Made by a program: the position numbers and the translations under genes | In this document: positions 1 to 64,000 of the stretch, one piece after another | How positions within the stretch are numbered: the first letter of the stretch is position 1 | Layout: each line of letters opens with the position of its first letter | The notes under the pieces: model-generated | What the model saw: the letters and a program-made list of their open reading frames with translations, nothing else | What the model was told of the DNA's origin: nothing | The model's database searches: none | Origin: a virus | Length of the DNA stretch: 64,000 bases | Virus record (IMG/VR): IMGVR_UViG_3300002835_000155 | Span: 3,862-67,861 of that record | Reading direction: 5' to 3' (one strand)

Positions 1-263
1 TGGACATCACAACCAGTGGTCGATACTCACACTCTCACACCATGCGGTTCGAGTTCAACGAGTTTGAGAATGCCGAGGGTGAGTGGGAACCAATGGAGGA
101 CCGTGATCGTGAAACGGTCGTGGAGAACAACCTGCGATGGTTGGCCGACTGGTTGTACAACAGCCTTGAGAAAGAACATGACTGGTTGACCAGCGATGAA
201 GTTGTTGCCGAGAACATCATCGCCAACGGGTACGAGTTTGACGAGAACGGTAATCCTGAGTGA
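1..263 (+). CDS. 5'-truncated acidic phage protein
   Basis: Frame is open from the window edge (DITTSGRYSHSHTMRFEF...). C-terminus LEKEHDWLTSDEVVAENIIANGYEFDENG resembles a common phage/plasmid family. Confidence 0.7.
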   Translation, partial: DITTSGRYSHSHTMRFEFNEFENAEGEWEPMEDRDRETVVENNLRWLADWLYNSLEKEHDWLTSDEVVAENIIANGYEFDENGNPE

Positions 264-308
264 CCGTAACGCCGGGCCATTGCGGTGGCCCAGTATTATG
301 TTCATTCA
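257..308 (+). promoter_or_regulatory. Conserved intergenic RNA hairpin, copy 1 (UGCG loop)
   Basis: TGAGTGA-C-CGTAA...GGGCCAT-TGCG-GTGGCCC...TTATG-T-TCATTCA; G-U pairs on the + strand. Confidence 0.75.
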
Positions 309-331
309 AACCTGTGAAAGTGAGGTGAAAC

Positions 332-643
332 GTGAATACGTTGGAACGCAAGTTCCCTATCGTTGACAACAAGATCCACAGCAACCCCCGGATCGACTCG
401 GGGTACGTTTGCTCGTTCCGAAGTCAAAGCGGGTACGGTTACGACCTACACGTTGTTGACCAGGGTATGAGTGAGCCAAGTTGGGTACTTGTAGAAAGCG
501 ATACTGACTGGAGCAGCGGACCGATGTCCGTTCTGCTGCGGTGTGCCTTAGCAGACGGCAGTCCGTACGACGTGTACCGGTACTGCCTCATGTGCCTGAG
601 CACTTTCGGCAGTTTTTCCTGGAAGCCATTGGAGAACCCATGA
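332..643 (+). CDS. Hypothetical early protein
   Basis: GAGGTG RBS before GTG start; overlaps next start codon (ATGA). Confidence 0.7.
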   Translation: MNTLERKFPIVDNKIHSNPRIDSGYVCSFRSQSGYGYDLHVVDQGMSEPSWVLVESDTDWSSGPMSVLLRCALADGSPYDVYRYCLMCLSTFGSFSWKPLENP

Positions 644-1227
644 TCGACCCAGAACTACAGCAACGCTTTCGAGAGTTGCTGACGCGGTGTGACGAATCAC
701 ACTTGGAGTACGAAGAGGAACACGGTGACGCTGGTGATGCCTACTCGCACTGCGTCGTAGAAGACTCCCACAACGTCAGGGAGGCCCTGGTATATTACAT
801 TCTGACCAACTTCCCGGGCTGGACGCCGGAAGAGGTCAAAGCCGTACTGGGGGAGTTTGACCAGTGGTCGTTCGACATGGTACCCGGTCACCGCTTCAGC
901 GGTCGCAGGAACACTGACCCTGACGAGTCAAAAGCCGGTTGCCAAGTGTGGTCTACCAGCGTCGAAGAAGTCGAAAACCAGGTCGAGGTCAAGACCCTGG
1001 CTGAAAGTCTCGACTGCGAGGTTGAGAACATCCGTGAGCTGGTACTCGCTGAGAAAGAAGGCCGCATGAGTGACTTCTGTATCGGCCACATCTACCGGCC
1101 TGAGACATTCACCACGTTCGAGACGTACCAGGCCACTGATGCCTGTTGGTTTGCAGTCGTGCCGTACGACTGGTTCACTGAGAAGATCGAGGAGGTACGA
1201 GAACATGCGGAGGAAGTGAAAGATTAA
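640..1227 (+). CDS. Acidic hypothetical protein (195 aa)
   Basis: Start reassigned to ATG 640 (GGAG RBS, ATGA overlap); strongly E/D-rich. Confidence 0.8.
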   Translation: MIDPELQQRFRELLTRCDESHLEYEEEHGDAGDAYSHCVVEDSHNVREALVYYILTNFPGWTPEEVKAVLGEFDQWSFDMVPGHRFSGRRNTDPDESKAGCQVWSTSVEEVENQVEVKTLAESLDCEVENIRELVLAEKEGRMSDFCIGHIYRPETFTTFETYQATDACWFAVVPYDWFTEKIEEVREHAEEVKD

Positions 1228-1247
1228 GTACAGTTGACCCCGGTGTC

Positions 1248-1295
1248 AGAGAGTGTGACCGACGAGTCTTGCGAGGCTCGTCACTCGTGTTCTCT
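1248..1295 (+). promoter_or_regulatory. Conserved intergenic RNA hairpin, copy 2
   Basis: AGAGAGTGTGA-CC-GACGAGTCT-TGCG-AGGCTCGTC-AC-TCGTGTTCTCT; lower stem fully paired with 4 G-U. Confidence 0.8.
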
Positions 1296-1312
1296 CACAG
1301 AAAGGAGAAACC

Positions 1313-1534
1313 ATGTTTGGTAGAGAAGATGAGACAGAGCTGCGTCTGGTTCAACGTGGTGGGTACCTGAGGCCGGATAGGAACTACGACTACTTCCTGT
1401 TGAAGCGGTTGATGTTCACTGCTGGCCTGCCCCAGACAAGAGGTGTTTTGCTGTTGGACAGTCAGTACGACAAGATCCTGGCAGTTGCTGAATGTACAAT
1501 CTGTGTTACTGAGGAGGAAAACGATGAAGGTTAG
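1313..1534 (+). CDS. Hypothetical protein
   Basis: AAAGGAG RBS; packed with neighbouring genes. Confidence 0.7.
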   Translation: MFGREDETELRLVQRGGYLRPDRNYDYFLLKRLMFTAGLPQTRGVLLLDSQYDKILAVAECTICVTEEENDEG

Positions 1535-1742
1535 ACCGAACTTGGCGTATCGGCACGCTAACTACCCGAGCAACACCGCTCTCGACCCAAAGGCGGTTAT
1601 CGACGCAACTCCTGCGACGAACCAGCCAAACTGGGAGTGCGAAGGCAAAATCTTCGTGGAGTGCCCAAACGGTGCTCCTGAGTTGCTCCTTGTGGCGGGT
1701 GAGTACACTATTGTGGAACCGTTTACTGAGGAAGAGATATGA
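1524..1742 (+). CDS. Hypothetical protein
   Basis: GAGGAGG RBS before ATG 1524 (MKVRPNL...). Confidence 0.7.
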   Translation: MKVRPNLAYRHANYPSNTALDPKAVIDATPATNQPNWECEGKIFVECPNGAPELLLVAGEYTIVEPFTEEEI

Positions 1743-1957
1743 CCAACGAGAATTGCCTGAAGGGTATGCGTTGTCCACGTTGTGACAGCTACGGTCCGTT
1801 CGGCATTGCGGTTGACGTTGTTATGCTGGTCACCGATGAAGGTACTGATACCCCAATCGGGGACATGACATGGGACGACTTCAGTTACTGTGAATGCCGT
1901 GAGTGTCTGAAGCGTGGTGCTGTCCTGGATTTCTTTGAGGAGAAAACGGATGGCTAG
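1739..1957 (+). CDS. Small Zn-ribbon protein
   Basis: CPRC and CREC pairs; RBS present; ATGA overlap. Confidence 0.75.
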   Translation: MTNENCLKGMRCPRCDSYGPFGIAVDVVMLVTDEGTDTPIGDMTWDDFSYCECRECLKRGAVLDFFEEKTDG

Positions 1958-2201
1958 ACCAGCAAGGTCGATAACGCACCTGAGTGACACGCTGCACTTG
2001 GCAGACTGCCACGACGGGTTCTGGTTGTACGATGACACCCGAGGGATGAACCTGTCCATGCGGGCAAAGACAGCGGAGGAAGCCTTCGTTGATGCTTTGA
2101 CGTACTACCAGAGACGACTCAAAGAAGTCGAAGGGTATTACTCAAGTTTGAAGTCGAGAGTTGACCTGTTCGTTGAGTCGTTTGTTGAGGAGGACGGTTG
2201 A
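1950..2201 (+). CDS. Hypothetical protein with coiled-coil C-terminus
   Basis: GAGGAG RBS before ATG 1950 (MARPARS...). Confidence 0.7.
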   Translation: MARPARSITHLSDTLHLADCHDGFWLYDDTRGMNLSMRAKTAEEAFVDALTYYQRRLKEVEGYYSSLKSRVDLFVESFVEEDG

Positions 2202-2202
2202 G

Positions 2203-2610
2203 ATGCTTGAAATCGACGTGAGTTTCCTGTTGGAGATTGATGCCAGTAACTTCGCAGCCTCACAAGCTGAGTTGGGTCCAAACGCTGGCAGGATCACATG
2301 GGCTAACGCCTGTGAGGTTTGTCACTTGATTAACCTGACGCCTGAAGAGATACTTGAGGCCAAGGACTACATCAAGACCTGGGGGGCCTGGGAGGGCGAA
2401 GAGATCGACAGTTGGTCTGAGGACGAGACGAAAGCCTTGATAGTACAGTCGGCAGCGGTTGACTATCGTGAGGCACTGAGTTGTTGCCGGGTCGACGAAG
2501 ACTTCGACGACATCGAATGGGACGAGTACCTGGTTCAAGCTGAGTCTGGTCGCATTTCTGGGAATCTGTTCATGCACGACGGAAAATTGTATATGTCGTT
2601 CTGCTCATGA
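2203..2610 (+). CDS. Acidic hypothetical protein
   Basis: GAGGAGG RBS before ATG 2203; E/D/W-rich. Confidence 0.75.
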   Translation: MLEIDVSFLLEIDASNFAASQAELGPNAGRITWANACEVCHLINLTPEEILEAKDYIKTWGAWEGEEIDSWSEDETKALIVQSAAVDYREALSCCRVDEDFDDIEWDEYLVQAESGRISGNLFMHDGKLYMSFCS

Positions 2611-2647
2611 GTATCTTATCGACACTGTGACGAGGGTTCACAGACTT

Positions 2648-2720
2648 GAGTGGGTCGTCTAACTGGCAAGACCACCGGGCGGCAATCCCGGTGATGCAGG
2701 TTCGAATCCTGCCCCACTCA
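2648..2720 (+). tRNA. tRNA-like gene, anticodon GCA (Cys), atypical
   Basis: Acceptor GAGTGGG/CCCACTC; D-stem GTCT/AGAC; anticodon stem CCGGG/CCCGG with loop CGGCAAT; T-arm GCAGG-TTCGAAT-CCTGC. G33, A73, no encoded CCA. Confidence 0.8.
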
Positions 2721-2740
2721 CTGGATGTTTTACAACACGC

Positions 2741-2787
2741 ACCGCTTGGCGACTTATGGGGGAGACTAGCCCCCGTCGCCAAGCGGT
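2741..2787 (+). other. Long hairpin downstream of the tRNA
   Basis: ACCGCTTGGCGAC...GTCGCCAAGCGGT 13-bp perfect stem followed by CTTTCTTT; terminator or processing site. Confidence 0.6.
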
Positions 2788-2812
2788 CTTTCTTTGGAGG
2801 GTTGAGAAAGCG

Positions 2813-3241
2813 ATGAGAGACATCATCAAAGAATTGCACGACAAGGTTCAGGACGACTTGACTGGGGTTGACGTTGATACCCTCTACGACGAGATGCTCA
2901 ATGAGTGTTACAGCATGTCATCGGTCGGGGGGCCTTTCAGCCACATGATGCCGAGCAAGGTTCTCAAAGAATGCGATCCGGTCGCATACCGCTGTGGGTT
3001 TTCCGACTGGCTCGACGGTGCGGGGTTCTACGAGGTCGACGGTAAGTACTACCACGGGCCTGACCTTGAGTGGATCAAGGACGATCTGATCGACGGGTTG
3101 GGAGACGAGATCAGCAACCTTGAAGAACAGGTTGATGATATGCCACAGTCAGACATCGACGCTGGTGTGGACCTTGTCTGCAGAGACCTCATCGACATAG
3201 CCAACGACGATATAGCCAAGCTCAGAAAGTATTCTTTCTAG
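2813..3241 (+). CDS. Acidic hypothetical phage protein
   Basis: GGAGG RBS; YDEMLNECY...PSKVLKECDPVAYRCGFSDWLD resembles a motif of small phage proteins; D-rich. Confidence 0.8.
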   Translation: MRDIIKELHDKVQDDLTGVDVDTLYDEMLNECYSMSSVGGPFSHMMPSKVLKECDPVAYRCGFSDWLDGAGFYEVDGKYYHGPDLEWIKDDLIDGLGDEISNLEEQVDDMPQSDIDAGVDLVCRDLIDIANDDIAKLRKYSF

Positions 3242-3256
3242 TACAGTCGAGACCGG

Positions 3257-3308
3257 TGAGAGGTTGTGACAGGGGGCCACTGCGGTGGCTCCCAATCGTG
3301 TTCTCTCA
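3257..3308 (+). promoter_or_regulatory. Conserved intergenic RNA hairpin, copy 3
   Basis: TGAGAGGTTGTGA-CA-GGGGGCCAC-TGCG-GTGGCTCCC-AA-TCGTGTTCTCTCA. Confidence 0.8.
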
Positions 3309-3328
3309 AACCATTCTGGAGGTGATAC

Positions 3329-3739
3329 ATGTCCGACAAGAAATGTGAAGAGTTGGTTGATGACCGTCTGGCTGGTCGACTCGAAGACCTGCTGCCAGAC
3401 TGGGACGATGAAGAACTGGTCAAGACGTTGGCTGATGACTTCGACACGGACCGTGAAGGCGTTGAGTCCGGCGATGACTTGAAACATGCGGTAATGAATG
3501 ACCACCGTGACCGGGCCTGTGAAGGTGTACTGTCTGTCGAGGTCCGCAAGTCGTACCGGGTCCTGCTGTCATGGGGTGGCCCGTCAGACGGGTTTGACTT
3601 CGTGTTCAACAGCGAAGGTGAGTTGATCGAGTGTGAGTACTTCTACCAAGACTGGTTCGACGGGGCCAAACGCCCAGTCCCGATGGATCAAGCTGAGGAA
3701 CTGGTTCAGCTCTACTATGTTGGTCCTGAGTTCAAGTAA
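3329..3739 (+). CDS. Acidic hypothetical protein (LSWGGPS motif)
   Basis: GGAGGTG RBS; LLSWGGPSD and YQDWFDG motifs recur in phage hypotheticals. Confidence 0.8.
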   Translation: MSDKKCEELVDDRLAGRLEDLLPDWDDEELVKTLADDFDTDREGVESGDDLKHAVMNDHRDRACEGVLSVEVRKSYRVLLSWGGPSDGFDFVFNSEGELIECEYFYQDWFDGAKRPVPMDQAEELVQLYYVGPEFK

Positions 3740-3786
3740 ACCCGTGATGGAGGGTCACTGCGGTGGCTCTCTTTCGTGTGTTTCCT
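3735..3786 (+). promoter_or_regulatory. Conserved intergenic RNA hairpin, copy 4
   Basis: AAACCCGTGA-TG-GAGGGTCAC-TGCG-GTGGCTCTC-TT-TCGTGTGTTT. Confidence 0.75.
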
Positions 3787-3807
3787 GTTTCGAAAGGAGG
3801 AAGTGCT

Positions 3808-4179
3808 ATGCTGAAAGTAAGATTCCACCTGGCCAAAGGTAAGAACTACCAGAAGTGGCAGATCCGAAAAGGCAGGGCTGTCTGTTACTACGATCCAACG
3901 AAGGTGAATCTCCTGATGCGGGATTGCCGGTTGGTGAATCGGAGAGGGACAGCAGAAAAGATATTCGCTGGTGAGGACAAGACGGTCTGTGCCTGGGTCG
4001 AATGCGAGACTGTACATGTCGGTGTTTGTGTTGCCGACCAGTACGACGCCGGGCAGCAACTGATATACAACCCGAGATGGCAACCGTTCTGGACATCATC
4101 GGAGACTGGAGCAAACCTGGATGGGGAGCGGTTCCCTATGATCCTGAGTCAAGGCAGGTCCTTGTTTGAGGTTCTTTAA
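3808..4179 (+). CDS. Hypothetical phage protein
   Basis: AAAGGAGG RBS before ATG 3808; KVRFHL..G.NY.KWQI and KTVCAWVECE motifs. Confidence 0.8.
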   Translation: MLKVRFHLAKGKNYQKWQIRKGRAVCYYDPTKVNLLMRDCRLVNRRGTAEKIFAGEDKTVCAWVECETVHVGVCVADQYDAGQQLIYNPRWQPFWTSSETGANLDGERFPMILSQGRSLFEVL

Positions 4180-4332
4180 GTGGCTGCACCCAAGACAAAG
4201 ACCAGCCATTGGTTCAAACACCCAACCGGCATAGGTTGGAAGTGCCAGGGCTGCGGCCGGTGTAATTCAACGAAGGTGAAAACCTGTTCAAGATGTAAGT
4301 TTCTGAAAGGAGGACCAATTGAAAACCGTTGA
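4180..4332 (+). CDS. 50-aa RanBP2-type zinc finger protein (not in ORF track)
   Basis: Hand translation MAAPKTKTSHWFKHPTGIGWKCQGCGRCNSTKVKTCSRCKFLKGGPIENR matches W-x-C-x2-C-x3-N-x6-C-x2-C; fills the gap exactly; GAGG RBS. Confidence 0.7.
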   Translation: MAAPKTKTSHWFKHPTGIGWKCQGCGRCNSTKVKTCSRCKFLKGGPIENR

Positions 4333-4567
4333 CTGTAAGTTCTGCGGAGGGGCCAGGCCAGTTGACCCCGCAACGCATCGCTGTAAAGGCTGCGGCATGG
4401 AGGAAGGTTCCTGTCGACGTAGCCCCGAGCCGTCCGGAAGGCGACCATGCCCAATGTGTGACTGCCGAGTGGTTCGGTGGATCAACGACAACACCCAGCT
4501 TGAATGCGTGGTGTGTCATACTGAGTTTGAAGCTGTTGAGAAAGGCATTGACTATGTTTCGAATTGA
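4319..4567 (+). CDS. Double Zn-ribbon protein
   Basis: Four CxxC pairs; AGGAGG RBS with TTG start. Confidence 0.7.
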   Translation: MKTVDCKFCGGARPVDPATHRCKGCGMEEGSCRRSPEPSGRRPCPMCDCRVVRWINDNTQLECVVCHTEFEAVEKGIDYVSN

Positions 4568-4892
4568 TCTGGGGATTGCTGGGAGTGGAATTCTGACCGG
4601 TCTGCGTGCTCTTGATGAGCGTCGTCGCCTGGGCCTGCCAGACGACAGCCGCTTGTGCATCTACGACAGGCGTACTTCGTGTTGGTTCGAAGTGACAGAA
4701 GCCTTCGCTCGGCAGCACTTCCGGTATGATGATAACGATCAGACAGCGACGGTGCCGCTGTCAGCACTCACCAAGGACGACGTGGCAATCGTTAACCACT
4801 GTCTGGTCATCCGGGACGACATAACAGACGAGCGTGCAATGGAGTTGTTCGCTGCTCATTACGTCAAGGAGGACGTTTCATGCTCTGGTTAA
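4554..4892 (+). CDS. Hypothetical protein
   Basis: Start reassigned to ATG 4554 (MFRIDLG...). Confidence 0.65.
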   Translation: MFRIDLGIAGSGILTGLRALDERRRLGLPDDSRLCIYDRRTSCWFEVTEAFARQHFRYDDNDQTATVPLSALTKDDVAIVNHCLVIRDDITDERAMELFAAHYVKEDVSCSG

Positions 4893-5053
4893 TCGACCAC
4901 CTGGGTCCCATACCGTTTGGGGCCGTCATGTTCTTACTGATGCTGGGGCTGCTGGTTCTGACAGATTTCATCCTGTCATGCACAGAGCAACACATCGACC
5001 ACAATCACCGTATCAACGAGGTATTCAAAGATGGCAAGCTGGACGGCGAATAA
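4880..5053 (+). CDS. 57-aa single-TM membrane protein (not in ORF track)
   Basis: AGGAGG RBS; MLWLIDHLGPIPFGAVMFLLMLGLLVLTDFILSC... by hand translation. Confidence 0.65.
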   Translation: MLWLIDHLGPIPFGAVMFLLMLGLLVLTDFILSCTEQHIDHNHRINEVFKDGKLDGE

Positions 5054-5348
5054 TAACCGGCAGTGGACCGCGTTCTGGTCCAGCATCGACAAGGACGGTA
5101 ACCGGTACCGTCACCAGGTCCGCAAGACACGACCAGAAGACGGTGCCCGCTGGTTGGTCCGTACTCAGGTCTGGCCAAACGGGGAATCTATCTATCACAC
5201 GGTCAGCGTTGAGCTGCCGAGGTCACACGGTGAGTACCTGTGGACCATGACCAAAATCTGGACCAACGTAGACGAAGAAGGGCGAGAGATGTATCCGCCC
5301 GAGTATCAGTCTGGCTTCAAGAATCTGGGAGAGCGTAATGTCGAGTGA
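5031..5348 (+). CDS. Hypothetical protein
   Basis: GAGGT RBS; tight gene packing. Confidence 0.7.
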   Translation: MASWTANNNRQWTAFWSSIDKDGNRYRHQVRKTRPEDGARWLVRTQVWPNGESIYHTVSVELPRSHGEYLWTMTKIWTNVDEEGREMYPPEYQSGFKNLGERNVE

Positions 5349-5571
5349 AGAAAAGGACCTGTCCACGCTCAACATCTCGTGGCAGACACGCATGGCCTCA
5401 GTGATGAGGCAATTTCACAAGTTGACCAAGAAACCGGTCTTCGACAAGACCAACGACGTGATGGTCAACGTCATCGGTATGACCTGTGTGATCGGTACGC
5501 CGGGCCTGCAGGTCGTCCCAACGGATGGAGGTAGCATCTACACTTTGAAATGTGAGGAGTTGGATGTATGA
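5338..5571 (+). CDS. Hypothetical protein
   Basis: GGAG RBS; overlaps neighbours. Confidence 0.65.
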   Translation: MSSEEKDLSTLNISWQTRMASVMRQFHKLTKKPVFDKTNDVMVNVIGMTCVIGTPGLQVVPTDGGSIYTLKCEELDV

Positions 5572-5912
5572 GACGCAAGACTACAAACGAAGAGTTCCGG
5601 GTACTCTCTGACTGGTTGCGGGACCAGCCACAACCCATCACCATGACGATAGCTAAACTGCAAACAGCCATGTCTGGTGTGTTGGGGCGACCCGTTCCAA
5701 AGAGTTCTTTCGCAAACCTTCTGAAAGATCCGAAGGTGACGGTGATGGACCCGAGAGGTGCAAACTTCTCTAACGGGTCAGACCGTATTAAACGGGTTGT
5801 GATTGTAATCGAGACCATCTTGGCAGACCTGCACAAACACCTGGGGTACATACCCGCTGAGAGTGTTGCTGTTGAGCTGCGATCCCTGGCAAACGGAAAG
5901 CGAGGTGAGTAG
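5568..5912 (+). CDS. Hypothetical basic protein
   Basis: GAGGAG RBS; ATGA overlap. Confidence 0.7.
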   Translation: MRRKTTNEEFRVLSDWLRDQPQPITMTIAKLQTAMSGVLGRPVPKSSFANLLKDPKVTVMDPRGANFSNGSDRIKRVVIVIETILADLHKHLGYIPAESVAVELRSLANGKRGE

Positions 5913-5913
5913 C

Positions 5914-6186
5914 ATGAGCGTAACACAACTGACGCACAATCATGGTCAGCTTTTGCTGAACGACGTGCTGATATTCCGGTATCGAGGGGGAGACGTCGAC
6001 ACGATCCCCTGGCCGCTCAAGTGTGAGTTCCGGGATGACGGTGAGATCCTGCATCAACTCGCCTCATGCTTGTACGACGAGCGAGAATGCGGCGGGTGGG
6101 ACGGCGACCATGTCCTGCTACCCGATGGTACCAAGTTCTACCCGGAGGAGCATCTGGTTGACGCTCCTCGTCGGTACGAGTTCTGA
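5914..6186 (+). CDS. Hypothetical protein
   Basis: GAGGTG RBS before ATG 5914. Confidence 0.7.
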   Translation: MSVTQLTHNHGQLLLNDVLIFRYRGGDVDTIPWPLKCEFRDDGEILHQLASCLYDERECGGWDGDHVLLPDGTKFYPEEHLVDAPRRYEF

Positions 6187-6235
6187 ATGACCGTAACGCT
6201 GGTTCTCTGCGGAGGACCAGCATTGTGTTTATTCA
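6184..6235 (+). promoter_or_regulatory. Conserved intergenic RNA hairpin, copy 5
   Basis: TGAATGA-CCGTAAC-GCTGGTTCTC-TGCG-GAGGACCAGC-ATTGTG-TTTATTCA; paralogous to copy 1. Confidence 0.8.
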
Positions 6236-6252
6236 CCAGACTGGAGGTAACA

Positions 6253-6420
6253 ATGTTCACAGAAGGTCAACAGGTTCGAGTTATCGACGACGAGTGCCCA
6301 CTTCACGGCAAGATTGTGACGATCATTCGTCGTCACCCAAAATGCACCGCCGAGTGGGAGGTGCGTACCGAGAGTGGCAGGGAGTGGTTGGTCCACTCGT
6401 GCCGGTTGCGACCGGTCTAA
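6253..6420 (+). CDS. Small KOW/SH3-like protein
   Basis: GGAGGT RBS; FTEGQQVRVID...GKIVTI...LRPV pattern. Confidence 0.65.
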   Translation: MFTEGQQVRVIDDECPLHGKIVTIIRRHPKCTAEWEVRTESGREWLVHSCRLRPV

Positions 6421-7868
6421 ATCTTGCCCTTCTGTTTCGCGTAATCCCGGAGGACGTCCAGTAATCTTGACTGGACGTCCTCTTTGTCGTCTATGCGAGC
6501 CCAGATCACCTCGTGAATGGTGTCCTTGGCGTACAGCCTGTGAACTCTCACAGGTCCACCAACACCCTGCCGGTAGATACGGGCGTTGAACTGGATGTAC
6601 GTGTCCAGGTTGTCCGTTGGGCCATACCACACGATGTCACGGCACGATCCCTTCTGAGCATTGATACCGTACGACATAGCCTGTGGTTGAACCGCCATGT
6701 AAGGCGGCTCCAGTGTATCGTTGTTCCACCTGTCGATCAGGTCAGTGACATGTGCTTCCTTGGTCCCACCCCGGATGATGTGAAGACCTTTGACCGCCTT
6801 CTCCATACGCTGGACATCGTGGTCAAACTGGTAAGCTGCGAAGACTGGCTTGCCTCCAAGCTCGTCAACCAAGTCAGCATACGCATCGGTCATCGCACTG
6901 TGTAGGTGGTGAACCGTCCTGTCGTGCCCGTAGATGCCGCCTGCTGCGATCTGACGGCAAGCATTGTACTTTGCCCCGGCGTTCACGGCACCCCGTTGTG
7001 AGCCGTCCTGCAGCTCGATAAACATCTGTCTTTCCATGTCGTCGTACGCGGCCCGTGCGTCCGGTGGTAGCTCTACCGGTACGTCGTGATACGTGATGGG
7101 TGGCATGGACAGGTGGTCTGCTGCGTCGAGCCGGAGGACCAGATGCTTCACAGCCTGGTGAATCGCGTCATGCTTCTCGGTACGTACCTGAAAGTTGTTC
7201 TGCTCACGAGACCCAACCTGACAGCAGTACTCAGATCGGAAAGCGGTGACGTTCTTACCGAGGGCTTTACCTTGGTCCAAAATCCAGCACTGTGGGTACA
7301 GGTCGGCCAGGTTTCTCGGTGCTGGTGTACCTGTCAGGATCACACGGTACGGGATACGCTTGGCGAGGTCACGTACAGCCTGTGATCTCTTCGCGGACCA
7401 GTTCTTAAACGAGGTTGACTCGTCGACGATGATAGCCTGCCAGGGCAATCGGTCCCGGCCCTTCAGTTGGTTAGCGAGCCAGCCGATACCATCTCGGTTG
7501 ATGATGTGGATGTTAACCTGGGTCGCCAGTCGTTTCCTGCGTACCGATGCACTGCCGTGTACCACCGAGTAGGACAGTGACCTGAAGTTGGTCCAGCCTG
7601 TGATCTCCTGCGGCCACACCTGCCAACAGACACGTAGCGGGGCCACGATGAGAAAGCGATTGGCCAGACCGAACTCTTTCATCTGCATCATCCACTCCAA
7701 CGTGGATGAAGTCTTACCAAGCCCGGGGTCGAGGAACAACGCGGCTCCACCTTCACCGTCTGGGTTGAGGCTTGTCCTTTCGTGAAGGAACTGCACTGCG
7801 GTTTCCTGGTACTTGTGTGGCACCCATAACTTTGGTGCTTCCTTGTCCGCTCCGAACTTCATCGACAT
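6417..7868 (-). CDS. SNF2-family (SF2) helicase
   Basis: LDPGLGKT Walker A, IVDES motif II, LTGTP motif III, QFNARIYRQG motif VI. Confidence 0.93.
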   Translation of the reverse strand: MSMKFGADKEAPKLWVPHKYQETAVQFLHERTSLNPDGEGGAALFLDPGLGKTSSTLEWMMQMKEFGLANRFLIVAPLRVCWQVWPQEITGWTNFRSLSYSVVHGSASVRRKRLATQVNIHIINRDGIGWLANQLKGRDRLPWQAIIVDESTSFKNWSAKRSQAVRDLAKRIPYRVILTGTPAPRNLADLYPQCWILDQGKALGKNVTAFRSEYCCQVGSREQNNFQVRTEKHDAIHQAVKHLVLRLDAADHLSMPPITYHDVPVELPPDARAAYDDMERQMFIELQDGSQRGAVNAGAKYNACRQIAAGGIYGHDRTVHHLHSAMTDAYADLVDELGGKPVFAAYQFDHDVQRMEKAVKGLHIIRGGTKEAHVTDLIDRWNNDTLEPPYMAVQPQAMSYGINAQKGSCRDIVWYGPTDNLDTYIQFNARIYRQGVGGPVRVHRLYAKDTIHEVIWARIDDKEDVQSRLLDVLRDYAKQKGKI

Positions 7869-8142
7869 ACCCTCTCACAAAATCCTTTGCCTCGGTCAGA
7901 TCACTTGTCACCAGTACCGGCACACCTAACGCCCTCAGTGCTGCGATACGCTGGTCTTGTACTTTGCTGGTCTTACCAGTCGGGGACTTGAACTCGATGC
8001 AGACCAGCCTGCCGCCGGGCAGGATGACTGTCCTGTCTGGAAAGCCAGACACACCTTGGGCTGCCAGCTTCAGGACAAACAGTCCTTGGTCTCGTCCCCA
8101 CTTGGCAAAGGCAGCTTCAACACGTTTCTCAGGACCGGCCAT
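7753..8142 (-). CDS. VRR-NUC domain nuclease
   Basis: GFPDRTV...IEFKSPTGK...Q PD-(D/E)xK motif; C-terminal tail overlaps the helicase gene. Confidence 0.9.
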   Translation of the reverse strand: MAGPEKRVEAAFAKWGRDQGLFVLKLAAQGVSGFPDRTVILPGGRLVCIEFKSPTGKTSKVQDQRIAALRALGVPVLVTSDLTEAKDFVRGYVDEVRSGQGSTKVMGATQVPGNRSAVPSRKDKPQPRR

Positions 8143-10217
8143 TACTTCCCGTACCTCCTGCTTGCGTGACTCTCACACTCGACCGGCAGGTCATGTGCCC
8201 ATGCCGGTCGTACCCTCATCAACTCGTGGAACCGATCCACGCTCTGATGTTCTGGTGCCTCCCCAACCAACTCGTCATGCACTGACAAGATCATCGGGTA
8301 TCCATTGGCTTCCATCCGGTGCATCGCTTCCTGTAACAAGTCGGCAGCGATAGCCTGGCAGATGGACTCGACCAGCGACCCGCCGTACGTTGACCTGCGG
8401 ACCCACTGCTTCGTCTTGCTGTCGATACCCATGTAGGATATCTCAAGCCGGGTCTTGCCCTCTCGCCATCGGTCAGCCACACGGTTGATCCGTGGCTCTC
8501 TCATCCAGATAGCTCGGCCAGAAGGCAGAACGATCCAGCCCCAATCCATCGTGGCCCCGAATGTGACACGGCCGACAGGTACTGATGACTTCTCGTTGAT
8601 AGCCTTGGTGAAAGCGTCTTCGCACAGCCGCCAGAACGTAGGCACCTCGGGGTACGTCTCACGGTACAGCTTGACGATCTCTTTAGCTCGGTCCTCTGGC
8701 AACTCGATGCTGTACGGTGGAGCACCGGCCGTGTCTCTGAACTTCTGGTGGCCCATGCCGTAACCCAGACCGAGTACGGCGACCTTACCCAGTTGCCGCT
8801 CTTGTGATCCCTTGGCGATGTCGTCAGGCCGCATGTTGTACACACGACTGGCGAACTGCCGGTAAGGACATTTGCCTGTGGAGAAAGCCTCGTTCAGCAG
8901 TTTGCAGTTGGCTACCCAGGCAAGGTTTCTGGTTTCGATGTTGCTGAAGTCGGAGACGAAGAGTTTCTTTCCGGGTTCAGCACAGATGAAGGAACGGAGT
9001 GCGGACGATACCATGTCAGGTACCGAGGTGCTGGCAAACGCAGCCAGTGCAGATACGTGGGAGTACGGGTCTGATTCTCTGAGTGATTCATGGAAGACAT
9101 CTGCTTCTTTTTCATCGAGTACATCCCTCGGAAAGTTCTGCGGCTGCATCCCTCGACCAGCCTTACGTCCTGTCGCTGCACCATGCCACGCCAGACTATC
9201 TCTGATACGTGAGTCATCATCAGTCAAGTCAATCATCGTCTCGACCTTGCCGAGCGATGACTTACCTGCTGCCTGTACAATCTGCAGTACCTGACGTACC
9301 TTCTCTGGCAGCTTAGTGTTTGCCAGTGCGTCCTCTACTGACTCCTTATTGGTCGACACCATCGACCATCCCATCAGGTCGCAGAAGTCGAGGACCTTCT
9401 TACGCTGCGTGACAGCCTGGACCACACCATCCGGAAACGCAGGTGTTGCTGTGATCCGTCGCAGTTCGTTGTTGTACTCGGCCATAGACTTGTCGATGAG
9501 ATCCATCGCAGTGACAAGGCCACCCCAGTCAACAGGTACACCACGCTCGTTGACCATGTCATCGAACCGCCACTCAGCCTCACGTTGTGGAGGTAGTGGT
9601 CCCAGCCGCAGGTACAGTTCCTCCTGTGTGATCAAGTCCTGCTGACAGTACTCAACAACACGGTCCAGCTTGGCCTGATCCTCCCACCACAAGGTCGGCA
9701 TGTTGTCTATCGACGGGTTGTCCTTCAACCAATCGGATACTTCTTTCTTGCGGGGCTTACGCGGCTTGCTCAGTTGGAGCATGATCCGGTTACCCTCCAT
9801 GTCTTTCTGTGCGTCAAGGCCAAGTGCCTTGGCCGCTTCAACCAGTCTCGCTGGTACTGCGTAGTACCGACAGATCGCTGCGGTGTCGTGCCACTGACGA
9901 TCCGGTATCTCCGGCCACCCCCACCGCCTGACGCAGACGTGGTAGTACATCCGTTTCTCAAACGACAGGTTGTGGACCACGATTGGTATGTTGTGTTCTA
10001 TCGCGTGCATCAACTCAATCGGTCTTTCGGTACCATCGAGTACCCACTTGCCTCTGTTCGGAGCCAGTGCTGTAGCTGGACGGTCGTTCCACTTCAGACC
10101 GATGCAAAGAATACCGGTCTCCGGGTGGCTCGCATAACGCACCGTTGAGTACGCCTTGAGGTCAATCGGAGACCGGGTTTCAAAATCTAACGTAAGGAAC
10201 TTAGGTACCCAACTCAT
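8142..10217 (-). CDS. Family A DNA polymerase with 3'-5' exonuclease
   Basis: LDFET ExoI, YCQQD ExoIII, DFSNIETR motif A, RQLGKVAVLGLGYG motif B (Leu762), VHDE motif C. Confidence 0.95.
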   Translation of the reverse strand: MSWVPKFLTLDFETRSPIDLKAYSTVRYASHPETGILCIGLKWNDRPATALAPNRGKWVLDGTERPIELMHAIEHNIPIVVHNLSFEKRMYYHVCVRRWGWPEIPDRQWHDTAAICRYYAVPARLVEAAKALGLDAQKDMEGNRIMLQLSKPRKPRKKEVSDWLKDNPSIDNMPTLWWEDQAKLDRVVEYCQQDLITQEELYLRLGPLPPQREAEWRFDDMVNERGVPVDWGGLVTAMDLIDKSMAEYNNELRRITATPAFPDGVVQAVTQRKKVLDFCDLMGWSMVSTNKESVEDALANTKLPEKVRQVLQIVQAAGKSSLGKVETMIDLTDDDSRIRDSLAWHGAATGRKAGRGMQPQNFPRDVLDEKEADVFHESLRESDPYSHVSALAAFASTSVPDMVSSALRSFICAEPGKKLFVSDFSNIETRNLAWVANCKLLNEAFSTGKCPYRQFASRVYNMRPDDIAKGSQERQLGKVAVLGLGYGMGHQKFRDTAGAPPYSIELPEDRAKEIVKLYRETYPEVPTFWRLCEDAFTKAINEKSSVPVGRVTFGATMDWGWIVLPSGRAIWMREPRINRVADRWREGKTRLEISYMGIDSKTKQWVRRSTYGGSLVESICQAIAADLLQEAMHRMEANGYPMILSVHDELVGEAPEHQSVDRFHELMRVRPAWAHDLPVECESHASRRYGK

Positions 10218-10450
10218 GGATTCTTTTTTCCTGTCAACTTCTGTAACGCCTTGAACACTTTCCCGAACAGGTGGTCAGTCCAAGGTCTGTCACCACATTC
10301 CAACATCATCAGGTACGACTTGGAGATACCGGCTGCTTTGGATACGACGTCTGCATTCAGGTTGTGAAACTTCCTGCATGTACGGATCTGCTTGCCGGTC
10401 TCTTCGTGGTCGATTACCTCGACGGTTACGCTCGTGCGTATCAGCTCCAT
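10214..10450 (-). CDS. XRE-family HTH protein
   Basis: IRTCR...VSKAAGISKSYLMMLECG. Confidence 0.8.
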   Translation of the reverse strand: MELIRTSVTVEVIDHEETGKQIRTCRKFHNLNADVVSKAAGISKSYLMMLECGDRPWTDHLFGKVFKALQKLTGKKNP

Positions 10451-10469
10451 CTCAACCTCCTAAGAAGGC

Positions 10470-10491
10470 GTGGCCGGGCGAACCCGGCCAC
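10470..10491 (-). terminator. Hairpin after the SSB gene
   Basis: GTGGCCGGG-CGAA-CCCGGCCAC on + (C-UUCG-C tetraloop region on the transcribed - strand); weak U tract. Confidence 0.55.
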
Positions 10492-10502
10492 ACCAAGACA
10501 GA

Positions 10503-11306
10503 TTAGTGCTGAGGTGGGTAGACGTAGCCCGGCATCGGCGGGGCCATCTGCTGAGGTGGGTACCCGGGGTGAACCGGAGGAGCTGCGTAACCCTGAGGTG
10601 GGTAGCCCGGGGCCGGTGGTGCAGCCGGTGGCATGGCGAACCCCTGCGGTGCTACCGGGGGGACGAATGCAGACGCTGGGATTTCACCCATAACGTCAGC
10701 AAAGTCCTTCGTAGCGTCTCGTGGGGCCACCAATGGTGTACCATCAGCACACTTGAGAACCGAATTCAGGTAGAACTTGATCCCCCTGTTGCCATTCGAC
10801 TCGTACGCACCAGCTTTCAGGCTGACGTACACGATCGCTCCCGGGTAGATCACATCGGGGTCAACGACAGGTACCGGTGGGTTACCGACAAATACGTTCG
10901 GTTTACCGTACTGGGCATTGCTGTTGGCACCGAAGAAGAATCCATCACGGTTCTCGTGACCCGGTCGGATCTTGATAGACCGCAGAGGCTGCTTCTCCAT
11001 CGTGTTGATGGACTTCTTGAACTTCTCCTGGCAGACAACCTCAGCAGCGGCCATGAGCTTCTGTGCGATCGCCTGGTAAGCAGGATTCTCAGCGAAGCAG
11101 ATGAACTCTGCCGAGTACATCAGTGGACTGTTGGGGTCTTTAGCGTCCTTCCGGCGAGGGATGAACAGGTTCGGGTAACTGATAACCAAAGGACCGACCG
11201 TTACCCGGGTCGGGTCAGTTGCCATTGCTGCAGGCTGTTGTGGGGCACTGCTGGCTACTGGCATGGATGGGGAAACTCCAGGTGGGGGACCGAACGCATT
11301 ACTCAT
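10503..11306 (-). CDS. DUF2815-family ssDNA-binding protein with Pro-rich tails
   Basis: ISYPNLF, IYPG...AYESNGNRGIKFYLNSVLK..DG.PL; syntenic with PolA and DUF2800. Confidence 0.88.
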   Translation of the reverse strand: MSNAFGPPPGVSPSMPVASSAPQQPAAMATDPTRVTVGPLVISYPNLFIPRRKDAKDPNSPLMYSAEFICFAENPAYQAIAQKLMAAAEVVCQEKFKKSINTMEKQPLRSIKIRPGHENRDGFFFGANSNAQYGKPNVFVGNPPVPVVDPDVIYPGAIVYVSLKAGAYESNGNRGIKFYLNSVLKCADGTPLVAPRDATKDFADVMGEIPASAFVPPVAPQGFAMPPAAPPAPGYPPQGYAAPPVHPGYPPQQMAPPMPGYVYPPQH

Positions 11307-12519
11307 CTGACGACTCCATTGCTTGGATCAACTCGATTGCTGTCTCGGGACGAACTTCTTCACCACGAGCACGGGCATCAACCAATTTGACACCCACAGG
11401 TTTAGACTGAACAAGTTTACCGAACTTGTCCTTATACTCGGCCCAGAGACCCTTCTCTTTCAGGACCTTCTCCAGTTTCGCCGGGGAGATCACGCCTTGT
11501 TCGGTGATATCCTTCGATGAAACTCCCTTGAAGACTCGCGGTACCTTTTTACGGATAGCCTCTTCGTCTTCAACGTACGCACGATTACCGTACTTCATAA
11601 TCAGTTTGTGGCCCGGGATCGGTTCGCCCTTCGACGCTCGATTAACCAGATCAACCACAACACCTTTCATGAAGTCCTTGACCACGTCGAACATCTGCAT
11701 GTACCTAACCAGTTGGTCAGTCGCCAGGTCCGATGTGGGTGTGGCCAGCAACGTCATGTCATTGGGATTCGTGAAGGTGGAAATCTCCACGAAGTCAGTG
11801 ACAAGTGCTTCTCTGGCTTTACAGCCTTCCTTACGGCGACAGTACTTACACCAGTCGCCTGCTGACAGGTTGTCTGGTTTAGGTACTGTCATGTCGGGGT
11901 TGTCCAGAACGAACTGAGCTGCCTCAGTGATCTGCCCCCAGACCTTTGTTAACTCATCGGCACCAGGTTCATACCGGCTAACCTGTGGGTTGCAGCGTGG
12001 TTGGACAATGATCTGCACAACCCGGCCGAACGTACGACCGAGTGTTGCCAGTGCCAGCAACGAGTAGGCCGTCAACTGGACTGAGTCTGCAAACACTGGT
12101 TTGTGCCCGTACTTCAGGTCCATGATGACCAGGATATCGTCACCCGGAATGATGCAGTCCGACGTACCGCCGAACATCTCGTTCGGGATAGACGGGTGTA
12201 CCAACTGCTGTTCTGACACGATAGTTGCCGGGTCAATACTGAACTCGGCACAGGCAGCTCTGGCTGTGTCGATGAACAACTCAACGCCCTCGACCATCTC
12301 GATTGTGATGGGGTACCGCTCGTCGAAGTCTTTACTGCCCAGCATGTCACGAGGGTTAGCCCCCCACGTCAGACAGAACTCCAGCAACGAGTGGCAGGTT
12401 GTTCCTTCCTCGGCTGCAGAAGACGGCTTGTCCGGGACGAACGGTCCGTAGATGGAACCCATGCAGTTCAGAATGCGAGGGAGCGACGATGGTCCCAGCA
12501 GGTAGTGTTTCCCGCTCAT
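11299..12519 (-). CDS. DUF2800 Cas4-like PD-(D/E)xK exonuclease
   Basis: LGPSS...C, AEEGT..H, FGGTSDC, DLKYG, QLTAY, WCKYC....C. Confidence 0.9.
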   Translation of the reverse strand: MSGKHYLLGPSSLPRILNCMGSIYGPFVPDKPSSAAEEGTTCHSLLEFCLTWGANPRDMLGSKDFDERYPITIEMVEGVELFIDTARAACAEFSIDPATIVSEQQLVHPSIPNEMFGGTSDCIIPGDDILVIMDLKYGHKPVFADSVQLTAYSLLALATLGRTFGRVVQIIVQPRCNPQVSRYEPGADELTKVWGQITEAAQFVLDNPDMTVPKPDNLSAGDWCKYCRRKEGCKAREALVTDFVEISTFTNPNDMTLLATPTSDLATDQLVRYMQMFDVVKDFMKGVVVDLVNRASKGEPIPGHKLIMKYGNRAYVEDEEAIRKKVPRVFKGVSSKDITEQGVISPAKLEKVLKEKGLWAEYKDKFGKLVQSKPVGVKLVDARARGEEVRPETAIELIQAMESSDE

Positions 12520-13154
12520 ACGTTGACTCCCTGCTGACGGAGTGCATTAGCCAGCAAGGAAGCATTCTCGTTGGTCAAGCCAGCGATTGACACACCGCTT
12601 GCTGCCTGAGCTGCGGCGACTATCGCCTTGCCGTTCGTCAGACTGTTGTGAGCACGGATAGCTGCGGCTCGTACCGTTCCGGCGTCAATAGCAGGACCGG
12701 TTATCGGGGCCATCGCTGCCACGCCAGTTGTTACAGGTGCCACGGTGAGTGGAGCCTGATTGAACTGAGGCATGACCGGGGCTGATGGTGGTGTTGCTGG
12801 CGTAACCGGTTGGTTACTCAGCACATCAACGGCAACGGATTGCTGGTCCAACCCACCCTTACTCGGCATAAAAGTCGGCACACCATTTTGCACAACTGGC
12901 TGCTTAGCCGGAGGTGCTGGCATGGACGCGGGTGGGACCATCTGCTGCACCGGTAGTGCAAAAGCTGGCACGGCTTGCGGGGCCTCGGGTGCCGCAAACA
13001 CCGGTAGGATCGCGTGTGATGTTGAAGTTGCAACTTCCGGTATGGTCCGCTGCGGTGTAACGACTGGTAGACCCAATGACGATTGGATCTTCTGCCGGAG
13101 TTCTTCCGGCAGGAGTTTCAACTCCTCCAGTCCCAATGAGATAGTCACTTGCAT
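12516..13154 (-). CDS. Pro/Ala-rich protein of the DUF2800 module
   Basis: Start reassigned to ATG 13154 (GGAGG RBS, downstream of promoter). Confidence 0.75.
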   Translation of the reverse strand: MQVTISLGLEELKLLPEELRQKIQSSLGLPVVTPQRTIPEVATSTSHAILPVFAAPEAPQAVPAFALPVQQMVPPASMPAPPAKQPVVQNGVPTFMPSKGGLDQQSVAVDVLSNQPVTPATPPSAPVMPQFNQAPLTVAPVTTGVAAMAPITGPAIDAGTVRAAAIRAHNSLTNGKAIVAAAQAASGVSIAGLTNENASLLANALRQQGVNV

Positions 13155-13185
13155 AAAGCACCTCCAGTGAAATCGGGACGGAGGT

Positions 13186-13214
13186 ACTCTATCTGAGTCC
13201 ACAAAACCTGTCAA
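13186..13214 (-). promoter_or_regulatory. Sigma70-type promoter of the replication operon
   Basis: TTGACA-17 nt-TAGAGT on the - strand. Confidence 0.75.
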
Positions 13215-13232
13215 CAGATTTTGTAAACTTTC

Positions 13233-14849
13233 TCAGACCATCTCATTCCAGGTAATTGCCTGCTGGGACAGCGTCTTTTGACAAAGAACTTTACCTTCGT
13301 CGTCAACCCATTTCAGCAGGCATTGGATGGTGGCTGTACCGGGTGAAGCCCGGCGAGACTGGCTCGACGGGATTTCGATCTTCAGGTACGACTCGGGAGC
13401 ACCTGGGTCCACGTACGTAACGACAGCTTTGACGCGGCCTGTCGACCCCGATTGAGTGATGGTTACCTCAGGTGCGAATTCCGGGTCAGTAAATTCGAAG
13501 TCACCAACGGTTGTAATCGGGTCGTTGCTGGCATCCCGGATGAAGACATGGATCGAAGCGTTAGCCTCGTCGGTGTAACTATCACCCACGTTGAGCGTAG
13601 CAGGGAAACCTACGATTGTCCCAGACGTGCCGTTCACGGTAGCTAATGCTGCCGCGATGTACGCTACAACGAGGTCTCGAATGCTATCCAAGATACCTGT
13701 AGTCGGGTCTGCTGGAGTTGTTCCACTTGCAGGTATGCCAAGAATGGCTCGAATCGCTGCCCGTTCGTCAGCGGTCCAGTCACTAGATCCTCCCCCACTG
13801 GAGGGAGCGAGTTCTAACATGTTTGCGGTAAACTGGTACACAGACCCATCAAGCACCATACCTGAGTCGATCTTGTCAAGGATGGTCTTGGCTGCGGCCA
13901 ATGCGGCACTCGTCGCCAGCCCACTCTGAATCTGACTAACCGGATGAATATGCAACGACACAATCGTAAACGCCACCCCGTTGACCGGAGCCGATGTCAG
14001 AGGTTCCTCCACCACGATAGTCTTTGTGGCTCCTACATAGTCTACTATCGAACGAACCTGTCCGGCCAGTGCCCCGTCAGTGAACACCAGCATCGAGTCG
14101 TTGTAGAAGTTATCAACCGCTGAATCGAGGTCAGTAGTGAACGTGGTCGTTGTTGCAGACGCATCAATGACAGTCGAGTCGATTTGTTGGAACGCATTCG
14201 TTTGTCGCAGTCGTTTGCCCGATGAAGTCGCGACGTTATGGGTAGCTTTTGTTAATGGCTCGTCCCAGATCAGGTCAACCAATGCGGCAGTAGCAGCGGA
14301 GTCCAGTGCCGCTGCTATTCTTCCTGACTCCAATGCTGCCGGAAGTCTCGTTTGAATGTCGTTCGTGTCGGATTGAATGGCGTCGATCTTGGTTTCGTTC
14401 GCATCGACCTGAGTGATGATCGCCGTCTGAGCGTCACTGACATTCGTTGCTGTTGCCAGTCCGGCCTGAATCTCAGTCACAGCATCGGCCTTAATCGCGT
14501 CCGCGTCAATTGCGTCCGTCGCAATCACGGCAGCCGTTATTGATCCGTCCGCAGGCACTGTTCGCCCTGGCACAGAAGAAGCCGTTGTCACCACCGTAAC
14601 GCACGCTGGAATGCACCCTGTCTTTTTAGCGATCAGAATGAACGAGGTGTAATTCGTTTCGGCCTGTGTCGGAGTGTAAAGAACAATGCCGTCCGTGCTG
14701 TAGGCTGTCGTGCCGCCACCGTCTGCCTCCGCCACACCTATCGGCTTGATTCGTACGGTGCAGCCGCTTGTCTGGACCGCTCCGTCTGATATTTGCACCA
14801 CTGCACCAATTGCGATTGGTTCCGGGCTTGCGGCGTTCCTTGGATACAT
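13233..14849 (-). CDS. Putative tail fiber/virion accessory protein
   Basis: Start MYPRNAAS at 14849; Ala/Thr/Asp-rich; ITAAVIATDAIDADAIKADAVTEIQ motif; repeated IQxGLAT. Confidence 0.65.
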   Translation of the reverse strand: MYPRNAASPEPIAIGAVVQISDGAVQTSGCTVRIKPIGVAEADGGGTTAYSTDGIVLYTPTQAETNYTSFILIAKKTGCIPACVTVVTTASSVPGRTVPADGSITAAVIATDAIDADAIKADAVTEIQAGLATATNVSDAQTAIITQVDANETKIDAIQSDTNDIQTRLPAALESGRIAAALDSAATAALVDLIWDEPLTKATHNVATSSGKRLRQTNAFQQIDSTVIDASATTTTFTTDLDSAVDNFYNDSMLVFTDGALAGQVRSIVDYVGATKTIVVEEPLTSAPVNGVAFTIVSLHIHPVSQIQSGLATSAALAAAKTILDKIDSGMVLDGSVYQFTANMLELAPSSGGGSSDWTADERAAIRAILGIPASGTTPADPTTGILDSIRDLVVAYIAAALATVNGTSGTIVGFPATLNVGDSYTDEANASIHVFIRDASNDPITTVGDFEFTDPEFAPEVTITQSGSTGRVKAVVTYVDPGAPESYLKIEIPSSQSRRASPGTATIQCLLKWVDDEGKVLCQKTLSQQAITWNEMV

Positions 14850-15613
14850 CAGTTTGTTCCTCCCCCAATAACCAATGAACGCCTTGGAATCCATGCAGCA
14901 TTAAACCCGCCAGCAGCCACCGCAACCGATGACCGGCGACGTGGGGCAAGCTCGTAGGCGATGCCGCGACGGGATGCGAGTAGGCTGATTTCTTGCGACG
15001 ACAAAACGCGATTATGCACAAACACGTCGTCTATTTGCCCGTTTGTATAAAACAGCCCGACGTACGCCCCGATTGCCTCGACCGCTGATGATGATGCCGG
15101 AACTGTCCCAGCATCTGAACCGTATAGTTTTCCATCGACGAAAATCCGGCGATCTCCGGCTGCAAGTGTGTACGCAAGGTGATACCACTGATTGAGCACC
15201 AGTGTGTAAGGAGTCGGCTGAAGAAGTGTTCCGTTGCAATAACAGTATGGTCGCCCAGTCACGCCCATCAACGCCGAAAATCCGCTCGTCCCCGCCGTGG
15301 TGTTAAACAGTCCCTGAAACGCTACGAATGATTTCGATAATACCCAAAAGCACACCGTGGCAGGATACGTCATGATCGCTGATGACGGCACTGCAACATA
15401 GTCATTCGACCCGTCAAAATCCAAAGCATATCGACCGCCGCTTGTGACCCAATCGCTGGCGACATCCATATTTGTGAGTGTCGCATGTCGGCCAAACCGC
15501 GACCAATCTCTCAGCGTCAATCCACTTGGACCAAGGCCGGGATTCCAAGCCCCGACGCAACCACGCCACAATCCGGGATACCTCAATTCTGTTGTTAACT
15601 TATGCCGCATCAG
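14849..15613 (-). CDS. LamG/concanavalin A-like domain protein
   Basis: ALDFDGSNDYV, NQWYHLAYT, IFVDG, GQIDDVFVHNRVLS. Confidence 0.88.
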   Translation of the reverse strand: MMRHKLTTELRYPGLWRGCVGAWNPGLGPSGLTLRDWSRFGRHATLTNMDVASDWVTSGGRYALDFDGSNDYVAVPSSAIMTYPATVCFWVLSKSFVAFQGLFNTTAGTSGFSALMGVTGRPYCYCNGTLLQPTPYTLVLNQWYHLAYTLAAGDRRIFVDGKLYGSDAGTVPASSSAVEAIGAYVGLFYTNGQIDDVFVHNRVLSSQEISLLASRRGIAYELAPRRRSSVAVAAGGFNAAWIPRRSLVIGGGTN

Positions 15614-16128
15614 CCCACCGTCTCGTACATGCCTTTGCATGTCACCTGATGACCAGATGATGCAAGATTAACACCAGTCGAGTGCGTCAGAAACAACACC
15701 AGTTTGGCAGGCAATACGCCGCCAAATGCACCGGCGAGTGACGATACGGCAAGCTGATATGTGTCGTCTGTTCCGGGGTCTGCTCGTGTACCAGCAGCCC
15801 AGACCAGCATTGCGACGGCATCGCGGTTAGTGGTGTCCTTGAAGGCTCCAGTTCCTTCCGTGCCAAACGTACCGGAAGTAAGTGCTGTCGTCGGCCAGTT
15901 AGAATCATCCAGCATGGCGATCGCGTACAATGCAATCTGCCCCGCTGTTGCAGAGTTGCCCAGCACAACTTTACCGCTGATTAGCTTGTCCAGATCAAGA
16001 TCAGTCGTGTTGTCAATGATGCCCGACAACCAACCAGCAACCAGTGTGGACGATGTCGCAATGCTCGCCAGATTCGTGACCGTCAGGTTTGCTGACGCTT
16101 GATATGCTCGTTTGATATTTGATGGCAT
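15610..16128 (-). CDS. Hypothetical virion-associated protein
   Basis: Beta-rich, Thr/Ala-rich; AAAGG RBS; adjacent to the LamG gene. Confidence 0.7.
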   Translation of the reverse strand: MPSNIKRAYQASANLTVTNLASIATSSTLVAGWLSGIIDNTTDLDLDKLISGKVVLGNSATAGQIALYAIAMLDDSNWPTTALTSGTFGTEGTGAFKDTTNRDAVAMLVWAAGTRADPGTDDTYQLAVSSLAGAFGGVLPAKLVLFLTHSTGVNLASSGHQVTCKGMYETVG

Positions 16129-16130
16129 GA

Positions 16131-16553
16131 TTAACCTTTCATTGCTTCCTGAACGTCATCAGTAGTAAACACCTGCGGAACATTCGCTGCCGCATCCAGT
16201 GCCGCAACTTCTTCTGCGGTCACAAGACCGGATTGAAGTAATCCACCGAGCATCGCTTCGACCTCTGGAAGATCAAAATCAATCCTCCAGTCCTTGCGGA
16301 CCCAGTCGAGAAACGTAATGCAGATGCCCTTGATTGCGTCAGGTGTTTCCGACGATTCACGAGCCAATGTGATCTTTGCCCATACACCATTCATGCTGGC
16401 GATTTTCTGGATCAAGCCACCGTCAACGGGCTGGCGAATAACTGGAGCGATTACAGAACAACGTGCCGCACAAGCAGCGTGCCGACCTGCGTTCCAGTGT
16501 GCCAGTGCTTCACTGTCTGATTCGATCAGGGTTTTAAGTTCACCAGGATTCAT
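16131..16553 (-). CDS. Hypothetical protein
   Basis: AGGAG RBS; start about MNPGELK. Confidence 0.7.
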   Translation of the reverse strand: MNPGELKTLIESDSEALAHWNAGRHAACAARCSVIAPVIRQPVDGGLIQKIASMNGVWAKITLARESSETPDAIKGICITFLDWVRKDWRIDFDLPEVEAMLGGLLQSGLVTAEEVAALDAAANVPQVFTTDDVQEAMKG

Positions 16554-16713
16554 TGTTATCATCTCCTGCAAGTACTGATTCAGCTTGCTCAATCGCTGAG
16601 GCCAGTTCTTCCATCAGCGAAATTGTTCCTGTAGTTTCATCAACAACATCTGCACTAATAAATGGTCTCGCTGCGGCAATTAGTCTTTGCAGTGCTTCGC
16701 GAACGTCACTCAT
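16540..16713 (-). CDS. 57-aa acidic helical protein (not in ORF track)
   Basis: Hand translation MSDVREALQRLIAAARPFISADVVDETTGTISLMEELASAIEQAESVLAGDDNNESW; fills the gap. Confidence 0.6.
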   Translation of the reverse strand: MSDVREALQRLIAAARPFISADVVDETTGTISLMEELASAIEQAESVLAGDDNNESW

Positions 16714-16758
16714 GATTTACTCGATTCCAAAATCAACAGCGGTTCAACGAGTCCGCGT

Positions 16759-17148
16759 TTACCTATCAATCATCTGTGAAGATTCCAGTACCTTACTCAT
16801 CATGGAATTCCACTCTCTACGCTCTTGTCTGTGGTTTTCGTCCAGCTCACGGAGAAGCACCCGGTTGGCCTCACCCTCACGTTCGTACCCATCCTGAATG
16901 GTTTGGATGTGCGAGGGTATCGCCACGTCGACACAGTACTTGCCACCAAACCAAAACCCAGCACCAATCGCGGTTAGAATGAGCGTAAGCAGTACGTTGT
17001 TGAATGCTTGGCCAGTCATCCACCTGGACCACATTGATATCAACCTACCCCACCAGGGACCTTCAAGGAGGGCTTTCTCTTCACTAATGCGTTCTATCCG
17101 TTCAGCCTCAGTCTCAATACGCATAACTTCATCGCCAGACGACACCAT
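16759..17148 (-). CDS. Single-TM membrane protein (holin/hemolysin-like candidate)
   Basis: VLLTLILTAIGAGFWFGG followed by a charged coiled coil; GAGGGGAG RBS. Confidence 0.6.
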   Translation of the reverse strand: MVSSGDEVMRIETEAERIERISEEKALLEGPWWGRLISMWSRWMTGQAFNNVLLTLILTAIGAGFWFGGKYCVDVAIPSHIQTIQDGYEREGEANRVLLRELDENHRQERREWNSMMSKVLESSQMIDR

Positions 17149-17160
17149 GTCTCTCCCCTC

Positions 17161-17191
17161 AAAGAAAAACTGGCCGGACATCCCGGCCAGT
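17161..17191 (-). terminator. Rho-independent terminator
   Basis: ACTGGCCGG-GATGT-CCGGCCAGT-TTTTCTTT on the - strand. Confidence 0.75.
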
Positions 17192-17203
17192 CTTGTGGAA
17201 ATA

Positions 17204-17671
17204 TCAGAGTGCGTCAGGAACAACCGCTGTCTGTACAGCACCAAGATTGGTCCAGCCAGTCATGATCCACGTATTGGCTGCAACGTATTGCAGGAGATAC
17301 GTGTTGCCTGCGGTCAGAGCTGCTTCGTTGGTTGCACCGACAGTGACGTTGTTAACCTTGTCCGCAGCAACGGCTGAGATAAGTTCGCAGGCTGTTGCCC
17401 CGACCTTAATCGTGATCATCTTACCAACCGCAGCGGCAGGCAAACTGATCTGCTTGTCGGCATTATCGCTTGTGACAGTGACGAAGTTCGCCGTCGCGGG
17501 GATGAGCCCGGTCGTGCCGCCACCAGTGGTGGCTGTGACCGCCACAGACGTCGGGTCGCAGTACCCGTAGAGTTCTGTGAAGTTGTCGTCACACTTTGTG
17601 TACAAAGCCCGCAGCCGGGACGGTGAACTTACGAGTTGATTACTACCGGAGATCAAAGTCTGTCGTGACAT
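17204..17671 (-). CDS. Small virion fiber/decoration-like protein
   Basis: KCDDNFTELY N-terminal anchor-like motif; ISLPAAAVGKMITI; Thr/Ala-rich. Confidence 0.6.
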   Translation of the reverse strand: MSRQTLISGSNQLVSSPSRLRALYTKCDDNFTELYGYCDPTSVAVTATTGGGTTGLIPATANFVTVTSDNADKQISLPAAAVGKMITIKVGATACELISAVAADKVNNVTVGATNEAALTAGNTYLLQYVAANTWIMTGWTNLGAVQTAVVPDAL

Positions 17672-17730
17672 GAGTACCGTTTCCTTCACAGGAGAACCAA
17701 AGGCGGAACGCTACTCGTCTGGGGGTTAGG

Positions 17731-18036
17731 TCAAGGATTGTACCGGCTCCACAACCACCGCACAACCTGTGTTACCAAATTTTTTATGGCCATCCACATC
17801 AACCATGAAGCAATCGGGCCGAGCCCGGCGACCCACTCGTTTCGTATTCGACCGATCATCTCCTCCGGACTTGTGCAGAAGATGTGGTGCTTCTCGTAGT
17901 ACGCAACAATTTTGTCAACCTTAGCCTGCAGGCCAAAGGCTTGACTGTACGAAACCGAGTCTCGAACGGACCCGACGATCCACGACGTGTCGCATTTCAG
18001 GTGTTTGTAAAGCTCTCGCCGCTCGGTCTCGTTCAT
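17731..18036 (-). CDS. Small protein with hydrophobic C-terminus
   Basis: LGPIASWLMWMAIKNLVTQVVRWLW. Confidence 0.65.
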   Translation of the reverse strand: MNETERRELYKHLKCDTSWIVGSVRDSVSYSQAFGLQAKVDKIVAYYEKHHIFCTSPEEMIGRIRNEWVAGLGPIASWLMWMAIKNLVTQVVRWLWSRYNP

Positions 18037-18566
18037 TTCAGCAGCCTCGTCAACTCAGCAATAGTTCCGGGGCCATACCCCGCCGACTGGTACCGCCCAC
18101 TGCGGTCCTGATACATCAAGCCTTTCCACCCACCGTCATCACCGACCCACCGGATGATCGGATACCCGCCGCTCCAGCCGGGGTCGTCGACATACTCAAC
18201 TTCAAACCCGGCCTCAGCGAACTTACCGGCCCGGTCGTCCTGCTCAAGCTGTCTACAGGGTCTACACCCCGGGATGCTGGACACGTAGAGTTTAATCACC
18301 GATGGGGAGAGCAACGTAGGAGAGGAGGGTGGCTCCTGAGCTACATCCCCATCGGTGGGAGGATTCTGGACAAGGTCTTTGATCTGCATCAGGATCTGTG
18401 TGTTCTCCTGCAGTACAATCTTGACCTCTCCAACTTCAGTCGTGGTGGCCTTAACTGCCGACGTAACCATGTCCACGTAGGCAGGTGTCACCTCGACGGT
18501 AGGCTTAACCTCCCGGCTACATCCGACAAGGGTCATCACCAGTAGAAACAGGTATATCATTTTCAT
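18033..18566 (-). CDS. Lipoprotein with thioredoxin/glutaredoxin-like domain
   Basis: Lipobox LVG-C after a hydrophobic signal; CRPC; GYPII cis-Pro motif. Confidence 0.75.
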   Translation of the reverse strand: MKMIYLFLLVMTLVGCSREVKPTVEVTPAYVDMVTSAVKATTTEVGEVKIVLQENTQILMQIKDLVQNPPTDGDVAQEPPSSPTLLSPSVIKLYVSSIPGCRPCRQLEQDDRAGKFAEAGFEVEYVDDPGWSGGYPIIRWVGDDGGWKGLMYQDRSGRYQSAGYGPGTIAELTRLLK

Positions 18567-19402
18567 GCGGCCACCCACCATTTAACCTTCTTCTTGATAT
18601 CGTCCAGTTTCCACTCTCTCGGCTTCACGTTCGGCATCTCGGAGATGCCGATGAAGACGGAGAACTTCGCCTGTAGCATCTGGGTAATCGCGTCAGGCGA
18701 CCATTCAGCCCAACCACCATTCCCCCAGTTCTTACCCCAACTGTTCATCATCCACACGTATGGTCGACCCTGGCTGTCCTTACGTGTTGAGAGGGAGTAC
18801 AACCCTATTGCGTGACCACCACTGTTACCAAGACTGAACTTGTCGACAACCGCCCGGTCAACGCTGGAGTTCCAGGGGATACCGAGGTGAACCATGCCAA
18901 CCCCGGCACCGAGGAAAGTACGGATCGCGTCGTACGTCGTGAGGCGGATCGACTTACCGATCTTGAAGTTGCTACCAAGGGTGTCAAGTACTTCCCAGGG
19001 TTTTGGTGGTTTTGGATTGTACCTGTCGCTGTACCCCCACTCGGATTCGAACGGCATACCAAGGTTCGAAGCAACCCAGATGCCTGATTCAATCGTAGAC
19101 CCAGCGTCCCGGCCGAGGAGTCCGTCTTTCATCTGGGAACGGTAGTACCCGTATGCCCTGCTGAACTGAACATCAGTCTTACCCGTTGCGAGAACGTACA
19201 ACCACTCACAACCAGAGGTAATGCTCTGCCCCTGGCAAGATCCCATGCCGCCTTGATTCTCTACCCGGAGTAAAGCCCTCGGGTCGAGAGATACCTCCCG
19301 GTACGACCCGCACAGGGCCATAACCTCGTCCTCGCCACTCATGCCGAAGAGGACGTCAAACTTCTCAAGGTCGATTCGCCAACCGTTCAGTCTGCCGTTC
19401 AT
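18563..19402 (-). CDS. Papain-like cysteine peptidase (C1 family)
   Basis: NQGGMGSC (Gln/Cys), GGHAI (His), NSWGKNWG (Asn). Confidence 0.92.
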   Translation of the reverse strand: MNGRLNGWRIDLEKFDVLFGMSGEDEVMALCGSYREVSLDPRALLRVENQGGMGSCQGQSITSGCEWLYVLATGKTDVQFSRAYGYYRSQMKDGLLGRDAGSTIESGIWVASNLGMPFESEWGYSDRYNPKPPKPWEVLDTLGSNFKIGKSIRLTTYDAIRTFLGAGVGMVHLGIPWNSSVDRAVVDKFSLGNSGGHAIGLYSLSTRKDSQGRPYVWMMNSWGKNWGNGGWAEWSPDAITQMLQAKFSVFIGISEMPNVKPREWKLDDIKKKVKWWVAA

Positions 19403-19707
19403 TGCTCACTCCACGCTTTGGCCAAGTCAGCCTCTTGATTCTTCTCGATGGCGACAGCCACGTCGTCACCAACCTTATCGTAGGCTTTACCAAACGCGGC
19501 TCTGTCCATCTCGGCCCACGCGGTAGCCCGAGCTTCGCTGGTCGAACCGGTCATCTGGGCCAGCCGTTGTAGGTTCTCAACCTTGAGCTGCCTGTCCATC
19601 TGGTGGGCAGTAGACAGCGTGTCTGAAAAGGCAACGTCCGTGCTGCCTCCCGGAACCAGTAGAAGTGACCCACCGATGATCATTAGAATCGTTGGTAAGT
19701 ACTTCAT
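19399..19707 (-). CDS. Secreted or membrane-anchored small protein
   Basis: MKYLPTILMIIGGSLLLVP signal/anchor. Confidence 0.7.
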   Translation of the reverse strand: MKYLPTILMIIGGSLLLVPGGSTDVAFSDTLSTAHQMDRQLKVENLQRLAQMTGSTSEARATAWAEMDRAAFGKAYDKVGDDVAVAIEKNQEADLAKAWSEQ

Positions 19708-19991
19708 GTCTTCTTCTCCCCACCGAGCCGGGCGACCTCGAACCGAAGTATCTCGGCTTCAGTGAACCCTCCAGCCGCGTACGACCATCTGGTCTCAGCC
19801 GTTGCCGTTGGGCTCGCTTCTTTAACAAGCTCCATGTACGCAGCAATGCCGACCGGGGCTGGTGCGTCTGAGTCTGCATGGGTATCCGGTGGTGTAGCTG
19901 GTTTACGGAGCTTGCCGTACAGGAAAGTACCAGCCCCGGTCAGGCCACCGAGTGAGAGGAGAACTGCTCCAACGATCTGGGTCGTACTCAA
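19704..19991 (-). CDS. Single-TM protein
   Basis: IVGAVLLSLGGLTGAGTFLY followed by basic residues; start approximate. Confidence 0.65.
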   Translation of the reverse strand: MSTTQIVGAVLLSLGGLTGAGTFLYGKLRKPATPPDTHADSDAPAPVGIAAYMELVKEASPTATAETRWSYAAGGFTEAEILRFEVARLGGEKKT

Positions 19992-19992
19992 T

Positions 19993-20334
19993 TCACACCC
20001 CCGGTGCCATGAAACCAACTCGGGCGTACTCCAACACCGCGTTGACGACGTAACGGATGAGCTTTGCCTCGACGAAGTCAGGCAGGAGCTTACTCATGTT
20101 GATACGCTTGCAGAGGTCCGTCACGATGACGTCCTCATGTACCTTCAGTTCTTCAACGGTCAAGCCGTCAGCAGCACTGGCCATGAATTGTGCGACCCAA
20201 GGTGGGAGGTGGCTGTCGATCAAGACAACCAGCTTCTCGATAACTAAGCCCTCAATCGCCTCGCTGACGAACGGGATGTCTGTCGCGTCGTTCAGCTTTT
20301 TGACAATGTCGTTTACAACAGCACCTGTCAGCAT
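19993..20334 (-). CDS. Amphipathic helical protein with internal duplication
   Basis: AGGAGG RBS; KKLN..TDIPFVSEAIE is repeated as KRINMSKLLPDFVE. Confidence 0.7.
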   Translation of the reverse strand: MLTGAVVNDIVKKLNDATDIPFVSEAIEGLVIEKLVVLIDSHLPPWVAQFMASAADGLTVEELKVHEDVIVTDLCKRINMSKLLPDFVEAKLIRYVVNAVLEYARVGFMAPGV

Positions 20335-20392
20335 GACTTTCCTCCTATGCGGGGTTTTCCTGTACCGGAAAATTCTCAACTTCAAGAAAAGA

Positions 20393-23300
20393 TTACCGTA
20401 CCGCTTGTATCCTGTCAATCAGGGCTTTACGAGAATCTCTCGCTGGTTTGTCTTTGTCCGGTTTCTCATCGTCCTTCTTAGATTCCCGGTCCAACTTTTT
20501 CTGCAAGGCCAGAGCCTTCTCGATCTGTTCGAGTTGCATCGCGGTCTCGGTGTCGCCGTTGGCCAAGGCGAATTCCTTCAACTTATCAGCACCACTGACG
20601 ATCGTTAGCGGTCGAGCCCCGAGTTTAATCTGCAGAGCGTTGAGACGGTCTCGCAGGTCACGAGTAATCTGTTCGTTCTCAACCGTCTCCTCTCGGAAGC
20701 CGGTGGTGAGTCGTATGACTTTGTCCCAAGCACTCAACCGTTTATCGGTCGCGATCTTGGTCGACGACAACAGTCGTGACACCGGACTCATCGCTGCTAC
20801 TGACTCGGCAATCGGACCACCAACCGGGGTCGGCCGACCTGAAGCATCACGGCTCTGTAGTCCAAGGTTAGCTGCGATACGTCCCATCGTTGGGTCGAGG
20901 TCGTCAAGTCTTCTACCACCCATCGGCCCCTGACTGAACAGAGACGTATTGGTGCTGTACTCGATCAACCACTTCATCGCCGGATTAGACGAGCTGAGGG
21001 CGTGCTGCATCAGACCACGCAGATCACCCTGCAAGGCGTTGCCTGCGTACTTAACAGCGTCTTCGTGCATGAGACCAAGAGATGTCAGGTACTTGAGCTG
21101 ACCTTCGTCCGTCTCTCCCAGCGGAATAGCCGCAGAGTCGAGGTACTGATATGGGACGTAGTCCTCTTCACCACCCTGACCGAGACGGGTTGCCCTGATA
21201 ACCATACCAAGTTTACCACCCGGGTTAACCATCATCTCTGAGGCGAACAGTGGTAGCGTCTGTCTCATGAACGAGTAGTACGGGATGATTGACTTCATCC
21301 ACTTGTGTTCAAAGCGGGTGAAGTTCTTTGGGTTGGCATTGAGCAGTATCCTGTCAGCATCAGCCAATGCCTGCTTCATCGACTTAGTTTTCTTCAGCCG
21401 GTCGAGGATGAACGTGGTACGCACTGTCGAGTCGATCATACTTCGTAGATCGTTCATCGTGTTGACGACGGGGTTCTCCCCTACAGACCGCTGTACCTGT
21501 CGACCGAGTTCGTCCCGTGTCCACATACCCTGTACGTTGACTGCCTTCTTAGCCGCTGTCTTGGTCGCCTGAATCGGACTGGTCGCTGCGAGCTTAACCG
21601 TACCGGCTATGGTGGACGGAGCGTTCCGCAGCCGATCAACCATAGAACTGTACGACCCGCCAGCTTTGTTACGTAGCAACGCCATCGACGAGTCGGACTC
21701 GGCCAGCCGGAACGCATCGGCCGTCACGATGTCTGGGTTAGGAGACCCGTGCATGTGGTGGGCGTTGAACATGTCCTGGAATACACGTCCACGACTTTCA
21801 GCGGTAGACGGTATCCCTTTCGAGGCGAGGTACTGCTCGATGTCAGCAATACCTTCACCCGGGTCTATCGCCATACCTCTCGTGAATGACCAAGCCGCCT
21901 TGCCGTGTGTGTAGATAGCAGCGGGGTCCATGTCGCCCATGAGTACGCCCTGTGCATACGACGACATACCGTCGCGAACACCGGTTGCTGGTGACGTACT
22001 GAGCTGACCAGCTTTGGTCAGCGTATTCCAGTTCTGAGCGGCCCGAAGCGGTGTCTCAAGTTCCGGCAGTGAAGCCATCCCGGAGATTTCATTGAACGTC
22101 TTCATCTGGCTCCACGTATCAGCCGGGAGCCGGAGCGATTTGATTTCCAGAATCTGCTTGGCTAACTCATCGACATTGTCGGTTGCCTTCAAAGCCCCGT
22201 TGTCGACCAGATAGCTCCGGACCGATTCGATGAAACGCTTGTCACTGATACCTTTACCGAAGAAGCCGTCGTCAATCGCTTCTTCGAAAGTCATACCACG
22301 TTTGTTGGCCAGATCGTACTCGACCTCAACATTGCCTCGTGGACTTCGTACACCGAATGCGTTCGGGTTGGTACGTGCGTCGACCACAGCCTTGCCGACG
22401 AAGTCGCGTTGCTCTTTCAGCAAGCTCTCCATCGCCAGGTTCTTGTCAAGGTACTCCTTGTTGCTGACCGCTGCTGACTTCTCATACAAACTGTTGAACC
22501 GCCGCTCGACGTTATCAGCAACGTCGATAGCGAGGGCTCGGTGTCTGTCGACCAGACCGATAGACATGTCCTGCTTTATCTTCGCAGCTTCTCGGGCAGC
22601 GTCATCCTGGATAACGTCAGCTTTGTCAGCTACCTCGCCACGCAACTGCTCAAGACGTGTACGCTGAGCAGGCGTAAACATCATCGCTTCAAGACTGTCG
22701 TCGTCCAGGCGTAGTAACGCTTCATGAGGTGACTGTGGTTTGACGAAGTCGATACCTTCGGCCAGCTCATCAAAGGTTTTATGCCAATCCTTCAACCCAC
22801 CTTTGCGGGAGAAAGATCCAGCAGCATCCATTGCGACGATGTCCCCGTTGTCGTCCAGCTTAGGCATCCATTGGACGATCTTCTCTTTGTAGTTCCGAGT
22901 GATGCCGTTGTGGACCCCGTCGATGATCGCTTCCCTCTGCAGAAGCGGATCGTCAACCAGCATCTTGTCGAGGCTGTCCAACAGCTTCTTCTGCTGCAGT
23001 TCAACCTGGTGACGCTGAGTGGGTTTGAGCATCACCAGCTCGGACCTCATACCCCTATCGTGCTTGACGCCGATGTAGAGTTCCTTGCCTTCCTGTACGT
23101 GAGCAATAGCTGCGTCGTACTCATTGATCTTGGTAAACAACCGGCGTATGTTCGGGTCGAGGATGTTGTTCTTATCAACGAACTTCAGGTCCTCCGGCTT
23201 CATGTTCAACACACGCTCGGTGCCGTCTACCTTCGGGGTAATGCTCGTGTATGACTTCCACCAGCCCCGACCAGGTTGTACGCCAGCCACGTCGCCCTGC

Positions 23301-25210
23301 TTGACCTGTTGAGCGAACCCAGCGACAAAACCGTTGAACCTGGCCTTGAACTCGTCAACGGGTAAGTACGACTTGATCGTGGTCTTCGTATCTTCGGCGT
23401 TGAACAGCTTACGTACCAATCGCTCAGTACCGTCAGCGTTCAACCCATCAGGGACGTAGCCGAGAGGTTTGAGGGCGTCAGCCAATCCTGCCTGTGCATT
23501 TATCTCCAGCTTTGAAGCCGTACCACCTCGGGCAAGTTCACGAGCGATGTCCTGCAGAGCGTCGGGGAACCATGATGTATCGGCCATGCCCGTGGTGTCG
23601 ATACGAGCGGTACCGTCAACGACGGATACGTTTACCGAGTCCGCCATCTGGCCCCCTCGTACCACTGTGAATACACCGGGTGTCGCCGTGTTAGCGAACG
23701 CTCTGGTGTCTGTGGCATTGACGGGCTGCATCTGCTGCATCCGGGTCCACAAGTCTTCCGGAGTCATACCGATGGCTTCAGCGAATGACTCAACGTGTCG
23801 AGGGCCTACGTACCCCGGCAGGAAGTTAGGACCGTTGTTTGCACCGGTACCTGTAGCGAGGTCGTTAACTTCACGGACAGTGTTCTGCCAAACGCTGTCA
23901 CCGTACAAAGTGTTGACACCCGGGGTTCCGTCGAAGAACCCCTTGTACATCATGTCACGACCACCAGTGGCCTGCAGTGTTGACACGAGGCTGGCGTACT
24001 TGTTCCGCATCCACTTGCTGTGGGTCAAACCGCTGATGCTTTCTGCCCGAGCGAGTGACACGTTCTTACGTCTCGGTGAGAATTCAACAACGTCGATCAT
24101 GTCCCCGATGTTACCACCAAGCTCGTGGACTCTATCCTTCAGTGCGTCTCTGAAGTCCTTCATCTGCGTAGCTACATCCAGGACGTCCTGCGGGATCTCT
24201 ACCGATTGGCTCAACCACTGCTTCTTCGGGTCGAAGTCAAAGTCATTGTAGATTTTATCGTCGTTGACCAGCTTGACCTTCGTACCGGTAGAGGACCGGT
24301 CGACCCACTCGACTTCTTTGAAAGCGTTTGATCCCTCAGGTGTAACAAGGTCACCCTGTCGCAGCTTAGCTGTCGTTGGGTCGTACGTACCTTCCCAGAC
24401 ACGGAACAGTTGTTCTTCCCGGGCCTTGGTCACCAGAGGTGACGCATCGTCCAACCAGTTGGCTGGATCATTCATGTCAAGGTCTGGGTTCTTGTTGAGG
24501 TTGAACCCGCTTCGGTTGGCAGTCTCGACAAGATCAATACTCATCGTGTCAGCCAGTTGCTTCGCAGCATCTGCCGTGACGGTAGCTCGCTCCTTGATAC
24601 CCTGAGCGAACTCGTCAGTTACCCCACCGCTCGGTGCGTTGAACATAGCCTTTACGCCACGCCCTACACTTTTAGCAGCAGTCGTCAGTCTGTCCTTCGT
24701 GATCTGCCCGATCTGGGCCGGTAGCTTGTCAAACAGGTTGACAGCCCCCCGGGCCACACCTTTGACTACAGGGTGAGCCCGGTTAACCAGGCTGGCTGCA
24801 CCAGTGGCCATCTTCGTGCCCTTGGTTAACGGGCCGAAGGGGTCAAGCAACACCTCGGCACCGAACCCAGCAAGGTCGCGTAACCCCTCACCTGGATCTG
24901 ACAACCAGCCGTACATACCCGTCTCACGGTTGGACCTCATACCATACTTCTCAAGCAGTTGTCTGCCCGATGTACGGTTCCTGTCCGTGAGAGGGGAGAG
25001 CCACTGGTCGAGTGGGTTCTCGCCAGCCAGAATATCTCGAATCGACGAACCCGGTAGATCGAGGAAGTTACCTACGGACGCGACGGCTCCGAGACTAGCC
25101 CCACCCACAGCACTCAACGTGTCCATCAGGCCGGTACCACCAGACTGAGGTTGTTGAGGCTGGAGTTGGTTCTGCGGTACGAGATTGAGAAGCTGAGATA
25201 CTGTAGGCAT
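20393..25210 (-). CDS. Very large internal virion/ejection-like protein (1605 aa)
   Basis: Size, position after tail genes, helical composition and C-terminal FEHKWMKSIIPYYSFMRQTLP motif typical of podovirus-like ejection proteins. Confidence 0.7.
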   Translation of the reverse strand: MPTVSQLLNLVPQNQLQPQQPQSGGTGLMDTLSAVGGASLGAVASVGNFLDLPGSSIRDILAGENPLDQWLSPLTDRNRTSGRQLLEKYGMRSNRETGMYGWLSDPGEGLRDLAGFGAEVLLDPFGPLTKGTKMATGAASLVNRAHPVVKGVARGAVNLFDKLPAQIGQITKDRLTTAAKSVGRGVKAMFNAPSGGVTDEFAQGIKERATVTADAAKQLADTMSIDLVETANRSGFNLNKNPDLDMNDPANWLDDASPLVTKAREEQLFRVWEGTYDPTTAKLRQGDLVTPEGSNAFKEVEWVDRSSTGTKVKLVNDDKIYNDFDFDPKKQWLSQSVEIPQDVLDVATQMKDFRDALKDRVHELGGNIGDMIDVVEFSPRRKNVSLARAESISGLTHSKWMRNKYASLVSTLQATGGRDMMYKGFFDGTPGVNTLYGDSVWQNTVREVNDLATGTGANNGPNFLPGYVGPRHVESFAEAIGMTPEDLWTRMQQMQPVNATDTRAFANTATPGVFTVVRGGQMADSVNVSVVDGTARIDTTGMADTSWFPDALQDIARELARGGTASKLEINAQAGLADALKPLGYVPDGLNADGTERLVRKLFNAEDTKTTIKSYLPVDEFKARFNGFVAGFAQQVKQGDVAGVQPGRGWWKSYTSITPKVDGTERVLNMKPEDLKFVDKNNILDPNIRRLFTKINEYDAAIAHVQEGKELYIGVKHDRGMRSELVMLKPTQRHQVELQQKKLLDSLDKMLVDDPLLQREAIIDGVHNGITRNYKEKIVQWMPKLDDNGDIVAMDAAGSFSRKGGLKDWHKTFDELAEGIDFVKPQSPHEALLRLDDDSLEAMMFTPAQRTRLEQLRGEVADKADVIQDDAAREAAKIKQDMSIGLVDRHRALAIDVADNVERRFNSLYEKSAAVSNKEYLDKNLAMESLLKEQRDFVGKAVVDARTNPNAFGVRSPRGNVEVEYDLANKRGMTFEEAIDDGFFGKGISDKRFIESVRSYLVDNGALKATDNVDELAKQILEIKSLRLPADTWSQMKTFNEISGMASLPELETPLRAAQNWNTLTKAGQLSTSPATGVRDGMSSYAQGVLMGDMDPAAIYTHGKAAWSFTRGMAIDPGEGIADIEQYLASKGIPSTAESRGRVFQDMFNAHHMHGSPNPDIVTADAFRLAESDSSMALLRNKAGGSYSSMVDRLRNAPSTIAGTVKLAATSPIQATKTAAKKAVNVQGMWTRDELGRQVQRSVGENPVVNTMNDLRSMIDSTVRTTFILDRLKKTKSMKQALADADRILLNANPKNFTRFEHKWMKSIIPYYSFMRQTLPLFASEMMVNPGGKLGMVIRATRLGQGGEEDYVPYQYLDSAAIPLGETDEGQLKYLTSLGLMHEDAVKYAGNALQGDLRGLMQHALSSSNPAMKWLIEYSTNTSLFSQGPMGGRRLDDLDPTMGRIAANLGLQSRDASGRPTPVGGPIAESVAAMSPVSRLLSSTKIATDKRLSAWDKVIRLTTGFREETVENEQITRDLRDRLNALQIKLGARPLTIVSGADKLKEFALANGDTETAMQLEQIEKALALQKKLDRESKKDDEKPDKDKPARDSRKALIDRIQAVR

Positions 25211-25215
25211 TTAAC

Positions 25216-27648
25216 TCACTTCATTGGGTTTGCTGGCAATGGGTACTCGTATCCACCTGGAGATACAGTAGGGCCACCTTCCCCGGACAGGATTGCAGAC
25301 CCACCTATGAACCTATTCGTATCGGGACGGATGTTGCTCTTGAATTTCGCCCACCACTTCTGAAGGTCTTGCGGTGACGGGTTCTTCATGGTCGCAAGCT
25401 CTTTATACATCGGCCCGAAGGTTTTAGTGTGAGCTGCGTCTACCCCCGTCGCCCCGAACAAACCATTCATTTCTAAACCAAAAGGACCAAGGAGTCCCTC
25501 TGCTTCAAGCCCGGGCGACATGTCAAACGGGTCGTAACTTGGCGTACCATACCCAGCCTGCATTGCAACAGTTGCTGTGTATAACTTCTGCAGATCCTCA
25601 ACACCCAGGTCCTGGCCATCTTGAACCATCTGCTGTATGCCGAAGTGCATACCCTGGACGTTATCCGGAGAGTCGGCAAGACCCGCAAACATTGGAGACG
25701 GTGGGACCGTCGTACCGTCCGGGGCCTTGCCTCCGTTAGCCAACACATCCAGTATATCCCGAGATGCTTTGCTGCTGTCTGGTGTTACAATTCCACCCGG
25801 CATCAACTTTTCGGATACATCCGCCATCGGATTCGGTCCAGCTTGATTCTGACCACCCCTACCGGCCATCATGTCTGGGTACATCTGCCCCGCCATAGAA
25901 GTACCACCTGCTATCGGGTTGCCTGACCGACGCAGAGCCTTCTCAGCCCGTAACTGCATACGGTAGTTAGCTTCCTGCGGACTGAGCCTGCCTTCTCGGA
26001 CAGCCTTCAAGGTCAGGGAGTTGTTGCCGTTGCTGCTGCCAGTCATCCGGTCATATTGGCGGTAGTTCATCCCGCCATTAGCAGCCTTGAATGCTTCGTG
26101 CTTTGCGGCTCGTGCTGCAGCTTGTGCGTTGGCAGCAGCACGACGTTTCAGCTCAGCCTCAGGTACGTTCTGGTTGTTGCGGTCACGTAGTGCCTCACGC
26201 TCGACCTTACCGGCCGTCTGTGCCCGACGAGCCGACTCCGGTGTACCCGTGAAGTACACGACCTTACCGTCAGCCGTACGTACAGCTCGGCCCTCAGCAA
26301 TTGCTGTGGCGTCTGCGTTTAGTCCAGCCCCATACGCACCACCGAATCTACCCCCGATATTGGTTGGGTCGGCTGCAGCTCCACCACCTGCGATACGCCG
26401 GGCATTCCCTTCAGCGAGGTTGAGCTTTTCTTCAGGATCAAGCCGCATTGGATTCCGAGCGTATCCGACGTTGCCGTTGTACCCGTTTACTGTTGGAGCA
26501 GTCACCCCGTTGAGATCCTCAGGAGCAATCTTGCGGAAGTTTCGTGTCGCTTCACCAGACGACGTCGCCCCCGGCTCGAACATGATATTCCCTTGACGTG
26601 TACCACGGTCGATCTCAGCCTGCATTGCTGCAATCCGGGGATCACCACCCGGTGCCGGGTTCATAGGATTGTCTGATTGTGACCGTTGGCGTAGAGCATC
26701 AATCTTCCCGGCAAGTTCCGTCATACGGATGGACTCCATATCCATGCCCGCTGCTTGCTGCTCATAGTAGCTTGGTGCTTGACTCGCAACACTCCGAGGG
26801 ACAGGACCCCGGTCGTCAGGGGTGTACCCGCTACGGATCGGGTTTGCATCCGGGGCGTTGAGGACGTCAGCCAAGTTCGGTACGTCCCCAGACCCAGCAC
26901 CGTTCCACGAGAATCGGAAACCTGGCGTATCTTGTAAGTCGCGTATGCGTTCTGGACGTACGTTACCCATCGGTCCGTCATAGTATTCCGTAGGTGGGTT
27001 CAGAGCACCCGCAACCGTGTTGTACATTGAGGATATGCCCTGCCCGACGCTGTTGACGAACCCGCGTAGACCCGGAGACCCCTGGATCTGAGTGTTCAAA
27101 CCCGGAGCTGCGTACCCCACCTGCTGGCCGGGAGGGACCTGTGGGAGTGCGTTACGCCCCCTCTGGTAGCTCTCCATCCCGTCCTGTGCAAAGTTAAGCC
27201 CTTGGCTCGCGGCTTCCAGACCCCGTCCAACGAGTCCGGGTATTGGAGACGACCCGCCGATACCTTGGCCGTTACCACCGGGTGCTGCGTACCCCTGCTG
27301 ACTACCGTACATCGGGTTCAGCCGGTCCTGCTTGACAGCGTCCAGTGCTGCCGCAGCCCTACCCAGCACGTCCTGGTTCTGCGGGTTGAACGACCGAGGT
27401 CCACCCATGTTTTGTACCCCCCCGTTCACCAGGGGGTTACCGTTCCCGTCCCTGTCGTCCACCCCGTAGATGAAGTTGGCGTTGCCGGGATTCTGGCCCC
27501 TGTCAATCCGGTACTGCTCCTGAAATGTGTTTGGTCTCGGAGGTATGTAGTCGGGATGACTTGGATGGTAAATCATAGCATTACGTAAAGCGGGTGCCGC
27601 CGACCGCTGTGTCAGGCTTCGTCGCTTTCTGAACAAATTATCCGGCAT
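25216..27648 (-). CDS. Low-complexity G/P/Q/N/A-rich probable internal virion protein (810 aa)
   Basis: AGGAG-like RBS; no Cys; repeated QQ.GYAAPG segments; directly upstream of the 1605-aa gene. Confidence 0.65.
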   Translation of the reverse strand: MPDNLFRKRRSLTQRSAAPALRNAMIYHPSHPDYIPPRPNTFQEQYRIDRGQNPGNANFIYGVDDRDGNGNPLVNGGVQNMGGPRSFNPQNQDVLGRAAAALDAVKQDRLNPMYGSQQGYAAPGGNGQGIGGSSPIPGLVGRGLEAASQGLNFAQDGMESYQRGRNALPQVPPGQQVGYAAPGLNTQIQGSPGLRGFVNSVGQGISSMYNTVAGALNPPTEYYDGPMGNVRPERIRDLQDTPGFRFSWNGAGSGDVPNLADVLNAPDANPIRSGYTPDDRGPVPRSVASQAPSYYEQQAAGMDMESIRMTELAGKIDALRQRSQSDNPMNPAPGGDPRIAAMQAEIDRGTRQGNIMFEPGATSSGEATRNFRKIAPEDLNGVTAPTVNGYNGNVGYARNPMRLDPEEKLNLAEGNARRIAGGGAAADPTNIGGRFGGAYGAGLNADATAIAEGRAVRTADGKVVYFTGTPESARRAQTAGKVEREALRDRNNQNVPEAELKRRAAANAQAAARAAKHEAFKAANGGMNYRQYDRMTGSSNGNNSLTLKAVREGRLSPQEANYRMQLRAEKALRRSGNPIAGGTSMAGQMYPDMMAGRGGQNQAGPNPMADVSEKLMPGGIVTPDSSKASRDILDVLANGGKAPDGTTVPPSPMFAGLADSPDNVQGMHFGIQQMVQDGQDLGVEDLQKLYTATVAMQAGYGTPSYDPFDMSPGLEAEGLLGPFGLEMNGLFGATGVDAAHTKTFGPMYKELATMKNPSPQDLQKWWAKFKSNIRPDTNRFIGGSAILSGEGGPTVSPGGYEYPLPANPMK

Positions 27649-27724
27649 GATTCTCTCCGTCAGGAAAATGTTGAGCCGGGATTGTACCGGGCTTGACAAT
27701 GGGTGTCTAGTAGAAACATGGCGA

Positions 27725-27746
27725 CCCTGCCCCGATCGGGGCAGGG
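27725..27746. other. Perfect palindromic hairpin
   Basis: CCCTGCCCC-GATC-GGGGCAGGG between tail accessory genes and ejection genes. Confidence 0.6.
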
Positions 27747-27802
27747 CCTTCCCAGGCCATGTTGGAGGGTCCAGCTATTTATCCACCTGACCCTGGCCGT
27801 AA

Positions 27803-28291
27803 CTATGCTTCCTTCGTACAATGTGCATACGTGTCGTACAGTCCCTGCCTCGTTTGGATGACCTGAAACCCAACTTCCACACAGACTTCCGCGATCTGTT
27901 TACCGCTCAGGTTTTCGTAATACTCACCATCACGAAGGAGCTGTCCGTCATGGTGACTGTGGGCTGCTCGACCCGGAGCGGCACACGTCACCAAAAATAC
28001 GCCGTCCGGCTTCAACCATCGAAACGCCGCCCCGATTAACTGACGCCAGTTTGCTGCGTGCTCAAGCACTTCGCAACATACGACCATATCAACAAGACTT
28101 GGGGGTGTCCACTCCGCAGCATTGCACACAACGTCAACTGCTGGCCCCGCGTACAAATCCAGTCCGGTCCACGTCGCGTTGGGGAACAGGTGCCTGACGG
28201 TTCCGTTGATATCTCGTGACCCAATTTCGACCACAGTGATAAGCCCAGCCGTCTTGAACTCTGCAATAAAGTTTCCAGCGTCAGGGTGCAT
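27803..28291 (-). CDS. Class I SAM-dependent methyltransferase
   Basis: VVEIGS, GLDL..GP.VD, CCEVLEH, LKPDG; start MHPDAG. Confidence 0.88.
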   Translation of the reverse strand: MHPDAGNFIAEFKTAGLITVVEIGSRDINGTVRHLFPNATWTGLDLYAGPAVDVVCNAAEWTPPSLVDMVVCCEVLEHAANWRQLIGAAFRWLKPDGVFLVTCAAPGRAAHSHHDGQLLRDGEYYENLSGKQIAEVCVEVGFQVIQTRQGLYDTYAHCTKEA

Positions 28292-29492
28292 ATTTCTTTT
28301 TCCAGTCGTCAAAAAACGGTTTTTGGTTTTGCATGAATGAGTCGAGGTAGAGAGTCCGCATAGCCACGTTATCCATAAACTCACAATAACACTCGCTGGC
28401 GTTGAAGTTTTGACCTGGCCAATTCTCAACACCACCGTATCGATCCTGTACTCTCGTCCCAGGAAGGTACTTCGCTCGGACAGCGAAGAAGGTTCCAGCA
28501 TAGTGCCAGCCTCGTTGCGGATCAGTTTGTGCTAAGCCAAACATTCGAAACGAACCTACCATTTTGTAGCCCGCATTCATATGTTTGATAACCCGATCGT
28601 GTGAAAATATCACACTCTCGTACATCCAATCAATCCACAGATCGATAGCTTTTGAATTGAAGGTTCGCTCCCTGACGCCCTTACCGTGAGCGTATAAAAA
28701 GATATCGTTCTGTCCTCGTGGCATGATTTGCTGAAGCAGAGTGAAGGATGGGTTCTCACCGTGCGGCGTATTGCCAGCGGTGACTATTTCTATTCGTGGG
28801 TCAAGAGCAGCACGTACTTCTTCAACGGGACTCGTCGTGTCGTCAGTAACCACAATAACGACGCACTTCCCAGTGATCATACTAGCCAGCTTGTTCCAAG
28901 CGTCCGCATGTCGTTGCCAATACCCTCTGATCGGCCAAAGGTGAGCCCCGAAGTGGAGCGTTGGTGGCTCCGTAAATGGATCTGGTGTTGGTGGTGGACA
29001 GTCTTTGACATCGTTGTAGTTTCGCGTCTGATTCGCAGTTGGGCCTTTTGCAGTACCACCTGCGGTCCAAGCATCGCCACGGGCTCTTGCTGGTCTCTCC
29101 AGTTTAATACGCGGACTCGGGCAACTCGTCGTCGCTGCCGCCAGCACTCCCGTCACGATTTCCCCGATCCTTTTCCGCTGCCCTTCTTTGTCGCCGTGTG
29201 CAGCCCGCCACGATGGAGGCCATTCAATTTCAGCATACAGTTTCTGGACGATTGCGGCATGATCGTGATTAGGCTTTCCGTTAAGCCCCATCAAGTAGTT
29301 GCGGCACGTTCCGCAGTTCACTCGCTGGCCCGTCTCTGCCTCGACCGCTGTCAACATGAGCGAGCCAGCGTTTGAGCAGTCTCGGCATGGTCTTGGTCCC
29401 GCTGAGCACGATCGACGCGCCGGGACATCCCCGCCGCCAAACGATGTGACGTATCGCCCATCTGTTTGCAGTCGCTTAGTGACGAGAGGCAT
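28281..29492 (-). CDS. Cys-rich N-terminus plus glycosyltransferase-like C-terminal domain
   Basis: Start MPLVTKR; CRDC and CGTC; FLYAHGKG...WHYAGTFF...E.WPG pattern of viral GT-like proteins. Confidence 0.6.
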   Translation of the reverse strand: MPLVTKRLQTDGRYVTSFGGGDVPARRSCSAGPRPCRDCSNAGSLMLTAVEAETGQRVNCGTCRNYLMGLNGKPNHDHAAIVQKLYAEIEWPPSWRAAHGDKEGQRKRIGEIVTGVLAAATTSCPSPRIKLERPARARGDAWTAGGTAKGPTANQTRNYNDVKDCPPPTPDPFTEPPTLHFGAHLWPIRGYWQRHADAWNKLASMITGKCVVIVVTDDTTSPVEEVRAALDPRIEIVTAGNTPHGENPSFTLLQQIMPRGQNDIFLYAHGKGVRERTFNSKAIDLWIDWMYESVIFSHDRVIKHMNAGYKMVGSFRMFGLAQTDPQRGWHYAGTFFAVRAKYLPGTRVQDRYGGVENWPGQNFNASECYCEFMDNVAMRTLYLDSFMQNQKPFFDDWKKKYAP

Positions 29493-29631
29493 CGAAGTCC
29501 CTCTGCACGCGGTCCATTTCTTCAAGTCGATTTGCCCAGTCGCGTTCTTCGTATTGTCGCAATGTGATCGGAATATGTGCCAACAATGACGCGATAGCCT
29601 CGACCAGCAAAATCAAAAAGATTTCCTTCAT
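29476..29631 (-). CDS. 51-aa protein with hydrophobic N-terminus (not in ORF track)
   Basis: GGAGG RBS; MKEIFLILLVEAIASLLAHIPITLRQYEERDWANRLEEMDRVQRDFDASRH. Confidence 0.55.
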   Translation of the reverse strand: MKEIFLILLVEAIASLLAHIPITLRQYEERDWANRLEEMDRVQRDFDASRH

Positions 29632-29632
29632 G

Positions 29633-30919
29633 TCAGCATCCTCCGTAGGTTGCCTCTTGCGTTGGATTGCGAAGTGTAAAATCGTAATAGGCCGAGCCTA
29701 ATAGCATGTTGTGAATTGTGATGTAAATCAGATGCGATGTTGCGGCGTTTCCCGGCGTTTCGTTTTTGCAGCACAGAGAATACTCATAACTAATATGCCT
29801 CAGTGGCGACCCGGATGAGTGGTACACTACGCCATAGTATTCGTACTTTTGAACGATCGTGTCGTCTCTGAATGGATTCGTTGCGTCCGATGCTTTTTTT
29901 ACAATTACGATGTATTTTGCGTTATCTGGATTGAGGCAACTCGGCATCAACGGAAAGATCAGGTCCGTCACCGAGATAGCAAAAACGCAGTCCTCTGGAT
30001 TCCATGCACGTTCGGCAAGTGGAACCAATGTGCCGCCCGATCCAATCGCCCCACCGATAGGAGACAGATTACAGGATGTTCCTCCAGAGACGACCGTTCC
30101 GAGCATGGTTGCGTCAAAGTCAGCGCGACACTCGCATTCAAAAGGACCGATTTCCTCGCAACTGCACTGCTTGCACGCCACGCTAATAATCGTGCCGTCG
30201 TAGAGTGTCACGCTTGCCGACATATCGGCACAGCCAGTGACGAAGACAGGATCTTGTTCCTCACCGTTAGCGGTCAGCGTGATAACACATTCGCCAGTGT
30301 ACTCGTCTCTGCCGAGGGCAACCGACAGCTCGTAGTACCCGACAGTGCCCTCCCAAACAGGGGCGTCACACGGATACGACACGTCGCAGATTTCGCCTTC
30401 TCCGACTATGATACCTACGTCGGTAATCGTCACGCATAGACAATCACACGAACACCGGCACGTTCCGCAAAAGAAGTCTCTGCAGCCCGTGTCGGGATTA
30501 TCGATCAGTGCCAGTTCGCGAGGCTCATATTTTGACCATCGCAACGTGCCTTCAAGGTATCCAGTCGACACCGCCACCTCGCCGGATGGATCTCGGCAAC
30601 TCGCTCCTTCGTAACATGTTGCACGGTAGACCTCTTCGTCGTCGAGAGTGACGATGTACTCACATTCATCAGTGAGGTAGTTCCGCTCCCAGTACGAGAC
30701 AAAGGCGACCGAACCAACTGTGCCCGTCCATGACGTTCCGGCGAATGTGGCTGAGCCGTATGCAATGTCTTCACCGTAGACTTCCCACTCCAAGCATAGC
30801 TTGCAAGGCAGGGCACCGCAGCATTGATCAGCCGGGGCAGTGTCGCAAGTTTCAACCATGAACTCAGCACAGGGTTCTAGCTTCGTTGGCGATGCTTTGC
30901 GAAGATACCTCGGAGGCAT
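29633..30919 (-). CDS. Cys-rich acidic repeat protein, probable tail fiber/receptor-binding protein
   Basis: More than 30 Cys; two related modules (LC...W.GTVG...EC..T...E......C). Confidence 0.65.
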   Translation of the reverse strand: MPPRYLRKASPTKLEPCAEFMVETCDTAPADQCCGALPCKLCLEWEVYGEDIAYGSATFAGTSWTGTVGSVAFVSYWERNYLTDECEYIVTLDDEEVYRATCYEGASCRDPSGEVAVSTGYLEGTLRWSKYEPRELALIDNPDTGCRDFFCGTCRCSCDCLCVTITDVGIIVGEGEICDVSYPCDAPVWEGTVGYYELSVALGRDEYTGECVITLTANGEEQDPVFVTGCADMSASVTLYDGTIISVACKQCSCEEIGPFECECRADFDATMLGTVVSGGTSCNLSPIGGAIGSGGTLVPLAERAWNPEDCVFAISVTDLIFPLMPSCLNPDNAKYIVIVKKASDATNPFRDDTIVQKYEYYGVVYHSSGSPLRHISYEYSLCCKNETPGNAATSHLIYITIHNMLLGSAYYDFTLRNPTQEATYGGC

Positions 30920-31611
30920 TATTCACACTCCGGCTGGGCACAAAGGTCGTCGATGATCCAACGAGGTTCGCAGTACCCCGTCAGTGGATAGTGGTACGTT
31001 GCTCGCCCTGTCGTTCCAACCAAGTCCTGCGGGGTCAATCCACTCAGGTAATTGCAGATGTCATAGACATAGTACTCGCCGCCGTACTCCGACCCCGGCG
31101 GGGTTCCTGTGCAGCTCTGGTTGTAGTAGGTTGCTGTGACTACGAGCGTCGTTTCGTCGACGTAGTCAGTCTCGGGACACAGGACACTGTCAATGGTGAA
31201 CCAGATGGTGTGACCGCCACCGGAGCCGCCCCCGACTTGTACAACTACGCCTATGCCGTCTGCCGCCTGCTGCAGCACCCGGAACCCAACACCACCATCA
31301 GACATTTCCCACGACCCATCGGTTGGGCCAACTTCGTCGCCAACAGACGCAGCAGCATCAAGCAGTACCACCCTCGGTTTATTCCAGACGAGGGACTCAC
31401 CTCGCTTCGCACTGGCGACCGGTACCGGACCGTTGACGAAGAATAAACCCGACGTGTTGTCAGGTTTACTGGCATGACTGGTCGTATCAAAGGCCGTCCG
31501 TAACTGGACCACCCCGAACGCCGGTATCTCCTCCCCAGCGTCGTTAACCCAAGGGACAACCGCAGACAAGTCTACAGCCGATCTGTTTGGTACTCGACTC
31601 CTGTCAGTCAT
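30919..31611 (-). CDS. Putative tail tip protein
   Basis: NDAGEEIPAFGVV...FFVNGP...GP..GSW; Gly linker; position in tail module. Confidence 0.6.
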   Translation of the reverse strand: MTDRSRVPNRSAVDLSAVVPWVNDAGEEIPAFGVVQLRTAFDTTSHASKPDNTSGLFFVNGPVPVASAKRGESLVWNKPRVVLLDAAASVGDEVGPTDGSWEMSDGGVGFRVLQQAADGIGVVVQVGGGSGGGHTIWFTIDSVLCPETDYVDETTLVVTATYYNQSCTGTPPGSEYGGEYYVYDICNYLSGLTPQDLVGTTGRATYHYPLTGYCEPRWIIDDLCAQPECE

Positions 31612-33244
31612 TGTTGTCTCGCTTACGTGACTCTACCACCTTAGACCTCTGGATATGCACAGCAGACTTCATCGCCCTCAGGTGAGCCACTCGCTGAGCC
31701 CGAGAAGGAATCCTCCGGTCGAACTCGAAGTTCTGCGAAGCTGTAGTACGGTTTACCGCATGACTGTGTTCTCCGCAAGTCATAACATGTTTAATTTGTT
31801 GGATCGCCCCGTCACACCGTAGAGCCAGCTTCGGCTGGTTGTACACGACGTACCGACTGGCCGACGTCGCGAACATACCTGCAGCCGCAGTAGCCGCTGC
31901 ATCGCCCAACGCGATCAGAGACACCGCGTTGGTGGAGTACCCAGTAACTGCATGACTTGTGTCGTACGTGACAATCGTCTCAGCACGGTCTTCGTGCCTT
32001 ATCGTGTAATACCCGACACCTGACGGTTCAGCGTCCACGTCGTACTCGTAGTGTCGCCATGCTCCTGTGGTCGAGTCACGGATGCGAATCGTCACTTCGA
32101 TGTACAGCTCCGCTGCTTTAACGTCAGAGTTATCCATCCAGTAGATAGGCTTCTCAAACAGCAGCAACCCGTTCTCACCATCGAACCTGTACCGTCTCCC
32201 CATGACGCGGTCACCGATATCCGTATTACCTCCCACGAAAGGCTGTGCCTTCTCGTCCGGAAGCTGGTGGTACTTACCGTAAACCCGGAGGTTCTCATAC
32301 GTATCATCAGGCCGGAAGTCTTCAGTGCTTAGCAGCCTGCCGTCGATTGGCAGGATCTGGTCGAGAGTTGTTAATGACCCGGACCCGTCCGGTATGGTCC
32401 ACGTCCCGTCAGCGAAACCTTTGACACGGTAGGCTGACCGGACGTACGCCTGAGCTTCTATCTTCTGGTCGTCGGTCAGGGGGTCTGTAGCTTCGTTCAA
32501 GCTGTACGGTGCAACACGCTCCCAACCCCCTGCTGGCTTAATAGACAGATCGTCGATCAGCTTCCAGGAGCCGTCAGTGTCCAGTCCTACAGCTTCCATC
32601 TTCAGCCGTACCTGAGCGACAGAATCCTCGAAGCAGTTTCGGAAGTACCGAGGGACCAGCTTCGGGTCTATCGTGTCTGACCCAGCAAACGCATCCGTTA
32701 AAGAAAGGGTCGCCCCGGTGCCGAGCTTCACCACGGTGACAGTCTCAGAGCCAAAACCAAGGGCGACCGAGTATCCATACTCAGTAAAGAGTGCTTCCGC
32801 TACCTCGACCACGTCATCGCATCGCCATGACACGGGAGGGTAGATGTTTGTTGGCAGTGCAGACACGTCGGCTGATGCCTCACCGAGTGCGGTCATCAAG
32901 AGAGTACCGAGCTGTCTGAGGGTTCTGACGCGGGACTTCGACCCAGCCCGTAGTGTGTTGTACTCACCCGAGATCGGGGCCGCACGGGTCCACCGCTCAC
33001 GCCGGTCCAGAACCTTCAGCAATGTGAACCACCCATCATCTGTTGCTCGCATGGACGCAAGGTCAACAACACAGTCTGGAAGCGTTATGGTGGTGGCACT
33101 CCAGACAAACGATAGTGTGCCGGACGTTGGTATCGCTGCTACCTGCGGGTTGAAGCGAAGTAGTGCAACATCTGCCGCAAACCCCAGGGTCTGGTTGTAC
33201 TCAGCTTCCACCGGGTCTACGATGCTGGTGAAGGACCAACTCAT
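31604..33244 (-). CDS. Putative tail hub/baseplate protein
   Basis: 546-aa beta-rich ORF in the tail module. Confidence 0.55.
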   Translation of the reverse strand: MSWSFTSIVDPVEAEYNQTLGFAADVALLRFNPQVAAIPTSGTLSFVWSATTITLPDCVVDLASMRATDDGWFTLLKVLDRRERWTRAAPISGEYNTLRAGSKSRVRTLRQLGTLLMTALGEASADVSALPTNIYPPVSWRCDDVVEVAEALFTEYGYSVALGFGSETVTVVKLGTGATLSLTDAFAGSDTIDPKLVPRYFRNCFEDSVAQVRLKMEAVGLDTDGSWKLIDDLSIKPAGGWERVAPYSLNEATDPLTDDQKIEAQAYVRSAYRVKGFADGTWTIPDGSGSLTTLDQILPIDGRLLSTEDFRPDDTYENLRVYGKYHQLPDEKAQPFVGGNTDIGDRVMGRRYRFDGENGLLLFEKPIYWMDNSDVKAAELYIEVTIRIRDSTTGAWRHYEYDVDAEPSGVGYYTIRHEDRAETIVTYDTSHAVTGYSTNAVSLIALGDAAATAAAGMFATSASRYVVYNQPKLALRCDGAIQQIKHVMTCGEHSHAVNRTTASQNFEFDRRIPSRAQRVAHLRAMKSAVHIQRSKVVESRKRDNND

Positions 33245-34017
33245 TCGATTGCCTCAACGGTCGGTACAATGAATGCGTTAAACCCCTGGCTCGTTGTGGC
33301 TTCCATCGCGTACTGCCACGATGTTCCATACATCTCGGCCCCACCAACAACGATGTCTTGTGCGTCTGTGTACTCGACTACCCGCATTTCACCATGCTCG
33401 ATCGATGGGTACAGTGGGTCCGCTGGTACTGGGAAATCTGACCGGCCGATAGCCTCACCCTCCTGGATGTACCAGAAGCTGGTTGCTGTCTGTAAGGTCT
33501 GAGCGTCTGGCTCCCCCGTGATCTTTGGGGAGTACCGCCACAGTGGGCCACCGGTGCCTTTGACTGTCAACTTCTGCTTGAGAGCGTAAAGCCCGTCACC
33601 GACCCGAATCTCTGCCCGCAGTACAAGGAAGAAGGTTCTGGTGTTCGTGTACTCGACACGACCACCCCAAGGCCCGTTGATAAATGACGGGGGTACGACT
33701 ACTTTCGTACCGCCGAATGTTTCTTCGTTGAAGACAAGGTGCCTTGTCGGTGTAACTCCATCATCGTGGTACAGGCCGAAGTCCTGGTAGTCGATGTTGT
33801 ACGCTTCAGTCAGATCGAACAGAGCATCAGTCAGGTTCTGCTTGGTGATCTCAGGGTCCGCATCGTCATCGACTTTCTTCACGCCGACGATTGTGTACTC
33901 GATGATGTCCCCCATGCGGCGGTTGAACTTGTCAACAATCCACTGTACCGAGGTGCGTACCATCACCTCATCTACATCGTGTGCATACTCGCCGTACATG
34001 AAGATCATAGATGCCAC
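33241..34017 (-). CDS. Putative distal tail protein
   Basis: Position and composition only. Confidence 0.5.
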   Translation of the reverse strand: MASMIFMYGEYAHDVDEVMVRTSVQWIVDKFNRRMGDIIEYTIVGVKKVDDDADPEITKQNLTDALFDLTEAYNIDYQDFGLYHDDGVTPTRHLVFNEETFGGTKVVVPPSFINGPWGGRVEYTNTRTFFLVLRAEIRVGDGLYALKQKLTVKGTGGPLWRYSPKITGEPDAQTLQTATSFWYIQEGEAIGRSDFPVPADPLYPSIEHGEMRVVEYTDAQDIVVGGAEMYGTSWQYAMEATTSQGFNAFIVPTVEAIE

Positions 34018-34709
34018 CGATCGAGGTCTGATGTGTTACCTTCGTTCGCCCTGAAAGACCGGGCAACAAAGGCTTCTGTCGACTCAAGGTTACTTGTTGA
34101 CATCGGTGCTCGTAGGTCTCGGGCACCGGATACATCCTGTCTGGGGGGTAATTGTATCAGGTCATCTACGACTGAGAAGATTTCTTTTGGGTCAAGCGGA
34201 AAGTTCGGTGGTACCGTCACGGTGACCTGAGCCCTCGGGGTAACCTGGGCCTGCCCTGTGGTCGACTGCCTATCCTTCATGGAGGCTGGAAGCCCTGCAA
34301 TAGTATCCAGTATCTTGGGTGTGGCAACTCGACCAGTAACTGTTTCCGGTGAGAACACCCGGGCCTCACCGACCTTCATCGGTTGCTGAGGTTTGGGGTT
34401 AACAGTCCGACCAGCTACTACCTCAGTCTTGTTTGGTACCGCAGGTCTGCCCGGTATCGTTTCCAACTGTGATACGCTGACCTGAACAGGTATGTCCGGC
34501 ATACCTGTTTTGGGATTCGCTACGGCCCCCACTTCCTTTGAAGTGTTGGTGGGGCTTGCCTCTGGTACCGCGTTGCCTAGTGGTTGTACCCCCTCAGATA
34601 CAACTCGCTCCAGGGATATCCTGTCCAACAGATCCTTTGGCCGAGACATCGGCGGTTCCTCCATCGGAGCTTCCGCCAGCAAACGGATCAAGTCGCTTAT
34701 CTCGTCCAT
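34005..34709 (-). CDS. Pro/Thr/Val-rich protein at the tape-measure position
   Basis: Repeats ETIPGRPAVP / ETVTGRVATP / DTIAGLPA; only 234 aa. Confidence 0.55.
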   Translation of the reverse strand: MDEISDLIRLLAEAPMEEPPMSRPKDLLDRISLERVVSEGVQPLGNAVPEASPTNTSKEVGAVANPKTGMPDIPVQVSVSQLETIPGRPAVPNKTEVVAGRTVNPKPQQPMKVGEARVFSPETVTGRVATPKILDTIAGLPASMKDRQSTTGQAQVTPRAQVTVTVPPNFPLDPKEIFSVVDDLIQLPPRQDVSGARDLRAPMSTSNLESTEAFVARSFRANEGNTSDLDRWHL

Positions 34710-35283
34710 ACAACACCGTCCATTCGATCAACATTCTGTTGCGGTGCCACAGCTCGTCCTGCATCGGACAATCGGTCCTGTACCTCCAGTAGTGCCGCCA
34801 AGTCTTTAACCATCGCTCGTTCGAGAGGCCGTTGGGCTCCGACCAGTGTCCCTTGAGACAGCCTCGATGTGTCTCACATGGAACTTTGATTCCTCCGGGA
34901 AGGATTGTTGGTTCCCCGCTCGGTCCGACGTGTAGAGTTCCATCTTCATGGTTGACACAGTATTTCCGACATGTCGAGCAGGACAGCACACTCAGACCTG
35001 GGTTCGTTGCGTGGAGTTGAATGCTATCACTGAGGTCCTGAAAGTCTCGTGACTCATCCTTCGACGTGTAGCCGAGAACAATGTTGATAACCTCAGACTT
35101 GAACTGATCCGCTGCGTCTCCACGGTTCCAGACATGTGAACGCACCAAACTGAGCCACGCCCCCTCTGGGTCCGTGACGGCCAACTCTTTCCACTCCTTC
35201 TTCTCAATCCACAACATCGGGCGGCAAAAGACGCCCGGTGCTGCTTCCTGAGTGAATCCGTCATTAAGGTACGCTGGGATCAT
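34594..35283 (-). CDS. Putative tail assembly chaperone with Zn motifs
   Basis: Follows the tube gene; CSTC and PC....C.KGH motifs. Confidence 0.55.
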   Translation of the reverse strand: MIPAYLNDGFTQEAAPGVFCRPMLWIEKKEWKELAVTDPEGAWLSLVRSHVWNRGDAADQFKSEVINIVLGYTSKDESRDFQDLSDSIQLHATNPGLSVLSCSTCRKYCVNHEDGTLHVGPSGEPTILPGGIKVPCETHRGCLKGHWSEPNGLSNERWLKTWRHYWRYRTDCPMQDELWHRNRMLIEWTVLYGRDKRLDPFAGGSSDGGTADVSAKGSVGQDIPGASCI

Positions 35284-36146
35284 GTGTTAACCAGTACCAC
35301 GTTAAAGGCTGCAGTAGCTGAAGTACGATGTGCTTCCCAAGTCATCGGCAATCGGATCTCTTCGAGAGAACCTTCGATGGACGGTCCTTCTGGGATGAAT
35401 ACAGCGTTCGGCAGGTTGATCGTCACAGTGTCGGTGCCGTTGGTCAGGACTAATGCGTGGTCGTTACCAGATACAGTTGAGTCCCTCCAGTCCCAATAGA
35501 AGTCCTTCGTACCGGCGATGTACGGGATACTGGTAGCAAGCAGTGTCTGACGTGGTCCGTTGCCAACATCAGTCAGAGCTACGTTTGCATTCCACGACGG
35601 GATCAGTTTGTTGTCGATGACAAAGGCGAACCGGTCAAAGTCAATATCGGTGCTGTTGATCGCGTAGGTGGCCCCAGCGAACGGAAAAATGTTGTCAACA
35701 GTGCCGTCAACCCACGACGGGGCTCCTTCGGTTTCATCCTCAGCGATCCATTGGATCTCCAGAGAGACCGGCAGCGTACCCGTCTGGCCCCTCAGAATAA
35801 AACGACTCACCCGGCATCCCGAGAAGCTGTGGATGGCACCGACAGCGTCCACGTCAACCGTAATCGTTGTCAGTGCTGACTGGTTGGCTGTGTACGTACC
35901 GGTCACGTTGGTCAACCCGGCGAGTGGTAACAGCTCGACAAGGATCGGGTACGTAATGTCGTGATATGTTGTGAACGCAAACTTGCGACGACCTGACGCG
36001 GTTCGGTTGATCAGTGGATCTCGGTTACCGCAAATGGCGTCAGGGTTCTGTATCCGTTCAACTGAACTCTGATTCAGGAACTTGGCAAAACAGAACTTCT
36101 TCCCGTTAACCATCATACGGGCGTTGACCGGAACGGACATTGTCAT
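35280..36146 (-). CDS. Putative major tail tube protein
   Basis: 288 aa, beta-rich; F.IDN.L and TVTINLPN motifs of tube proteins; position. Confidence 0.6.
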   Translation of the reverse strand: MTMSVPVNARMMVNGKKFCFAKFLNQSSVERIQNPDAICGNRDPLINRTASGRRKFAFTTYHDITYPILVELLPLAGLTNVTGTYTANQSALTTITVDVDAVGAIHSFSGCRVSRFILRGQTGTLPVSLEIQWIAEDETEGAPSWVDGTVDNIFPFAGATYAINSTDIDFDRFAFVIDNKLIPSWNANVALTDVGNGPRQTLLATSIPYIAGTKDFYWDWRDSTVSGNDHALVLTNGTDTVTINLPNAVFIPEGPSIEGSLEEIRLPMTWEAHRTSATAAFNVVLVNT

Positions 36147-36664
36147 CTGTGGTGCCTCACCATAACTTGGAATGTGAACAAAGCAACCTGCTGCTCATGT
36201 CTGACCAGGCTCTGGGCTTCCGCAGACAACCTTTTGATAATGTGTACGACGAATGGATCATACACCTCCACGTCAGCGTCCTGCAAGAACGGATTAGGTA
36301 CCGCAAGCAGTTCAGTCCGGATGAGATCCATCCAATCCATGTACGTCCGAAGTGGGCCAGATGAATCGTAGTTTGACACGTCCAGAATTTGAATTGCTAT
36401 TCTTACGACTTCATCATCAGCACAGTTCAGCCCGGCCCCGATTGTGGACTCCACAGGCAGTGACGTAATTCGGATCGCGGGGAGAGCAATGTTTTGTATG
36501 CCGTTCTCCCCACGACCCTGTTCAACTGCTTTCCACACTCGAATGGCATTGGGTGGAACAGGTCGTACGACTTCCCCCTGACTGGCAGTGAACTGGCGGG
36601 TTGCCGCCATGCTCTCCAGTATAAGCCGCGTACGATTGAGAATGTTCCACTCGGGGGCTGCCAT
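36143..36664 (-). CDS. Putative tail terminator/neck protein
   Basis: LPAIRI motif; directly upstream of the tube gene. Confidence 0.55.
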   Translation of the reverse strand: MAAPEWNILNRTRLILESMAATRQFTASQGEVVRPVPPNAIRVWKAVEQGRGENGIQNIALPAIRITSLPVESTIGAGLNCADDEVVRIAIQILDVSNYDSSGPLRTYMDWMDLIRTELLAVPNPFLQDADVEVYDPFVVHIIKRLSAEAQSLVRHEQQVALFTFQVMVRHHR

Positions 36665-36885
36665 TACTCGTCGACTCCTACGTCAATCAAAAACTCCTGG
36701 GTCTGTCGCACCACCATCAGTTTGTGGACAAAGCTACCCTTGGTATATACTTCCAGTGTGTAGTTCGTGCCTATTTTACTTGTACCGATAGTCAGTACCC
36801 CCACGTCACACCGTCGCAGGATCTCACAGGCCAAGTCGGCCGTTGTCACCCACTCAAGCTCAGGTGTTTGCGGGGGAATGTCCAA
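36664..36885 (-). CDS. Small hypothetical protein
   Basis: Non-overlapping part of ORF 36664-37041; start uncertain (TTG ~36885). Confidence 0.5.
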   Translation of the reverse strand: MDIPPQTPELEWVTTADLACEILRRCDVGVLTIGTSKIGTNYTLEVYTKGSFVHKLMVVRQTQEFLIDVGVDE

Positions 36886-38023
36886 TGTCCTGTAGCCGTA
36901 GTCCGTACCATTGAGCGATCTGGGTTTTAGACCGGACTCGTCTGGAATCAGCGGACTTGGCTTCAAGGAAGGCTGCTGCCAGCCGAGTTTTTGACGTAAG
37001 CATCTCACTATGGTTGCCAACAGGTCTCGCACCGTACTCATCCTCCGCTAATCTTGCAACAAGAACCTCCATCGTCGCATCGGCAGTGTCGATGAGACTG
37101 GACGCTGTGTATGCTACATCATCGACAGCCAGTGCGGTATTGGAAATCCGACAAGTACTGGAAGTGAGACGCTCGACAACCCGGACCTCTGTGCAGTCCC
37201 TGTTATACCGGATGTCACCGGCTTGAGTATCGCCCCACGTACCTGTTGGCGTATCCGTATCGTTGTTGGCAATTCTCAACAGTACGTTGGCACCGGACCA
37301 CAGGGACGTAACCACGCCTTCAGAAAACGTCGCCACGCCAGAAGAGACCGTAACCGTTCCACGGCGTTCTCTAGTAAGGACATCATTCGGCCTCCTCGCT
37401 TTATACATGTACTGCAGGACAGCGTCCTGCGTCTGCTCCGTTGGTATCCACATGGCCCAACGCTGGGGGTTATTCGAATCGCCAATCAAGGCGTAGCTTG
37501 TTGGTAGGACGGGTGACCAGGCAAAGCCTTCCTGGATCTGGAATGCTTCGACAAGGTTCAACCTCATCATCTGTACGTTCTGGATACCCTCGATAACCTG
37601 TAGCACGTCTCCCACGTCCTGCGGGAGCGGGTACACCACCTGTTGAATCAGGTAGGACTCATCGTCAAGGTCCTCGATCGGGTGTTTGCCGTCGTATAGC
37701 TCGATGACTGTACTGCTGGTTCTCTTGTAGATCGGGTACCAGTTGTTGTTCAACCTGATGTGGCGAGACGTGGCGTTTGACGGCCACGTCGCACCAGTCA
37801 GTGTTACAAGCCGGGTAGAGACACTGAAGTCGACGGTGCCTGTGGTCTGACCTGCGTACGTGAGAAGCGTACCCATTCGATGGAAGTACGCCCACTCGTG
37901 CAGAGTCATCAGGCGAGCCCATGCTGATAGTACCGCGTTACGAACCTTTCCCTCCAGCCAGCCGGAGAGGGGTTGGTTAATCGCTACTGACATATGGGAC
38001 ATCATATCGTCGACTGTGATCAC
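36860..38023 (-). CDS. Putative head-tail adaptor with inserted beta domains
   Basis: Helical N-terminus, HEWAYF, YPLPQD; inserted GTV...T.TGATW modules. Confidence 0.6.
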   Translation of the reverse strand: MITVDDMMSHMSVAINQPLSGWLEGKVRNAVLSAWARLMTLHEWAYFHRMGTLLTYAGQTTGTVDFSVSTRLVTLTGATWPSNATSRHIRLNNNWYPIYKRTSSTVIELYDGKHPIEDLDDESYLIQQVVYPLPQDVGDVLQVIEGIQNVQMMRLNLVEAFQIQEGFAWSPVLPTSYALIGDSNNPQRWAMWIPTEQTQDAVLQYMYKARRPNDVLTRERRGTVTVSSGVATFSEGVVTSLWSGANVLLRIANNDTDTPTGTWGDTQAGDIRYNRDCTEVRVVERLTSSTCRISNTALAVDDVAYTASSLIDTADATMEVLVARLAEDEYGARPVGNHSEMLTSKTRLAAAFLEAKSADSRRVRSKTQIAQWYGLRLQDIGHSPANT

Positions 38024-38655
38024 CCGAACGTCTCCTTCTGAACCTGATCAAGACTTGTCGGTGCGTTCATCAGATCCTCACCCGACATAGGCCGGGAGTG
38101 GTTGTGAAGAATCTCAGCTTCAAGGTCTCGCTCGTCGACTCGCTCATACTCTGGCAGTGCCCGATACTCTGACTTGTACCTAGCCATTGCCACGTCATTC
38201 ATGGCGACCTTCTGACCCTCAGGGCATTGCTGCTCCGGATGGTTCTCCCAGTCGCCTTCGACCCACTCGTTACGATTCTTCATCGCACGCTTGACGTCCG
38301 ATAACGTGTTCTTGTGGGTCACGATGCAATCCGGATCTCCGGGGTACTTGGCTAAGCCTCTGTAAACCACGGCATCTTCCGGAAGGTTGTCGCCCGTCTT
38401 CATCTTGTAGTTCTTCCGGTACAGGTCGAGCATCGGCTCGCACCCTCGGAACTGCTCAGAGACAGACTTCGTGTTGGCTTGGATGATCCTGTCATCCACG
38501 CCAGTTCTTGGTGGGGTCCGTGTCGCAAGCGTTGCCGCCATAGACACTGACTCACCTTTGGCCAGCATACGCTCGAATGCTTCGACCGCGTGAGGCCCCG
38601 CGTTTACGACAGCGTCGTATTCGAGGTTGTCTCTCATGGTTTCGAAGCGACTCAT
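38020..38655 (-). CDS. Hypothetical protein downstream of portal
   Basis: GLAKYPGDP motif; overlaps neighbours. Confidence 0.7.
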   Translation of the reverse strand: MSRFETMRDNLEYDAVVNAGPHAVEAFERMLAKGESVSMAATLATRTPPRTGVDDRIIQANTKSVSEQFRGCEPMLDLYRKNYKMKTGDNLPEDAVVYRGLAKYPGDPDCIVTHKNTLSDVKRAMKNRNEWVEGDWENHPEQQCPEGQKVAMNDVAMARYKSEYRALPEYERVDERDLEAEILHNHSRPMSGEDLMNAPTSLDQVQKETFG

Positions 38656-38846
38656 GGGCTTGACTCCGTGACTTCCACGGTAGCTACCGGGGTAGTTGGT
38701 TCAACTTCCGGAGTCGGTACTTCCTCGAAGCTCTCGTCAACACACTTCAGTACCTTCAGCAACGCTGACGTACCGACTCCACTGCCGAGCTTGTGCCTCA
38801 GCATCATCTCAAGGGCCGACTCTTCGATAGGTGTCAACAGTGACAT
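38652..38846 (-). CDS. Small hypothetical protein
   Basis: Fills the gap with TAATG and ATGA overlaps. Confidence 0.6.
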   Translation of the reverse strand: MSLLTPIEESALEMMLRHKLGSGVGTSALLKVLKCVDESFEEVPTPEVEPTTPVATVEVTESSP

Positions 38847-41032
38847 TACTTACCCTTATTCTTCGCAGCCTGCTCTGCAGCCGCTGCCTGGATGTCCTGC
38901 TGCTCCTGCAGGTGAACCATTTTCTGCAGGTGAGCCTCCTCCTGCATACGAACTTTCTGGCGGTTGAACAGATCATTCCACTGCATCTTTTGCTGTGCAG
39001 GAGCCGCCGCTCCACCTTGTTTGTACTGAGCGTCGACCAGCCTTGCAACGGTCTTCGCTTTAATCTCTTCGGTTTGAGCCACAGTTTTCTGAGACTCAAT
39101 GGCAGCAGCCTGTTGCTGAGCCTGCAGCATGGCAGGATCTTGCTGTGGACGCCACTCTCCGAAGAAGAAGTCTTCGATGTCCCGGATCTGTGCAGACTCC
39201 CCGAACCGAGCGATGATAGCATTCATCGGTTTGGTGTCGCCGGTATCGGTCGCGTACTGCTGTGCAGCCGGAATCAAGAACGGTGCGATCCTCTCCAGAT
39301 CACTCATATCCTTGTCGCGGTTGGGCCGCTTCATGTCTGTCGCTTCGATCCACACCTCGACCTCGCGACACAGTTCTTCGAACGGCATGGCCCCGAGCAA
39401 GGTGTCCCATGCCATTGAACCCCAGGGGCCAAGTAGACCCCGGAGCTGTTCGCCCCTCATGTACATCGCTGCGAGCCACAGCTCCTTCGTGGAGACGTTG
39501 ACTACGAACTTGTGGACGTCAGTCGCCATCTTCTCTGGTCGGACGTTAGCAGCGTTCTGCTTAGCGTTTACGTCAGCACTCACGCGAGCTTGCTTCTGGC
39601 TGACACCGTAGTGGATGTCATCGAGCCCTGTCGCCATCTGGAACTGGTTGTCGAGGTACTGCAACCAGTCCAGCAGGTTACCCTGTACCTCTGGCCGCTG
39701 CAGAAACGACACGACGTCCTGGACTCGGATATTCGAGACCGGGTTGATCTTGATAATCGCAGGGTTGTTCTCACCCTTGATTGCTTGCTCGACCTCTTGT
39801 TCATACCCGTTGTAGATGGCGATGATGTCTCTGCGTCGGTCCCAGCTCATTTCGAGATGGGTAACAAGCAGGATGTTCATGGCCAACAACGAACCGATAC
39901 CCGGACCGAGTACAGCCATCGGCCAGGTTGAGTTGATGATCGGGTAGAAGTCCATGACCTCGACAGGCCACTTGCGGTCCTTCCACAATTCACAGACCGA
40001 ACCGTATCGTGACGTTCGCCACTTCAACGCTTCAAGGATCTGCTCCGGCATACCCAGGTTGACAAGATCCGGTGGTAGGTTCAACGGGTGGGGAACCGTA
40101 CGACAGAGACATAGGTAACAGTTGTCACCGGTCAACTGGTCGATGGCTTGGCCGAAGTCACCGTGGACTCCCGCAACACGAGCACCAATACCACCTGTCG
40201 ACCATACCTCAAACCATTCGACCTGGTCTTGGTATAGGGTCTGTGCGTTCTCCTGCACTGAACCCTTTGTGGCGAACTCGAAACTGGTGTGTGTTCCACG
40301 ACCGTAGAGGTACCCGGCTGGGTACCCAAAGCGACGTTCAACGACCCACGCTGGTTCCTGATGACGCCGGGCGATCCATTTTACATCTCGTAGGAGTGGA
40401 TCTTTTGCATCCGGGTCGATCAGCAAGTCATCGACGGGGGCGTAGAACGTACCGACGCAGGCCGCACCTGTCGCCTTGTCTTCATATGTCTCAGTCCAGC
40501 CGCACCCTCGGCCGGTCACAAGAGCATCCTGAATGATCATCTCGTAGTCAGACTTCACCGAGCCTGGGTGCTGCCGACCGATGTACTCCATCACGACAGT
40601 GGCGAGACTGTTACGCATTGTGCGTTGAGCCTCGTTCTGCTCCTGCTGCTGCTTAACTTGGTCAAGCAACATCTCATCTGTCAAACCAAGAAGCTGAGCA
40701 ATCTGTACCTGGTCGGGGGTGTCAGCCGTCTTAACTTCGCGTGACGGGTTCTGCCAGTACAAGCTCGGGCCGATGATAGCCACCAGCTCGAAGGCTTTGT
40801 TCAAGCTGACCATAAACTGTGGTTGACTGACCGATGGGTAGAACTCTTTACGGAAGCTGTCCTCCCACATGGTCTTGGCTGAGCTGCCGAGGAATTGTCG
40901 GCAGAGCTTGGCCATCACGTTGAACCGCTCTTTCGTTTTCTCTGCAGCACCGAACCGGGCGAACCACTGATTGACCAGTGGACCCAGAACCCATCGCTGC
41001 AGTTGTTCCATATCGAGCGGTTGCATCGTCAA
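38846..41032 (-). CDS. Portal protein
   Basis: 728 aa after TerL; DALVTGRG, DLLIDPDA...WIARR; Q-rich coiled-coil C-terminal barrel (P22-like). Confidence 0.8.
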   Translation of the reverse strand: MTMQPLDMEQLQRWVLGPLVNQWFARFGAAEKTKERFNVMAKLCRQFLGSSAKTMWEDSFRKEFYPSVSQPQFMVSLNKAFELVAIIGPSLYWQNPSREVKTADTPDQVQIAQLLGLTDEMLLDQVKQQQEQNEAQRTMRNSLATVVMEYIGRQHPGSVKSDYEMIIQDALVTGRGCGWTETYEDKATGAACVGTFYAPVDDLLIDPDAKDPLLRDVKWIARRHQEPAWVVERRFGYPAGYLYGRGTHTSFEFATKGSVQENAQTLYQDQVEWFEVWSTGGIGARVAGVHGDFGQAIDQLTGDNCYLCLCRTVPHPLNLPPDLVNLGMPEQILEALKWRTSRYGSVCELWKDRKWPVEVMDFYPIINSTWPMAVLGPGIGSLLAMNILLVTHLEMSWDRRRDIIAIYNGYEQEVEQAIKGENNPAIIKINPVSNIRVQDVVSFLQRPEVQGNLLDWLQYLDNQFQMATGLDDIHYGVSQKQARVSADVNAKQNAANVRPEKMATDVHKFVVNVSTKELWLAAMYMRGEQLRGLLGPWGSMAWDTLLGAMPFEELCREVEVWIEATDMKRPNRDKDMSDLERIAPFLIPAAQQYATDTGDTKPMNAIIARFGESAQIRDIEDFFFGEWRPQQDPAMLQAQQQAAAIESQKTVAQTEEIKAKTVARLVDAQYKQGGAAAPAQQKMQWNDLFNRQKVRMQEEAHLQKMVHLQEQQDIQAAAAEQAAKNKGK

Positions 41033-41343
41033 TCCTTAATCGGTAACACGCCGAATGCTGTTCGTGGTAACCACGATCCGTTCTTACGGTAGTTGTTGTT
41101 CTTCAGCCGTTCATCTCCAACGAGACAGACGCCTTTCACCACGACCTGTTTGCCCGTACCGACGACAGACAGGTATGACAGGTCAACCATGTTGTCATCG
41201 CAAAACGCTAACACAGTGGCTGGGGCCGGAGCCCCATTCAATTCGTTCTGGGCAAACCACCAGATGGTGTCTCCGAGCCACACCGTATGTGGCGAAGAGT
41301 TTTCCTGCACTTCGTACTGCCGTACAATTTCTGCTGATTTCAT
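41029..41343 (-). CDS. Hypothetical protein
   Basis: AGGA RBS; lies between TerL and portal. Confidence 0.7.
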   Translation of the reverse strand: MKSAEIVRQYEVQENSSPHTVWLGDTIWWFAQNELNGAPAPATVLAFCDDNMVDLSYLSVVGTGKQVVVKGVCLVGDERLKNNNYRKNGSWLPRTAFGVLPIKD

Positions 41344-41358
41344 ACTACGTCCTGGGGG

Positions 41359-44157
41359 TTATGGGATGCCGAGAACAATCTTGTCCTTGCGGTCTTCCTT
41401 GTCTCGACGGAAACGATCCTGGATAAACTTCTGGTCTGCCTCCCACATGAGGAGACCGGGGTCTTTGGGAACCTGATTCACCGGAGGTGCCATGAACTTC
41501 GGGTTGAATCCGGCGTAGTACTCAGCACAATTCCCAGTAACCATTACCTTCATATTTCTTCGCACAATCAGTGTGCCGTTTGGTACGGTAGCACAGTACA
41601 CTTTCCCTGAATAGTGTTTTCTCGTAGGCAAGTATTCGTTTTTGTGATTTACAAGGGAAGCGACTCCTCTTCGAAGGTACACCCAGTACTGATCTCGGCC
41701 TAACCCCGTTCTACCTTCTATGTTCCAGTCTTTGCCTTTGCGAACCGTGACAGACGTGTGTTGGCCAAGTTTAAGGTACAACTCCTGTAGGTCACCAGCC
41801 AGAAGCCTACTCGTTGTAGCCATATGGTCTTTACCCCGTTGGACCCAACCATCACCGGCGAGATACCCTCGAAGGAAAGCCCTGATTACATTAGGGGCAG
41901 ATTGTTTGACCCAATCTGGTACCCTTTTATCCCAAGCCTTGTACCCCAGATTCATATCATGGATGGCTGTCCACAACTGCCTACTGGATATTACGTAGCT
42001 GCTCTTATCCCGCACCCAGTGCCACGGTACACGGTTCAATAAGTTTTCCAGTTTCACGACACCGTCAGGCTTTACCTGAGCTATCTGGACGCGGTAGCCG
42101 CTACCTGGTATTTTTACTACTTGATCTATACTGCCTTCCGACACCCACCATCCGATCAGTTCTGCGTAGTCTTCGGTGTTGATTGATGCAGCCTTATTAC
42201 GACACTTCCACGGGCATGTTAACTCGGTTGTCTCCTGGGACTGTACCCCCCATTCAACACCCGGACTCAGCTTCAACAGGTTTTGCCGGGGTAAATCTTC
42301 TGCGTTGACGAACACCCATTTGTCTCGGTCGTGCTGCCGGTACACCACCATCCGGTGGGTTGGTGTCACCGAGCAGCTCACTGTGCGGGTTTCTATCTCA
42401 ACCAGGTCGCCGTCAAACTGTTTTTCTACCCAACGTACCGGCGACTGGTACTCCAGTGTATTCTGTGGGCTAACTGTAGCAAGCCTCTCCGTACGATCTA
42501 CGGTATCCCACGTCTTCCAACCTGAGTCTGTTAACACCTCTACCGAGGGGTGGAAACAGTCTAAGATGTCGTGGATCTGGCCCGGAGCGAGCTTGTCCTG
42601 AACATCCTCCTTTGTAACGGCTTTCACCGTCGTCTCTAACTGTTTGACAAGCACCGGGCACATGTGAGTCACAACGCGAAACCGGGGTCGGCCGCATGAC
42701 GTTCGTACCTGCATTAGTGTACGTAACTTCAACGAACGGTTAACCCAGACGGTCTCACCCCTGAGAAACATATCACCGGTCAATTGACAACGCAAGCCCG
42801 CCTTCCGGAACTCCATCTCGTAATTCTGGAAAACCGTATGGGCGTGCCCCATTGGCGTCTGATCACCTGCCTTAGCGTCTCCAATGAATCGGGCGTACCA
42901 GCGGTGTGGATCGGCTGCTTTGGCTCGTCTGGCCATTTCTCCAGCGTGAATACGTGGGACAGCCATCTCCCGGAATACGATGTGGTAGGGGTCGCCGTCG
43001 TCCCAGAAAGACTCAGGAGGTATTGCCACCCAGAGCAATGCAGGCCGGACAGTACCCGGGTCAAGGATGATATCAACGCACCAGTCGGCTGGAGCGTTCC
43101 AGTTGAGCCGACGCATCGCCTCGGTGACCTTGTCGTTCAACGGGTGTCCATCGCCGTAGTCAACACAGTGGGTACGCTTATTGAACTCCGGGTACGCGAG
43201 GATGTTACCAACGACGAAGTCGCCCATCGCACGAGCGGTTATCTGATCCTCTGACCAACCTTCGATACGCTTACGCTTTTCATCCTCGTCGATGAAGGGG
43301 TTCTTGAATGAGGTGAACTTGAAGTTGGTTACGTCGAGCTTTTTACGAGTACCTGCGTTGAACTCTTCTCGTTGGTTCTCGCATCGCCGGTATAAGTCGA
43401 GCAGGGCAGGCGTCGAAGCGTCCGGCCACGATGTCCAGAAGATACGGCCCTTACGGTCGGACAGACGAGACTGCCACTCGGCGTAGTGGCTGCTGTTCTC
43501 GATTTCTTCGTCGATCCAGATGATGTTTACAGGGTCGCCACGCTTCACAGCTCCAGACGATGCAAACGCATAGACGGTTGAACCGTCCTTCATGGTCAAC
43601 GACTCAAACTGGAACGCTGCCTTGTTAGCCCACGATTCCTTCTCGATCATTGTTGGCGGGATGAACGGTGGTGCTGGCTTCCTCTCGTTGACTGGTATTA
43701 CGTCATCCCCTGGTACAACGCCTGGCTGCCAGCATCTCCACATGCCGGTTGTCTTGTCTCGAACAATGTCGAACGCTCCCGGTTTGCAGAGCAGTCGATA
43801 GATCGTCTGACCGATGTGGTTCAACTGCAGACCGATAAGCCACACGTTGACCGGTCGGTCAAGCCAACCGGGTTCACGCACGTAGTGTTTCGACCCATCC
43901 GAAAAGGTAATGGGTACTCCTGTCAGGTACGACGAGACCATCGCTGCTACGATTGTGGACTTGCCAGATCGTGGTGCTCCTTGTACCAGAATTTCGGAAG
44001 CCCCACTGAGGACAACCTCTTCCTGGTACTTCGTTGGCCTGAACAGTTCAAGGGCGTTTACCCGTTGACGTACGAGCTTAGCAGCAGCAGCGACACCTTG
44101 TTGAAGGTCCTGCCTGTCTTTCAGTGATGACTTTATTCGACTGATGAGATCACTCAT
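41359..44157 (-). CDS. terL: Terminase large subunit (intein-containing)
   Basis: GAPRSGKS Walker A, IWIDEE Walker B, ILDPG nuclease Asp, C-terminal HDILD|C.EY. Confidence 0.92.
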   Translation of the reverse strand: MSDLISRIKSSLKDRQDLQQGVAAAAKLVRQRVNALELFRPTKYQEEVVLSGASEILVQGAPRSGKSTIVAAMVSSYLTGVPITFSDGSKHYVREPGWLDRPVNVWLIGLQLNHIGQTIYRLLCKPGAFDIVRDKTTGMWRCWQPGVVPGDDVIPVNERKPAPPFIPPTMIEKESWANKAAFQFESLTMKDGSTVYAFASSGAVKRGDPVNIIWIDEEIENSSHYAEWQSRLSDRKGRIFWTSWPDASTPALLDLYRRCENQREEFNAGTRKKLDVTNFKFTSFKNPFIDEDEKRKRIEGWSEDQITARAMGDFVVGNILAYPEFNKRTHCVDYGDGHPLNDKVTEAMRRLNWNAPADWCVDIILDPGTVRPALLWVAIPPESFWDDGDPYHIVFREMAVPRIHAGEMARRAKAADPHRWYARFIGDAKAGDQTPMGHAHTVFQNYEMEFRKAGLRCQLTGDMFLRGETVWVNRSLKLRTLMQVRTSCGRPRFRVVTHMCPVLVKQLETTVKAVTKEDVQDKLAPGQIHDILDCFHPSVEVLTDSGWKTWDTVDRTERLATVSPQNTLEYQSPVRWVEKQFDGDLVEIETRTVSCSVTPTHRMVVYRQHDRDKWVFVNAEDLPRQNLLKLSPGVEWGVQSQETTELTCPWKCRNKAASINTEDYAELIGWWVSEGSIDQVVKIPGSGYRVQIAQVKPDGVVKLENLLNRVPWHWVRDKSSYVISSRQLWTAIHDMNLGYKAWDKRVPDWVKQSAPNVIRAFLRGYLAGDGWVQRGKDHMATTSRLLAGDLQELYLKLGQHTSVTVRKGKDWNIEGRTGLGRDQYWVYLRRGVASLVNHKNEYLPTRKHYSGKVYCATVPNGTLIVRRNMKVMVTGNCAEYYAGFNPKFMAPPVNQVPKDPGLLMWEADQKFIQDRFRRDKEDRKDKIVLGIP
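41530..42558 (-). mobile_element. Intein with LAGLIDADG endonuclease in TerL (343 aa)
   Basis: CFHPSVEVLT..GW, TPTHR, IGWWVSEGS, FLRGYLAGDG, VYC...TGN|C. Confidence 0.93.
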
Positions 44158-44780
44158 ACGTAGATAACCTCGGCCTTTAGACCAGCCTCAATCTTATCGA
44201 GGGCTCGTCCAGCCGCAGCCACCACCGCTTCAGCATCTGCTTCAATAATCGCGTCAAGGATCTTCACCCTGAAGTCCGGGTCGGTCTCAATCTGAAGCAA
44301 CGCAGCTTGTGAGGCGATGGCCATGAGGTCAGCCTCGGACACATCGGCCAGTGGGTCCCCCGTATCGCCAGCGAGCTTGTCTCGTGCCTGGAAGATGTTG
44401 ACCAACATCTCGGTCAACCCTTTGGCCACCTTCCAGTCTGTCTCGTGGAAGACCTGTAGCTCGGGATCGAGGTGTTCACCTTTCACCCTCTTGAGATCCT
44501 CTACAATCATCTTGGCGAGGTTACCAGCTCCGCCGAGAGCCTCCTCTGCAGCCTCGGCCATGTCGAGCGTGAGCGGCCGTCCCGATCGGCGTACCTCAGC
44601 TAAGGCATCCCTGAACCCACGCCCGGGCTTAGCCGGAGTACTCGTGGCCAGCACAGCAATTGTGCTGGCTGTCTTTACTTCATCTTCGCAGGACATACAG
44701 AAACCTCTGGGGGAGAGTTGCTTGACCGGCATACCGCACATCCCTTTGCAGATGACGCGGCCCGGGAATACCTCGCTCAC
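44154..44780 (-). CDS. Putative terminase small subunit
   Basis: Immediately upstream of TerL; helical; N-terminal Cys cluster; LADVSEADL motif. Confidence 0.55.
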   Translation of the reverse strand: MSEVFPGRVICKGMCGMPVKQLSPRGFCMSCEDEVKTASTIAVLATSTPAKPGRGFRDALAEVRRSGRPLTLDMAEAAEEALGGAGNLAKMIVEDLKRVKGEHLDPELQVFHETDWKVAKGLTEMLVNIFQARDKLAGDTGDPLADVSEADLMAIASQAALLQIETDPDFRVKILDAIIEADAEAVVAAAGRALDKIEAGLKAEVIYV

Positions 44781-46489
44781 ATTACACCGCCGTAATTGTT
44801 CTGACGGGCGAGTATGTTGTATAGGGCAGTTGTTGCGACTGGGGCGGCTACGCCCGGCAACTGTTGTATCGGCCGCATTGGATTCGTTGATTGCATCGTT
44901 GCCGCGTCCGCTGCCTGGACTCGCGGTTTGGCAACCTGCTGAACCAGAGTCGTTGGGTTGATCGGTACACGTTGACCGTCGATAGCTCGTACCCTCATCT
45001 GGTTCAAAAGGTCTTGATCCCAGATGGCGTAGTTGTACGTGTTGCGGCCCGTAGACGCAGCAAGGTTTTTTGTCCCAGAAATACCCAGTTTTGAAACAGA
45101 CTCCGCATTATCTATTGGTGCGGTACGTGGCTCTCCCCGCAGTAACACCCGGGCGATCTCTTCGCCAGTAAGTTCATCTGCATTTTCGAGGAGGTCTATG
45201 GCTGAACTCTCGTGTAAACCTGTTCGTCTCGCGATGTCTTCGGCAATGCTTCGCTGACTGTTACGAGCCTGACTGGCTGCTGCCAACCAACGCATACCTT
45301 CCGGAGTGTCAAGGTAGTCAGGATTGTAACCCTTCAACTCTCGCATCCTCATCCTCGCTTTACCTAAATTGGTCCGTGAGGCCATAAACTCGTTCACCGC
45401 ATCGTTCAGCCCGGGTACGCTCTCCATCAGACCTGATTGGACTGGGTAGTGCTGCTGACCGAGCGGCTTATGCCAATCGACGAGTTTCTCGTGAAAGTCG
45501 TCAGGAGCATCGAGCTGGTATAGTCTCGCTTTAGGAACCGATGCTTCGAGGTTGCCATATGCAGCTTTGATCTCAGCCGGAATTGGTTGCTTGTCCAGAC
45601 CAACCCCGTCACTCAGTATGTCGTACAGCTTGTCTCGCCCCCTCAAAGTCCTGATGTCAGTACCCAGCCAATTGTTGTTGTCCAGCAATGACACAAGGGA
45701 TTTGACACTGTCTGGAACCGGGTCGTCAATGAACGAATTCAACAACGGGTTTATAGCTCCCGAGCTAGGCTCAAGCTCATTCTTTCTCTTAATCAACGCT
45801 CGGCTGAATTCTGTCAGCGGATCGTTACGCTTCAACTTTCTTTGCACTAAATCCCGGTAATGCTCACTCGTGCTCTCCGCTTCGGCAAAGTACGCACCAG
45901 GCCCGTAAGCGTTAGCACCCTCGCCAGTCTTCAGTCGGCCCACGTCGAACATGCCGTATGGATTCTCCGGTGTCGCAGACGCAGTCCAGTCATGCCCACC
46001 GTGATAAACAACAGGACGCTCGGGGGTGTACCCGAGGAGTTTCTGTGGAGCCTGCTGTGTGATAGGGTTGACAAGCTCGTCAGCCTGGCCAGCCAGTTTC
46101 GCGTTGACGTACCCATACTTGCCACCGTTGAACTCGTTCAACGCAGAATTGTACCAGTTATCCGACTTAGCGATCCTACGACCGTCTAAAGCCTTCATAA
46201 CCCCAGCACCGCTGACAAGGTTCAACGGGTCAAGGATCATCTCGGCCCCGAATCCAAGAACGTCAGCCACTCCCTCCAGTGGGTCGTTGAGCCAGCCAGA
46301 CATACCCGTCTCTTTGTTCTTACCAAAGATCGGGTTCAACATGTCCCTGCCAGACGTACGGTTCTCTGACGTGAACGGTGTCGCCCACTGGTCGAACGGG
46401 TTACTTCCGGCGAACAGGTCTCGCAACGACGATGCTGGTAGATCAAGAGCGTTACCCGCGTAGCTCAGAAGTTCCATCAATCCTGGCAT
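44777..46489 (-). CDS. ADP-ribosyltransferase-like (polyvalent-protein ART) domain protein; N-terminus shared with the ejection protein
   Basis: VYHG...FD....TGEGANAYGPGAYFAE, LYQLD.P, VDW.KPL.QQ, LGISG...NYAIWD. Confidence 0.75.
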   Translation of the reverse strand: MPGLMELLSYAGNALDLPASSLRDLFAGSNPFDQWATPFTSENRTSGRDMLNPIFGKNKETGMSGWLNDPLEGVADVLGFGAEMILDPLNLVSGAGVMKALDGRRIAKSDNWYNSALNEFNGGKYGYVNAKLAGQADELVNPITQQAPQKLLGYTPERPVVYHGGHDWTASATPENPYGMFDVGRLKTGEGANAYGPGAYFAEAESTSEHYRDLVQRKLKRNDPLTEFSRALIKRKNELEPSSGAINPLLNSFIDDPVPDSVKSLVSLLDNNNWLGTDIRTLRGRDKLYDILSDGVGLDKQPIPAEIKAAYGNLEASVPKARLYQLDAPDDFHEKLVDWHKPLGQQHYPVQSGLMESVPGLNDAVNEFMASRTNLGKARMRMRELKGYNPDYLDTPEGMRWLAAASQARNSQRSIAEDIARRTGLHESSAIDLLENADELTGEEIARVLLRGEPRTAPIDNAESVSKLGISGTKNLAASTGRNTYNYAIWDQDLLNQMRVRAIDGQRVPINPTTLVQQVAKPRVQAADAATMQSTNPMRPIQQLPGVAAPVATTALYNILARQNNYGGVM

Positions 46490-46501
46490 GATGACTCGCC
46501 T

Positions 46502-46539
46502 AAAGAAAAAGGGCAGACAAGTCTAGCCTGCCTGCCCTT
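46502..46539 (-). terminator. Rho-independent terminator after the capsid genes
   Basis: AAGGGCAGGCAGG-CTAGA-CTTGTCTGCCCTT-TTTCTTT on the - strand. Confidence 0.75.
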
Positions 46540-46709
46540 CGGGTTAAAGTCTGATTGACTGGTAGATCACTTCTGCGTTGGCGGCGTCAGAGTCACCTGA
46601 ACCGGATTACCAGCCTGAACTACCTGAGCTGTTGAGGTACCATGAATTGCGGGTGGAGGACTGTTGGGCGTCATAGTTAGGATCACCACCATTCGTAGCC
46701 GGTGAGGGC

Positions 46710-46788
46710 GAAGAGAAAGAAAGACCCGACGAGATGCACGTCAGCACGGACGTACGTTGACGTTGACGTGCGAGAGGTGCGTCGGGTG
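46710..46788 (-). other. Long structured RNA element/terminator after the decoration gene
   Basis: ACCCGACG...GCACGTCA...TGACGTGC...CGTCGGGT followed by CTTTCTTTCTCTT. Confidence 0.55.
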
Positions 46789-46794
46789 TGTTTA

Positions 46795-47325
46795 TCAGCC
46801 TTTGACTGCGGAGAACGCATTCTGGAAGAAGACTCTGGCTCGGGCTCCGGACAACGCAGCTTCGGCTGCAAGGCCGCAGTGACCGACTGGGTTCGTACCG
46901 GCAGTACCAGCTCCGAACTTGCCAGACGCCAAGGTCTGTACGACAGCGTTAGCTGTGATATCTCCAGCACCGATCTCTACGTCGATTGGACCTTCGATGA
47001 TCAGCCAGAAGTAGGCTCCGTCAGCGACAGTGTTGCCGACCCCGATGAAAGGGTCAACCACTCCATCACAGCGAAGGTTCGCCCCACTGAGTGCCCCAAT
47101 CGTCTTCCCAAGGCCCCCGCTCTTGTAGGTAGCCCCAAGGCCACTTCCCAAGGTTCCGCCAGAATCGTTCTTCACGAAGATGGCTTTGAGTGTGGACTGA
47201 GAGTTCAGGACATGGGCGTTTGGATCGGTAGTATCCCGATCGAGGAAAGTCTTTACGACGCCAAGGGCATTGTCGTCTTTGACAATGTCCACTTCACCAA
47301 GTTGCTGCTGAATGTTGCAAGACAT
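46795..47325 (-). CDS. Capsid decoration/cement-like protein
   Basis: Directly after MCP; GVVDP...YFWLIIEGP; Gly/Ala-rich. Confidence 0.65.
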   Translation of the reverse strand: MSCNIQQQLGEVDIVKDDNALGVVKTFLDRDTTDPNAHVLNSQSTLKAIFVKNDSGGTLGSGLGATYKSGGLGKTIGALSGANLRCDGVVDPFIGVGNTVADGAYFWLIIEGPIDVEIGAGDITANAVVQTLASGKFGAGTAGTNPVGHCGLAAEAALSGARARVFFQNAFSAVKG

Positions 47326-47370
47326 ATTGAACGCTCCGAAAGATGGAGAAGAGTTTCAGGGAGGAGAGAG

Positions 47371-47392
47371 GCCCGGCCGGTTAAGGCCGGGC
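47371..47392 (-). terminator. Hairpin after the MCP gene
   Basis: GCCCGGCC-N6-GGCCGGGC followed by a pyrimidine tract on the - strand. Confidence 0.55.
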
Positions 47393-47412
47393 TATCGGTT
47401 TGACCGTCATCA

Positions 47413-48558
47413 TCACGTCTTGGAGATGAATCGAGCCAGGTATTTCGGCATGAACTTGTAGTTGCCGTAGCAACTGACGTAGTACAGGTATCCAACGTCC
47501 TTGACAGAGTAGTCAGGACCCTGAGCACCGTAAATCTGGTTGTGGACGAAGAACGCTTCCACGTACTGTGGCAAGTACATGTAGGCTTCGCCAGTCGGGA
47601 CAGCGTAGTCCATTGAGTAGACCATGCCGTCGACCATCAGGGTTTCGCCTGGATAGCCGAGGTCACCGTCGCGGAACGGCATCATCTGGCGGTTGTTCTC
47701 ACGGAAGCTGTTCTTGAACTCCGTGAACATTTCAGACGCCATGACCACGTTCGGCATGGCTCCGACCATTGACTGACCGCCTCGGTGCAGCATCGCAGTC
47801 TGAGCATAGCTCGTTGCAGCGATAGCGTTTGAGGCCCAGTCGGTAGCAGAAGTCTGCCACGCTGTCGAGGCGTAGTTAACGATCAGTGGGCTCGTGCCGT
47901 CGTACTCGCTTGAACCCTGACCGAAAGGCCAGTCCTTGTCCAGGTTTGCATTCGGGCTGGTTGCCAAGTCGCCAGACCAGGTACCGCCAAGGTTACCGAG
48001 AGCACAAGACTGACCAGCGTAGGTCCCGTCAGGCTTCGCAATCTTGTCAGCAGCAGTCACGGTGCCAGTTGCGTATGACAGTGGGGTTTTCAGACCCACG
48101 AAGTCATACACGTTTGCAGCCAGGTTGCCGTCCTTGTAGTAGGAGTGACTGAGTCGCTCCATCATGGACTGAGCAAGTTCTTTGGACTTGCGGGTGTAGC
48201 GGTCACTGATCTGCTCAGGTGCTCCCTGAGCCTGCAGGTATTCCAGCTCTGGCAAGTAGTCGGTACCACGGTACCCCTTCATGCCGATGTAGAACTGGAT
48301 GTCAGTGTCAGTGTTGACGAACTCGATTGGTTGACCGTCGATGGCCGGGATGATCTGTGGTTGTTTGACCCGAGCGTTCCACATCTGAGTGTGTGAACGA
48401 GCGTTGTACGTGATCGACCCGTACTTCATCAGATTGAAGTACGTCAGGTAGTTTCGGACTGTCAAGTCAGAAACGCCCTTCCAGTACTTCGGAGCCAAGT
48501 CACGGACGCTGTTAATGTGCCCGTTGACAGTTGCTGAATTGATCGTATGACCGGCCAT
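47413..48558 (-). CDS. Major capsid protein
   Basis: 381 aa after the scaffold-like gene; GGAG RBS; biased codons; YKDG...F.GL and terminal YGNY...P pattern of HK97-fold capsids. Confidence 0.78.
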   Translation of the reverse strand: MAGHTINSATVNGHINSVRDLAPKYWKGVSDLTVRNYLTYFNLMKYGSITYNARSHTQMWNARVKQPQIIPAIDGQPIEFVNTDTDIQFYIGMKGYRGTDYLPELEYLQAQGAPEQISDRYTRKSKELAQSMMERLSHSYYKDGNLAANVYDFVGLKTPLSYATGTVTAADKIAKPDGTYAGQSCALGNLGGTWSGDLATSPNANLDKDWPFGQGSSEYDGTSPLIVNYASTAWQTSATDWASNAIAATSYAQTAMLHRGGQSMVGAMPNVVMASEMFTEFKNSFRENNRQMMPFRDGDLGYPGETLMVDGMVYSMDYAVPTGEAYMYLPQYVEAFFVHNQIYGAQGPDYSVKDVGYLYYVSCYGNYKFMPKYLARFISKT

Positions 48559-48571
48559 GTGCTACTCCGTG

Positions 48572-49618
48572 TTATTGCGGAAGGGCTTGTAGTCTGGCAA
48601 ACGATGGGAGTCCGTCGTTGTCCAGGAATACATTCTGTTGTTGAGGAGGAACATTACTGAGGAAAGTTCCCGGAGCGTTAAACGCCGGGTTCTGTGCTGG
48701 TGGGTTCTGAAGAACCTGTTGCATCCAAGGTTGTGGCTGAGGCTGTGGGGCCTGTTGAGTCACGGTTGTCAAGTATGGGGTGGCTGCTGTCATGGCAAAC
48801 CTGTGAACATCCTCGGGTGTCATCCCGTAGTTCGCAGCCATGTCCCACGCATCGCCGTACGCTTTTCCCGCTACGGATGGTGTACGTGTCCCATTCTGAT
48901 CGGTCGTCCATAGCACAGCCTCGTTCTGCTTGATCCACGCTTCGTGCGGTTTTGGGGTACTCTTCGCAATGTCATGTTGAAGCTGCAGGTTCTGCTGCTT
49001 CAGGGCTTCCATCTCTCTCTGGAGTGGAGTCAGGTATTGCTCGATTGCCGTCTTGCCGTACTTAGCGATGAAGGCTGCAGGGTCAGACAGTTCAGCCTGA
49101 CGGGCCTGTGCTTCAAGGATCTGCTGGTTAAGTTGCTGAGCCAGTTGTCCGGCAGCAGGTTGCTTAGCGACCCACTGCCCGTTCTCAAGAGCCATCCAGC
49201 CATTCTGCTGGAAAGCCATTGCCATCTTATTCAAGTCTTCAGCCGGTGGTGCAGGAAGCTGCGGAGCGGCTGGAGGGGTTACAGGTTGAGCTTTGACTCG
49301 GTCGAGTTCATCAGCCGTCTGTTCAGCCACAGTGTAGATCGCGTTGAACGCTTCCTGCACAGTGTTGAACCGTCCGGGAGGGAGTCTTCCCTCCTGCTCA
49401 AGTTGAACCAGATACGGGTCTCGCGGGGGAGCCGCTGGTGGTACAAACTGAGGAGTCGGCTGTGGTGTTGGAGGAGCTGGTAAACCCATCCCGCCCGGTT
49501 GTGGAACCGGGACGGGAGGGCTGTTCGCTCCCCCAGACGGAGCACTCGGAATGTTCGGTTGTGGGATAGCAGCCTGTTGCTGCAACATCTGAAACGACGG
49601 TATCGCTGGGGTAGTCAT
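48572..49618 (-). CDS. Putative scaffolding protein
   Basis: Upstream of MCP; P/Q/A-rich with a coiled coil. Confidence 0.65.
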   Translation of the reverse strand: MTTPAIPSFQMLQQQAAIPQPNIPSAPSGGANSPPVPVPQPGGMGLPAPPTPQPTPQFVPPAAPPRDPYLVQLEQEGRLPPGRFNTVQEAFNAIYTVAEQTADELDRVKAQPVTPPAAPQLPAPPAEDLNKMAMAFQQNGWMALENGQWVAKQPAAGQLAQQLNQQILEAQARQAELSDPAAFIAKYGKTAIEQYLTPLQREMEALKQQNLQLQHDIAKSTPKPHEAWIKQNEAVLWTTDQNGTRTPSVAGKAYGDAWDMAANYGMTPEDVHRFAMTAATPYLTTVTQQAPQPQPQPWMQQVLQNPPAQNPAFNAPGTFLSNVPPQQQNVFLDNDGLPSFARLQALPQ

Positions 49619-49631
49619 CTTGGGTCCTTAT

Positions 49632-49749
49632 GTCTGGGGGTTAAACATTCCCAAGCATGAGAATCCTTTTAGCCTTGCATTGCAATAGCAAGAAGTTTAC
49701 AAACTATTCAGATTCGGCTTTTTCAGCTTTCTCGGTTTTACCCCCAGAC
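49632..49749. promoter_or_regulatory. Divergent control region bounded by 15-bp inverted repeats
   Basis: GTCTGGGGGTTAAAC (49632-46) and GTTTTACCCCCAGAC (49735-49), 14/15 match; central palindrome CTTGCATTGCAATAGCAAG. Confidence 0.65.
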
Positions 49750-49759
49750 GGAGTTACAG

Positions 49760-50002
49760 GTGCTGATAGACGAGAATGAGCCGCCGTACATGACCCCAAA
49801 AGAAGTGGTCGCCTGGCTCAAACAACGTGGCGTTGAAGTGACGACAGACACGGTTCGCAACTGGTGTCTCAAGGGACTGCAGAATAAAAAAAGACCCGAG
49901 GTGCGTTACTACCTCGGGTCTTTCTGGTTGGGTGGTCGTCTTCAGATTTTCAGGGATGAGCTGGTTGTGTTTGCTCAGGCTTTGGTGCCTCAAGATACCT
50001 GA
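49760..50002 (+). CDS. Excisionase/MerR-like HTH protein
   Basis: YMTPKEVVAWL...VTTDTVRNWCLKG...LGGR. Confidence 0.78.
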   Translation: MLIDENEPPYMTPKEVVAWLKQRGVEVTTDTVRNWCLKGLQNKKRPEVRYYLGSFWLGGRLQIFRDELVVFAQALVPQDT

Positions 50003-50026
50003 TCAGTTTCTCCTCTTTGGTAAGCG

Positions 50027-51565
50027 TCATCCCAGTCTCCCCATAAAGTCTGCTGCAGCCTCTGGTGACGCACACGATGACGCCAGCATTGTCAGTGACT
50101 GCTTGTCCTTTAGCCGTCCCGGAAACATCTTCGCAACGCGGAGGAACTCTGTCTGGTTCCGCATAAGCTGACACGCTGTCTCCGGACTCAACGGGTACCG
50201 CACCTCACCCTTGTGTTTCTGTAACTTTTCGCACAGCTTGTGACGTCGTTCGCTGAACTCGATCTTCTGCATGAGGTGAACCCGACGAGCGTATGTTCTA
50301 CACGACTCGCCGTACTCGCCCTGTATTGGCGGCAGGCCCTTCCTCTTCAACCACTTGTTACTGATGACACGGAATGCTTCCTTCCGACTACGATAGTTCT
50401 TCGCTGTCAGGTGAAGCTCAATGTGCATGTAGAACCGTTCGTCTGCCGAAAAGATGTTCTCGAAGTGGTAGTGCTTCTGGTTGAAGTGTTTCTTCATGTC
50501 ACGCAGGAGCTTCGGTACACGCATCGCCTGCATCTTCGGGTTGACCCCGATGGCCCCAAAGTTACCGAGTCGTGTCAGGCGTGAGATGTCCTGTGACTCG
50601 ATCTCCGCAAACATGGCCAGCATCTGCATAAGCATCTTGCCCTGAGGCTTGTCTGTTCTCAGGTCGCCCTCAACGGTCATCAGGGACGCCCCGGTCTTGT
50701 GGATCGAATCGACCACTCGGTTAGCGTCGACCATTGACCTGAAGAGACGGTCTGGTCGCCACGCCACAACCATGTCGCCGGGCTTCAGTGCCTTGAGCAT
50801 CTCGCCCCCGGCCTTTCTCTTCTCGAACTTGGTCTTGAAGGCTGACACCCCTTCATCCTTGTACCAGATGACCTCAGCTCCACGCAGGTCTGCTGGCAGG
50901 AGCTTAGTCAGCAGGTTGACCTGATGCTCGACTGTCTGGTCATTCGTCGATACGCGGACGTAGGCATGGACTCGGCCTGTGAACTTGTACTTATCAGCTT
51001 CACGGTCGCGTTGGATCTGCTGAAGGATGGCACCGATATCTTTTGATGAAGACAGTGGCTCGACTACCACAGGTTTTGGTCGCTCGGGTGCTACCGCTTT
51101 AGCGATGACTCGTGACTCTTTAACTCGGGCTGAGATCAGTTCTGATCGTAGCTGAGCCATGACAGCCATCATGTAGAGCATCGCCTTGCCGTTGGCTGTA
51201 TCCGTGTTGAGCGTTGGGTAGTCGACGAACTTCACCGTCACGCCGTTCTGTACCCACTGGTCCATCACAGCAACCATGTCGTTAAACTGGCGGAACAGAC
51301 GATGGGTGGCTAACGCGATGATGACGTCGCCGGGTTTAGCGTTGCCAAGCAGCAGGAGCCCACCTGGCCGTTGGCATAGCTTCTTCTTGAAGGCTGACTT
51401 ACCACCGTCGATGAAGACGCCGGGCAGGTCACAGTTGGTCTCAAGACCAAGCAGGTAGTCGTTGTTCCTGGCGTACTCAAGACACACCCGGACCTGCTGG
51501 TCAATGGAGTAGCCGTTGACGTACTGATCGAGTGTTGAGACTCGTGCGTAGATCCATGTGCTCAT
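50027..51565 (-). CDS. Serine recombinase with two tandem resolvase catalytic domains
   Basis: YARVST...GDVII...HRLFR and YVRVST...GDMVV.WRPDRLFR, each followed by an E-helix; basic ~170-aa C-terminus. Confidence 0.9.
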   Translation of the reverse strand: MSTWIYARVSTLDQYVNGYSIDQQVRVCLEYARNNDYLLGLETNCDLPGVFIDGGKSAFKKKLCQRPGGLLLLGNAKPGDVIIALATHRLFRQFNDMVAVMDQWVQNGVTVKFVDYPTLNTDTANGKAMLYMMAVMAQLRSELISARVKESRVIAKAVAPERPKPVVVEPLSSSKDIGAILQQIQRDREADKYKFTGRVHAYVRVSTNDQTVEHQVNLLTKLLPADLRGAEVIWYKDEGVSAFKTKFEKRKAGGEMLKALKPGDMVVAWRPDRLFRSMVDANRVVDSIHKTGASLMTVEGDLRTDKPQGKMLMQMLAMFAEIESQDISRLTRLGNFGAIGVNPKMQAMRVPKLLRDMKKHFNQKHYHFENIFSADERFYMHIELHLTAKNYRSRKEAFRVISNKWLKRKGLPPIQGEYGESCRTYARRVHLMQKIEFSERRHKLCEKLQKHKGEVRYPLSPETACQLMRNQTEFLRVAKMFPGRLKDKQSLTMLASSCASPEAAADFMGRLG

Positions 51566-52134
51566 AAGTTATCCCACTGTGCCGCCATCGCGTCAGCCAA
51601 GCCTTGGTACGTCTCTGACCGTTTCTTGCCTCGGTCTTTCCCCGGCGACATCATGTGTATCCGAGCTTCACGCCCTTCAACAATGTTCGTCGGTTCCAAC
51701 TTCGGTAAGCCTTTTAACCACAGGCATGTTGCCTTGGTCTCCCCGTGGCCGAACTGCCACGGCTGAACGATCTGGGTGTAGTCTACCTTAATGATCTCTT
51801 TGGCGTGCTTGTGCATGATCGGATTCTCAATACAGACTCTCGGGCAGTCAACTTCGAGAAACTTACTGAAGAACTCGGCACCGGCCTTCATCTTCTCTTG
51901 ACGACCCTCTTCCGTGTACAGCCATCGAACTCCGCTGTTACAAAGGTAGGTACAAGGTGGGTGAAAAATACACAAGTCCCAACCGCAGTCCAGTATGCTT
52001 AAAACATCGCACTGTAGGTGGTGTGGGCTCCCGTCGTCTGCTGGTAGAAGATCACATGACCAAGCGTCATGCCCTCTAGCCCGGAACGCTCTGCGAACAG
52101 CCCCTGAGAACTCACATCCAACTAAGACGTGCAT
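51562..52134 (-). CDS. Short phage C5-cytosine DNA methyltransferase-like protein
   Basis: VLVGCEFSG, SCDL, FHPPC, IENP, RSETYQGLADAMAAQW. Confidence 0.85.
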   Translation of the reverse strand: MHVLVGCEFSGAVRRAFRARGHDAWSCDLLPADDGSPHHLQCDVLSILDCGWDLCIFHPPCTYLCNSGVRWLYTEEGRQEKMKAGAEFFSKFLEVDCPRVCIENPIMHKHAKEIIKVDYTQIVQPWQFGHGETKATCLWLKGLPKLEPTNIVEGREARIHMMSPGKDRGKKRSETYQGLADAMAAQWDNL

Positions 52135-52655
52135 TGCATTCCGCTCCAAGTCGTTAAGTTAAAAAGTCGTGTTATCGTTGGTCGTGATACTCCGAAAAGT
52201 TCGGCTATCTCTAATTGGGATGCTCCACCCTCCCAAAGTTCCCACGCTCTATGCCTGTCATCAGCAGTGAGTTTTCCGGTGCGTCGAAGGTCATACGTAC
52301 CATGACGTTTCTTATCCTGTTCGTTCTCCCAGTAGGACCCCCATGCAAGATTATCTGCCCGGCAGTTAGCCGGGTTTCCGTCAAGATGCCTGACGCACAG
52401 GTGAGACTTCGGGTTTGGTACGAAAAGTGTAGCAACGAGTTTGTGTACCCGGATTTTGACACGCTCTCCTGACCTCCCACAAAGTGTCAGTCCTGGATAT
52501 CCTTTTGCGTCTGTAGAGGGGTTTAATCTTCTGTACTCTGACCGAAACCCACGACTCGTTTTGCAGGAAAGTACGTACCCGTCGCTACACACGAGATATC
52601 CGTCAAAACTTGGTATGGGTTTTACATCGGTAGTTTCTAGGAATGGACCGTTCAC
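52122..52655 (-). CDS. NUMOD4-type HNH homing endonuclease with C-terminal HTH
   Basis: Y.V.SDG.V.S, VHKLVA..F, VRHLDGN..N....NL.W, IAELFGVS. Confidence 0.9.
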   Translation of the reverse strand: MNGPFLETTDVKPIPSFDGYLVCSDGYVLSCKTSRGFRSEYRRLNPSTDAKGYPGLTLCGRSGERVKIRVHKLVATLFVPNPKSHLCVRHLDGNPANCRADNLAWGSYWENEQDKKRHGTYDLRRTGKLTADDRHRAWELWEGGASQLEIAELFGVSRPTITRLFNLTTWSGMQCTS

Positions 52656-52852
52656 GCCAACACCTCCGTCAAATGTGCAAAGTACTCGTCCGGGAAAGTA
52701 CCATCACCTTCCCGGACGATCAGCCCGACAAGGTCTGGCTTGTCGGACCATTGAACGTACAGGCCGGGTCCAACGTCGTCCCACACGAAACGAATGTTGC
52801 ACCCGGCCCGGCCGATTAAACAGAACGTGACCTTCATGGCCACCCCATACAC
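52652..52852 (-). CDS. Hypothetical protein
   Basis: Gene packing. Confidence 0.55.
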   Translation of the reverse strand: MYGVAMKVTFCLIGRAGCNIRFVWDDVGPGLYVQWSDKPDLVGLIVREGDGTFPDEYFAHLTEVLA

Positions 52853-53028
52853 TTGAGACGGTATGACAGAGACATACCGTGGAGATTGTACGGGTCCGGG
52901 TCCAGCTTGGGATCGAGGGTGATCTTGTCCATCGGCAACTCCCTCGTCGGCTCCTCAGCTACTTCGGGCTTGACGAAGTGTGACCTGGCCGCAGCCTCCA
53001 TCCGTGCGATGTCGTCAATCAGTGTCAT
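52834..53028 (-). CDS. Hypothetical protein
   Basis: ATGA overlap. Confidence 0.55.
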   Translation of the reverse strand: MTLIDDIARMEAAARSHFVKPEVAEEPTRELPMDKITLDPKLDPDPYNLHGMSLSYRLKCMGWP

Positions 53029-53288
53029 TGGATGTACCCCCGGTTTATCGGCACCCCATCGTTCCAGTTGATGTTGGTCAGGTCAGCCCAGTGGGTAACC
53101 ATGTCACTGCACTCTTTCGGGTCTTCAGAATCCTCATCAATGAAGACACCGTCGATAAACAGATATACGTCGACCCAACGTATGCCTGCCTCCTTGTTGT
53201 GCCCCCAGACCAGCACGTACGAGTCGTCTCTCGGTAGCCGGTCCTTCACGTCAATCCGGTGCAACGTATGCGTACTATCACTTGTCAT
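53025..53288 (-). CDS. DUF551-like protein
   Basis: IDVKDRLP...VLV...VTHW. Confidence 0.7.
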   Translation of the reverse strand: MTSDSTHTLHRIDVKDRLPRDDSYVLVWGHNKEAGIRWVDVYLFIDGVFIDEDSEDPKECSDMVTHWADLTNINWNDGVPINRGYIQ

Positions 53289-55545
53289 CTGCTTCTCCTA
53301 AAAACTTGAATCGAACGGTCTTTTGCTCGCCCTGTATCGGCAATTCTACGACAGTACCCTCTCGCAGAAACATGTCCAGTTCTTTCCTGGCTTCATCTTT
53401 CTTCAACTTGAGAACACTGTAGTACTCACGGAGTGTCCATACGTCACCAAACGCCTTCTCAACACGGCGACGGCGGTCAGCCGCCTGGACCGCAAACCGG
53501 GCTGGTACTGACTCTTCTCGACCCAGCATGTAGTTACTGCTGGCTACTGCAAAGGCTGACTCCACGATTCCATCAACCAGCTTCTGTTTCTGATACCAGT
53601 TGTGCTCCATGAAGTCGATTGCTTTCTGCATCCACTCCTTGCTGATGTTACCGTGGTCCTGGTTGCCAACCTGATGCAGCTCCCAGAATCTTTTGTCGCA
53701 ACCACAGTTCAACGTCAAAAGTTTCGTTGCTGTACGTAACGCAATCTCGGCATGACGAACAACGTCTGCTCGGTACGGATGGTCCTCTGGCCACTGGCTG
53801 AGCGTCTGCGGGGACTTCTTGTAGGCGGCATACTCTCGCCAGGCTTCACGAGCCTGGGAGTCCAGTGTCATCGTGAGAGGTTTAACAGCCACTCCGGTCC
53901 CGGCAAGAAGACCTGATATCGAAGGTAAGCCGATAGACGGCTTCACAGACTCCAGTCTCCCTACGATCTCATACCACTGCTTTAGGAACTCCTGGACTTT
54001 GGCCAAAGCTGCCGGGTCCTCTTTAGCTGGTACATCACCGATTGGGTAGACGAACATTCTCGGCAGGAGCCCATCCATGCAGTCATTGATTGGCATCTGG
54101 TTCAGGTTGATCTTCTGGATCGCTGCACAGACTGTGAGGAAAGGCTGCTGTACCCCGAACGTACCTTTCTGCAGTGTCCTCTTGATCTTGTCGCCAGACC
54201 AGCACTTGTGGAACAGACTGTTGTCTGACCCCTGCCCGGCGTTGGGTCCATACTTGCCGAGCATCTTGAAGAACTCTTTACCCTCGGTGAACTCCAGCAT
54301 GATCCCACGCTGGAACCGGCTCATAAGGGAGACGAGACCTTCGGGGCTCCCTTCGGTTGTAACACTTTCGGAGTGGGAGACCGGTCCTAGCAAGGCCGAT
54401 AAGGTCTTACTCTTCCCCGTCCCGGAACCTCCCACTCCGAATGAAAACATCTGCAGACCCATCGTATCGTGGTCTGGACTAACTCTGACTCTGACGGCTT
54501 GACCCAGTGCGTGCGAGGTAACGCATAGGATCGCATGGAGAAATAGATTCCTCGGATAGCCTGCCAGCTTTGCGTACTGACTGGCTTCCTCAATCATCTC
54601 CGGAAAGATGTGTGTTGGGATCTCTGGTGACTGACCAGCGTTAGTCGACGCCTGCATGGACCTCATGGTCTCAAGGACGTCGTTGACATCCTCCATGCTG
54701 ATCTCAGTGGTTAACTCTTTCAGCGGGTCTACCGGCCGCTGAAGGTTGTTGAATAGGTTCTTGATCTCGTGCTCACCCCGGCCCTCCATCTCGTACGAGC
54801 CGATAGCCTGAGACATGTACCGGCACAGGTCTTCGACATGATTGCGGGGCAGCATCCACTTGGTGTAAAGCTCTTTGGAGAACTTCAGCAACCAGTCATG
54901 GCGATACCCTTCGCCCGGGAGAAACCCTTCACCTGTGGATACGACATCGGCCTTTGAATAGTCCTTGTCAGTATAGTTGGTGAGGAAGAACTGGATGATG
55001 TTCTCAGGCATCTGAGCGACACCAACATCCCAGGGTGCATGACCCGGTACCCAGTCATAGAACAACCCTGTGTCCGGGTGCAACGATGGGGGAATGATGG
55101 AGTACTGCCGTCGTTTGTTCTTCTCGTTGAAGAGACCAAGGCGGCACTCGATGTTGTCGACCTTCAGGTTGGCCTTGTTGAAAACGGCCAGCCGAGGTTC
55201 GTACTTGAACAGGTGGTGGACACCTCGTCGAGACGTGAAGTACATCACGGTCTTAACACCGGACTCCTTGATCATCTCACTGAGTGCTGCGGCTGCGGTT
55301 TCACTGTCTGGCTCGACGTCACAGAGATTGGACTCCGGACCAAACGAGATGGCCATGTTAAAGAGGCCGGACGGCACGAGCGTTACGAACTTGTTGATGT
55401 CGTTCGTCGCGTAGGCGTCCCAGTCGCCTTTGTGCAGGAACTCTTGTTTAGCTCCATACTTTAATGGGAAGATACGTACGCCGAGGCGACACAGGTGCCC
55501 AGCCGTTCGCAACGCCGCCTGGCGGTGCTCTTGCAAATCATTCAT
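53278..55545 (-). CDS. Bifunctional primase-polymerase fused to a DUF3987-like P-loop domain
   Basis: IFPL, DVE, RGVHHLF, IPPSLHP.TG..Y.W; GGSGTGKS; DGLLPR. Confidence 0.88.
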   Translation of the reverse strand: MNDLQEHRQAALRTAGHLCRLGVRIFPLKYGAKQEFLHKGDWDAYATNDINKFVTLVPSGLFNMAISFGPESNLCDVEPDSETAAAALSEMIKESGVKTVMYFTSRRGVHHLFKYEPRLAVFNKANLKVDNIECRLGLFNEKNKRRQYSIIPPSLHPDTGLFYDWVPGHAPWDVGVAQMPENIIQFFLTNYTDKDYSKADVVSTGEGFLPGEGYRHDWLLKFSKELYTKWMLPRNHVEDLCRYMSQAIGSYEMEGRGEHEIKNLFNNLQRPVDPLKELTTEISMEDVNDVLETMRSMQASTNAGQSPEIPTHIFPEMIEEASQYAKLAGYPRNLFLHAILCVTSHALGQAVRVRVSPDHDTMGLQMFSFGVGGSGTGKSKTLSALLGPVSHSESVTTEGSPEGLVSLMSRFQRGIMLEFTEGKEFFKMLGKYGPNAGQGSDNSLFHKCWSGDKIKRTLQKGTFGVQQPFLTVCAAIQKINLNQMPINDCMDGLLPRMFVYPIGDVPAKEDPAALAKVQEFLKQWYEIVGRLESVKPSIGLPSISGLLAGTGVAVKPLTMTLDSQAREAWREYAAYKKSPQTLSQWPEDHPYRADVVRHAEIALRTATKLLTLNCGCDKRFWELHQVGNQDHGNISKEWMQKAIDFMEHNWYQKQKLVDGIVESAFAVASSNYMLGREESVPARFAVQAADRRRRVEKAFGDVWTLREYYSVLKLKKDEARKELDMFLREGTVVELPIQGEQKTVRFKFLGEADDK

Positions 55546-55586
55546 CTTTTCTGTCTCCGGGGGAAGCGGACCGGGACAGTGTCTAC

Positions 55587-55805
55587 TCAGGTTGATGGTT
55601 TGTCAAGTCTTGGTTTCAGCACTATCGGACTTGGGAAGTAGCTGTCGGTGACGTGGTTGCAGTCCGAGCAGTATTTAACGTAACCGTCATCGGTCGTCAT
55701 CCTCAGAACCAGAGCGTGTTCTGGGTGCGGGCAGGAACCCAGTCTGATGATCTGCCGGAGCTGGGCACAGCGGCGGGCAGTTGATGGGGCCTCATCCCTT
55801 CTCAT
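55587..55805 (-). CDS. Possible small Zn-binding protein
   Basis: CPH and CSDC; downstream of a strong promoter; weak RBS. Confidence 0.35.
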   Translation of the reverse strand: MRRDEAPSTARRCAQLRQIIRLGSCPHPEHALVLRMTTDDGYVKYCSDCNHVTDSYFPSPIVLKPRLDKPST

Positions 55806-55809
55806 TTTT

Positions 55810-56110
55810 TTGCATACCGGCTATACAGGTTAAACTGGTTAGACCTTATACGTTATACCTGACTTCTAACCTGGTTATACCTAAAGGGTTTCTTTAGAAA
55901 CTAATCACTGGTCAAACTTTAAGCCGGTTTAACCAGCGAGACCTGGTAGACCACTAGCCCGCGATGCGGGCATAGTAGGTCTACCAGGCTGGCCTGTCAA
56001 ATCCAAACTAAAATTTTGTCAAAGATTGGTCGCAAAGAAATCTCTCTACGTTTACCGGGCCTGAAGCCCGGTTAAACCGTCTACGGTAATACCTGGTTAA
56101 GCCGGTACCG
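55810..56110. other. Candidate replication origin/control region
   Basis: Non-coding, AT-richer; repeated CTGGT(T/C/A)A; inverted repeats CCTGGTAGACC...GGTCTACCAGG (55942-55988) and CCGGGC-CTGAA-GCCCGG; adjacent to primase. Confidence 0.5.
55972..56000 (-). promoter_or_regulatory. Sigma70-type promoter
   Basis: TTGACA-17 nt-TACTAT on the - strand. Confidence 0.75.
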
Positions 56111-56112
56111 GA

Positions 56113-56277
56113 TGGTAAAAATCCTTACCAATTCGGCAGTTGACAGATGTTTAGTGCATCCTAAAACCTAGTGCGCGGGGCGCGGATGCAGTAGCTGCAC
56201 CGGACGTCTGTACAGTGTTCCTATGGTAAAGAATCTTACCAACGATGGTTTGACAAAAGTTTTACCGGGGCGATGAT
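56113..56277 (+). promoter_or_regulatory. Tandem operator-promoter modules
   Basis: TGGTAA-N6-TTACCA at 56113-30 and 56224-41, each followed by TTGACA (56140, 56250). Confidence 0.7.
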
Positions 56278-56315
56278 ACGCCCGGTGACATTCACAATTT
56301 TCTTTGGAGGGTACC

Positions 56316-56852
56316 ATGACATTATCGGAATTGAACCTGGCGATCGTTAAGTGGGCAGACGATCGGATGATCCTGACGCACAGCTCGGCCTACGCTCAGG
56401 CATTTAAGACGGCCGAGGAGGTGAAGGAGCTGGTCGAAGCGTTAACTTGTAGAAAGTTCTATGTTCACGGAAACGGGTTCCACCGCGACGGGTTAGACGA
56501 AATCAGGGACGCCATCGGGGACATATACGTCACCTTGATCGTTGGAGCTACCTGCTACGACGAGGAGTACTGTGACACGGTGACACCAGAGGCAAGGAGG
56601 TCCTCAGTGGCACCATCATCGGTGCCGGACCCGGTTGATCGGTTGCAGAAGGCTCTGATCCCACTTGGGGCCGCGTGTAAAGGTCAAGGCTCGTACTGGA
56701 TGACCTGGCTGCTTATGGTGGCGTACATTTCTCAGATTGCGGAAGAAGCTGGTACAACTCTTGTGGACTGCGTCAAGCAGGCTTATGATCAGATCAAGGA
56801 CCGGAAGGGGTACCTGACGGCAGAGGGCATCTTTGTGAAGGAGGAAGTGTGA
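56316..56852 (+). CDS. MazG-like NTP pyrophosphohydrolase
   Basis: WADDR, K..EE..EL, DAIGDIYVTL, AYDQIKDRKG...GIFVKE. Confidence 0.88.
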   Translation: MTLSELNLAIVKWADDRMILTHSSAYAQAFKTAEEVKELVEALTCRKFYVHGNGFHRDGLDEIRDAIGDIYVTLIVGATCYDEEYCDTVTPEARRSSVAPSSVPDPVDRLQKALIPLGAACKGQGSYWMTWLLMVAYISQIAEEAGTTLVDCVKQAYDQIKDRKGYLTAEGIFVKEEV

Positions 56853-57529
56853 TGAAGGCTAAGTTTATCGGTACAAGTCGTGATATGACATCTGGTAAGA
56901 TTTACGAGGTCGACCAGCAACCGTCTGGGTTCTTCTGGGTAGCCGATGATGAGGGGGAGTGGGACAGCTTACCCGGTCGTTGGTTCGAGGTCATACCAGA
57001 CGAACCGTCAGCAGAACCGGCTGCTACTACAAACGTAGTAATTGACGGACCGGGTGAGTATGTCACGCAGTCTCAGTGGGACCCTGCCAAGGCTCCAGCT
57101 CCACACGGGGCTGAAACCAAGCCCTCCAACCCCAAAGACGTTATTGGTTCAACCAAGCCCCCGTTGAGCTGTATCCCCACCGGGCCGCTCTACGAGGTCG
57201 GTGCCGCCATGCTGGATGGCTCAGCCAAGTACGGCCGTCATAACTGGCGAGTCATCGGTGTGCGGTCCAGCGTCTACTACGATGCTGCTCTGCGTCACCT
57301 GATGAAATGGTGGGAGGGTGAGGAGCTTGACGCAGACAGCGGCTGTCACCACTTGGCTCACGCTGTTGCCTGCTGTCTGATCGTGCGTGACGCGGCTAAC
57401 CTGGGTCAGTTGACGGACGATAGGCCGGTGCCGGGGGGCGATCCTACCGCTGGTGTGAAAGAGCTGATCAAGCAGATCAAGGAACGGTACCCCGAGCCGG
57501 TACCGCCGTTTCTGGCTTCCCAGAAGTAG
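56852..57529 (+). CDS. dATP/dGTP diphosphohydrolase-domain (DUF5664-like) protein
   Basis: NPKD..G..K, G.AKYG.HNWR, YYDAALRHL..W..GE..D.DSG..HLAHA. Confidence 0.88.
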   Translation: MKAKFIGTSRDMTSGKIYEVDQQPSGFFWVADDEGEWDSLPGRWFEVIPDEPSAEPAATTNVVIDGPGEYVTQSQWDPAKAPAPHGAETKPSNPKDVIGSTKPPLSCIPTGPLYEVGAAMLDGSAKYGRHNWRVIGVRSSVYYDAALRHLMKWWEGEELDADSGCHHLAHAVACCLIVRDAANLGQLTDDRPVPGGDPTAGVKELIKQIKERYPEPVPPFLASQK

Positions 57530-57544
57530 GAAACAGATTGTGTC

Positions 57545-57572
57545 GGGGCCATCTTTTCGATAGGATGGCCCC
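57545..57572 (+). other. Intergenic hairpin
   Basis: GGGGCCATC...GATGGCCCC; argues for a next-gene start near 57604. Confidence 0.55.
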
Positions 57573-57603
57573 GGTTTATCAGCCAATCCTTGCGGAGCCA
57601 CGT

Positions 57604-59454
57604 ATGTTCACGTTGGAGAAGGGCGTCAGCCCTAACGTCGTCAGTGTGTACCTTGACTGCAAAAAGAAGAGAGAGCACTGGTTCTTGTTGAGTGGTGACC
57701 GGCACCACGATAATCCACATTGTAATCAGGAGCTTGAGAAGAAGCATCTCGACGAAGCCCTTGAAAGAGAAGCTGGTATCATTGATATAGGTGACCTGTT
57801 CTGTGCGATGCAGGGTAAGTACGACAAAAGGTCGAACAAGTCAGATATCAGACCTGAGCACCAGAACGGTGAGTACCTTGACTCACTGGTCACAACGGCC
57901 GCAAAGTTCTACGAGCCGTACGCGAAAAACATTATTGCTCTGGGCTACGGCAACCACGAATGTGTTGATGCTGACACGGAAGTTCTGACAAGACGTGGAT
58001 GGGTGGCAATACCTGAAGTCACGTTGTCAGACGTAGTCGCGTCGTTGCACCCACACAATGGTGTTGTGACTTGGGCAAAACCTGTCAAACTGCATGTGTA
58101 TCCACATCAAGGCAGCATGGTTAAGGTGGAAGGTAGGGGCAGTAACATGTTCCTCACTGAAAACCACAGAGTTGCGTACCGGGCACAGGGGTCAAACGAA
58201 CTTCGATACCGGTACGCCAAGGATATTTTCAGGTCTGCGGGAACTTGTGCCGCGATCCCCGTTTCAGGGGAATCCGGAAATGCTGAGTACGACCTGTCAG
58301 ACGATCAGCTATCCCTGGCTGCGTGGGTGCTATCAGACGGCTCAATTCCGAAGACGGAAGGGAGTAACTCTACATACATCTACCAGTCAAAGCCTGAAGG
58401 TATCCTAAAGATACGCGGGCTTCTGGATAGCCTTGGATTGGAGTACGTGGAACAGGTGCGGTCTGACCGGCCACTTCCCGCTGGGATTAAAACTATGCGG
58501 AACCAACACGTCTTTGTCGTAAAGACAAGGCTGCACTACCTGGTGGGGGTTGGTAAGAAAAGAGTGTTGCCTACCTGGGTATCGTTACTCAGTGACAGAC
58601 AGTTCAACGTATTCCTTCAGTCGTACATAGATGGTGACGGTACTCGCCGGAAGGCTCCGAACCAAACGGCCACTGCTATCTACGGAACTAAAGCGATGCT
58701 GGACTCCCTCAACGCCGAGTGTGTCACACATGGTATTCGGTCTTCCGTTATCTGGAGGAACGTGTCTACCGGTAAAGGTCACTACGTGTTGAACGTGGCT
58801 TGGCGTGGTAGCATCAGGATCAAGGCGTGTAACGCTGAAACAGTCCCCTTCGTCGGGAACGTGTACTGTCTTACAACCCATAGCGGGAATTTCTTCATGC
58901 GAAGAAAAGGTCTCGTGTGTGTTACGGGCAACTGTTCAATTCTCGGCAGGCACGAGACAAACTTAACAGAACGTCTCGCTCAAGCTCTCAGGACGAAGAC
59001 TGGAGCCTTGGTTCCGGTGACCGGCTATACCGGCTGGGTCAGGTTTAACCTTGATGGGGGTGGGGGGCGTAGAAGTTCTCGGACCCTTTGGCACATGCAC
59101 GGTTACGGTGGGGGTGGTCCGGTCACTCAGGACACCATACAGGCTCAGCGACAGAACGCCTACGTTGATGGGGCTGATATCATGTTGAGCGGCCACGTCC
59201 ATCAGAGGTGGCTGCAGGAGAACATGAAGGTGTACCTCGATACGTTCGGGGAGGTTAAGCACAGAAGTTCATGGTATGTCAAAGCAGCAACGTACAAAGA
59301 GGAGTACGGCTCCGGTGCCGGTGGTTGGCACGTCGGGACCGGCAAACCTCCTAAACCACTAGGGGCTTGGTGGCTAAAGCTCACACTTGATCGGTTCAGG
59401 TCTAAAGGTAAGGGTCACCTTATGACACACATTGAGATTACACCAACGAATTGA
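57604..59454 (+). CDS. Calcineurin-like metallophosphoesterase (intein-containing)
   Basis: GDRH, IGD, GNHE, HG, GHVH motifs; GGAG RBS before ATG 57604. Confidence 0.9.
   Translation: MFTLEKGVSPNVVSVYLDCKKKREHWFLLSGDRHHDNPHCNQELEKKHLDEALEREAGIIDIGDLFCAMQGKYDKRSNKSDIRPEHQNGEYLDSLVTTAAKFYEPYAKNIIALGYGNHECVDADTEVLTRRGWVAIPEVTLSDVVASLHPHNGVVTWAKPVKLHVYPHQGSMVKVEGRGSNMFLTENHRVAYRAQGSNELRYRYAKDIFRSAGTCAAIPVSGESGNAEYDLSDDQLSLAAWVLSDGSIPKTEGSNSTYIYQSKPEGILKIRGLLDSLGLEYVEQVRSDRPLPAGIKTMRNQHVFVVKTRLHYLVGVGKKRVLPTWVSLLSDRQFNVFLQSYIDGDGTRRKAPNQTATAIYGTKAMLDSLNAECVTHGIRSSVIWRNVSTGKGHYVLNVAWRGSIRIKACNAETVPFVGNVYCLTTHSGNFFMRRKGLVCVTGNCSILGRHETNLTERLAQALRTKTGALVPVTGYTGWVRFNLDGGGGRRSSRTLWHMHGYGGGGPVTQDTIQAQRQNAYVDGADIMLSGHVHQRWLQENMKVYLDTFGEVKHRSSWYVKAATYKEEYGSGAGGWHVGTGKPPKPLGAWWLKLTLDRFRSKGKGHLMTHIEITPTN
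57961..58932 (+). mobile_element. Intein with LAGLIDADG endonuclease (324 aa)
   Basis: GNHE|CVDADTEVLTRRGW, TENHR, LAAWVLSDGS, FLQSYIDGDG, VYC...TGN|C. Confidence 0.93.
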
Positions 59455-59462
59455 GGCGTAGT

Positions 59463-59648
59463 ATGAATGCTGACCAAAAGTTTTGGTTGACGTTATGGTT
59501 GATTTTCGGGACCACGATTGTATCGGTCGCAGCTATCTGTACTCGGTACTACACCGAGCAGTACAAGCTGATGATCCAGTCCGGGTACGAAGAGGGTACT
59601 CTGCCGGGCAAGGTAGGTACGTACTGGGTGAAGGGAGATACAAAATGA
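59463..59648 (+). CDS. Single-TM protein
   Basis: FWLTLWLIFGTTIVSVAAIC; GAGG RBS. Confidence 0.65.
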   Translation: MNADQKFWLTLWLIFGTTIVSVAAICTRYYTEQYKLMIQSGYEEGTLPGKVGTYWVKGDTK

Positions 59649-59923
59649 TACCACGCACAGTCAACATCCTTGGCAGAGAGTACCTCGTCCGGCGTAAACG
59701 GATGAAGGAGTCGGGGTTGTGTGACTTCGGTGTTGGTATCATCTACCTGAAGTCCGGGTTACGTGGTAAAGACGCCCACGATACTCTCCTGCATGAGATT
59801 ATCCACGGCGTCCTTCACGAGTCCGGTATCCATTTCAACTGGTCAGAAGAATTTACAGAATCGGTTGTCCGTGCGTTGGAGCATGGACTGGGCAGGGTTG
59901 GGTATAAACTTGGAGGTGAGTGA
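59645..59923 (+). CDS. Small HExxH metallopeptidase-like protein
   Basis: IP..VNILG..Y, G.C, TLLHEIIHG. Confidence 0.8.
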   Translation: MIPRTVNILGREYLVRRKRMKESGLCDFGVGIIYLKSGLRGKDAHDTLLHEIIHGVLHESGIHFNWSEEFTESVVRALEHGLGRVGYKLGGE

Positions 59924-60086
59924 TGGTTCATTTGATGTACTGGAGTGAGTTCCGGCTGGCGGGACTGCGATGGTCCACATATGTTGACGTCTGCCGAGGA
60001 CAGACGCCTAACTGGTGGAGGTACGGTGGACCCCGGTCCAACCTCATGAGATTCCCGGACCAGTTGGTTTTCCAGTCATGAGAATT

Positions 60087-60118
60087 TGCCCGGCGTATCT
60101 TGCCGGGCATTTTCGTTT
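60087..60118 (+). terminator. Rho-independent terminator
   Basis: TGCCCGGC-N7-GCCGGGCA-TTTTCGTTT. Confidence 0.65.
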
Positions 60119-60145
60119 CAGCAATACTGTCCACAGGAGGGTTTT

Positions 60146-60706
60146 ATGACAACGATCTATTGTGACCTCGATGGGGTCATTGCCAACTTTGTTGATGGTG
60201 CGATTGAGGCGGCTGCTCTGCCGCTTACCCACGACGAGGTTGACCGGTGGAACTTCTTCGAGTCGTACATGTCGCAGGAGCACTTCTGGGCCTGCATACA
60301 CGCCCATACTTACTTCTGGGAGGATCTGCCGGTCTATCCGTGGGCACACGAGCTTGTAGAGGCTCTCCGGAGCTTTGGCGACGTGGTCTTCTGCTCGGAC
60401 CCGTCGCATGACGATGAGGCGGCTAGTGGTAAGATCAAGTGGTTGAAACGGCATGGATTCATCGGCCGGTGCAGCCAGTCTTTCGTTCTTACGGCCGAGA
60501 AGTGGCGACTGTCCATGCAGGACACTGTTCTGGTTGATGACAGCAACATCAACTGTCAGAACTTTGCCATGCGTATGGGAGCTGCGGGAGAAGCGATTGT
60601 GTTCCCGCAGCGGTGGAACGCCATGTTAGGCCACGCCACGGTTGACCCTGTCGCTGTGGTCGTAGGCCGGTTGAAGTCTATTCAAGGGTTAGGAGGTGCG
60701 TTGTGA
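60146..60706 (+). CDS. HAD-family 5'(3')-deoxyribonucleotidase (NT5C-like)
   Basis: IYCDLDGVIANF, FWEDLP, GK.KWL, LVDD; AGGAGG RBS. Confidence 0.88.
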   Translation: MTTIYCDLDGVIANFVDGAIEAAALPLTHDEVDRWNFFESYMSQEHFWACIHAHTYFWEDLPVYPWAHELVEALRSFGDVVFCSDPSHDDEAASGKIKWLKRHGFIGRCSQSFVLTAEKWRLSMQDTVLVDDSNINCQNFAMRMGAAGEAIVFPQRWNAMLGHATVDPVAVVVGRLKSIQGLGGAL

Positions 60707-60909
60707 CGAGTGAAGAGGATCATCTTGGTACGCCAAGCTGGGCTACCACGTTTGATAAGATACGACGTGAGGAGATTGCTCTGAAGGTGTTGACGGCGGT
60801 GATCGCGTCACCTCCTGTCTGCGACCGATCTGAGGTGGATAAGTCGAAGTGGTGCCGTATCGCGTTCGACTGGGCAGATGAGTTTATCAAGGTCGCTAAG
60901 CAGTCATGA
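60703..60909 (+). CDS. Hypothetical phage protein
   Basis: RREEIA...AFDWADEFI motif; AGGAGG RBS. Confidence 0.7.
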   Translation: MTSEEDHLGTPSWATTFDKIRREEIALKVLTAVIASPPVCDRSEVDKSKWCRIAFDWADEFIKVAKQS

Positions 60910-61400
60910 CTTTCTTCGAACGGTACGGTGCCGAGGTTATCCTCCAGACTGTCAGGGACTACTTGACCAGTAACCCTGGCCGGGCTAAGCAGGCCCGGTC
61001 AGTTGGAATTGATAATGTTGTCCAGGAGACGATGGTTAACCTCCTGCGGTACCCACCGAAGAAGGATGTCCTGCTGCTCAATGGGTGTTACTGGACGGCC
61101 AGCTACACGCTGAAGAGGATGCTCACCAAACGCAGGCCGGTTAGTCCGGCCGGGCTGTTCTATAACTTGCCCGATACTGGGGAGGAAGACCTTGAGGAGC
61201 TGTGGGACGTTGTCCGGGCTAACCTTAAACCCAAGCACGCTGACGCGGTCTACAGGTACTTCCACGGCGAAAGCCAGATCGGGATTGGTAAGACCTCAGG
61301 GGTTCACCAATCGGTTATTCATATGAGGATTAGACACGGGTTACGGATATTACGTCACGGGCATCACCGTGACATTACCAGAGTCCTGACAGGAGAGTGA
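60906..61400 (+). CDS. ECF/sigma70-like factor (divergent)
   Basis: DNVVQET region 2-like; L.PKHADAV..YF.GES...IG...GV..S.I..RI..GL.ILR region 4. Confidence 0.7.
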   Translation: MTFFERYGAEVILQTVRDYLTSNPGRAKQARSVGIDNVVQETMVNLLRYPPKKDVLLLNGCYWTASYTLKRMLTKRRPVSPAGLFYNLPDTGEEDLEELWDVVRANLKPKHADAVYRYFHGESQIGIGKTSGVHQSVIHMRIRHGLRILRHGHHRDITRVLTGE

Positions 61401-61439
61401 CAACAAGTAAACACTTCTTTACATGTACCTGCATTAAGT

Positions 61440-61468
61440 AAAGCTGGCCTCAACGGGCCAGCTTTTTT
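61440..61468. terminator. Bidirectional terminator
   Basis: AAAGCTGGCC-TCAACG-GGCCAGCTTTTTT between convergent genes. Confidence 0.7.
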
Positions 61469-61773
61469 CGTTTGAGCTTCACGAAGAGTCTCTCGACTGC
61501 AGACCTCTTCCGCTTACGGCCTGACGGTGTCACCTCGATCTTATGATGGCAACCGCTGCAGATGGGCTCCAGATACGTCAGGATGATCCCTTTGAGGGTT
61601 AGACGGTCATACGACCGATGATGGACCTGAGTGGCTCTACGATCACACAGGGCACACGTATGGCCCTTCTGCTTGAATACCTTCCCTCTGATCCATTTCC
61701 ACAACGCAGACCTCAGGTAAGCCTTGTAGGAAGTAAAGCCGAGGTAGTAGAGGGTCTTTGCTCTTGGCGTCAC
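61450..61773 (-). CDS. HNH endonuclease
   Basis: YLRS..WK..R, CALC, VHHRSY, CSGCH. Confidence 0.88.
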   Translation of the reverse strand: MTPRAKTLYYLGFTSYKAYLRSALWKWIRGKVFKQKGHTCALCDRRATQVHHRSYDRLTLKGIILTYLEPICSGCHHKIEVTPSGRKRKRSAVERLFVKLKRKKLAR

Positions 61774-61808
61774 GTCTGGTCTCCTCAGGTATGGGATGAG
61801 CCAACGTC

Positions 61809-61837
61809 ATCATCGTCAGCTCGGTCGGGCCTGTCAA
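61809..61837 (-). promoter_or_regulatory. Possible promoter for the HNH gene
   Basis: TTGACA-17 nt-GATGAT. Confidence 0.45.
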
Positions 61838-61857
61838 TGCCCGGCCAATCTGGTGGG

Positions 61858-62039
61858 ACCGGTATGCAAAACCTTTACCAAGGGTCACTTGTATGGATTT
61901 GGAAAAACGTGAAAAAGGTAGTTGGACCTTTAGACGAGGCAATGCCCGGTGAAGCTGGTGAAAGGAGCCGTACCGGTATGCAGAATTGTTACCAAGGGTC
62001 ACTTGTATGGATTTGGAAAAACGTGAAAAAGGTAGTTGG
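61858..62039. repeat. Tandem 68-bp direct repeat (period 114)
   Basis: ACCGGTATGCA.....TTACCAAGGGTCACTTGTATGGATTTGGAAAAACGTGAAAAAGGTAGTTGG at 61858-61925 and 61972-62039. Confidence 0.9.
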
Positions 62040-62430
62040 TGTACCAAATAGCCTAGAGGACCCATGGAGGACCAGATATCCCCGGTCAAGTTCTGAGCGT
62101 AACTTCCCTGGCATTGCCCTGGATGTCAGGAAAGTGCAGAAAACACAGGGAAAACGGGGAATTGTGGGAAGTGGCTTGGCGGTTTACCATCCAGAAGTAC
62201 GAAATATAGTTCGTGAATCGCAGTTCGTGAATCACAAGTCACGTAACGTACTTCATACTTCAGCCCTCGTTCCGCTGCTTGTCCTGGTCCATTGTTTGCG
62301 AACCGGTCCCACGTTGCGAGCCGGTTGCGTCCTGTCCTGTGTTGCGTGACCGGGTCCCACACTTACCGGTACAATCGGCCTCACGTTTCACTCGCCAAGC
62401 TGGCCAATCTGGCCATTACTGTCTGTCAAT

Positions 62431-62468
62431 GAAAACAGGGCATCACCAGATTTCTCCGGTGATGCCCT
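62431..62468 (-). terminator. Terminator
   Basis: AGGGCATCACC...GGTGATGCCCT followed by GTTTTC on the - strand. Confidence 0.6.
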
Positions 62469-62493
62469 GCGATGGTGTTTAACCGTGTTCTGT

Positions 62494-63024
62494 TTACTTC
62501 TTGGCTTTGGCTTTCTTGCCCCGATTCCAATCGGCTACGGTTCCGGCGTCAATCAGTTCACGACGTTTCGTGGCGTAGGCTGCAAGGCCCTCATTGCTCG
62601 CAAAGGCTGTCGCCTGTTTCAGTACGGCGGTCCCTTCCGGAGTCTGGAGCAAGTTGTGAATCGTGTTGCAGACACTCTGCGGGATGTTCTGCAGCGTTTC
62701 CTTCTTCCTGGCAATCCAGACGTATCCCGGGAAAAATGTCCCGTTCCCGTCTTGATCCGTTCCCACCTTAGCGGGTTCCGCCGCGATGCCGTTTTCGGCC
62801 GCTACCGTGTAGCCGGTTGGCCGTCCGTTCGAGCCAAGTTTGGTTACTTTGAGACCGCACCAATCCTGAATCCCTGCCGCTTCCTCTGCAGTCTTCCTGG
62901 CCGCTTCTTGAGCAACGGCCAATTCCGCCTGGATCTTTGCAATCTGTCCTGCCGCTACCTGAGCAGCAAGATCAGCGGGGACCCCACCGGCCACAAGCGA
63001 ATCGCGAAGTTCTTCGAATGTCAT
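62494..63024 (-). CDS. Hypothetical Ala/Lys-rich protein
   Basis: AAAGG RBS; own promoter-like element and terminator; basic tail. Confidence 0.75.
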   Translation of the reverse strand: MTFEELRDSLVAGGVPADLAAQVAAGQIAKIQAELAVAQEAARKTAEEAAGIQDWCGLKVTKLGSNGRPTGYTVAAENGIAAEPAKVGTDQDGNGTFFPGYVWIARKKETLQNIPQSVCNTIHNLLQTPEGTAVLKQATAFASNEGLAAYATKRRELIDAGTVADWNRGKKAKAKK

Positions 63025-63084
63025 TGGATTACCTTTTCTTTCTTTGTCGTGTTTACCCCGGGTCCCACAATGGGACCCGGGAAG

Positions 63085-63115
63085 CTACCATTCTTCACCG
63101 TCGGCTACTGTTCTT
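63085..63115 (-). promoter_or_regulatory. Repeated promoter-like element, copy 1
   Basis: AAGAACAGT-N10-GAAGAATGGTAG on the - strand. Confidence 0.65.
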
Positions 63116-63869
63116 ACCATTTGAAGCAGTAGAGGCTTTCAGGATTTTTTGCGTCCCGTTTGGCAGTCAATGCAGCGATAAACCTTCCTTGTTCGATCTT
63201 CAGTTCTGCTTCTCGTTTCTCAAGCCTGGATTCTTCGGAAGCCTTCCTTTGTGCATCCAATGCGTCAACGGCGTCTTCCCGTTGCTGCTGTGTCAATGGT
63301 TCACCCCGAGCGGTTTCAATGTTCTCACCAATCCACTCTGCTACTGCCTTTGCGATATATCGGGCAGGGTTCGTGATGCGGTTACCGTTCGCTTCCTGTT
63401 TTACAGATTGTCGCCAGTACTTAACGGCCATGTCCTGACGCAAGTCATCCTTATCGTGGGGCTGAAGTTCTGCCACCATATCTTTGCATGGTTGCTGATT
63501 CATTAGCCACCAAATCAGATACGGGCGGTCCGACTGCCGCGGGACCGGTCTTCCAGTGTGGTCAACAGTCGGGACCGGTTCAATTCCCTGTCCAGGCGTT
63601 TCCACGACTCCCGGGATTGCCGGTTCACCGCAGTCCAGGATTGCGTCCGGGAAGTCGATACACTTCGTTTGCCGCGGTCCTGAGATGTTCGGGACTGCTG
63701 ACAGCATTGGGTGGGGATACCTCATCCGTTTTGATGCCCGAATCACTGCCAATGTCACTCGTTCCGATTGGTTCTCAGTCCGGTATCCTAGTCTGCAGCG
63801 GACTTCATACTGTTCGCATCTCCAAGGGATTCCCTGATTATCGGATGCCATGCCAAGTGTTCCGATCAT
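63114..63869 (-). CDS. Hypothetical protein with a weak sigma region 2-like segment
   Basis: Start probably ATG 63869; DKDDLRQDMAVKYW...NPARYI; coiled-coil C-terminus. Confidence 0.6.
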   Translation of the reverse strand: MIGTLGMASDNQGIPWRCEQYEVRCRLGYRTENQSERVTLAVIRASKRMRYPHPMLSAVPNISGPRQTKCIDFPDAILDCGEPAIPGVVETPGQGIEPVPTVDHTGRPVPRQSDRPYLIWWLMNQQPCKDMVAELQPHDKDDLRQDMAVKYWRQSVKQEANGNRITNPARYIAKAVAEWIGENIETARGEPLTQQQREDAVDALDAQRKASEESRLEKREAELKIEQGRFIAALTAKRDAKNPESLYCFKW

Positions 63870-63956
63870 GTTCTGTCTTTCTTTCTGGGGTTCGGTCCGG
63901 CTCATCCGAAGTAGATGAGCCGGGATTGGTAGTATCGTCTATTGCTGACGATGACT

Positions 63957-63987
63957 CTACCATTCTTCTCCATGCTGAACTGTTCTT
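63957..63987 (-). promoter_or_regulatory. Repeated promoter-like element, copy 2
   Basis: AAGAACAGT-N10-GAAGAATGGTAG on the - strand. Confidence 0.65.
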
Positions 63988-64000
63988 TTCATTGATTCTT

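Follow-up and report, generated by a model that had tools for sequence, protein, structure and literature searches.

A domain shared by an accessory ADP-ribosyltransferase-like protein and a giant protein of an uncultured phage suggests a common docking or ejection module

Introduction

Why should a dispensable phage protein with an ADP-ribosyltransferase (ART)-like core begin with the same domain as a giant protein encoded at a distant locus of the same genome? To our knowledge, how the proteins to be packed or injected are chosen has been established for few model phages, as with the T4 targeting peptide, the binding of MuF/gp7 to the portal and the Dar proteins of P1. In T4, capsid targeting relies on a short capsid-targeting sequence that is cleaved. 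That a virion-association domain can be fused to variable effectors is an already known idea, represented by MuF and polyvalent proteins. In the available text on MuF (SPP1 gp7/Mu gpF) effectors, an N-terminal virion-association domain is fused to variable enzymes (PMC5576092, PMC5512222), while polyvalent proteins, encoded among late virion genes, unite effector domains in one polypeptide and have been predicted to travel in the virion and be injected (Iyer et al., 2017; PMC5512222). The latter source also describes T4 Alt as a head-packaged ADP-ribosyltransferase injected along with the DNA. Among very large ejection proteins, the giant gp50 of N4 has an N-terminal domain that is associated with gp51 and has been proposed to exit after it (PMC13434306), and in cyanophage A4 an N-terminal segment of gp27 is inserted as a plug into the inner ejection proteins (PMC12002296), as far as the available parts of these reports describe them. 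Here we describe a protein pair for which a comparable role of the N-terminus can be proposed.

Results

The window, a 64,000-bp stretch (positions 3,862 to 67,861) of IMG/VR record IMGVR_UViG_3300002835_000155 to which all positions below refer, derives from an uncultured, putatively short-tailed-type phage. The source record (67,861 bp) has direct terminal repeats and a completeness rating of 100%, and no cultured relative was found, with 0 tblastn hits in 50,697 GenBank phage records. The genes of interest here occur in the order major head protein (47413-48558; phrog_9953, E 1e-6), 176-aa gene, 570-aa gene (44777..46489, minus strand; an ORF with an ATG start), 208-aa gene, large terminase (41359-44157; with a LAGLIDADG intein and a Terminase_6N match of E 1.2e-3 whose 19 bits lie below the 22-bit Pfam cut-off) and portal (38846-41032; phrog_1216, E 1e-7). 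A preliminary description of this DNA had placed the 570-aa gene between capsid and terminase genes, as the flanks assigned with PHROG and Pfam bear out; the gene thus belongs to the head and packaging module. Ten portal homologues, among 120 matches listed, carry precomputed tags for PF16510, which we take to be the P22-like portal family and on which we base calling the window portal P22-like; PHROG scans of ten more structural ORFs in the window gave no match. Between the 176-aa and 570-aa genes lies a terminator-like hairpin of 14 pairs followed by a T-run (46508..46540, minus strand).

We found that the 570-aa gene is absent from G004, a close and complete relative in which the MCP, p176, p208, TerL and portal are 78-96% identical at the protein level. 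In blastn, the flanks of a 1,735-bp segment (44772..46506, minus strand) comprising the gene and 17 bp upstream were contiguous in G004, at 80% and 90% identity. The homology break starts at 46506, immediately after the hairpin, and the stop codon of the 570-aa gene is shared with the start of the 208-aa gene. We therefore class the 570-aa gene as accessory, the two genomes differing here by a clean indel of 1,735 bp.

Its product consists of an N-terminal domain (N-domain), an ART-like core with two helical insertions and a conserved C-terminal tail, that is, several unrelated domains (three modules) in one polypeptide encoded beside virion late genes. The N-domain (residues 1-95; 46205..46489, minus strand) recurs as residues 25-129 (24824..25138, minus strand) of a 1605-aa protein whose gene (20393..25210, minus strand) lies 21.3 kb away. 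BLASTP aligned residues 3-89 of the former protein with residues 27-125 of the latter (52/99 identical, 63/99 positive, 12 gap columns, E 1e-26), and MAFFT alignment of the two N-domains gave 55% identity with 52 invariant columns, in agreement with the approximately 47 identities in about 78 columns that had been counted by hand in the preliminary description. The remainders had also been judged unrelated there, and this stands: because the second-best BLASTP segment has an E of only 0.12, we regard the two proteins as otherwise unrelated. That segment, together with entries marked '2 stretches' among the profile matches, gave rise to the idea of a second, C-terminal N-domain copy in long proteins of this type, a candidate that found no support (hmmsearch E 0.02-0.85 in four proteins; hhalign E 0.036).

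No Pfam, PHROG or NCBIfam model matched the N-domain, which is rich in Gly and Pro and polar in character, has conserved Asp, Glu and Arg residues, lacks a hydrophobic span and was modelled by AF2 with low confidence in the 570-aa protein (10-residue block means of 44-68). A profile search nevertheless retrieved 814 cluster representatives at E<=1e-3, and the domain was N-terminal in all of the best 150 listed. Copies number exactly two in the source genome. Proteins of a long class (~1150-2950 aa), to which the 1605-aa protein belongs, are encoded in 12/12 related virus records, and those of a short class, represented by the 570-aa protein, in 8/12, so that both classes occur together in 8/12 records as well as in the source genome; the domain is therefore restricted neither to this one pairing nor to single copies, the two points on which the preliminary description had proposed a check. 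In a tree of 159 N-domains, the long/short label needs four changes compared to a mean of 52 after shuffling. Judged from this tree, the N-domain marks two old paralogous gene lineages rather than being a free tag on many unrelated proteins, a confinement equally compatible with a shared structural role and with a portable address. Moreover, the own-genome pair (55% identity) is no closer than cross-genome pairs (50-62%), hence there is no concerted evolution. In both classes the N-domain is better conserved than the remainder of the protein; for the 1605-aa protein, identities in relatives are 34-91% over the N-domain versus 23-67% over the rest in the same relatives.

Short-class proteins keep the N-domain and a C-terminal tail of ~60 aa constant while the middle is exchanged. 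In the 570-aa protein the tail spans residues 511-570 (44780..44959, minus strand), and it is kept in short-class proteins with unrelated middles. This second constant element flanking the variable cargo was absent from the preliminary description. We found no similar tail in other ORFs of the window, and a match to the C-terminus of a putative scaffold protein (E 0.13) was rejected as reflecting Pro/Gln composition only. All 19 short-class loci fall in the interval between head protein and terminase, and in eight of them the middle has no similarity to that in the window. Among 45 short-class representatives, 17 have an ART of the window type, six a canonical ART-PolyVal and one both, such that an ART of either type occurs in 24/45; the other 21 have neither. 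P0082 and P0086 are examples that combine two ART types and further modules, and a distant relative (G006) encodes a second N-domain protein (468-aa open frame) with long hydrophobic stretches and no ART. Single-linkage clustering of the middles lumped mosaic proteins into a group of 78, and we did not count cargo types from it. The diversity of fused cargos that a modular address predicts, as put forward in the preliminary description, was thus found, with an ART in 24 of the 45 representatives and something else in 21; of the address itself, the differing middles at the same locus speak for it, and the confinement of the N-domain to two lineages speaks against it.

To describe the middle of the 570-aa protein, we used an AF2 model built from a 61-sequence alignment (mean pLDDT 73, with residues 160-510 confident; a single-sequence model with a mean pLDDT of 39.5 was discarded in its favour), a search for homologues having yielded 67 at E<=1e-3. 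The core (residues 156-510; 44960..46024, minus strand), supported by AF2 secondary structure, the catalytic-type triad and Foldseek matches in BFVD, comprises predicted strands at residues 160-166 (with H163), 199-202 (with Y200), 321-327, 472-476 and 485-489 (followed by D491), with helical insertions at roughly residues 205-316 and 345-467. The motifs cited earlier in favour of an ART are present as VVYHGGHDW...TGEGANAYGPGAYFAE and NYAIWD. In the ART-PolyVal/Tox-ART-HYD2 active site, as given in the available text of PMC5512222, His lies on strand 1, Tyr on strand 2 and Asp on strand 5. The window core agrees with this definition, with H163 and Y200 on strands and D491 just after strand 485-489, the strand numbering being our own reading of the AF2 model. 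Among 61 homologues with identities down to ~30%, H163 is conserved in 61, Y200 in 61 and D491 in 59.

A Pfam scan of the 570-aa protein returned no family at E<=1, hence no match to the ART-PolyVal model PF18760 (gathering score 31.2 bits), which does match its relatives P0086 (E 6e-22) and P0145 (E 1e-20) and 7/40 further members. An HMM built from six canonical ART sequences scored the window protein at E 1.1. In hhalign, the family profile aligned weakly with the six canonical ARTs, colinearly and motif-on-motif, at E 5.6e-4 over the N half and at 0.15 or 0.03 over the C half. Among the predicted viral structures of BFVD, Foldseek found 20 matches at E<=1e-3, with proteins named ART-PolyVal-like at ranks 4, 8 and 18 and large-polyvalent-protein-associated ones at ranks 13 and 14; single-domain PolyVal ARTs reached target-normalised TM values of 0.56 and 0.51. 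In the PDB, the whole model had no Foldseek match at E<=0.2, only long-helix ones at E>=0.23, and the list from the VIA wide structure search was dominated by the helical hairpin at 360-425, with no ART match. The only PDB match spanning the ART-like core was A4 gp27, residues 1421-1604. On the basis of the model, the middle is probably a divergent core of ART-PolyVal-like type in which the H163/Y200/D491 triad is conserved, making the protein a putative ADP-ribosyltransferase. The earlier assignment as an ART finds support in the triad and the BFVD hits, and does not extend to PF18760.

The 1605-aa protein matched no known family in Pfam, PHROG or NCBIfam, and PDB sequence searches with it gave nothing relevant. 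Using hhalign, a profile of 31 long-class sequences yielded E>=0.025 against A4 gp26-29, E>=0.099 against P22 gp7, gp20 and gp16, and E>=0.28 against BPP-1 Bbp9-11, Bbp10 included. Since no similarity to characterised ejection proteins was detectable, the earlier label of 'giant ejection protein' does not stand as an assignment, and it is from size and position that we infer an internal or ejection-type virion protein. A weak lead is the alignment of the N-domain with A4 gp27 residues 332-401 (hhalign E 0.006 and 0.025), with a common GFG..(L/I)LDP motif. Atlas leads from the N-domain to P22 gp16 (0.84) and from the long protein to LPD38 (0.88) were set aside; the former was unconfirmed by hhalign against gp7, gp20 and gp16, where the best value was E 0.021 for gp20 with the N-domain profile alone. 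Just upstream of the 1605-aa gene, an ORF (25216..27699, minus strand) encodes an 827-aa Gly/Pro/Gln/Asn-rich protein, a homologue of which is directly upstream of the long-class gene in 7/14 long-class loci. No ART-like domain was found inside the window's own 1605-aa protein. Some other long-class proteins have internal ARTs, canonical in P0145 and of the window type in P0156 and P0134. With the same ART types inside long-class proteins, both classes therefore behave as effector carriers.

Discussion

The copied N-terminus suggests a module for docking or ejection that would be common to swappable, injected enzymes. The N-domain of the 570-aa protein is anciently paralogous to that of the 1605-aa protein, a giant protein universal among the related records, and through this domain both would bind one and the same conserved partner in the head or in the ejection apparatus. 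Few copies of the optional enzyme would be packaged, to exit the capsid together with the giant protein when infection starts and then ADP-ribosylate host targets. We give an even chance to the 570-aa protein being such an accessory effector, docked through the common domain, packaged, co-ejected and ADP-ribosylating the host. Somewhat below that we place the broader proposal that the N-domain is an undescribed, widespread docking/ejection module and the short-class gene a cargo cassette with constant ends and exchanged enzymes.

A less probable reading is that the N-domain acts as a working part of the ejection machinery after release, for example in membrane or envelope association or in assembly of a trans-envelope conduit, with short-class proteins as alternative minor ejectosome components. 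The lipid-binding N-terminal domain of N4 gp50, associated with gp51 during ejection (PMC13434306, in the part available), would be a precedent, and the hydrophobic stretches that replace the ART in G006 and the 21/45 short-class representatives without a recognisable enzyme are in line with it. However, the polar, Gly/Pro-rich N-domain has no hydrophobic span, and a conduit component would not be expected to be dispensable, as the short gene is in a relative that is both close and complete.

We consider it rather unlikely that the 570-aa protein stays unpackaged as a late cytoplasmic enzyme whose N-domain binds the assembly partner of the giant protein, for example to modify a protein of the virion or of the host in the course of morphogenesis. 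Its late-operon position just downstream of the terminator-like hairpin, pointing to late and probably reduced expression, would suit such a role, but the same ART types are fused within long-class giant proteins, and a constant tail and N-domain around variable cargo are more easily explained by delivery than by one fixed substrate. Moreover, phage polyvalent proteins with this ART typically adjoin virion genes and are predicted to be packaged, according to the available text of PMC5512222.

Still more doubtful is that the ART-like core is catalytically dead, or active in another way, and has a structural or binding role. The two large helical insertions that interrupt the core and the failure of the Pfam ART-PolyVal model to match would agree with this, yet among 61 homologues that reach down to ~30% identity, His is found in 61, Tyr in 61 and Asp in 59, and triad conservation of such degree is typical of a working active site. 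Finally, that the shared N-terminus is only left over from an old duplication and no longer has a common function is highly improbable, for although the almost clean separation of the classes (four label changes) and the lack of concerted evolution would fit it, the same invariant residues are kept in both paralogues (52 columns in the window pair) and the N-domain is more conserved than the rest in each class.

The proposed co-injected enzyme with its docking domain can be set against known systems. Like polyvalent proteins, the window gene is multi-domain, lies amid late virion genes and has an H/Y/D ART, and relatives of its product carry bona fide PF18760; it differs in that its ART is undetected by PF18760 and has two helical insertions, that its carrier has a constant N-domain and C-tail with no Pfam, PHROG or NCBIfam match, and that the N-domain is also found on a second, universal giant protein. 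MuF effectors likewise have variable enzymatic domains behind an N-terminal domain, and genes beside portal and terminase, in the available descriptions. Nevertheless, no MuF domain is found in the 570-aa protein (no Pfam match at E<=1, no PHROG match), and its cargo is central, between two constant ends, whereas that of MuF proteins is C-terminal. T4 Alt differs in its active site, Arg-Ser-Glu in the Alt/VIP2 clade versus His-Tyr-Asp in the window (PMC5512222, available text). With N4 gp50 and A4 gp27 the likeness is one of analogy, a very large internal protein whose N-terminal part contacts other ejection proteins. They show no significant sequence similarity to the window proteins, no RNA polymerase is involved in the window system, and the available parts of PMC13434306 and PMC12002296 describe no small protein that reuses the N-terminal region.

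We tentatively propose, at a little under an even chance, that the N-domain module is functionally like MuF yet unrelated to it and ties proteins to the ejection apparatus of a large group of uncultured phages. As a compact, sequence-defined candidate for protein packing or injection, it comes with natural controls: one phage backbone with and without the gene, two constant ends around different middles, and the same N-domain on an essential-looking giant protein. Should the docking role prove false, what is left would be a large and new family of domains (814 clusters), along with a divergent polyvalent-protein ART branch. If it is true, it would explain the swapping of injected host-modifying enzymes in this uncultured phage group and provide a handle for loading cargo into capsids; and if the short-class gene is indeed a cargo cassette, its product would offer a defined address with two ends, by which foreign proteins could be loaded into phage heads and injected.

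A shared N-terminal domain defines two classes of proteins

The 570-aa (44777–46489, minus strand) and 1605-aa (20393–25210, minus strand) proteins have in common an N-terminal domain of ~95 aa (N-domain), as the preliminary description had proposed: residues 3–89 of the former align in BLASTP with residues 27–125 of the latter (52/99 identical, E 1e-26; 55% identity and 52 invariant columns with MAFFT), and no other similarity between the two falls below E 0.12. Neither these proteins nor the 827-aa protein (25216–27699, minus strand) yielded any match to Pfam, PHROG or NCBIfam models. A profile of both window N-domains, a search already envisaged in that description, matched 814 of 1.84 billion cluster representatives at E ≤ 1e-3, of which 405 reached E ≤ 1e-10 and 46 reached E ≤ 1e-30, and the match began within the first 90 residues in 150/150 of those listed. 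Ten cluster look-ups gave metagenomic sources only, and no relatives were found among 50,697 GenBank phage records.

By length and start position, the 150 listed matches comprised 73 long (at least 1150 aa, N-domain starting at about residue 20–90), 45 short (280–1149 aa, starting by residue 15) and 32 fragmentary or unclear proteins. On a FastTree tree of 159 N-domains the long/short label changed only four times, versus a mean of 52 when labels were shuffled (0/500 shuffles as low), which rules out a tag hopping among many proteins and argues for two old paralogous lineages. The two N-domains of the window are no closer to each other (55% identical) than N-domains paired across genomes (50–62%), which speaks against gene conversion between them.

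Genomic context of the two genes

The source virus record (67,861 bp, direct terminal repeats, completeness rated 100%), of which the window covers positions 3862–67861 (64,000 bases), has a late operon on the minus strand, in the order putative scaffold (48572–49618, named by position only), major head protein (47413–48558; phrog_9953, E 1e-6), 176-aa gene, 570-aa gene, 208-aa gene, large terminase (41359–44157), portal (38846–41032; phrog_1216, E 1e-7), about a dozen unannotated genes, the 827-aa Gly/Pro/Gln/Asn-rich protein and the 1605-aa protein. The terminase matches Terminase_6N at E 1.2e-3 and 19 bits, below the Pfam 22-bit cut-off, and carries a LAGLIDADG intein. This intein-like insert (residues 534–876; 41530–42558, minus strand) starts with Cys, ends in GN followed by Cys and contains a LAGLIDADG_3 domain (E 6e-11); it is missing from the terminase of G004, a close complete relative, where residues 1–533 and 876–932 are contiguous.

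Among 12 related IMG/VR records, all encode a long-class protein (open frames 1228–1849 aa) and eight also a short-class one (386–766 aa), so that two N-domain copies per genome recur, as anticipated; of the four rated 100% complete, three have both classes and G004 the long class only. All 19 fetched short-class loci (several near-duplicates) lie in the interval from head protein to terminase and all 14 long-class loci outside it, with an 827-aa homologue directly upstream of the long-class gene in 7/14. The position of the 208-aa gene varies, preceding the short-class gene in 12 loci (L004–L008, L010–L012, L017, L020, L021, L030) and following it in the window and seven others (L003, L009, L013–L016, L018). 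The distant record G006 also has two N-domain copies. Its short-class copy (G006:C1:64065–65468, minus strand; loci L038 and L039) is found among tail-side structural genes, away from the terminase; in place of an ART, its middle has long hydrophobic stretches that may span a membrane.

The 570-aa gene is accessory. G004 shares head protein, terminase and portal at 93–96% identity and the 176-aa gene product at 78%, but lacks a short-class gene; the segment extra in the window (1,735 bp, 44772–46506) comprises the 570-aa gene and 17 bp upstream, its flanks (80% and 90% DNA identity) being contiguous in G004. At 46508–46540 (minus strand), a strong terminator-like hairpin of 14 pairs (7 G-C) followed by a T-run (TTTTTCTTT) separates the head and 176-aa genes from the 570-aa gene immediately downstream, and it also forms the upstream edge of the indel. 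Its placement fits reduced expression of all genes downstream of the head genes.

Variable middles between constant ends

The 570-aa protein has 67 homologues at E ≤ 1e-3, in which the N-domain, a GKYGYVN linker and a C-terminal tail of ~60 aa (consensus ...NPMRP.QQLPG..AP....YN.LARQNNYGG..) are constant and the middles vary. One middle is the ART-like module of the window; a different one occurs in P0040, P0045 and P0060, and other modules in P0053 and P0083, whereas the middles of P0063 and P0086 are large and composed of several modules. Swappable middles on a shared N-domain were likewise borne out in the unbiased list of 45 short representatives, where 17 carry the window-type ART, six the canonical ART-PolyVal (PF18760), one both and 21 neither; in 8/19 syntenic short-class loci the middle lacks similarity to that of the window. 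PF18760 was the only Pfam family recognized in short-class cargo (P0086, E 6e-22, and 7/40 further members), the remaining cargos having no Pfam match. Clear natural module shuffling is seen in P0082 (858 aa), with window-type and canonical ARTs in a single chain, and in P0050 (623 aa), where a P0040-type module sits inside a window-type ART. Judged from these sequences, the short class appears to carry cargo between two constant ends. Internal ARTs of the same types also occur in some long-class proteins, canonical in P0145 (PF18760, E 1e-20) and window-type in P0156 (785–1057) and P0134 (926–1204); a search of the window's own 1605-aa protein found none.

A divergent ART-like core

An AlphaFold2 model of the 570-aa protein from a 61-sequence alignment (mean pLDDT 73; residues 160–510 mostly >80) predicts strands at 160–166, 199–202, 321–327, 472–476, 485–489 and 499–503, split by two helical insertions (~205–316 and ~345–467). 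The defining residues of polyvalent-protein ARTs are a strand-1 His, a strand-2 Tyr and a strand-5 Asp (PMC5512222); in the homologue alignment H163 and Y200 are invariant (61/61 each) and D491 is conserved in 59/61, two sequences having Asn instead. This differs from T4 Alt, the classical injected ART, which belongs to the Arg-Ser-Glu clade (PMC5512222). Foldseek against predicted viral structures gave 20 matches at E ≤ 1e-3, with ranks 4, 8 and 18 named ART-PolyVal-like and ranks 13 and 14 large-polyvalent-protein-associated; small single-domain PolyVal ARTs had target-normalised TM of 0.56 (rank 21, E 3e-3) and 0.51 (rank 24, E 9e-3). Weak, colinear profile matches placed YHG and GPGAYF on canonical YHGT and GKGFYF (E 5.6e-4) and NYAIWDQ on EYLAFDP (E 0.15 or 0.03), and a canonical-ART HMM found intermediates (P0067, P0186, P0193) in which the domain is interrupted at the same position. 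The ART domain ascribed to this protein is supported by its H/Y/D triad and by matches to predicted structures, but not by the Pfam ART-PolyVal model or by solved ART structures in the PDB, neither of which matched. Consequently, we regard the core as a divergent relative, probably working like ART-PolyVal, rather than a demonstrated member.

The only PDB match spanning this core, to residues 1421–1604 of a cyanophage A4 chain that by its numbering is probably gp27 (1717 aa in GenBank; no Pfam family), scored in the range of chance arrangements and is a lead, no proof. Separately, N-domain profiles weakly matched residues 332–401 of gp27 from this phage (Anabaena phage A-4L; hhalign E 0.006 short class, 0.025 long class), with a common GFG..(L/I)LDP motif.

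A possible docking or ejection module

The 1605-aa giant is a putative ejection protein on account only of its size, its location where the structural block ends, adjoining the 827-aa protein, portal tags and the ART modules of some of its relatives. The tags, on 10/120 portal homologues listed, name what we take to be a P22-type portal. Profiles of the long protein and N-domain against A4, P22 and BPP-1 ejection proteins and the PDB were negative or marginal. Apart from the N-domain, conservation in the long class is highest in a C-terminal block (residues ~1260–1530 of the 1605-aa protein), which has many near-invariant residues (...PFYSFMR...NPGG.LG..IRA...GPMGGRRLDDLDP...) and no known family.

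The N-domain may act as a docking or ejection module, since it is always N-terminal among the 150 matches listed, is shared by an optional cargo protein and a universal giant one, and is the best-conserved part of the long protein (34–91% identity, against 23–67% elsewhere in the protein, across the same relatives), about as conserved as head protein and terminase. Being polar, Gly/Pro-rich and, taken alone, modelled at low confidence (means of 44–68 over 10-residue blocks), it also resembles segments that fold on a partner. Precedents are N4 gp50, whose N-terminal domain is associated with gp51 and, as proposed, exits behind it (PMC13434306), and the outer-layer ejection protein A4 gp27, whose N-terminal residues 114–154 plug into inner proteins (PMC12002296). 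Our confidence in the whole mechanism proposed for the 570-aa protein is evenly divided. Joining a virion-association domain to variable effectors beside packaging genes is already established for MuF and polyvalent proteins (PMC5512222, PMC5576092); what is new here is the N-domain family itself, its presence both in a giant protein that is universal and in a cassette protein that is optional, and the two-ended constant frame surrounding the cargo.

Follow-up and report, generated by a model that had tools for sequence, protein, structure and literature searches.

A serine recombinase with two catalytic domains in one polypeptide in a clade of uncultured freshwater phages

We found that an uncultured lake phage with a 67,861-base genome (IMG/VR record IMGVR_UViG_3300002835_000155) encodes a serine recombinase of 512 amino acids in which two resolvase-type catalytic domains follow each other in a single chain. 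The gene lies on the (-) strand at positions 50027–51565 of the window, that is, of the whole stretch of 64,000 nucleotides analyzed here (positions 3,862 to 67,861 of the record), and its stop codon occupies 50027–50029. It is a fixed core gene of a clade of uncultured freshwater phages with genomes of ~67 kb. To our knowledge, all serine recombinases characterized to date carry a single catalytic domain in each chain. Members of this superfamily cut and rejoin DNA site-specifically through a 5'-phosphoserine intermediate. Ordinarily, a pair of subunits cleaves both strands of a crossover site, and the synapse consists of four subunits. We hypothesize, with a probability of about 0.55, that the tandem protein is an active single-chain pseudo-dimer, a serine site-specific recombinase with two active sites per polypeptide that acts on a site in phage DNA.

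The gene is a single frame of 512 codons without internal stops, and the Pfam Resolvase profile (PF00239, curated cut-off 23.3 bits) was matched in it twice, at aa 5–156 (87.3 bits, E = 4.2e-26) and aa 201–333 (102.3 bits, E = 1.1e-30). The initial annotation of two complete catalytic domains in one chain was therefore confirmed. Head 1 (aa 1–155; 51101–51565, - strand) and the fully canonical head 2 (aa 197–340; 50546–50977, - strand) share 34% sequence identity (E = 9e-18), and in an AF2 model a long E-helix is predicted in both (aa 124–157 and 307–341). The pTM of the single-chain model was 0.40, so that the mutual packing of the two heads is not confidently predicted, and a complex prediction for head 1 (aa 1–160) with head 2 (aa 195–345) scored 0.30 against a mark of 0.32. 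The linker between them (aa 156–196; 50978–51100, - strand) consists of a basic, proline-containing part, disordered in the AF2 model at 158–174, followed by a short conserved helix (177–190). It had been described as proline-rich, which is true of one short patch in which its prolines are grouped and not of the linker overall (4 of 41 residues). The linker is the least conserved part of the recombinase (21% mean pairwise identity), and the tether length was kept across the family (median 42 aa, range 32–74).

The C-terminal domain (aa 341–512; 50030–50545, - strand) begins with an R-x-P-K-L motif that aligns with the arm of Gin and continues as a basic, all-helical domain. These 172 residues include 35 lysines and arginines versus 17 acidic residues (pI 10.1), and the tail is presumed to be a putative DNA-binding region. 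Pfam reported only Resolvase for the whole recombinase at E ≤ 0.1, and for the tail alone at E ≤ 1 it returned a single chance-level row; PF07508, zinc-ribbon, and HTH_7 were found in neither search, nor does the tail contain a CxxC pair. The earlier description of a basic C-terminus without the modules of large serine integrases thus held. A Foldseek search of PDB with the AF2 model of the tail (8 sequences, mean pLDDT 69.1) gave no match at E < 1, a wide VIA-align search reached a best Z of 3.8, at which no fold could be named, and the ESM Atlas contained no usable match to the tail. At the other end of the protein, the MerR-like N-terminal HTH of IS607-type serine transposases is absent, since the catalytic motif begins at residue 6.

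Both heads carry the motif Y-x-R-V-S-T. The predicted nucleophiles are Ser10 of head 1 (codon at 51536–51538, - strand), numbered through alignment to gamma-delta resolvase and TP901-1 integrase, and Ser206 of head 2 (codon at 50948–50950, - strand), placed by sequence alignment. When aligned to gamma-delta resolvase and Gin, head 2 retains Y6, R8, S10, Q14, Q19, D36, S39, R45, D67, R68, R71, and E118, and head 1 retains the same catalytic set except D67, which is replaced by H88, and E118, which is replaced by R140. The histidine noted initially in the DRLxR motif of head 1 is indeed there: H-R-L-F-R occupies aa 88–92, and D-R-L-F-R occupies aa 272–276 of head 2. Family-invariant residues are Y6, R8, S10, Q14, Q24, D53, S57, R66, R89, R92, R147, and E150 in head 1 and Y202, R204, S206, Q210, Q215, D237, S241, R250, D272, R273, R276, and E323 in head 2. 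Accordingly, the equivalents of Y6, R8, Ser10, D36, R68, and R71 are invariant in both heads; these are the residues reported as critical in Tn3 resolvase, and substantial cleavage and recombination are reported for its D67 and E118 mutants (PMC2794168). Among 148 two-domain representatives, Y-x-R-x-S was present in head 2 of all 148 and in head 1 of 118, the remaining 30 being mostly N-terminally truncated gene calls, while R68 and R71 were retained in head 1 of 147. The E-helices deviate from the canonical pattern in each head (head 1 lacks E118 and E124, head 2 lacks R125), so a non-canonical interface is possible.

The two-head layout was common to 56 of 57 word-search matches, and 52 of the 57 homologues were covered over at least 96% of the length at 37–96% identity. 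Profile-based screening of 1.84 billion proteins recovered it in 148 of 151 representatives, and at 50% identity at least 148 clusters were counted. All 141 head-1 segments split from all 148 head-2 segments in a tree (support 0.94), which indicates a single ancient duplication and retention of the arrangement since then. The layout was found in none of 305 matching records of cultured phages and in 0 of 4646 for plasmids, and full-text literature searches turned up no description of a serine recombinase with a second catalytic domain. As to the initial concern that the architecture might already be common and characterized, it is common in metagenomes, and the conserved design is apparently undescribed. 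Two archaeal loci with matches of ~1.2–2 kb (L036 and L080) proved to be adjacent, separate recombinase genes and not fusions, and IMG/VR scans with the single proteins P0128 and P0117 gave nothing useful.

The gene order primase ... recombinase, HTH gene (antisense), scaffold, capsid was the same in all 21 further IMG/VR loci and in the first 7 loci. In every case the recombinase gene lay a short way upstream of the scaffold and the capsid gene, paired with the small HTH_17-like gene, and even distant tandem recombinases (29–36% identity) adjoin scaffold, capsid, terminase, or portal homologues. Moreover, the recombinase and capsid genes diverge together, with the recombinase gene in a constant internal position even where the capsids are only 27% identical; as it has stayed beside the head genes throughout this divergence, the recombinase probably performs an essential step in the life cycle of the clade. 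The replication-gene operon ends with this gene, whose start and the stop of the upstream methyltransferase-like gene share 4 nt, and a strong intrinsic terminator follows (49888–49925, - strand; a 15-pair stem, then a T run), which lies inside the HTH reading frame and whose stem is maintained by paired changes in relatives. In the full 67,861-base genome, PF00589 had no match and PF00239 only the two heads, in agreement with the earlier claim that no other recombinase is present in the window. Other genes of the phage encode a DNA polymerase, a primase-helicase, an exonuclease, and MazG. No cultured relative of the phage was found: in tblastn searches of 50,697 phage records, the capsid protein had no match and the primase one weak match.

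The HTH_17/excisionase-like gene (49760–50002, + strand, 80 aa) converges on the recombinase gene, as initially annotated, and each of the 14 family loci examined has it in antisense orientation between the recombinase and scaffold genes. Pfam gave no HTH_17 (PF12728) row for this reading frame itself, and 6 of 10 homologues matched HTH_17 below the 27-bit cut-off (10.2–20.6 bits, best E = 5.6e-4) over most of the profile. The best PDB profile match of the protein, a weak one (E = 0.08), was the HTH of the packaging-redirecting protein RppC. Between the HTH and scaffold genes there is a conserved control region (49619–49759, no strand assigned) with two or three 10-bp direct repeats of the AAACCGA type, TTTGTA, a TTGCAAGTCCAG-like box, a small dyad, and CCCCCAG plus RBS. 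This promoter-like region is unique in the window, and the HTH gene faces its 10-bp direct repeats. It is probably the late promoter and only a candidate for the recombinase site; its promoter-like look and its direct duplication around an inserted HNH gene in locus L250 count against a crossover site.

In the pseudo-dimer that we propose, each chain would contribute head 1, a tether of ~41 aa, and head 2, and two chains would form the four-serine synapse. With the arm motif and the basic C-terminal domain following head 2 only, each pair of heads would possess a single sequence-reading module, so that its site would be recognized asymmetrically. During infection, the recombinase would target a particular phage DNA site, and the always-linked HTH_17-like protein would help or regulate it. 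The textbook view of subunit rotation requires that the two subunits at a site rotate 180 degrees apart. A covalent tether stands in the way of this, except if the linker reaches across the tetramer or if both heads of a chain belong to the pair that rotates jointly. A bolder version, which we consider doubtful, is that the tandem recombinase is an obligatory lytic-cycle enzyme and not a lysogeny integrase, and that the tether pre-assembles a co-rotating pair or limits exchange to a single 180-degree step. If true, the direction and extent of recombination would be set by a built-in device, with neither a topological filter nor a separate directionality factor, and the family would offer a natural test of the rotation model.

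Several other explanations of the protein and its neighborhood were considered. A frameshift or misassembly joining two adjacent resolvase genes, the objection that accompanied the initial annotation, was refuted and is given practically no weight: the frame is free of stops, no internal Met or other start is conserved in the vicinity of head 2, nearly all homologues share the full length and the layout (52 of 57 and 148 of 151, as above), and this stretch of DNA was present in contigs of four lake-water runs, which hide rare or minor forms, with no differing letters, indels, or joints. Loose contig ends in these runs were traced to short unrelated contigs. It is unlikely, though less extremely so, that only head 2 is catalytic and head 1 is a regulatory or structural pseudo-subunit in the partner position, with four chains or nicking chemistry. 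This idea draws on head 1 of the phage's own subfamily, where D67 is replaced by H, S, T, or N, E118 by R or K, and E124 by A, and which lacks its own DNA-binding domain; the D67 substitution could lower or alter the chemistry of this head. On the other hand, the canonical D is found at this position in 94 of 148 first heads of the wider family, and head 1 keeps the nucleophile serine and all the residues reported as critical in Tn3 resolvase (PMC2794168). In a dead domain, one would expect S10, R8, or R68 to be gone. Head 1 is in fact the most constrained part of the recombinase (mean identity 56%, against 52% for head 2), and in the closest pair, where dS is unsaturated, dN/dS was 0.025 for head 1, 0.039 for head 2, and 0.11 for both linker and tail. 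Judged from these substitution rates, both heads are under strong purifying selection, and the early suggestion that one domain serves as a regulator is weakened, both heads having the catalytic set and being equally constrained; the first interpretation of the gene was partly supported as a whole. An invertase is still less probable, to the point of being very improbable. It would flip an 88-bp segment between 15-bp inverted repeats in the control region (49632–49646 and 49735–49749) and so switch the late or the HTH promoter. The repeat is real (14/15) and less than 300 bp from the recombinase gene, and the protein matches the "DNA invertase" family phrog_125 (E = 3.5e-54). However, a comparable repeat occurred in only 2 of 8 regions scanned (12-nt arms, ≤1 mismatch), by eye it is partly retained in L081 and L082, the arms overlap the two 5' leader/RBS regions, and 88 bp is far below the length of known invertible segments. 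The contigs of the four runs contained no inverted form, a weak argument because contigs drop minor forms, and the window contains no further segment bounded by long inverted repeats; the long inverted repeats detected in it are 71–86% complementary and kilobases apart and look like chance.

As to the reaction carried out during infection, lytic-cycle genome processing is, in our judgment, slightly ahead of lysogenic integration. If the phage were temperate, the recombinase would be its lysogeny integrase, the HTH_17-like protein an excisionase or directionality factor, and attP would be situated close to the gene. Among PHROG families, the recombinase matched "integrase" best (phrog_95, E = 3.1e-56), the genome has no other recombinase, and the exact protein was also recorded on a 109,791-base contig, which is longer than the 67-kb phage. 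A conserved non-coding region adjoins the recombinase/HTH pair, and the small excisionase-type wHTH gene accompanied the recombinase gene in all 14 loci; 6 of 10 homologues matched HTH_17 below threshold. Nevertheless, all 22 family loci from a complete IMG/VR scan are on contigs of at most 68,044 bases, where phage genes border them on either side and host sequence does not, and no phage–host junction was seen in these loci or in the contigs of the four lake runs. The integrated relatives looked for were not found, so no att sites could be defined: no family member was among the best 80 loci listed from species-representative genomes, and none of 15 clusters looked up had an "nr" or UniRef source or a bacterium-linked name. 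No repressor, antirepressor, or partition family was detected among 54 ORFs scanned, and the gene content, from DNA polymerase to MazG, is that of self-replicating phages. Integrase modules are usually exchanged between related phages, while this gene co-diverges with the capsid gene in a fixed position, and unlike attP the adjacent DNA motifs were kept where the recombinase tails are only 21–28% identical. We therefore regard integration as possible but rather unlikely. Genome processing, which we put forward tentatively, would mean cyclizing the incoming genome through sites in its terminal repeat, or interconverting monomers and multimers for replication and packaging, with the HTH protein as a late-gene regulator and not a directionality factor. 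Consistent with it are the place of the gene, which in all members and also in distant relatives closes the replication operon and immediately precedes the head and packaging genes, its co-divergence with the capsid, the lack of any sign of lysogeny found, the direct repeats that the HTH gene faces in the apparent single late promoter, and the RppC match, best though weak, of the HTH protein. The record also contains a 967-base exact terminal repeat. The repeat region was matched in 1 of 5 relative records, once and mid-contig in a 92%-related record, and so the terminal repeat may be an assembly overlap. Furthermore, no processing site was identified, and no rearrangement appeared in the contigs of the four runs, in which rare forms are hidden. 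Monomer resolution is dispensable for phages with packaging from concatemers, and we know of no precedent for a genome-processing role among the serine recombinases of lytic phages.

In the accepted mechanism, two subunits on one site must rotate apart. A natural family of at least 148 clusters in which the domains are tied together and both active sites are kept by selection puts a direct question to the rotation model, namely how long the tether needs to be and which pairs are tied. The family may also provide a natural scaffold for reading non-palindromic sites, a property that engineers of designer recombinases have built artificially. Finally, the gene marks a broad, abundant, and wholly uncultured clade of freshwater phages.

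The heads share the catalytic fold and residues of gamma-delta/Tn3 resolvase, Gin/Hin, and Sin. Foldseek matched the recombinase to 1gdt, 2gm5, Sin, and Gin; Gin (4m6f, E = 8.9e-10) and gamma-delta resolvase align to head 2, and gamma-delta resolvase aligns to aa 65–156 of head 1 (E = 8e-8). The long E-helix, present in both heads, and the arm motif, present after head 2, are likewise common to small serine recombinases. However, these have one catalytic domain and HTH_7 in ~180–210 aa, or ~185–200 aa for the examples named, whereas the tandem recombinase has two catalytic domains and no HTH_7 in 512 aa, with the 172-residue tail, for which no fold match was obtained, on head 2 only. The integrases of TP901-1, Bxb1, and PhiC31 are also phage-encoded, of comparable size, and linked to a small accessory gene. 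Head 1 resembles large serine integrases in the longer spacing between the S10 region and its Q19 equivalent (Q24), and its only end-to-end PDB alignments were with TP901-1 integrase (3bvp, E = 1.7e-4) and 3guv. In contrast to the tandem recombinase, in which Pfam reports neither, large serine integrases have PF07508 and a zinc-ribbon with a coiled coil behind the catalytic domain; the tandem recombinase has an extra catalytic domain, and no att sites or integrated forms of it were found. In CcrA/CcrB of SCCmec, two diverged catalytic domains likewise apparently cooperate, but they reside on two different polypeptides, both equipped with DNA-binding modules of their own, while the heads described here are fused and share one tail. 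Engineered heterodimeric or chimeric serine recombinases such as zinc-finger recombinases (PMC3241657) embody the same idea of paired catalytic domains reading non-palindromic sites with distinct modules; they are artificial and unlinked, whereas the tandem recombinase is natural, covalently linked, and equipped with a single putative reading module. The best ESM Atlas cluster for the whole recombinase was a 476-aa, Resolvase-only cluster, 93% viral, which we take as a lead only.

The recombinase gene (50027-51565, minus strand) is an open frame of 512 codons, in which the Pfam Resolvase family (PF00239, cut-off 23.3 bits) matched twice with no stop in frame, at aa 5-156 (87.3 bits) and aa 201-333 (102.3 bits). 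The two resolvase domains described in the initial annotation were thus confirmed, and so was its view that this is the only recombinase here, since across the genome the tyrosine recombinase family PF00589 had no match and PF00239 had only these two. In PHROGs, phrog_95 'integrase' and phrog_125 'DNA invertase' each matched two stretches of the protein. Head 1 (aa 1-155) and head 2 (aa 197-340) were 34% identical (E 9e-18). The AlphaFold2 (AF2) model, built from a 29-sequence alignment (mean pLDDT 77.9; pTM low for the single chain, 0.40), predicted two alpha/beta cores, each closed by a long helix (124-157 and 307-341), linked by a disordered segment (158-174) and one short helix (177-190), with an all-helical tail after the second. 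Foldseek matches of the model were catalytic domains only, from gamma-delta and Tn3 resolvase, Sin, Gin, and TP901-1. For the basic tail (aa 341-512; pI 10.1), Pfam gave no family and the fold search no convincing match; in Pfam the modules of large serine integrases were indeed not found, as had been proposed.

Catalytic positions were assigned by aligning the protein with gamma-delta resolvase and Gin in HMMER. Head 2 contains the full conserved set (Y202, R204, S206, Q210, Q215, D237, S241, R250, D272, R273, R276, and E323), without an equivalent of R125. Head 1 retains Y6, R8, S10, Q14, Q24, D53, S57, R66, R89, and R92 and keeps R125 (as R147), with H88 at the D67 position, R140 at E118, A146 at E124, and a longer spacing before the Q19 equivalent. 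According to PMC2794168, Y6, R8, S10, D36, R68, and R71 are critical in Tn3 resolvase, R119 and R125 are noncatalytic, and D67 and E118 mutants remain substantially active. The substitutions seen in head 1 therefore give no reason to expect an inactive domain.

Based on its domains and residues, the protein belongs to the serine recombinase superfamily, but its architecture differs from those of the known groups. Small resolvases and invertases have one head and HTH_7, large serine integrases have recombinase and zinc-ribbon domains, and neither these features nor those defining IS607-type transposases were found in it. Head 2 resembles the small resolvases and invertases, and the R-x-P-K-L motif that follows it aligns with the arm of Gin. 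In contrast, end-to-end PDB alignments of head 1 were obtained only with TP901-1 integrase and 3guv. The full-text literature search turned up no account of a serine recombinase with two heads in a single chain, and the family carries only the database name 'DNA invertase Pin-like'. Moreover, at a coverage of at least 80% of the query, the architecture occurred in 0 of 305 matching cultured phage records and 0 of 4646 matching plasmid records. The possibility that it was already characterised was not upheld in these searches.

A word-indexed search returned 57 matches, of which 52 aligned over 96% or more of the query with 37-96% identity, another 4 covered 67-87%, and 1 was an unrelated large serine recombinase. 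Both catalytic sets were invariant in an alignment of the query with 28 of these matches, picked across the identity range. The profile of this alignment, searched against 1.84 billion representatives, found 217 proteins at E <= 1e-30. Among the best 150 of these plus the query, HMMs of both heads identified two domains in 148 of 151; the other three were short, and one of them shares a 90% cluster with a 505-aa member. With such coverage, an assembly artefact or a frameshift joining two genes can be ruled out. Two Pfam Resolvase stretches and nothing else were detected in 10/10 wider representatives. The Y-x-R-x-S motif was present in all 148 second heads and in 118 of 148 first heads; most of the 30 exceptions are truncated gene calls whose start falls within the domain, and about 7 have R-x-S with a different residue at the Y6 position. 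The D67 position of head 1 was occupied by D (94), H (21), E (10), S (9), C (6), or N (5) in the two-domain representatives. The linker had a median length of 42 aa (range 32-74), and BLAST divided the tails into a cluster of 108 representatives, the window's type (21), one group of 3, and 14 singletons. When 289 domain segments were placed in a tree, with 7 short ones left out, all 141 first heads were separated from all 148 second heads (support 0.94), and this complete separation argues for a single ancient duplication or fusion. In the closest pair (dS 0.34-0.39; more distant pairs were saturated), dN/dS was 0.025 in head 1, 0.039 in head 2, 0.114 in the linker, and 0.111 in the tail.

The neighbors of the recombinase gene are phage genes. 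On its upstream side, the same strand carries genes for a primase-helicase and an HNH endonuclease, and a methyltransferase-like gene that overlaps the recombinase start by 4 nt. On its downstream side are a scaffold-like gene rich in P/Q, the major capsid gene and, further on, a large terminase with a probable intein and the portal. DNA polymerase, helicase, exonuclease, and MazG are also encoded. The complete listing of a family-specific IMG/VR scan contained 22 loci, whose contigs measure between 7,428 and 68,044 bases. The order recombinase, scaffold, capsid was kept in 21/21 new loci, in agreement with the first 7, and the primase was upstream in all 15 loci reaching that far. Recombinase and capsid identities fell together (92 with 93, 67 with 88, 52 with 78, and 37-41 with 62-64%). 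Four loci with the other tail type (recombinase 29-36% identical) were also phage, with neighboring homologues of scaffold/capsid (27-32%), terminase (37-38%), and portal (32-34%). The capsid had no match in 50,697 phage records. Freshwater and lake metagenomes from numerous studies contain the stretch, and in four of them the contigs are identical, without rearrangement. As to mobile elements, the large terminase (41359-44157, minus strand; weak Terminase_6N match) is longer than its relatives (932 versus 577-593 aa), has a LAGLIDADG_3 domain (aa 757-813), and probably carries an intein. A 638-aa protein (57538-59454, plus strand; weak metallophosphoesterase match; 294-316 aa in relatives) gave a below-threshold LAGLIDADG_3 match and may contain a second one. 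The HNH endonuclease (52122-52655, minus strand), with a C-terminal HTH, sits between the primase and methyltransferase-like genes and is probably a mobile homing-type insertion, because its homologue is missing at this place in the close relatives L243 and L244.

The position of the Xis-like HTH gene noted beside the recombinase (49760-50002, plus strand) was confirmed. In 14/14 loci a small antisense ORF, patterned like winged HTH proteins of the excisionase/MerR type, lies between the recombinase and scaffold genes; HTH_17 matched below cut-off in 6/10 homologues, and the best solved relative was the HTH of RppC, a weak match (E 0.08). The intrinsic terminator of the recombinase operon (49888-49925, minus strand; 15-pair stem) lies inside this ORF, in the part that encodes the HTH protein's wing, and paired changes preserve the stem in the related loci L082 and L087. 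Between the HTH and scaffold genes (49619-49759), all members share two or three 10-bp direct repeats (AAACCGA type) adjoining the HTH gene, TTTGTA, a TTGCAAGTCCAG-like box, CCCCCAG followed by the RBS, and a small dyad with mutually compensating arm changes. The dyad occupies about 49650-49672 here and the matching position in 13 related loci, some 30 nt upstream of the RBS of the scaffold gene. Its arms of 6-8 bp, with a spacer of 4-6 nt, vary between phages yet stay complementary; it may form a 5'-leader hairpin or serve as a co-evolving site for a protein. The 14/15 inverted repeat (49632-49646 and 49735-49749) was confirmed to be present and was poorly conserved. The whole module occurs once in the window, whereas in locus L250 (about 12080-12790) two copies in the same direction flank an inserted HNH gene. 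For these two reasons, a single late promoter with regulator sites would fit the module better than a crossover site.

What the recombinase does was weighed between two roles. Processing of the genome during the lytic cycle, to which we give a probability of about 0.35, is suggested by the core-gene behavior of the recombinase and by the absence of any integrated copy, repressor, or bacterial record from the loci, ORFs, and records searched; the repressor, antirepressor, and partition families had no match among the 54 ORFs scanned. Lysogenic integration, for which the linked excisionase-like gene and one over-long contig on record speak, was judged only slightly less probable.

Both catalytic heads are intact and selected together, and the gene for them and their single tail has a fixed operon position. 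Most likely, one chain would be the equivalent of a dimer, and two chains would make the four-serine synapse. Because the arm and the presumed reading domain are on head 2 only, each site would be read from one side, and we propose that site polarity would follow from that alone. The tether between the heads raises a real problem for subunit rotation: the roughly 42 residues might span the rotated tetramer and limit rotation to one step, or the heads of one chain might be the pair that stays together.

The source record is a single contig of 67,861 bases rated complete, of which the window covers 64,000. It has an exact terminal repeat of 967 bases (window 63034-64000, genome 1-967); in a 92%-related record, the corresponding region occurs once, in the middle of the contig. 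A motif of about 37 nt occurs near both borders of the repeat (63085-63121 and 63957-63993, 76% alike). Two copies of a 68-nt direct repeat (61858-61925 and 61972-62039) are 94% identical and 114 nt apart, and public contigs of three runs break there. ARAGORN predicted a tRNA-Cys (GCA) at 2648-2721 (plus strand), and a small early protein at 3763-4179 (plus strand) matched Pfam Phage_L5_gp82 with 29.1 bits (cut-off 27).
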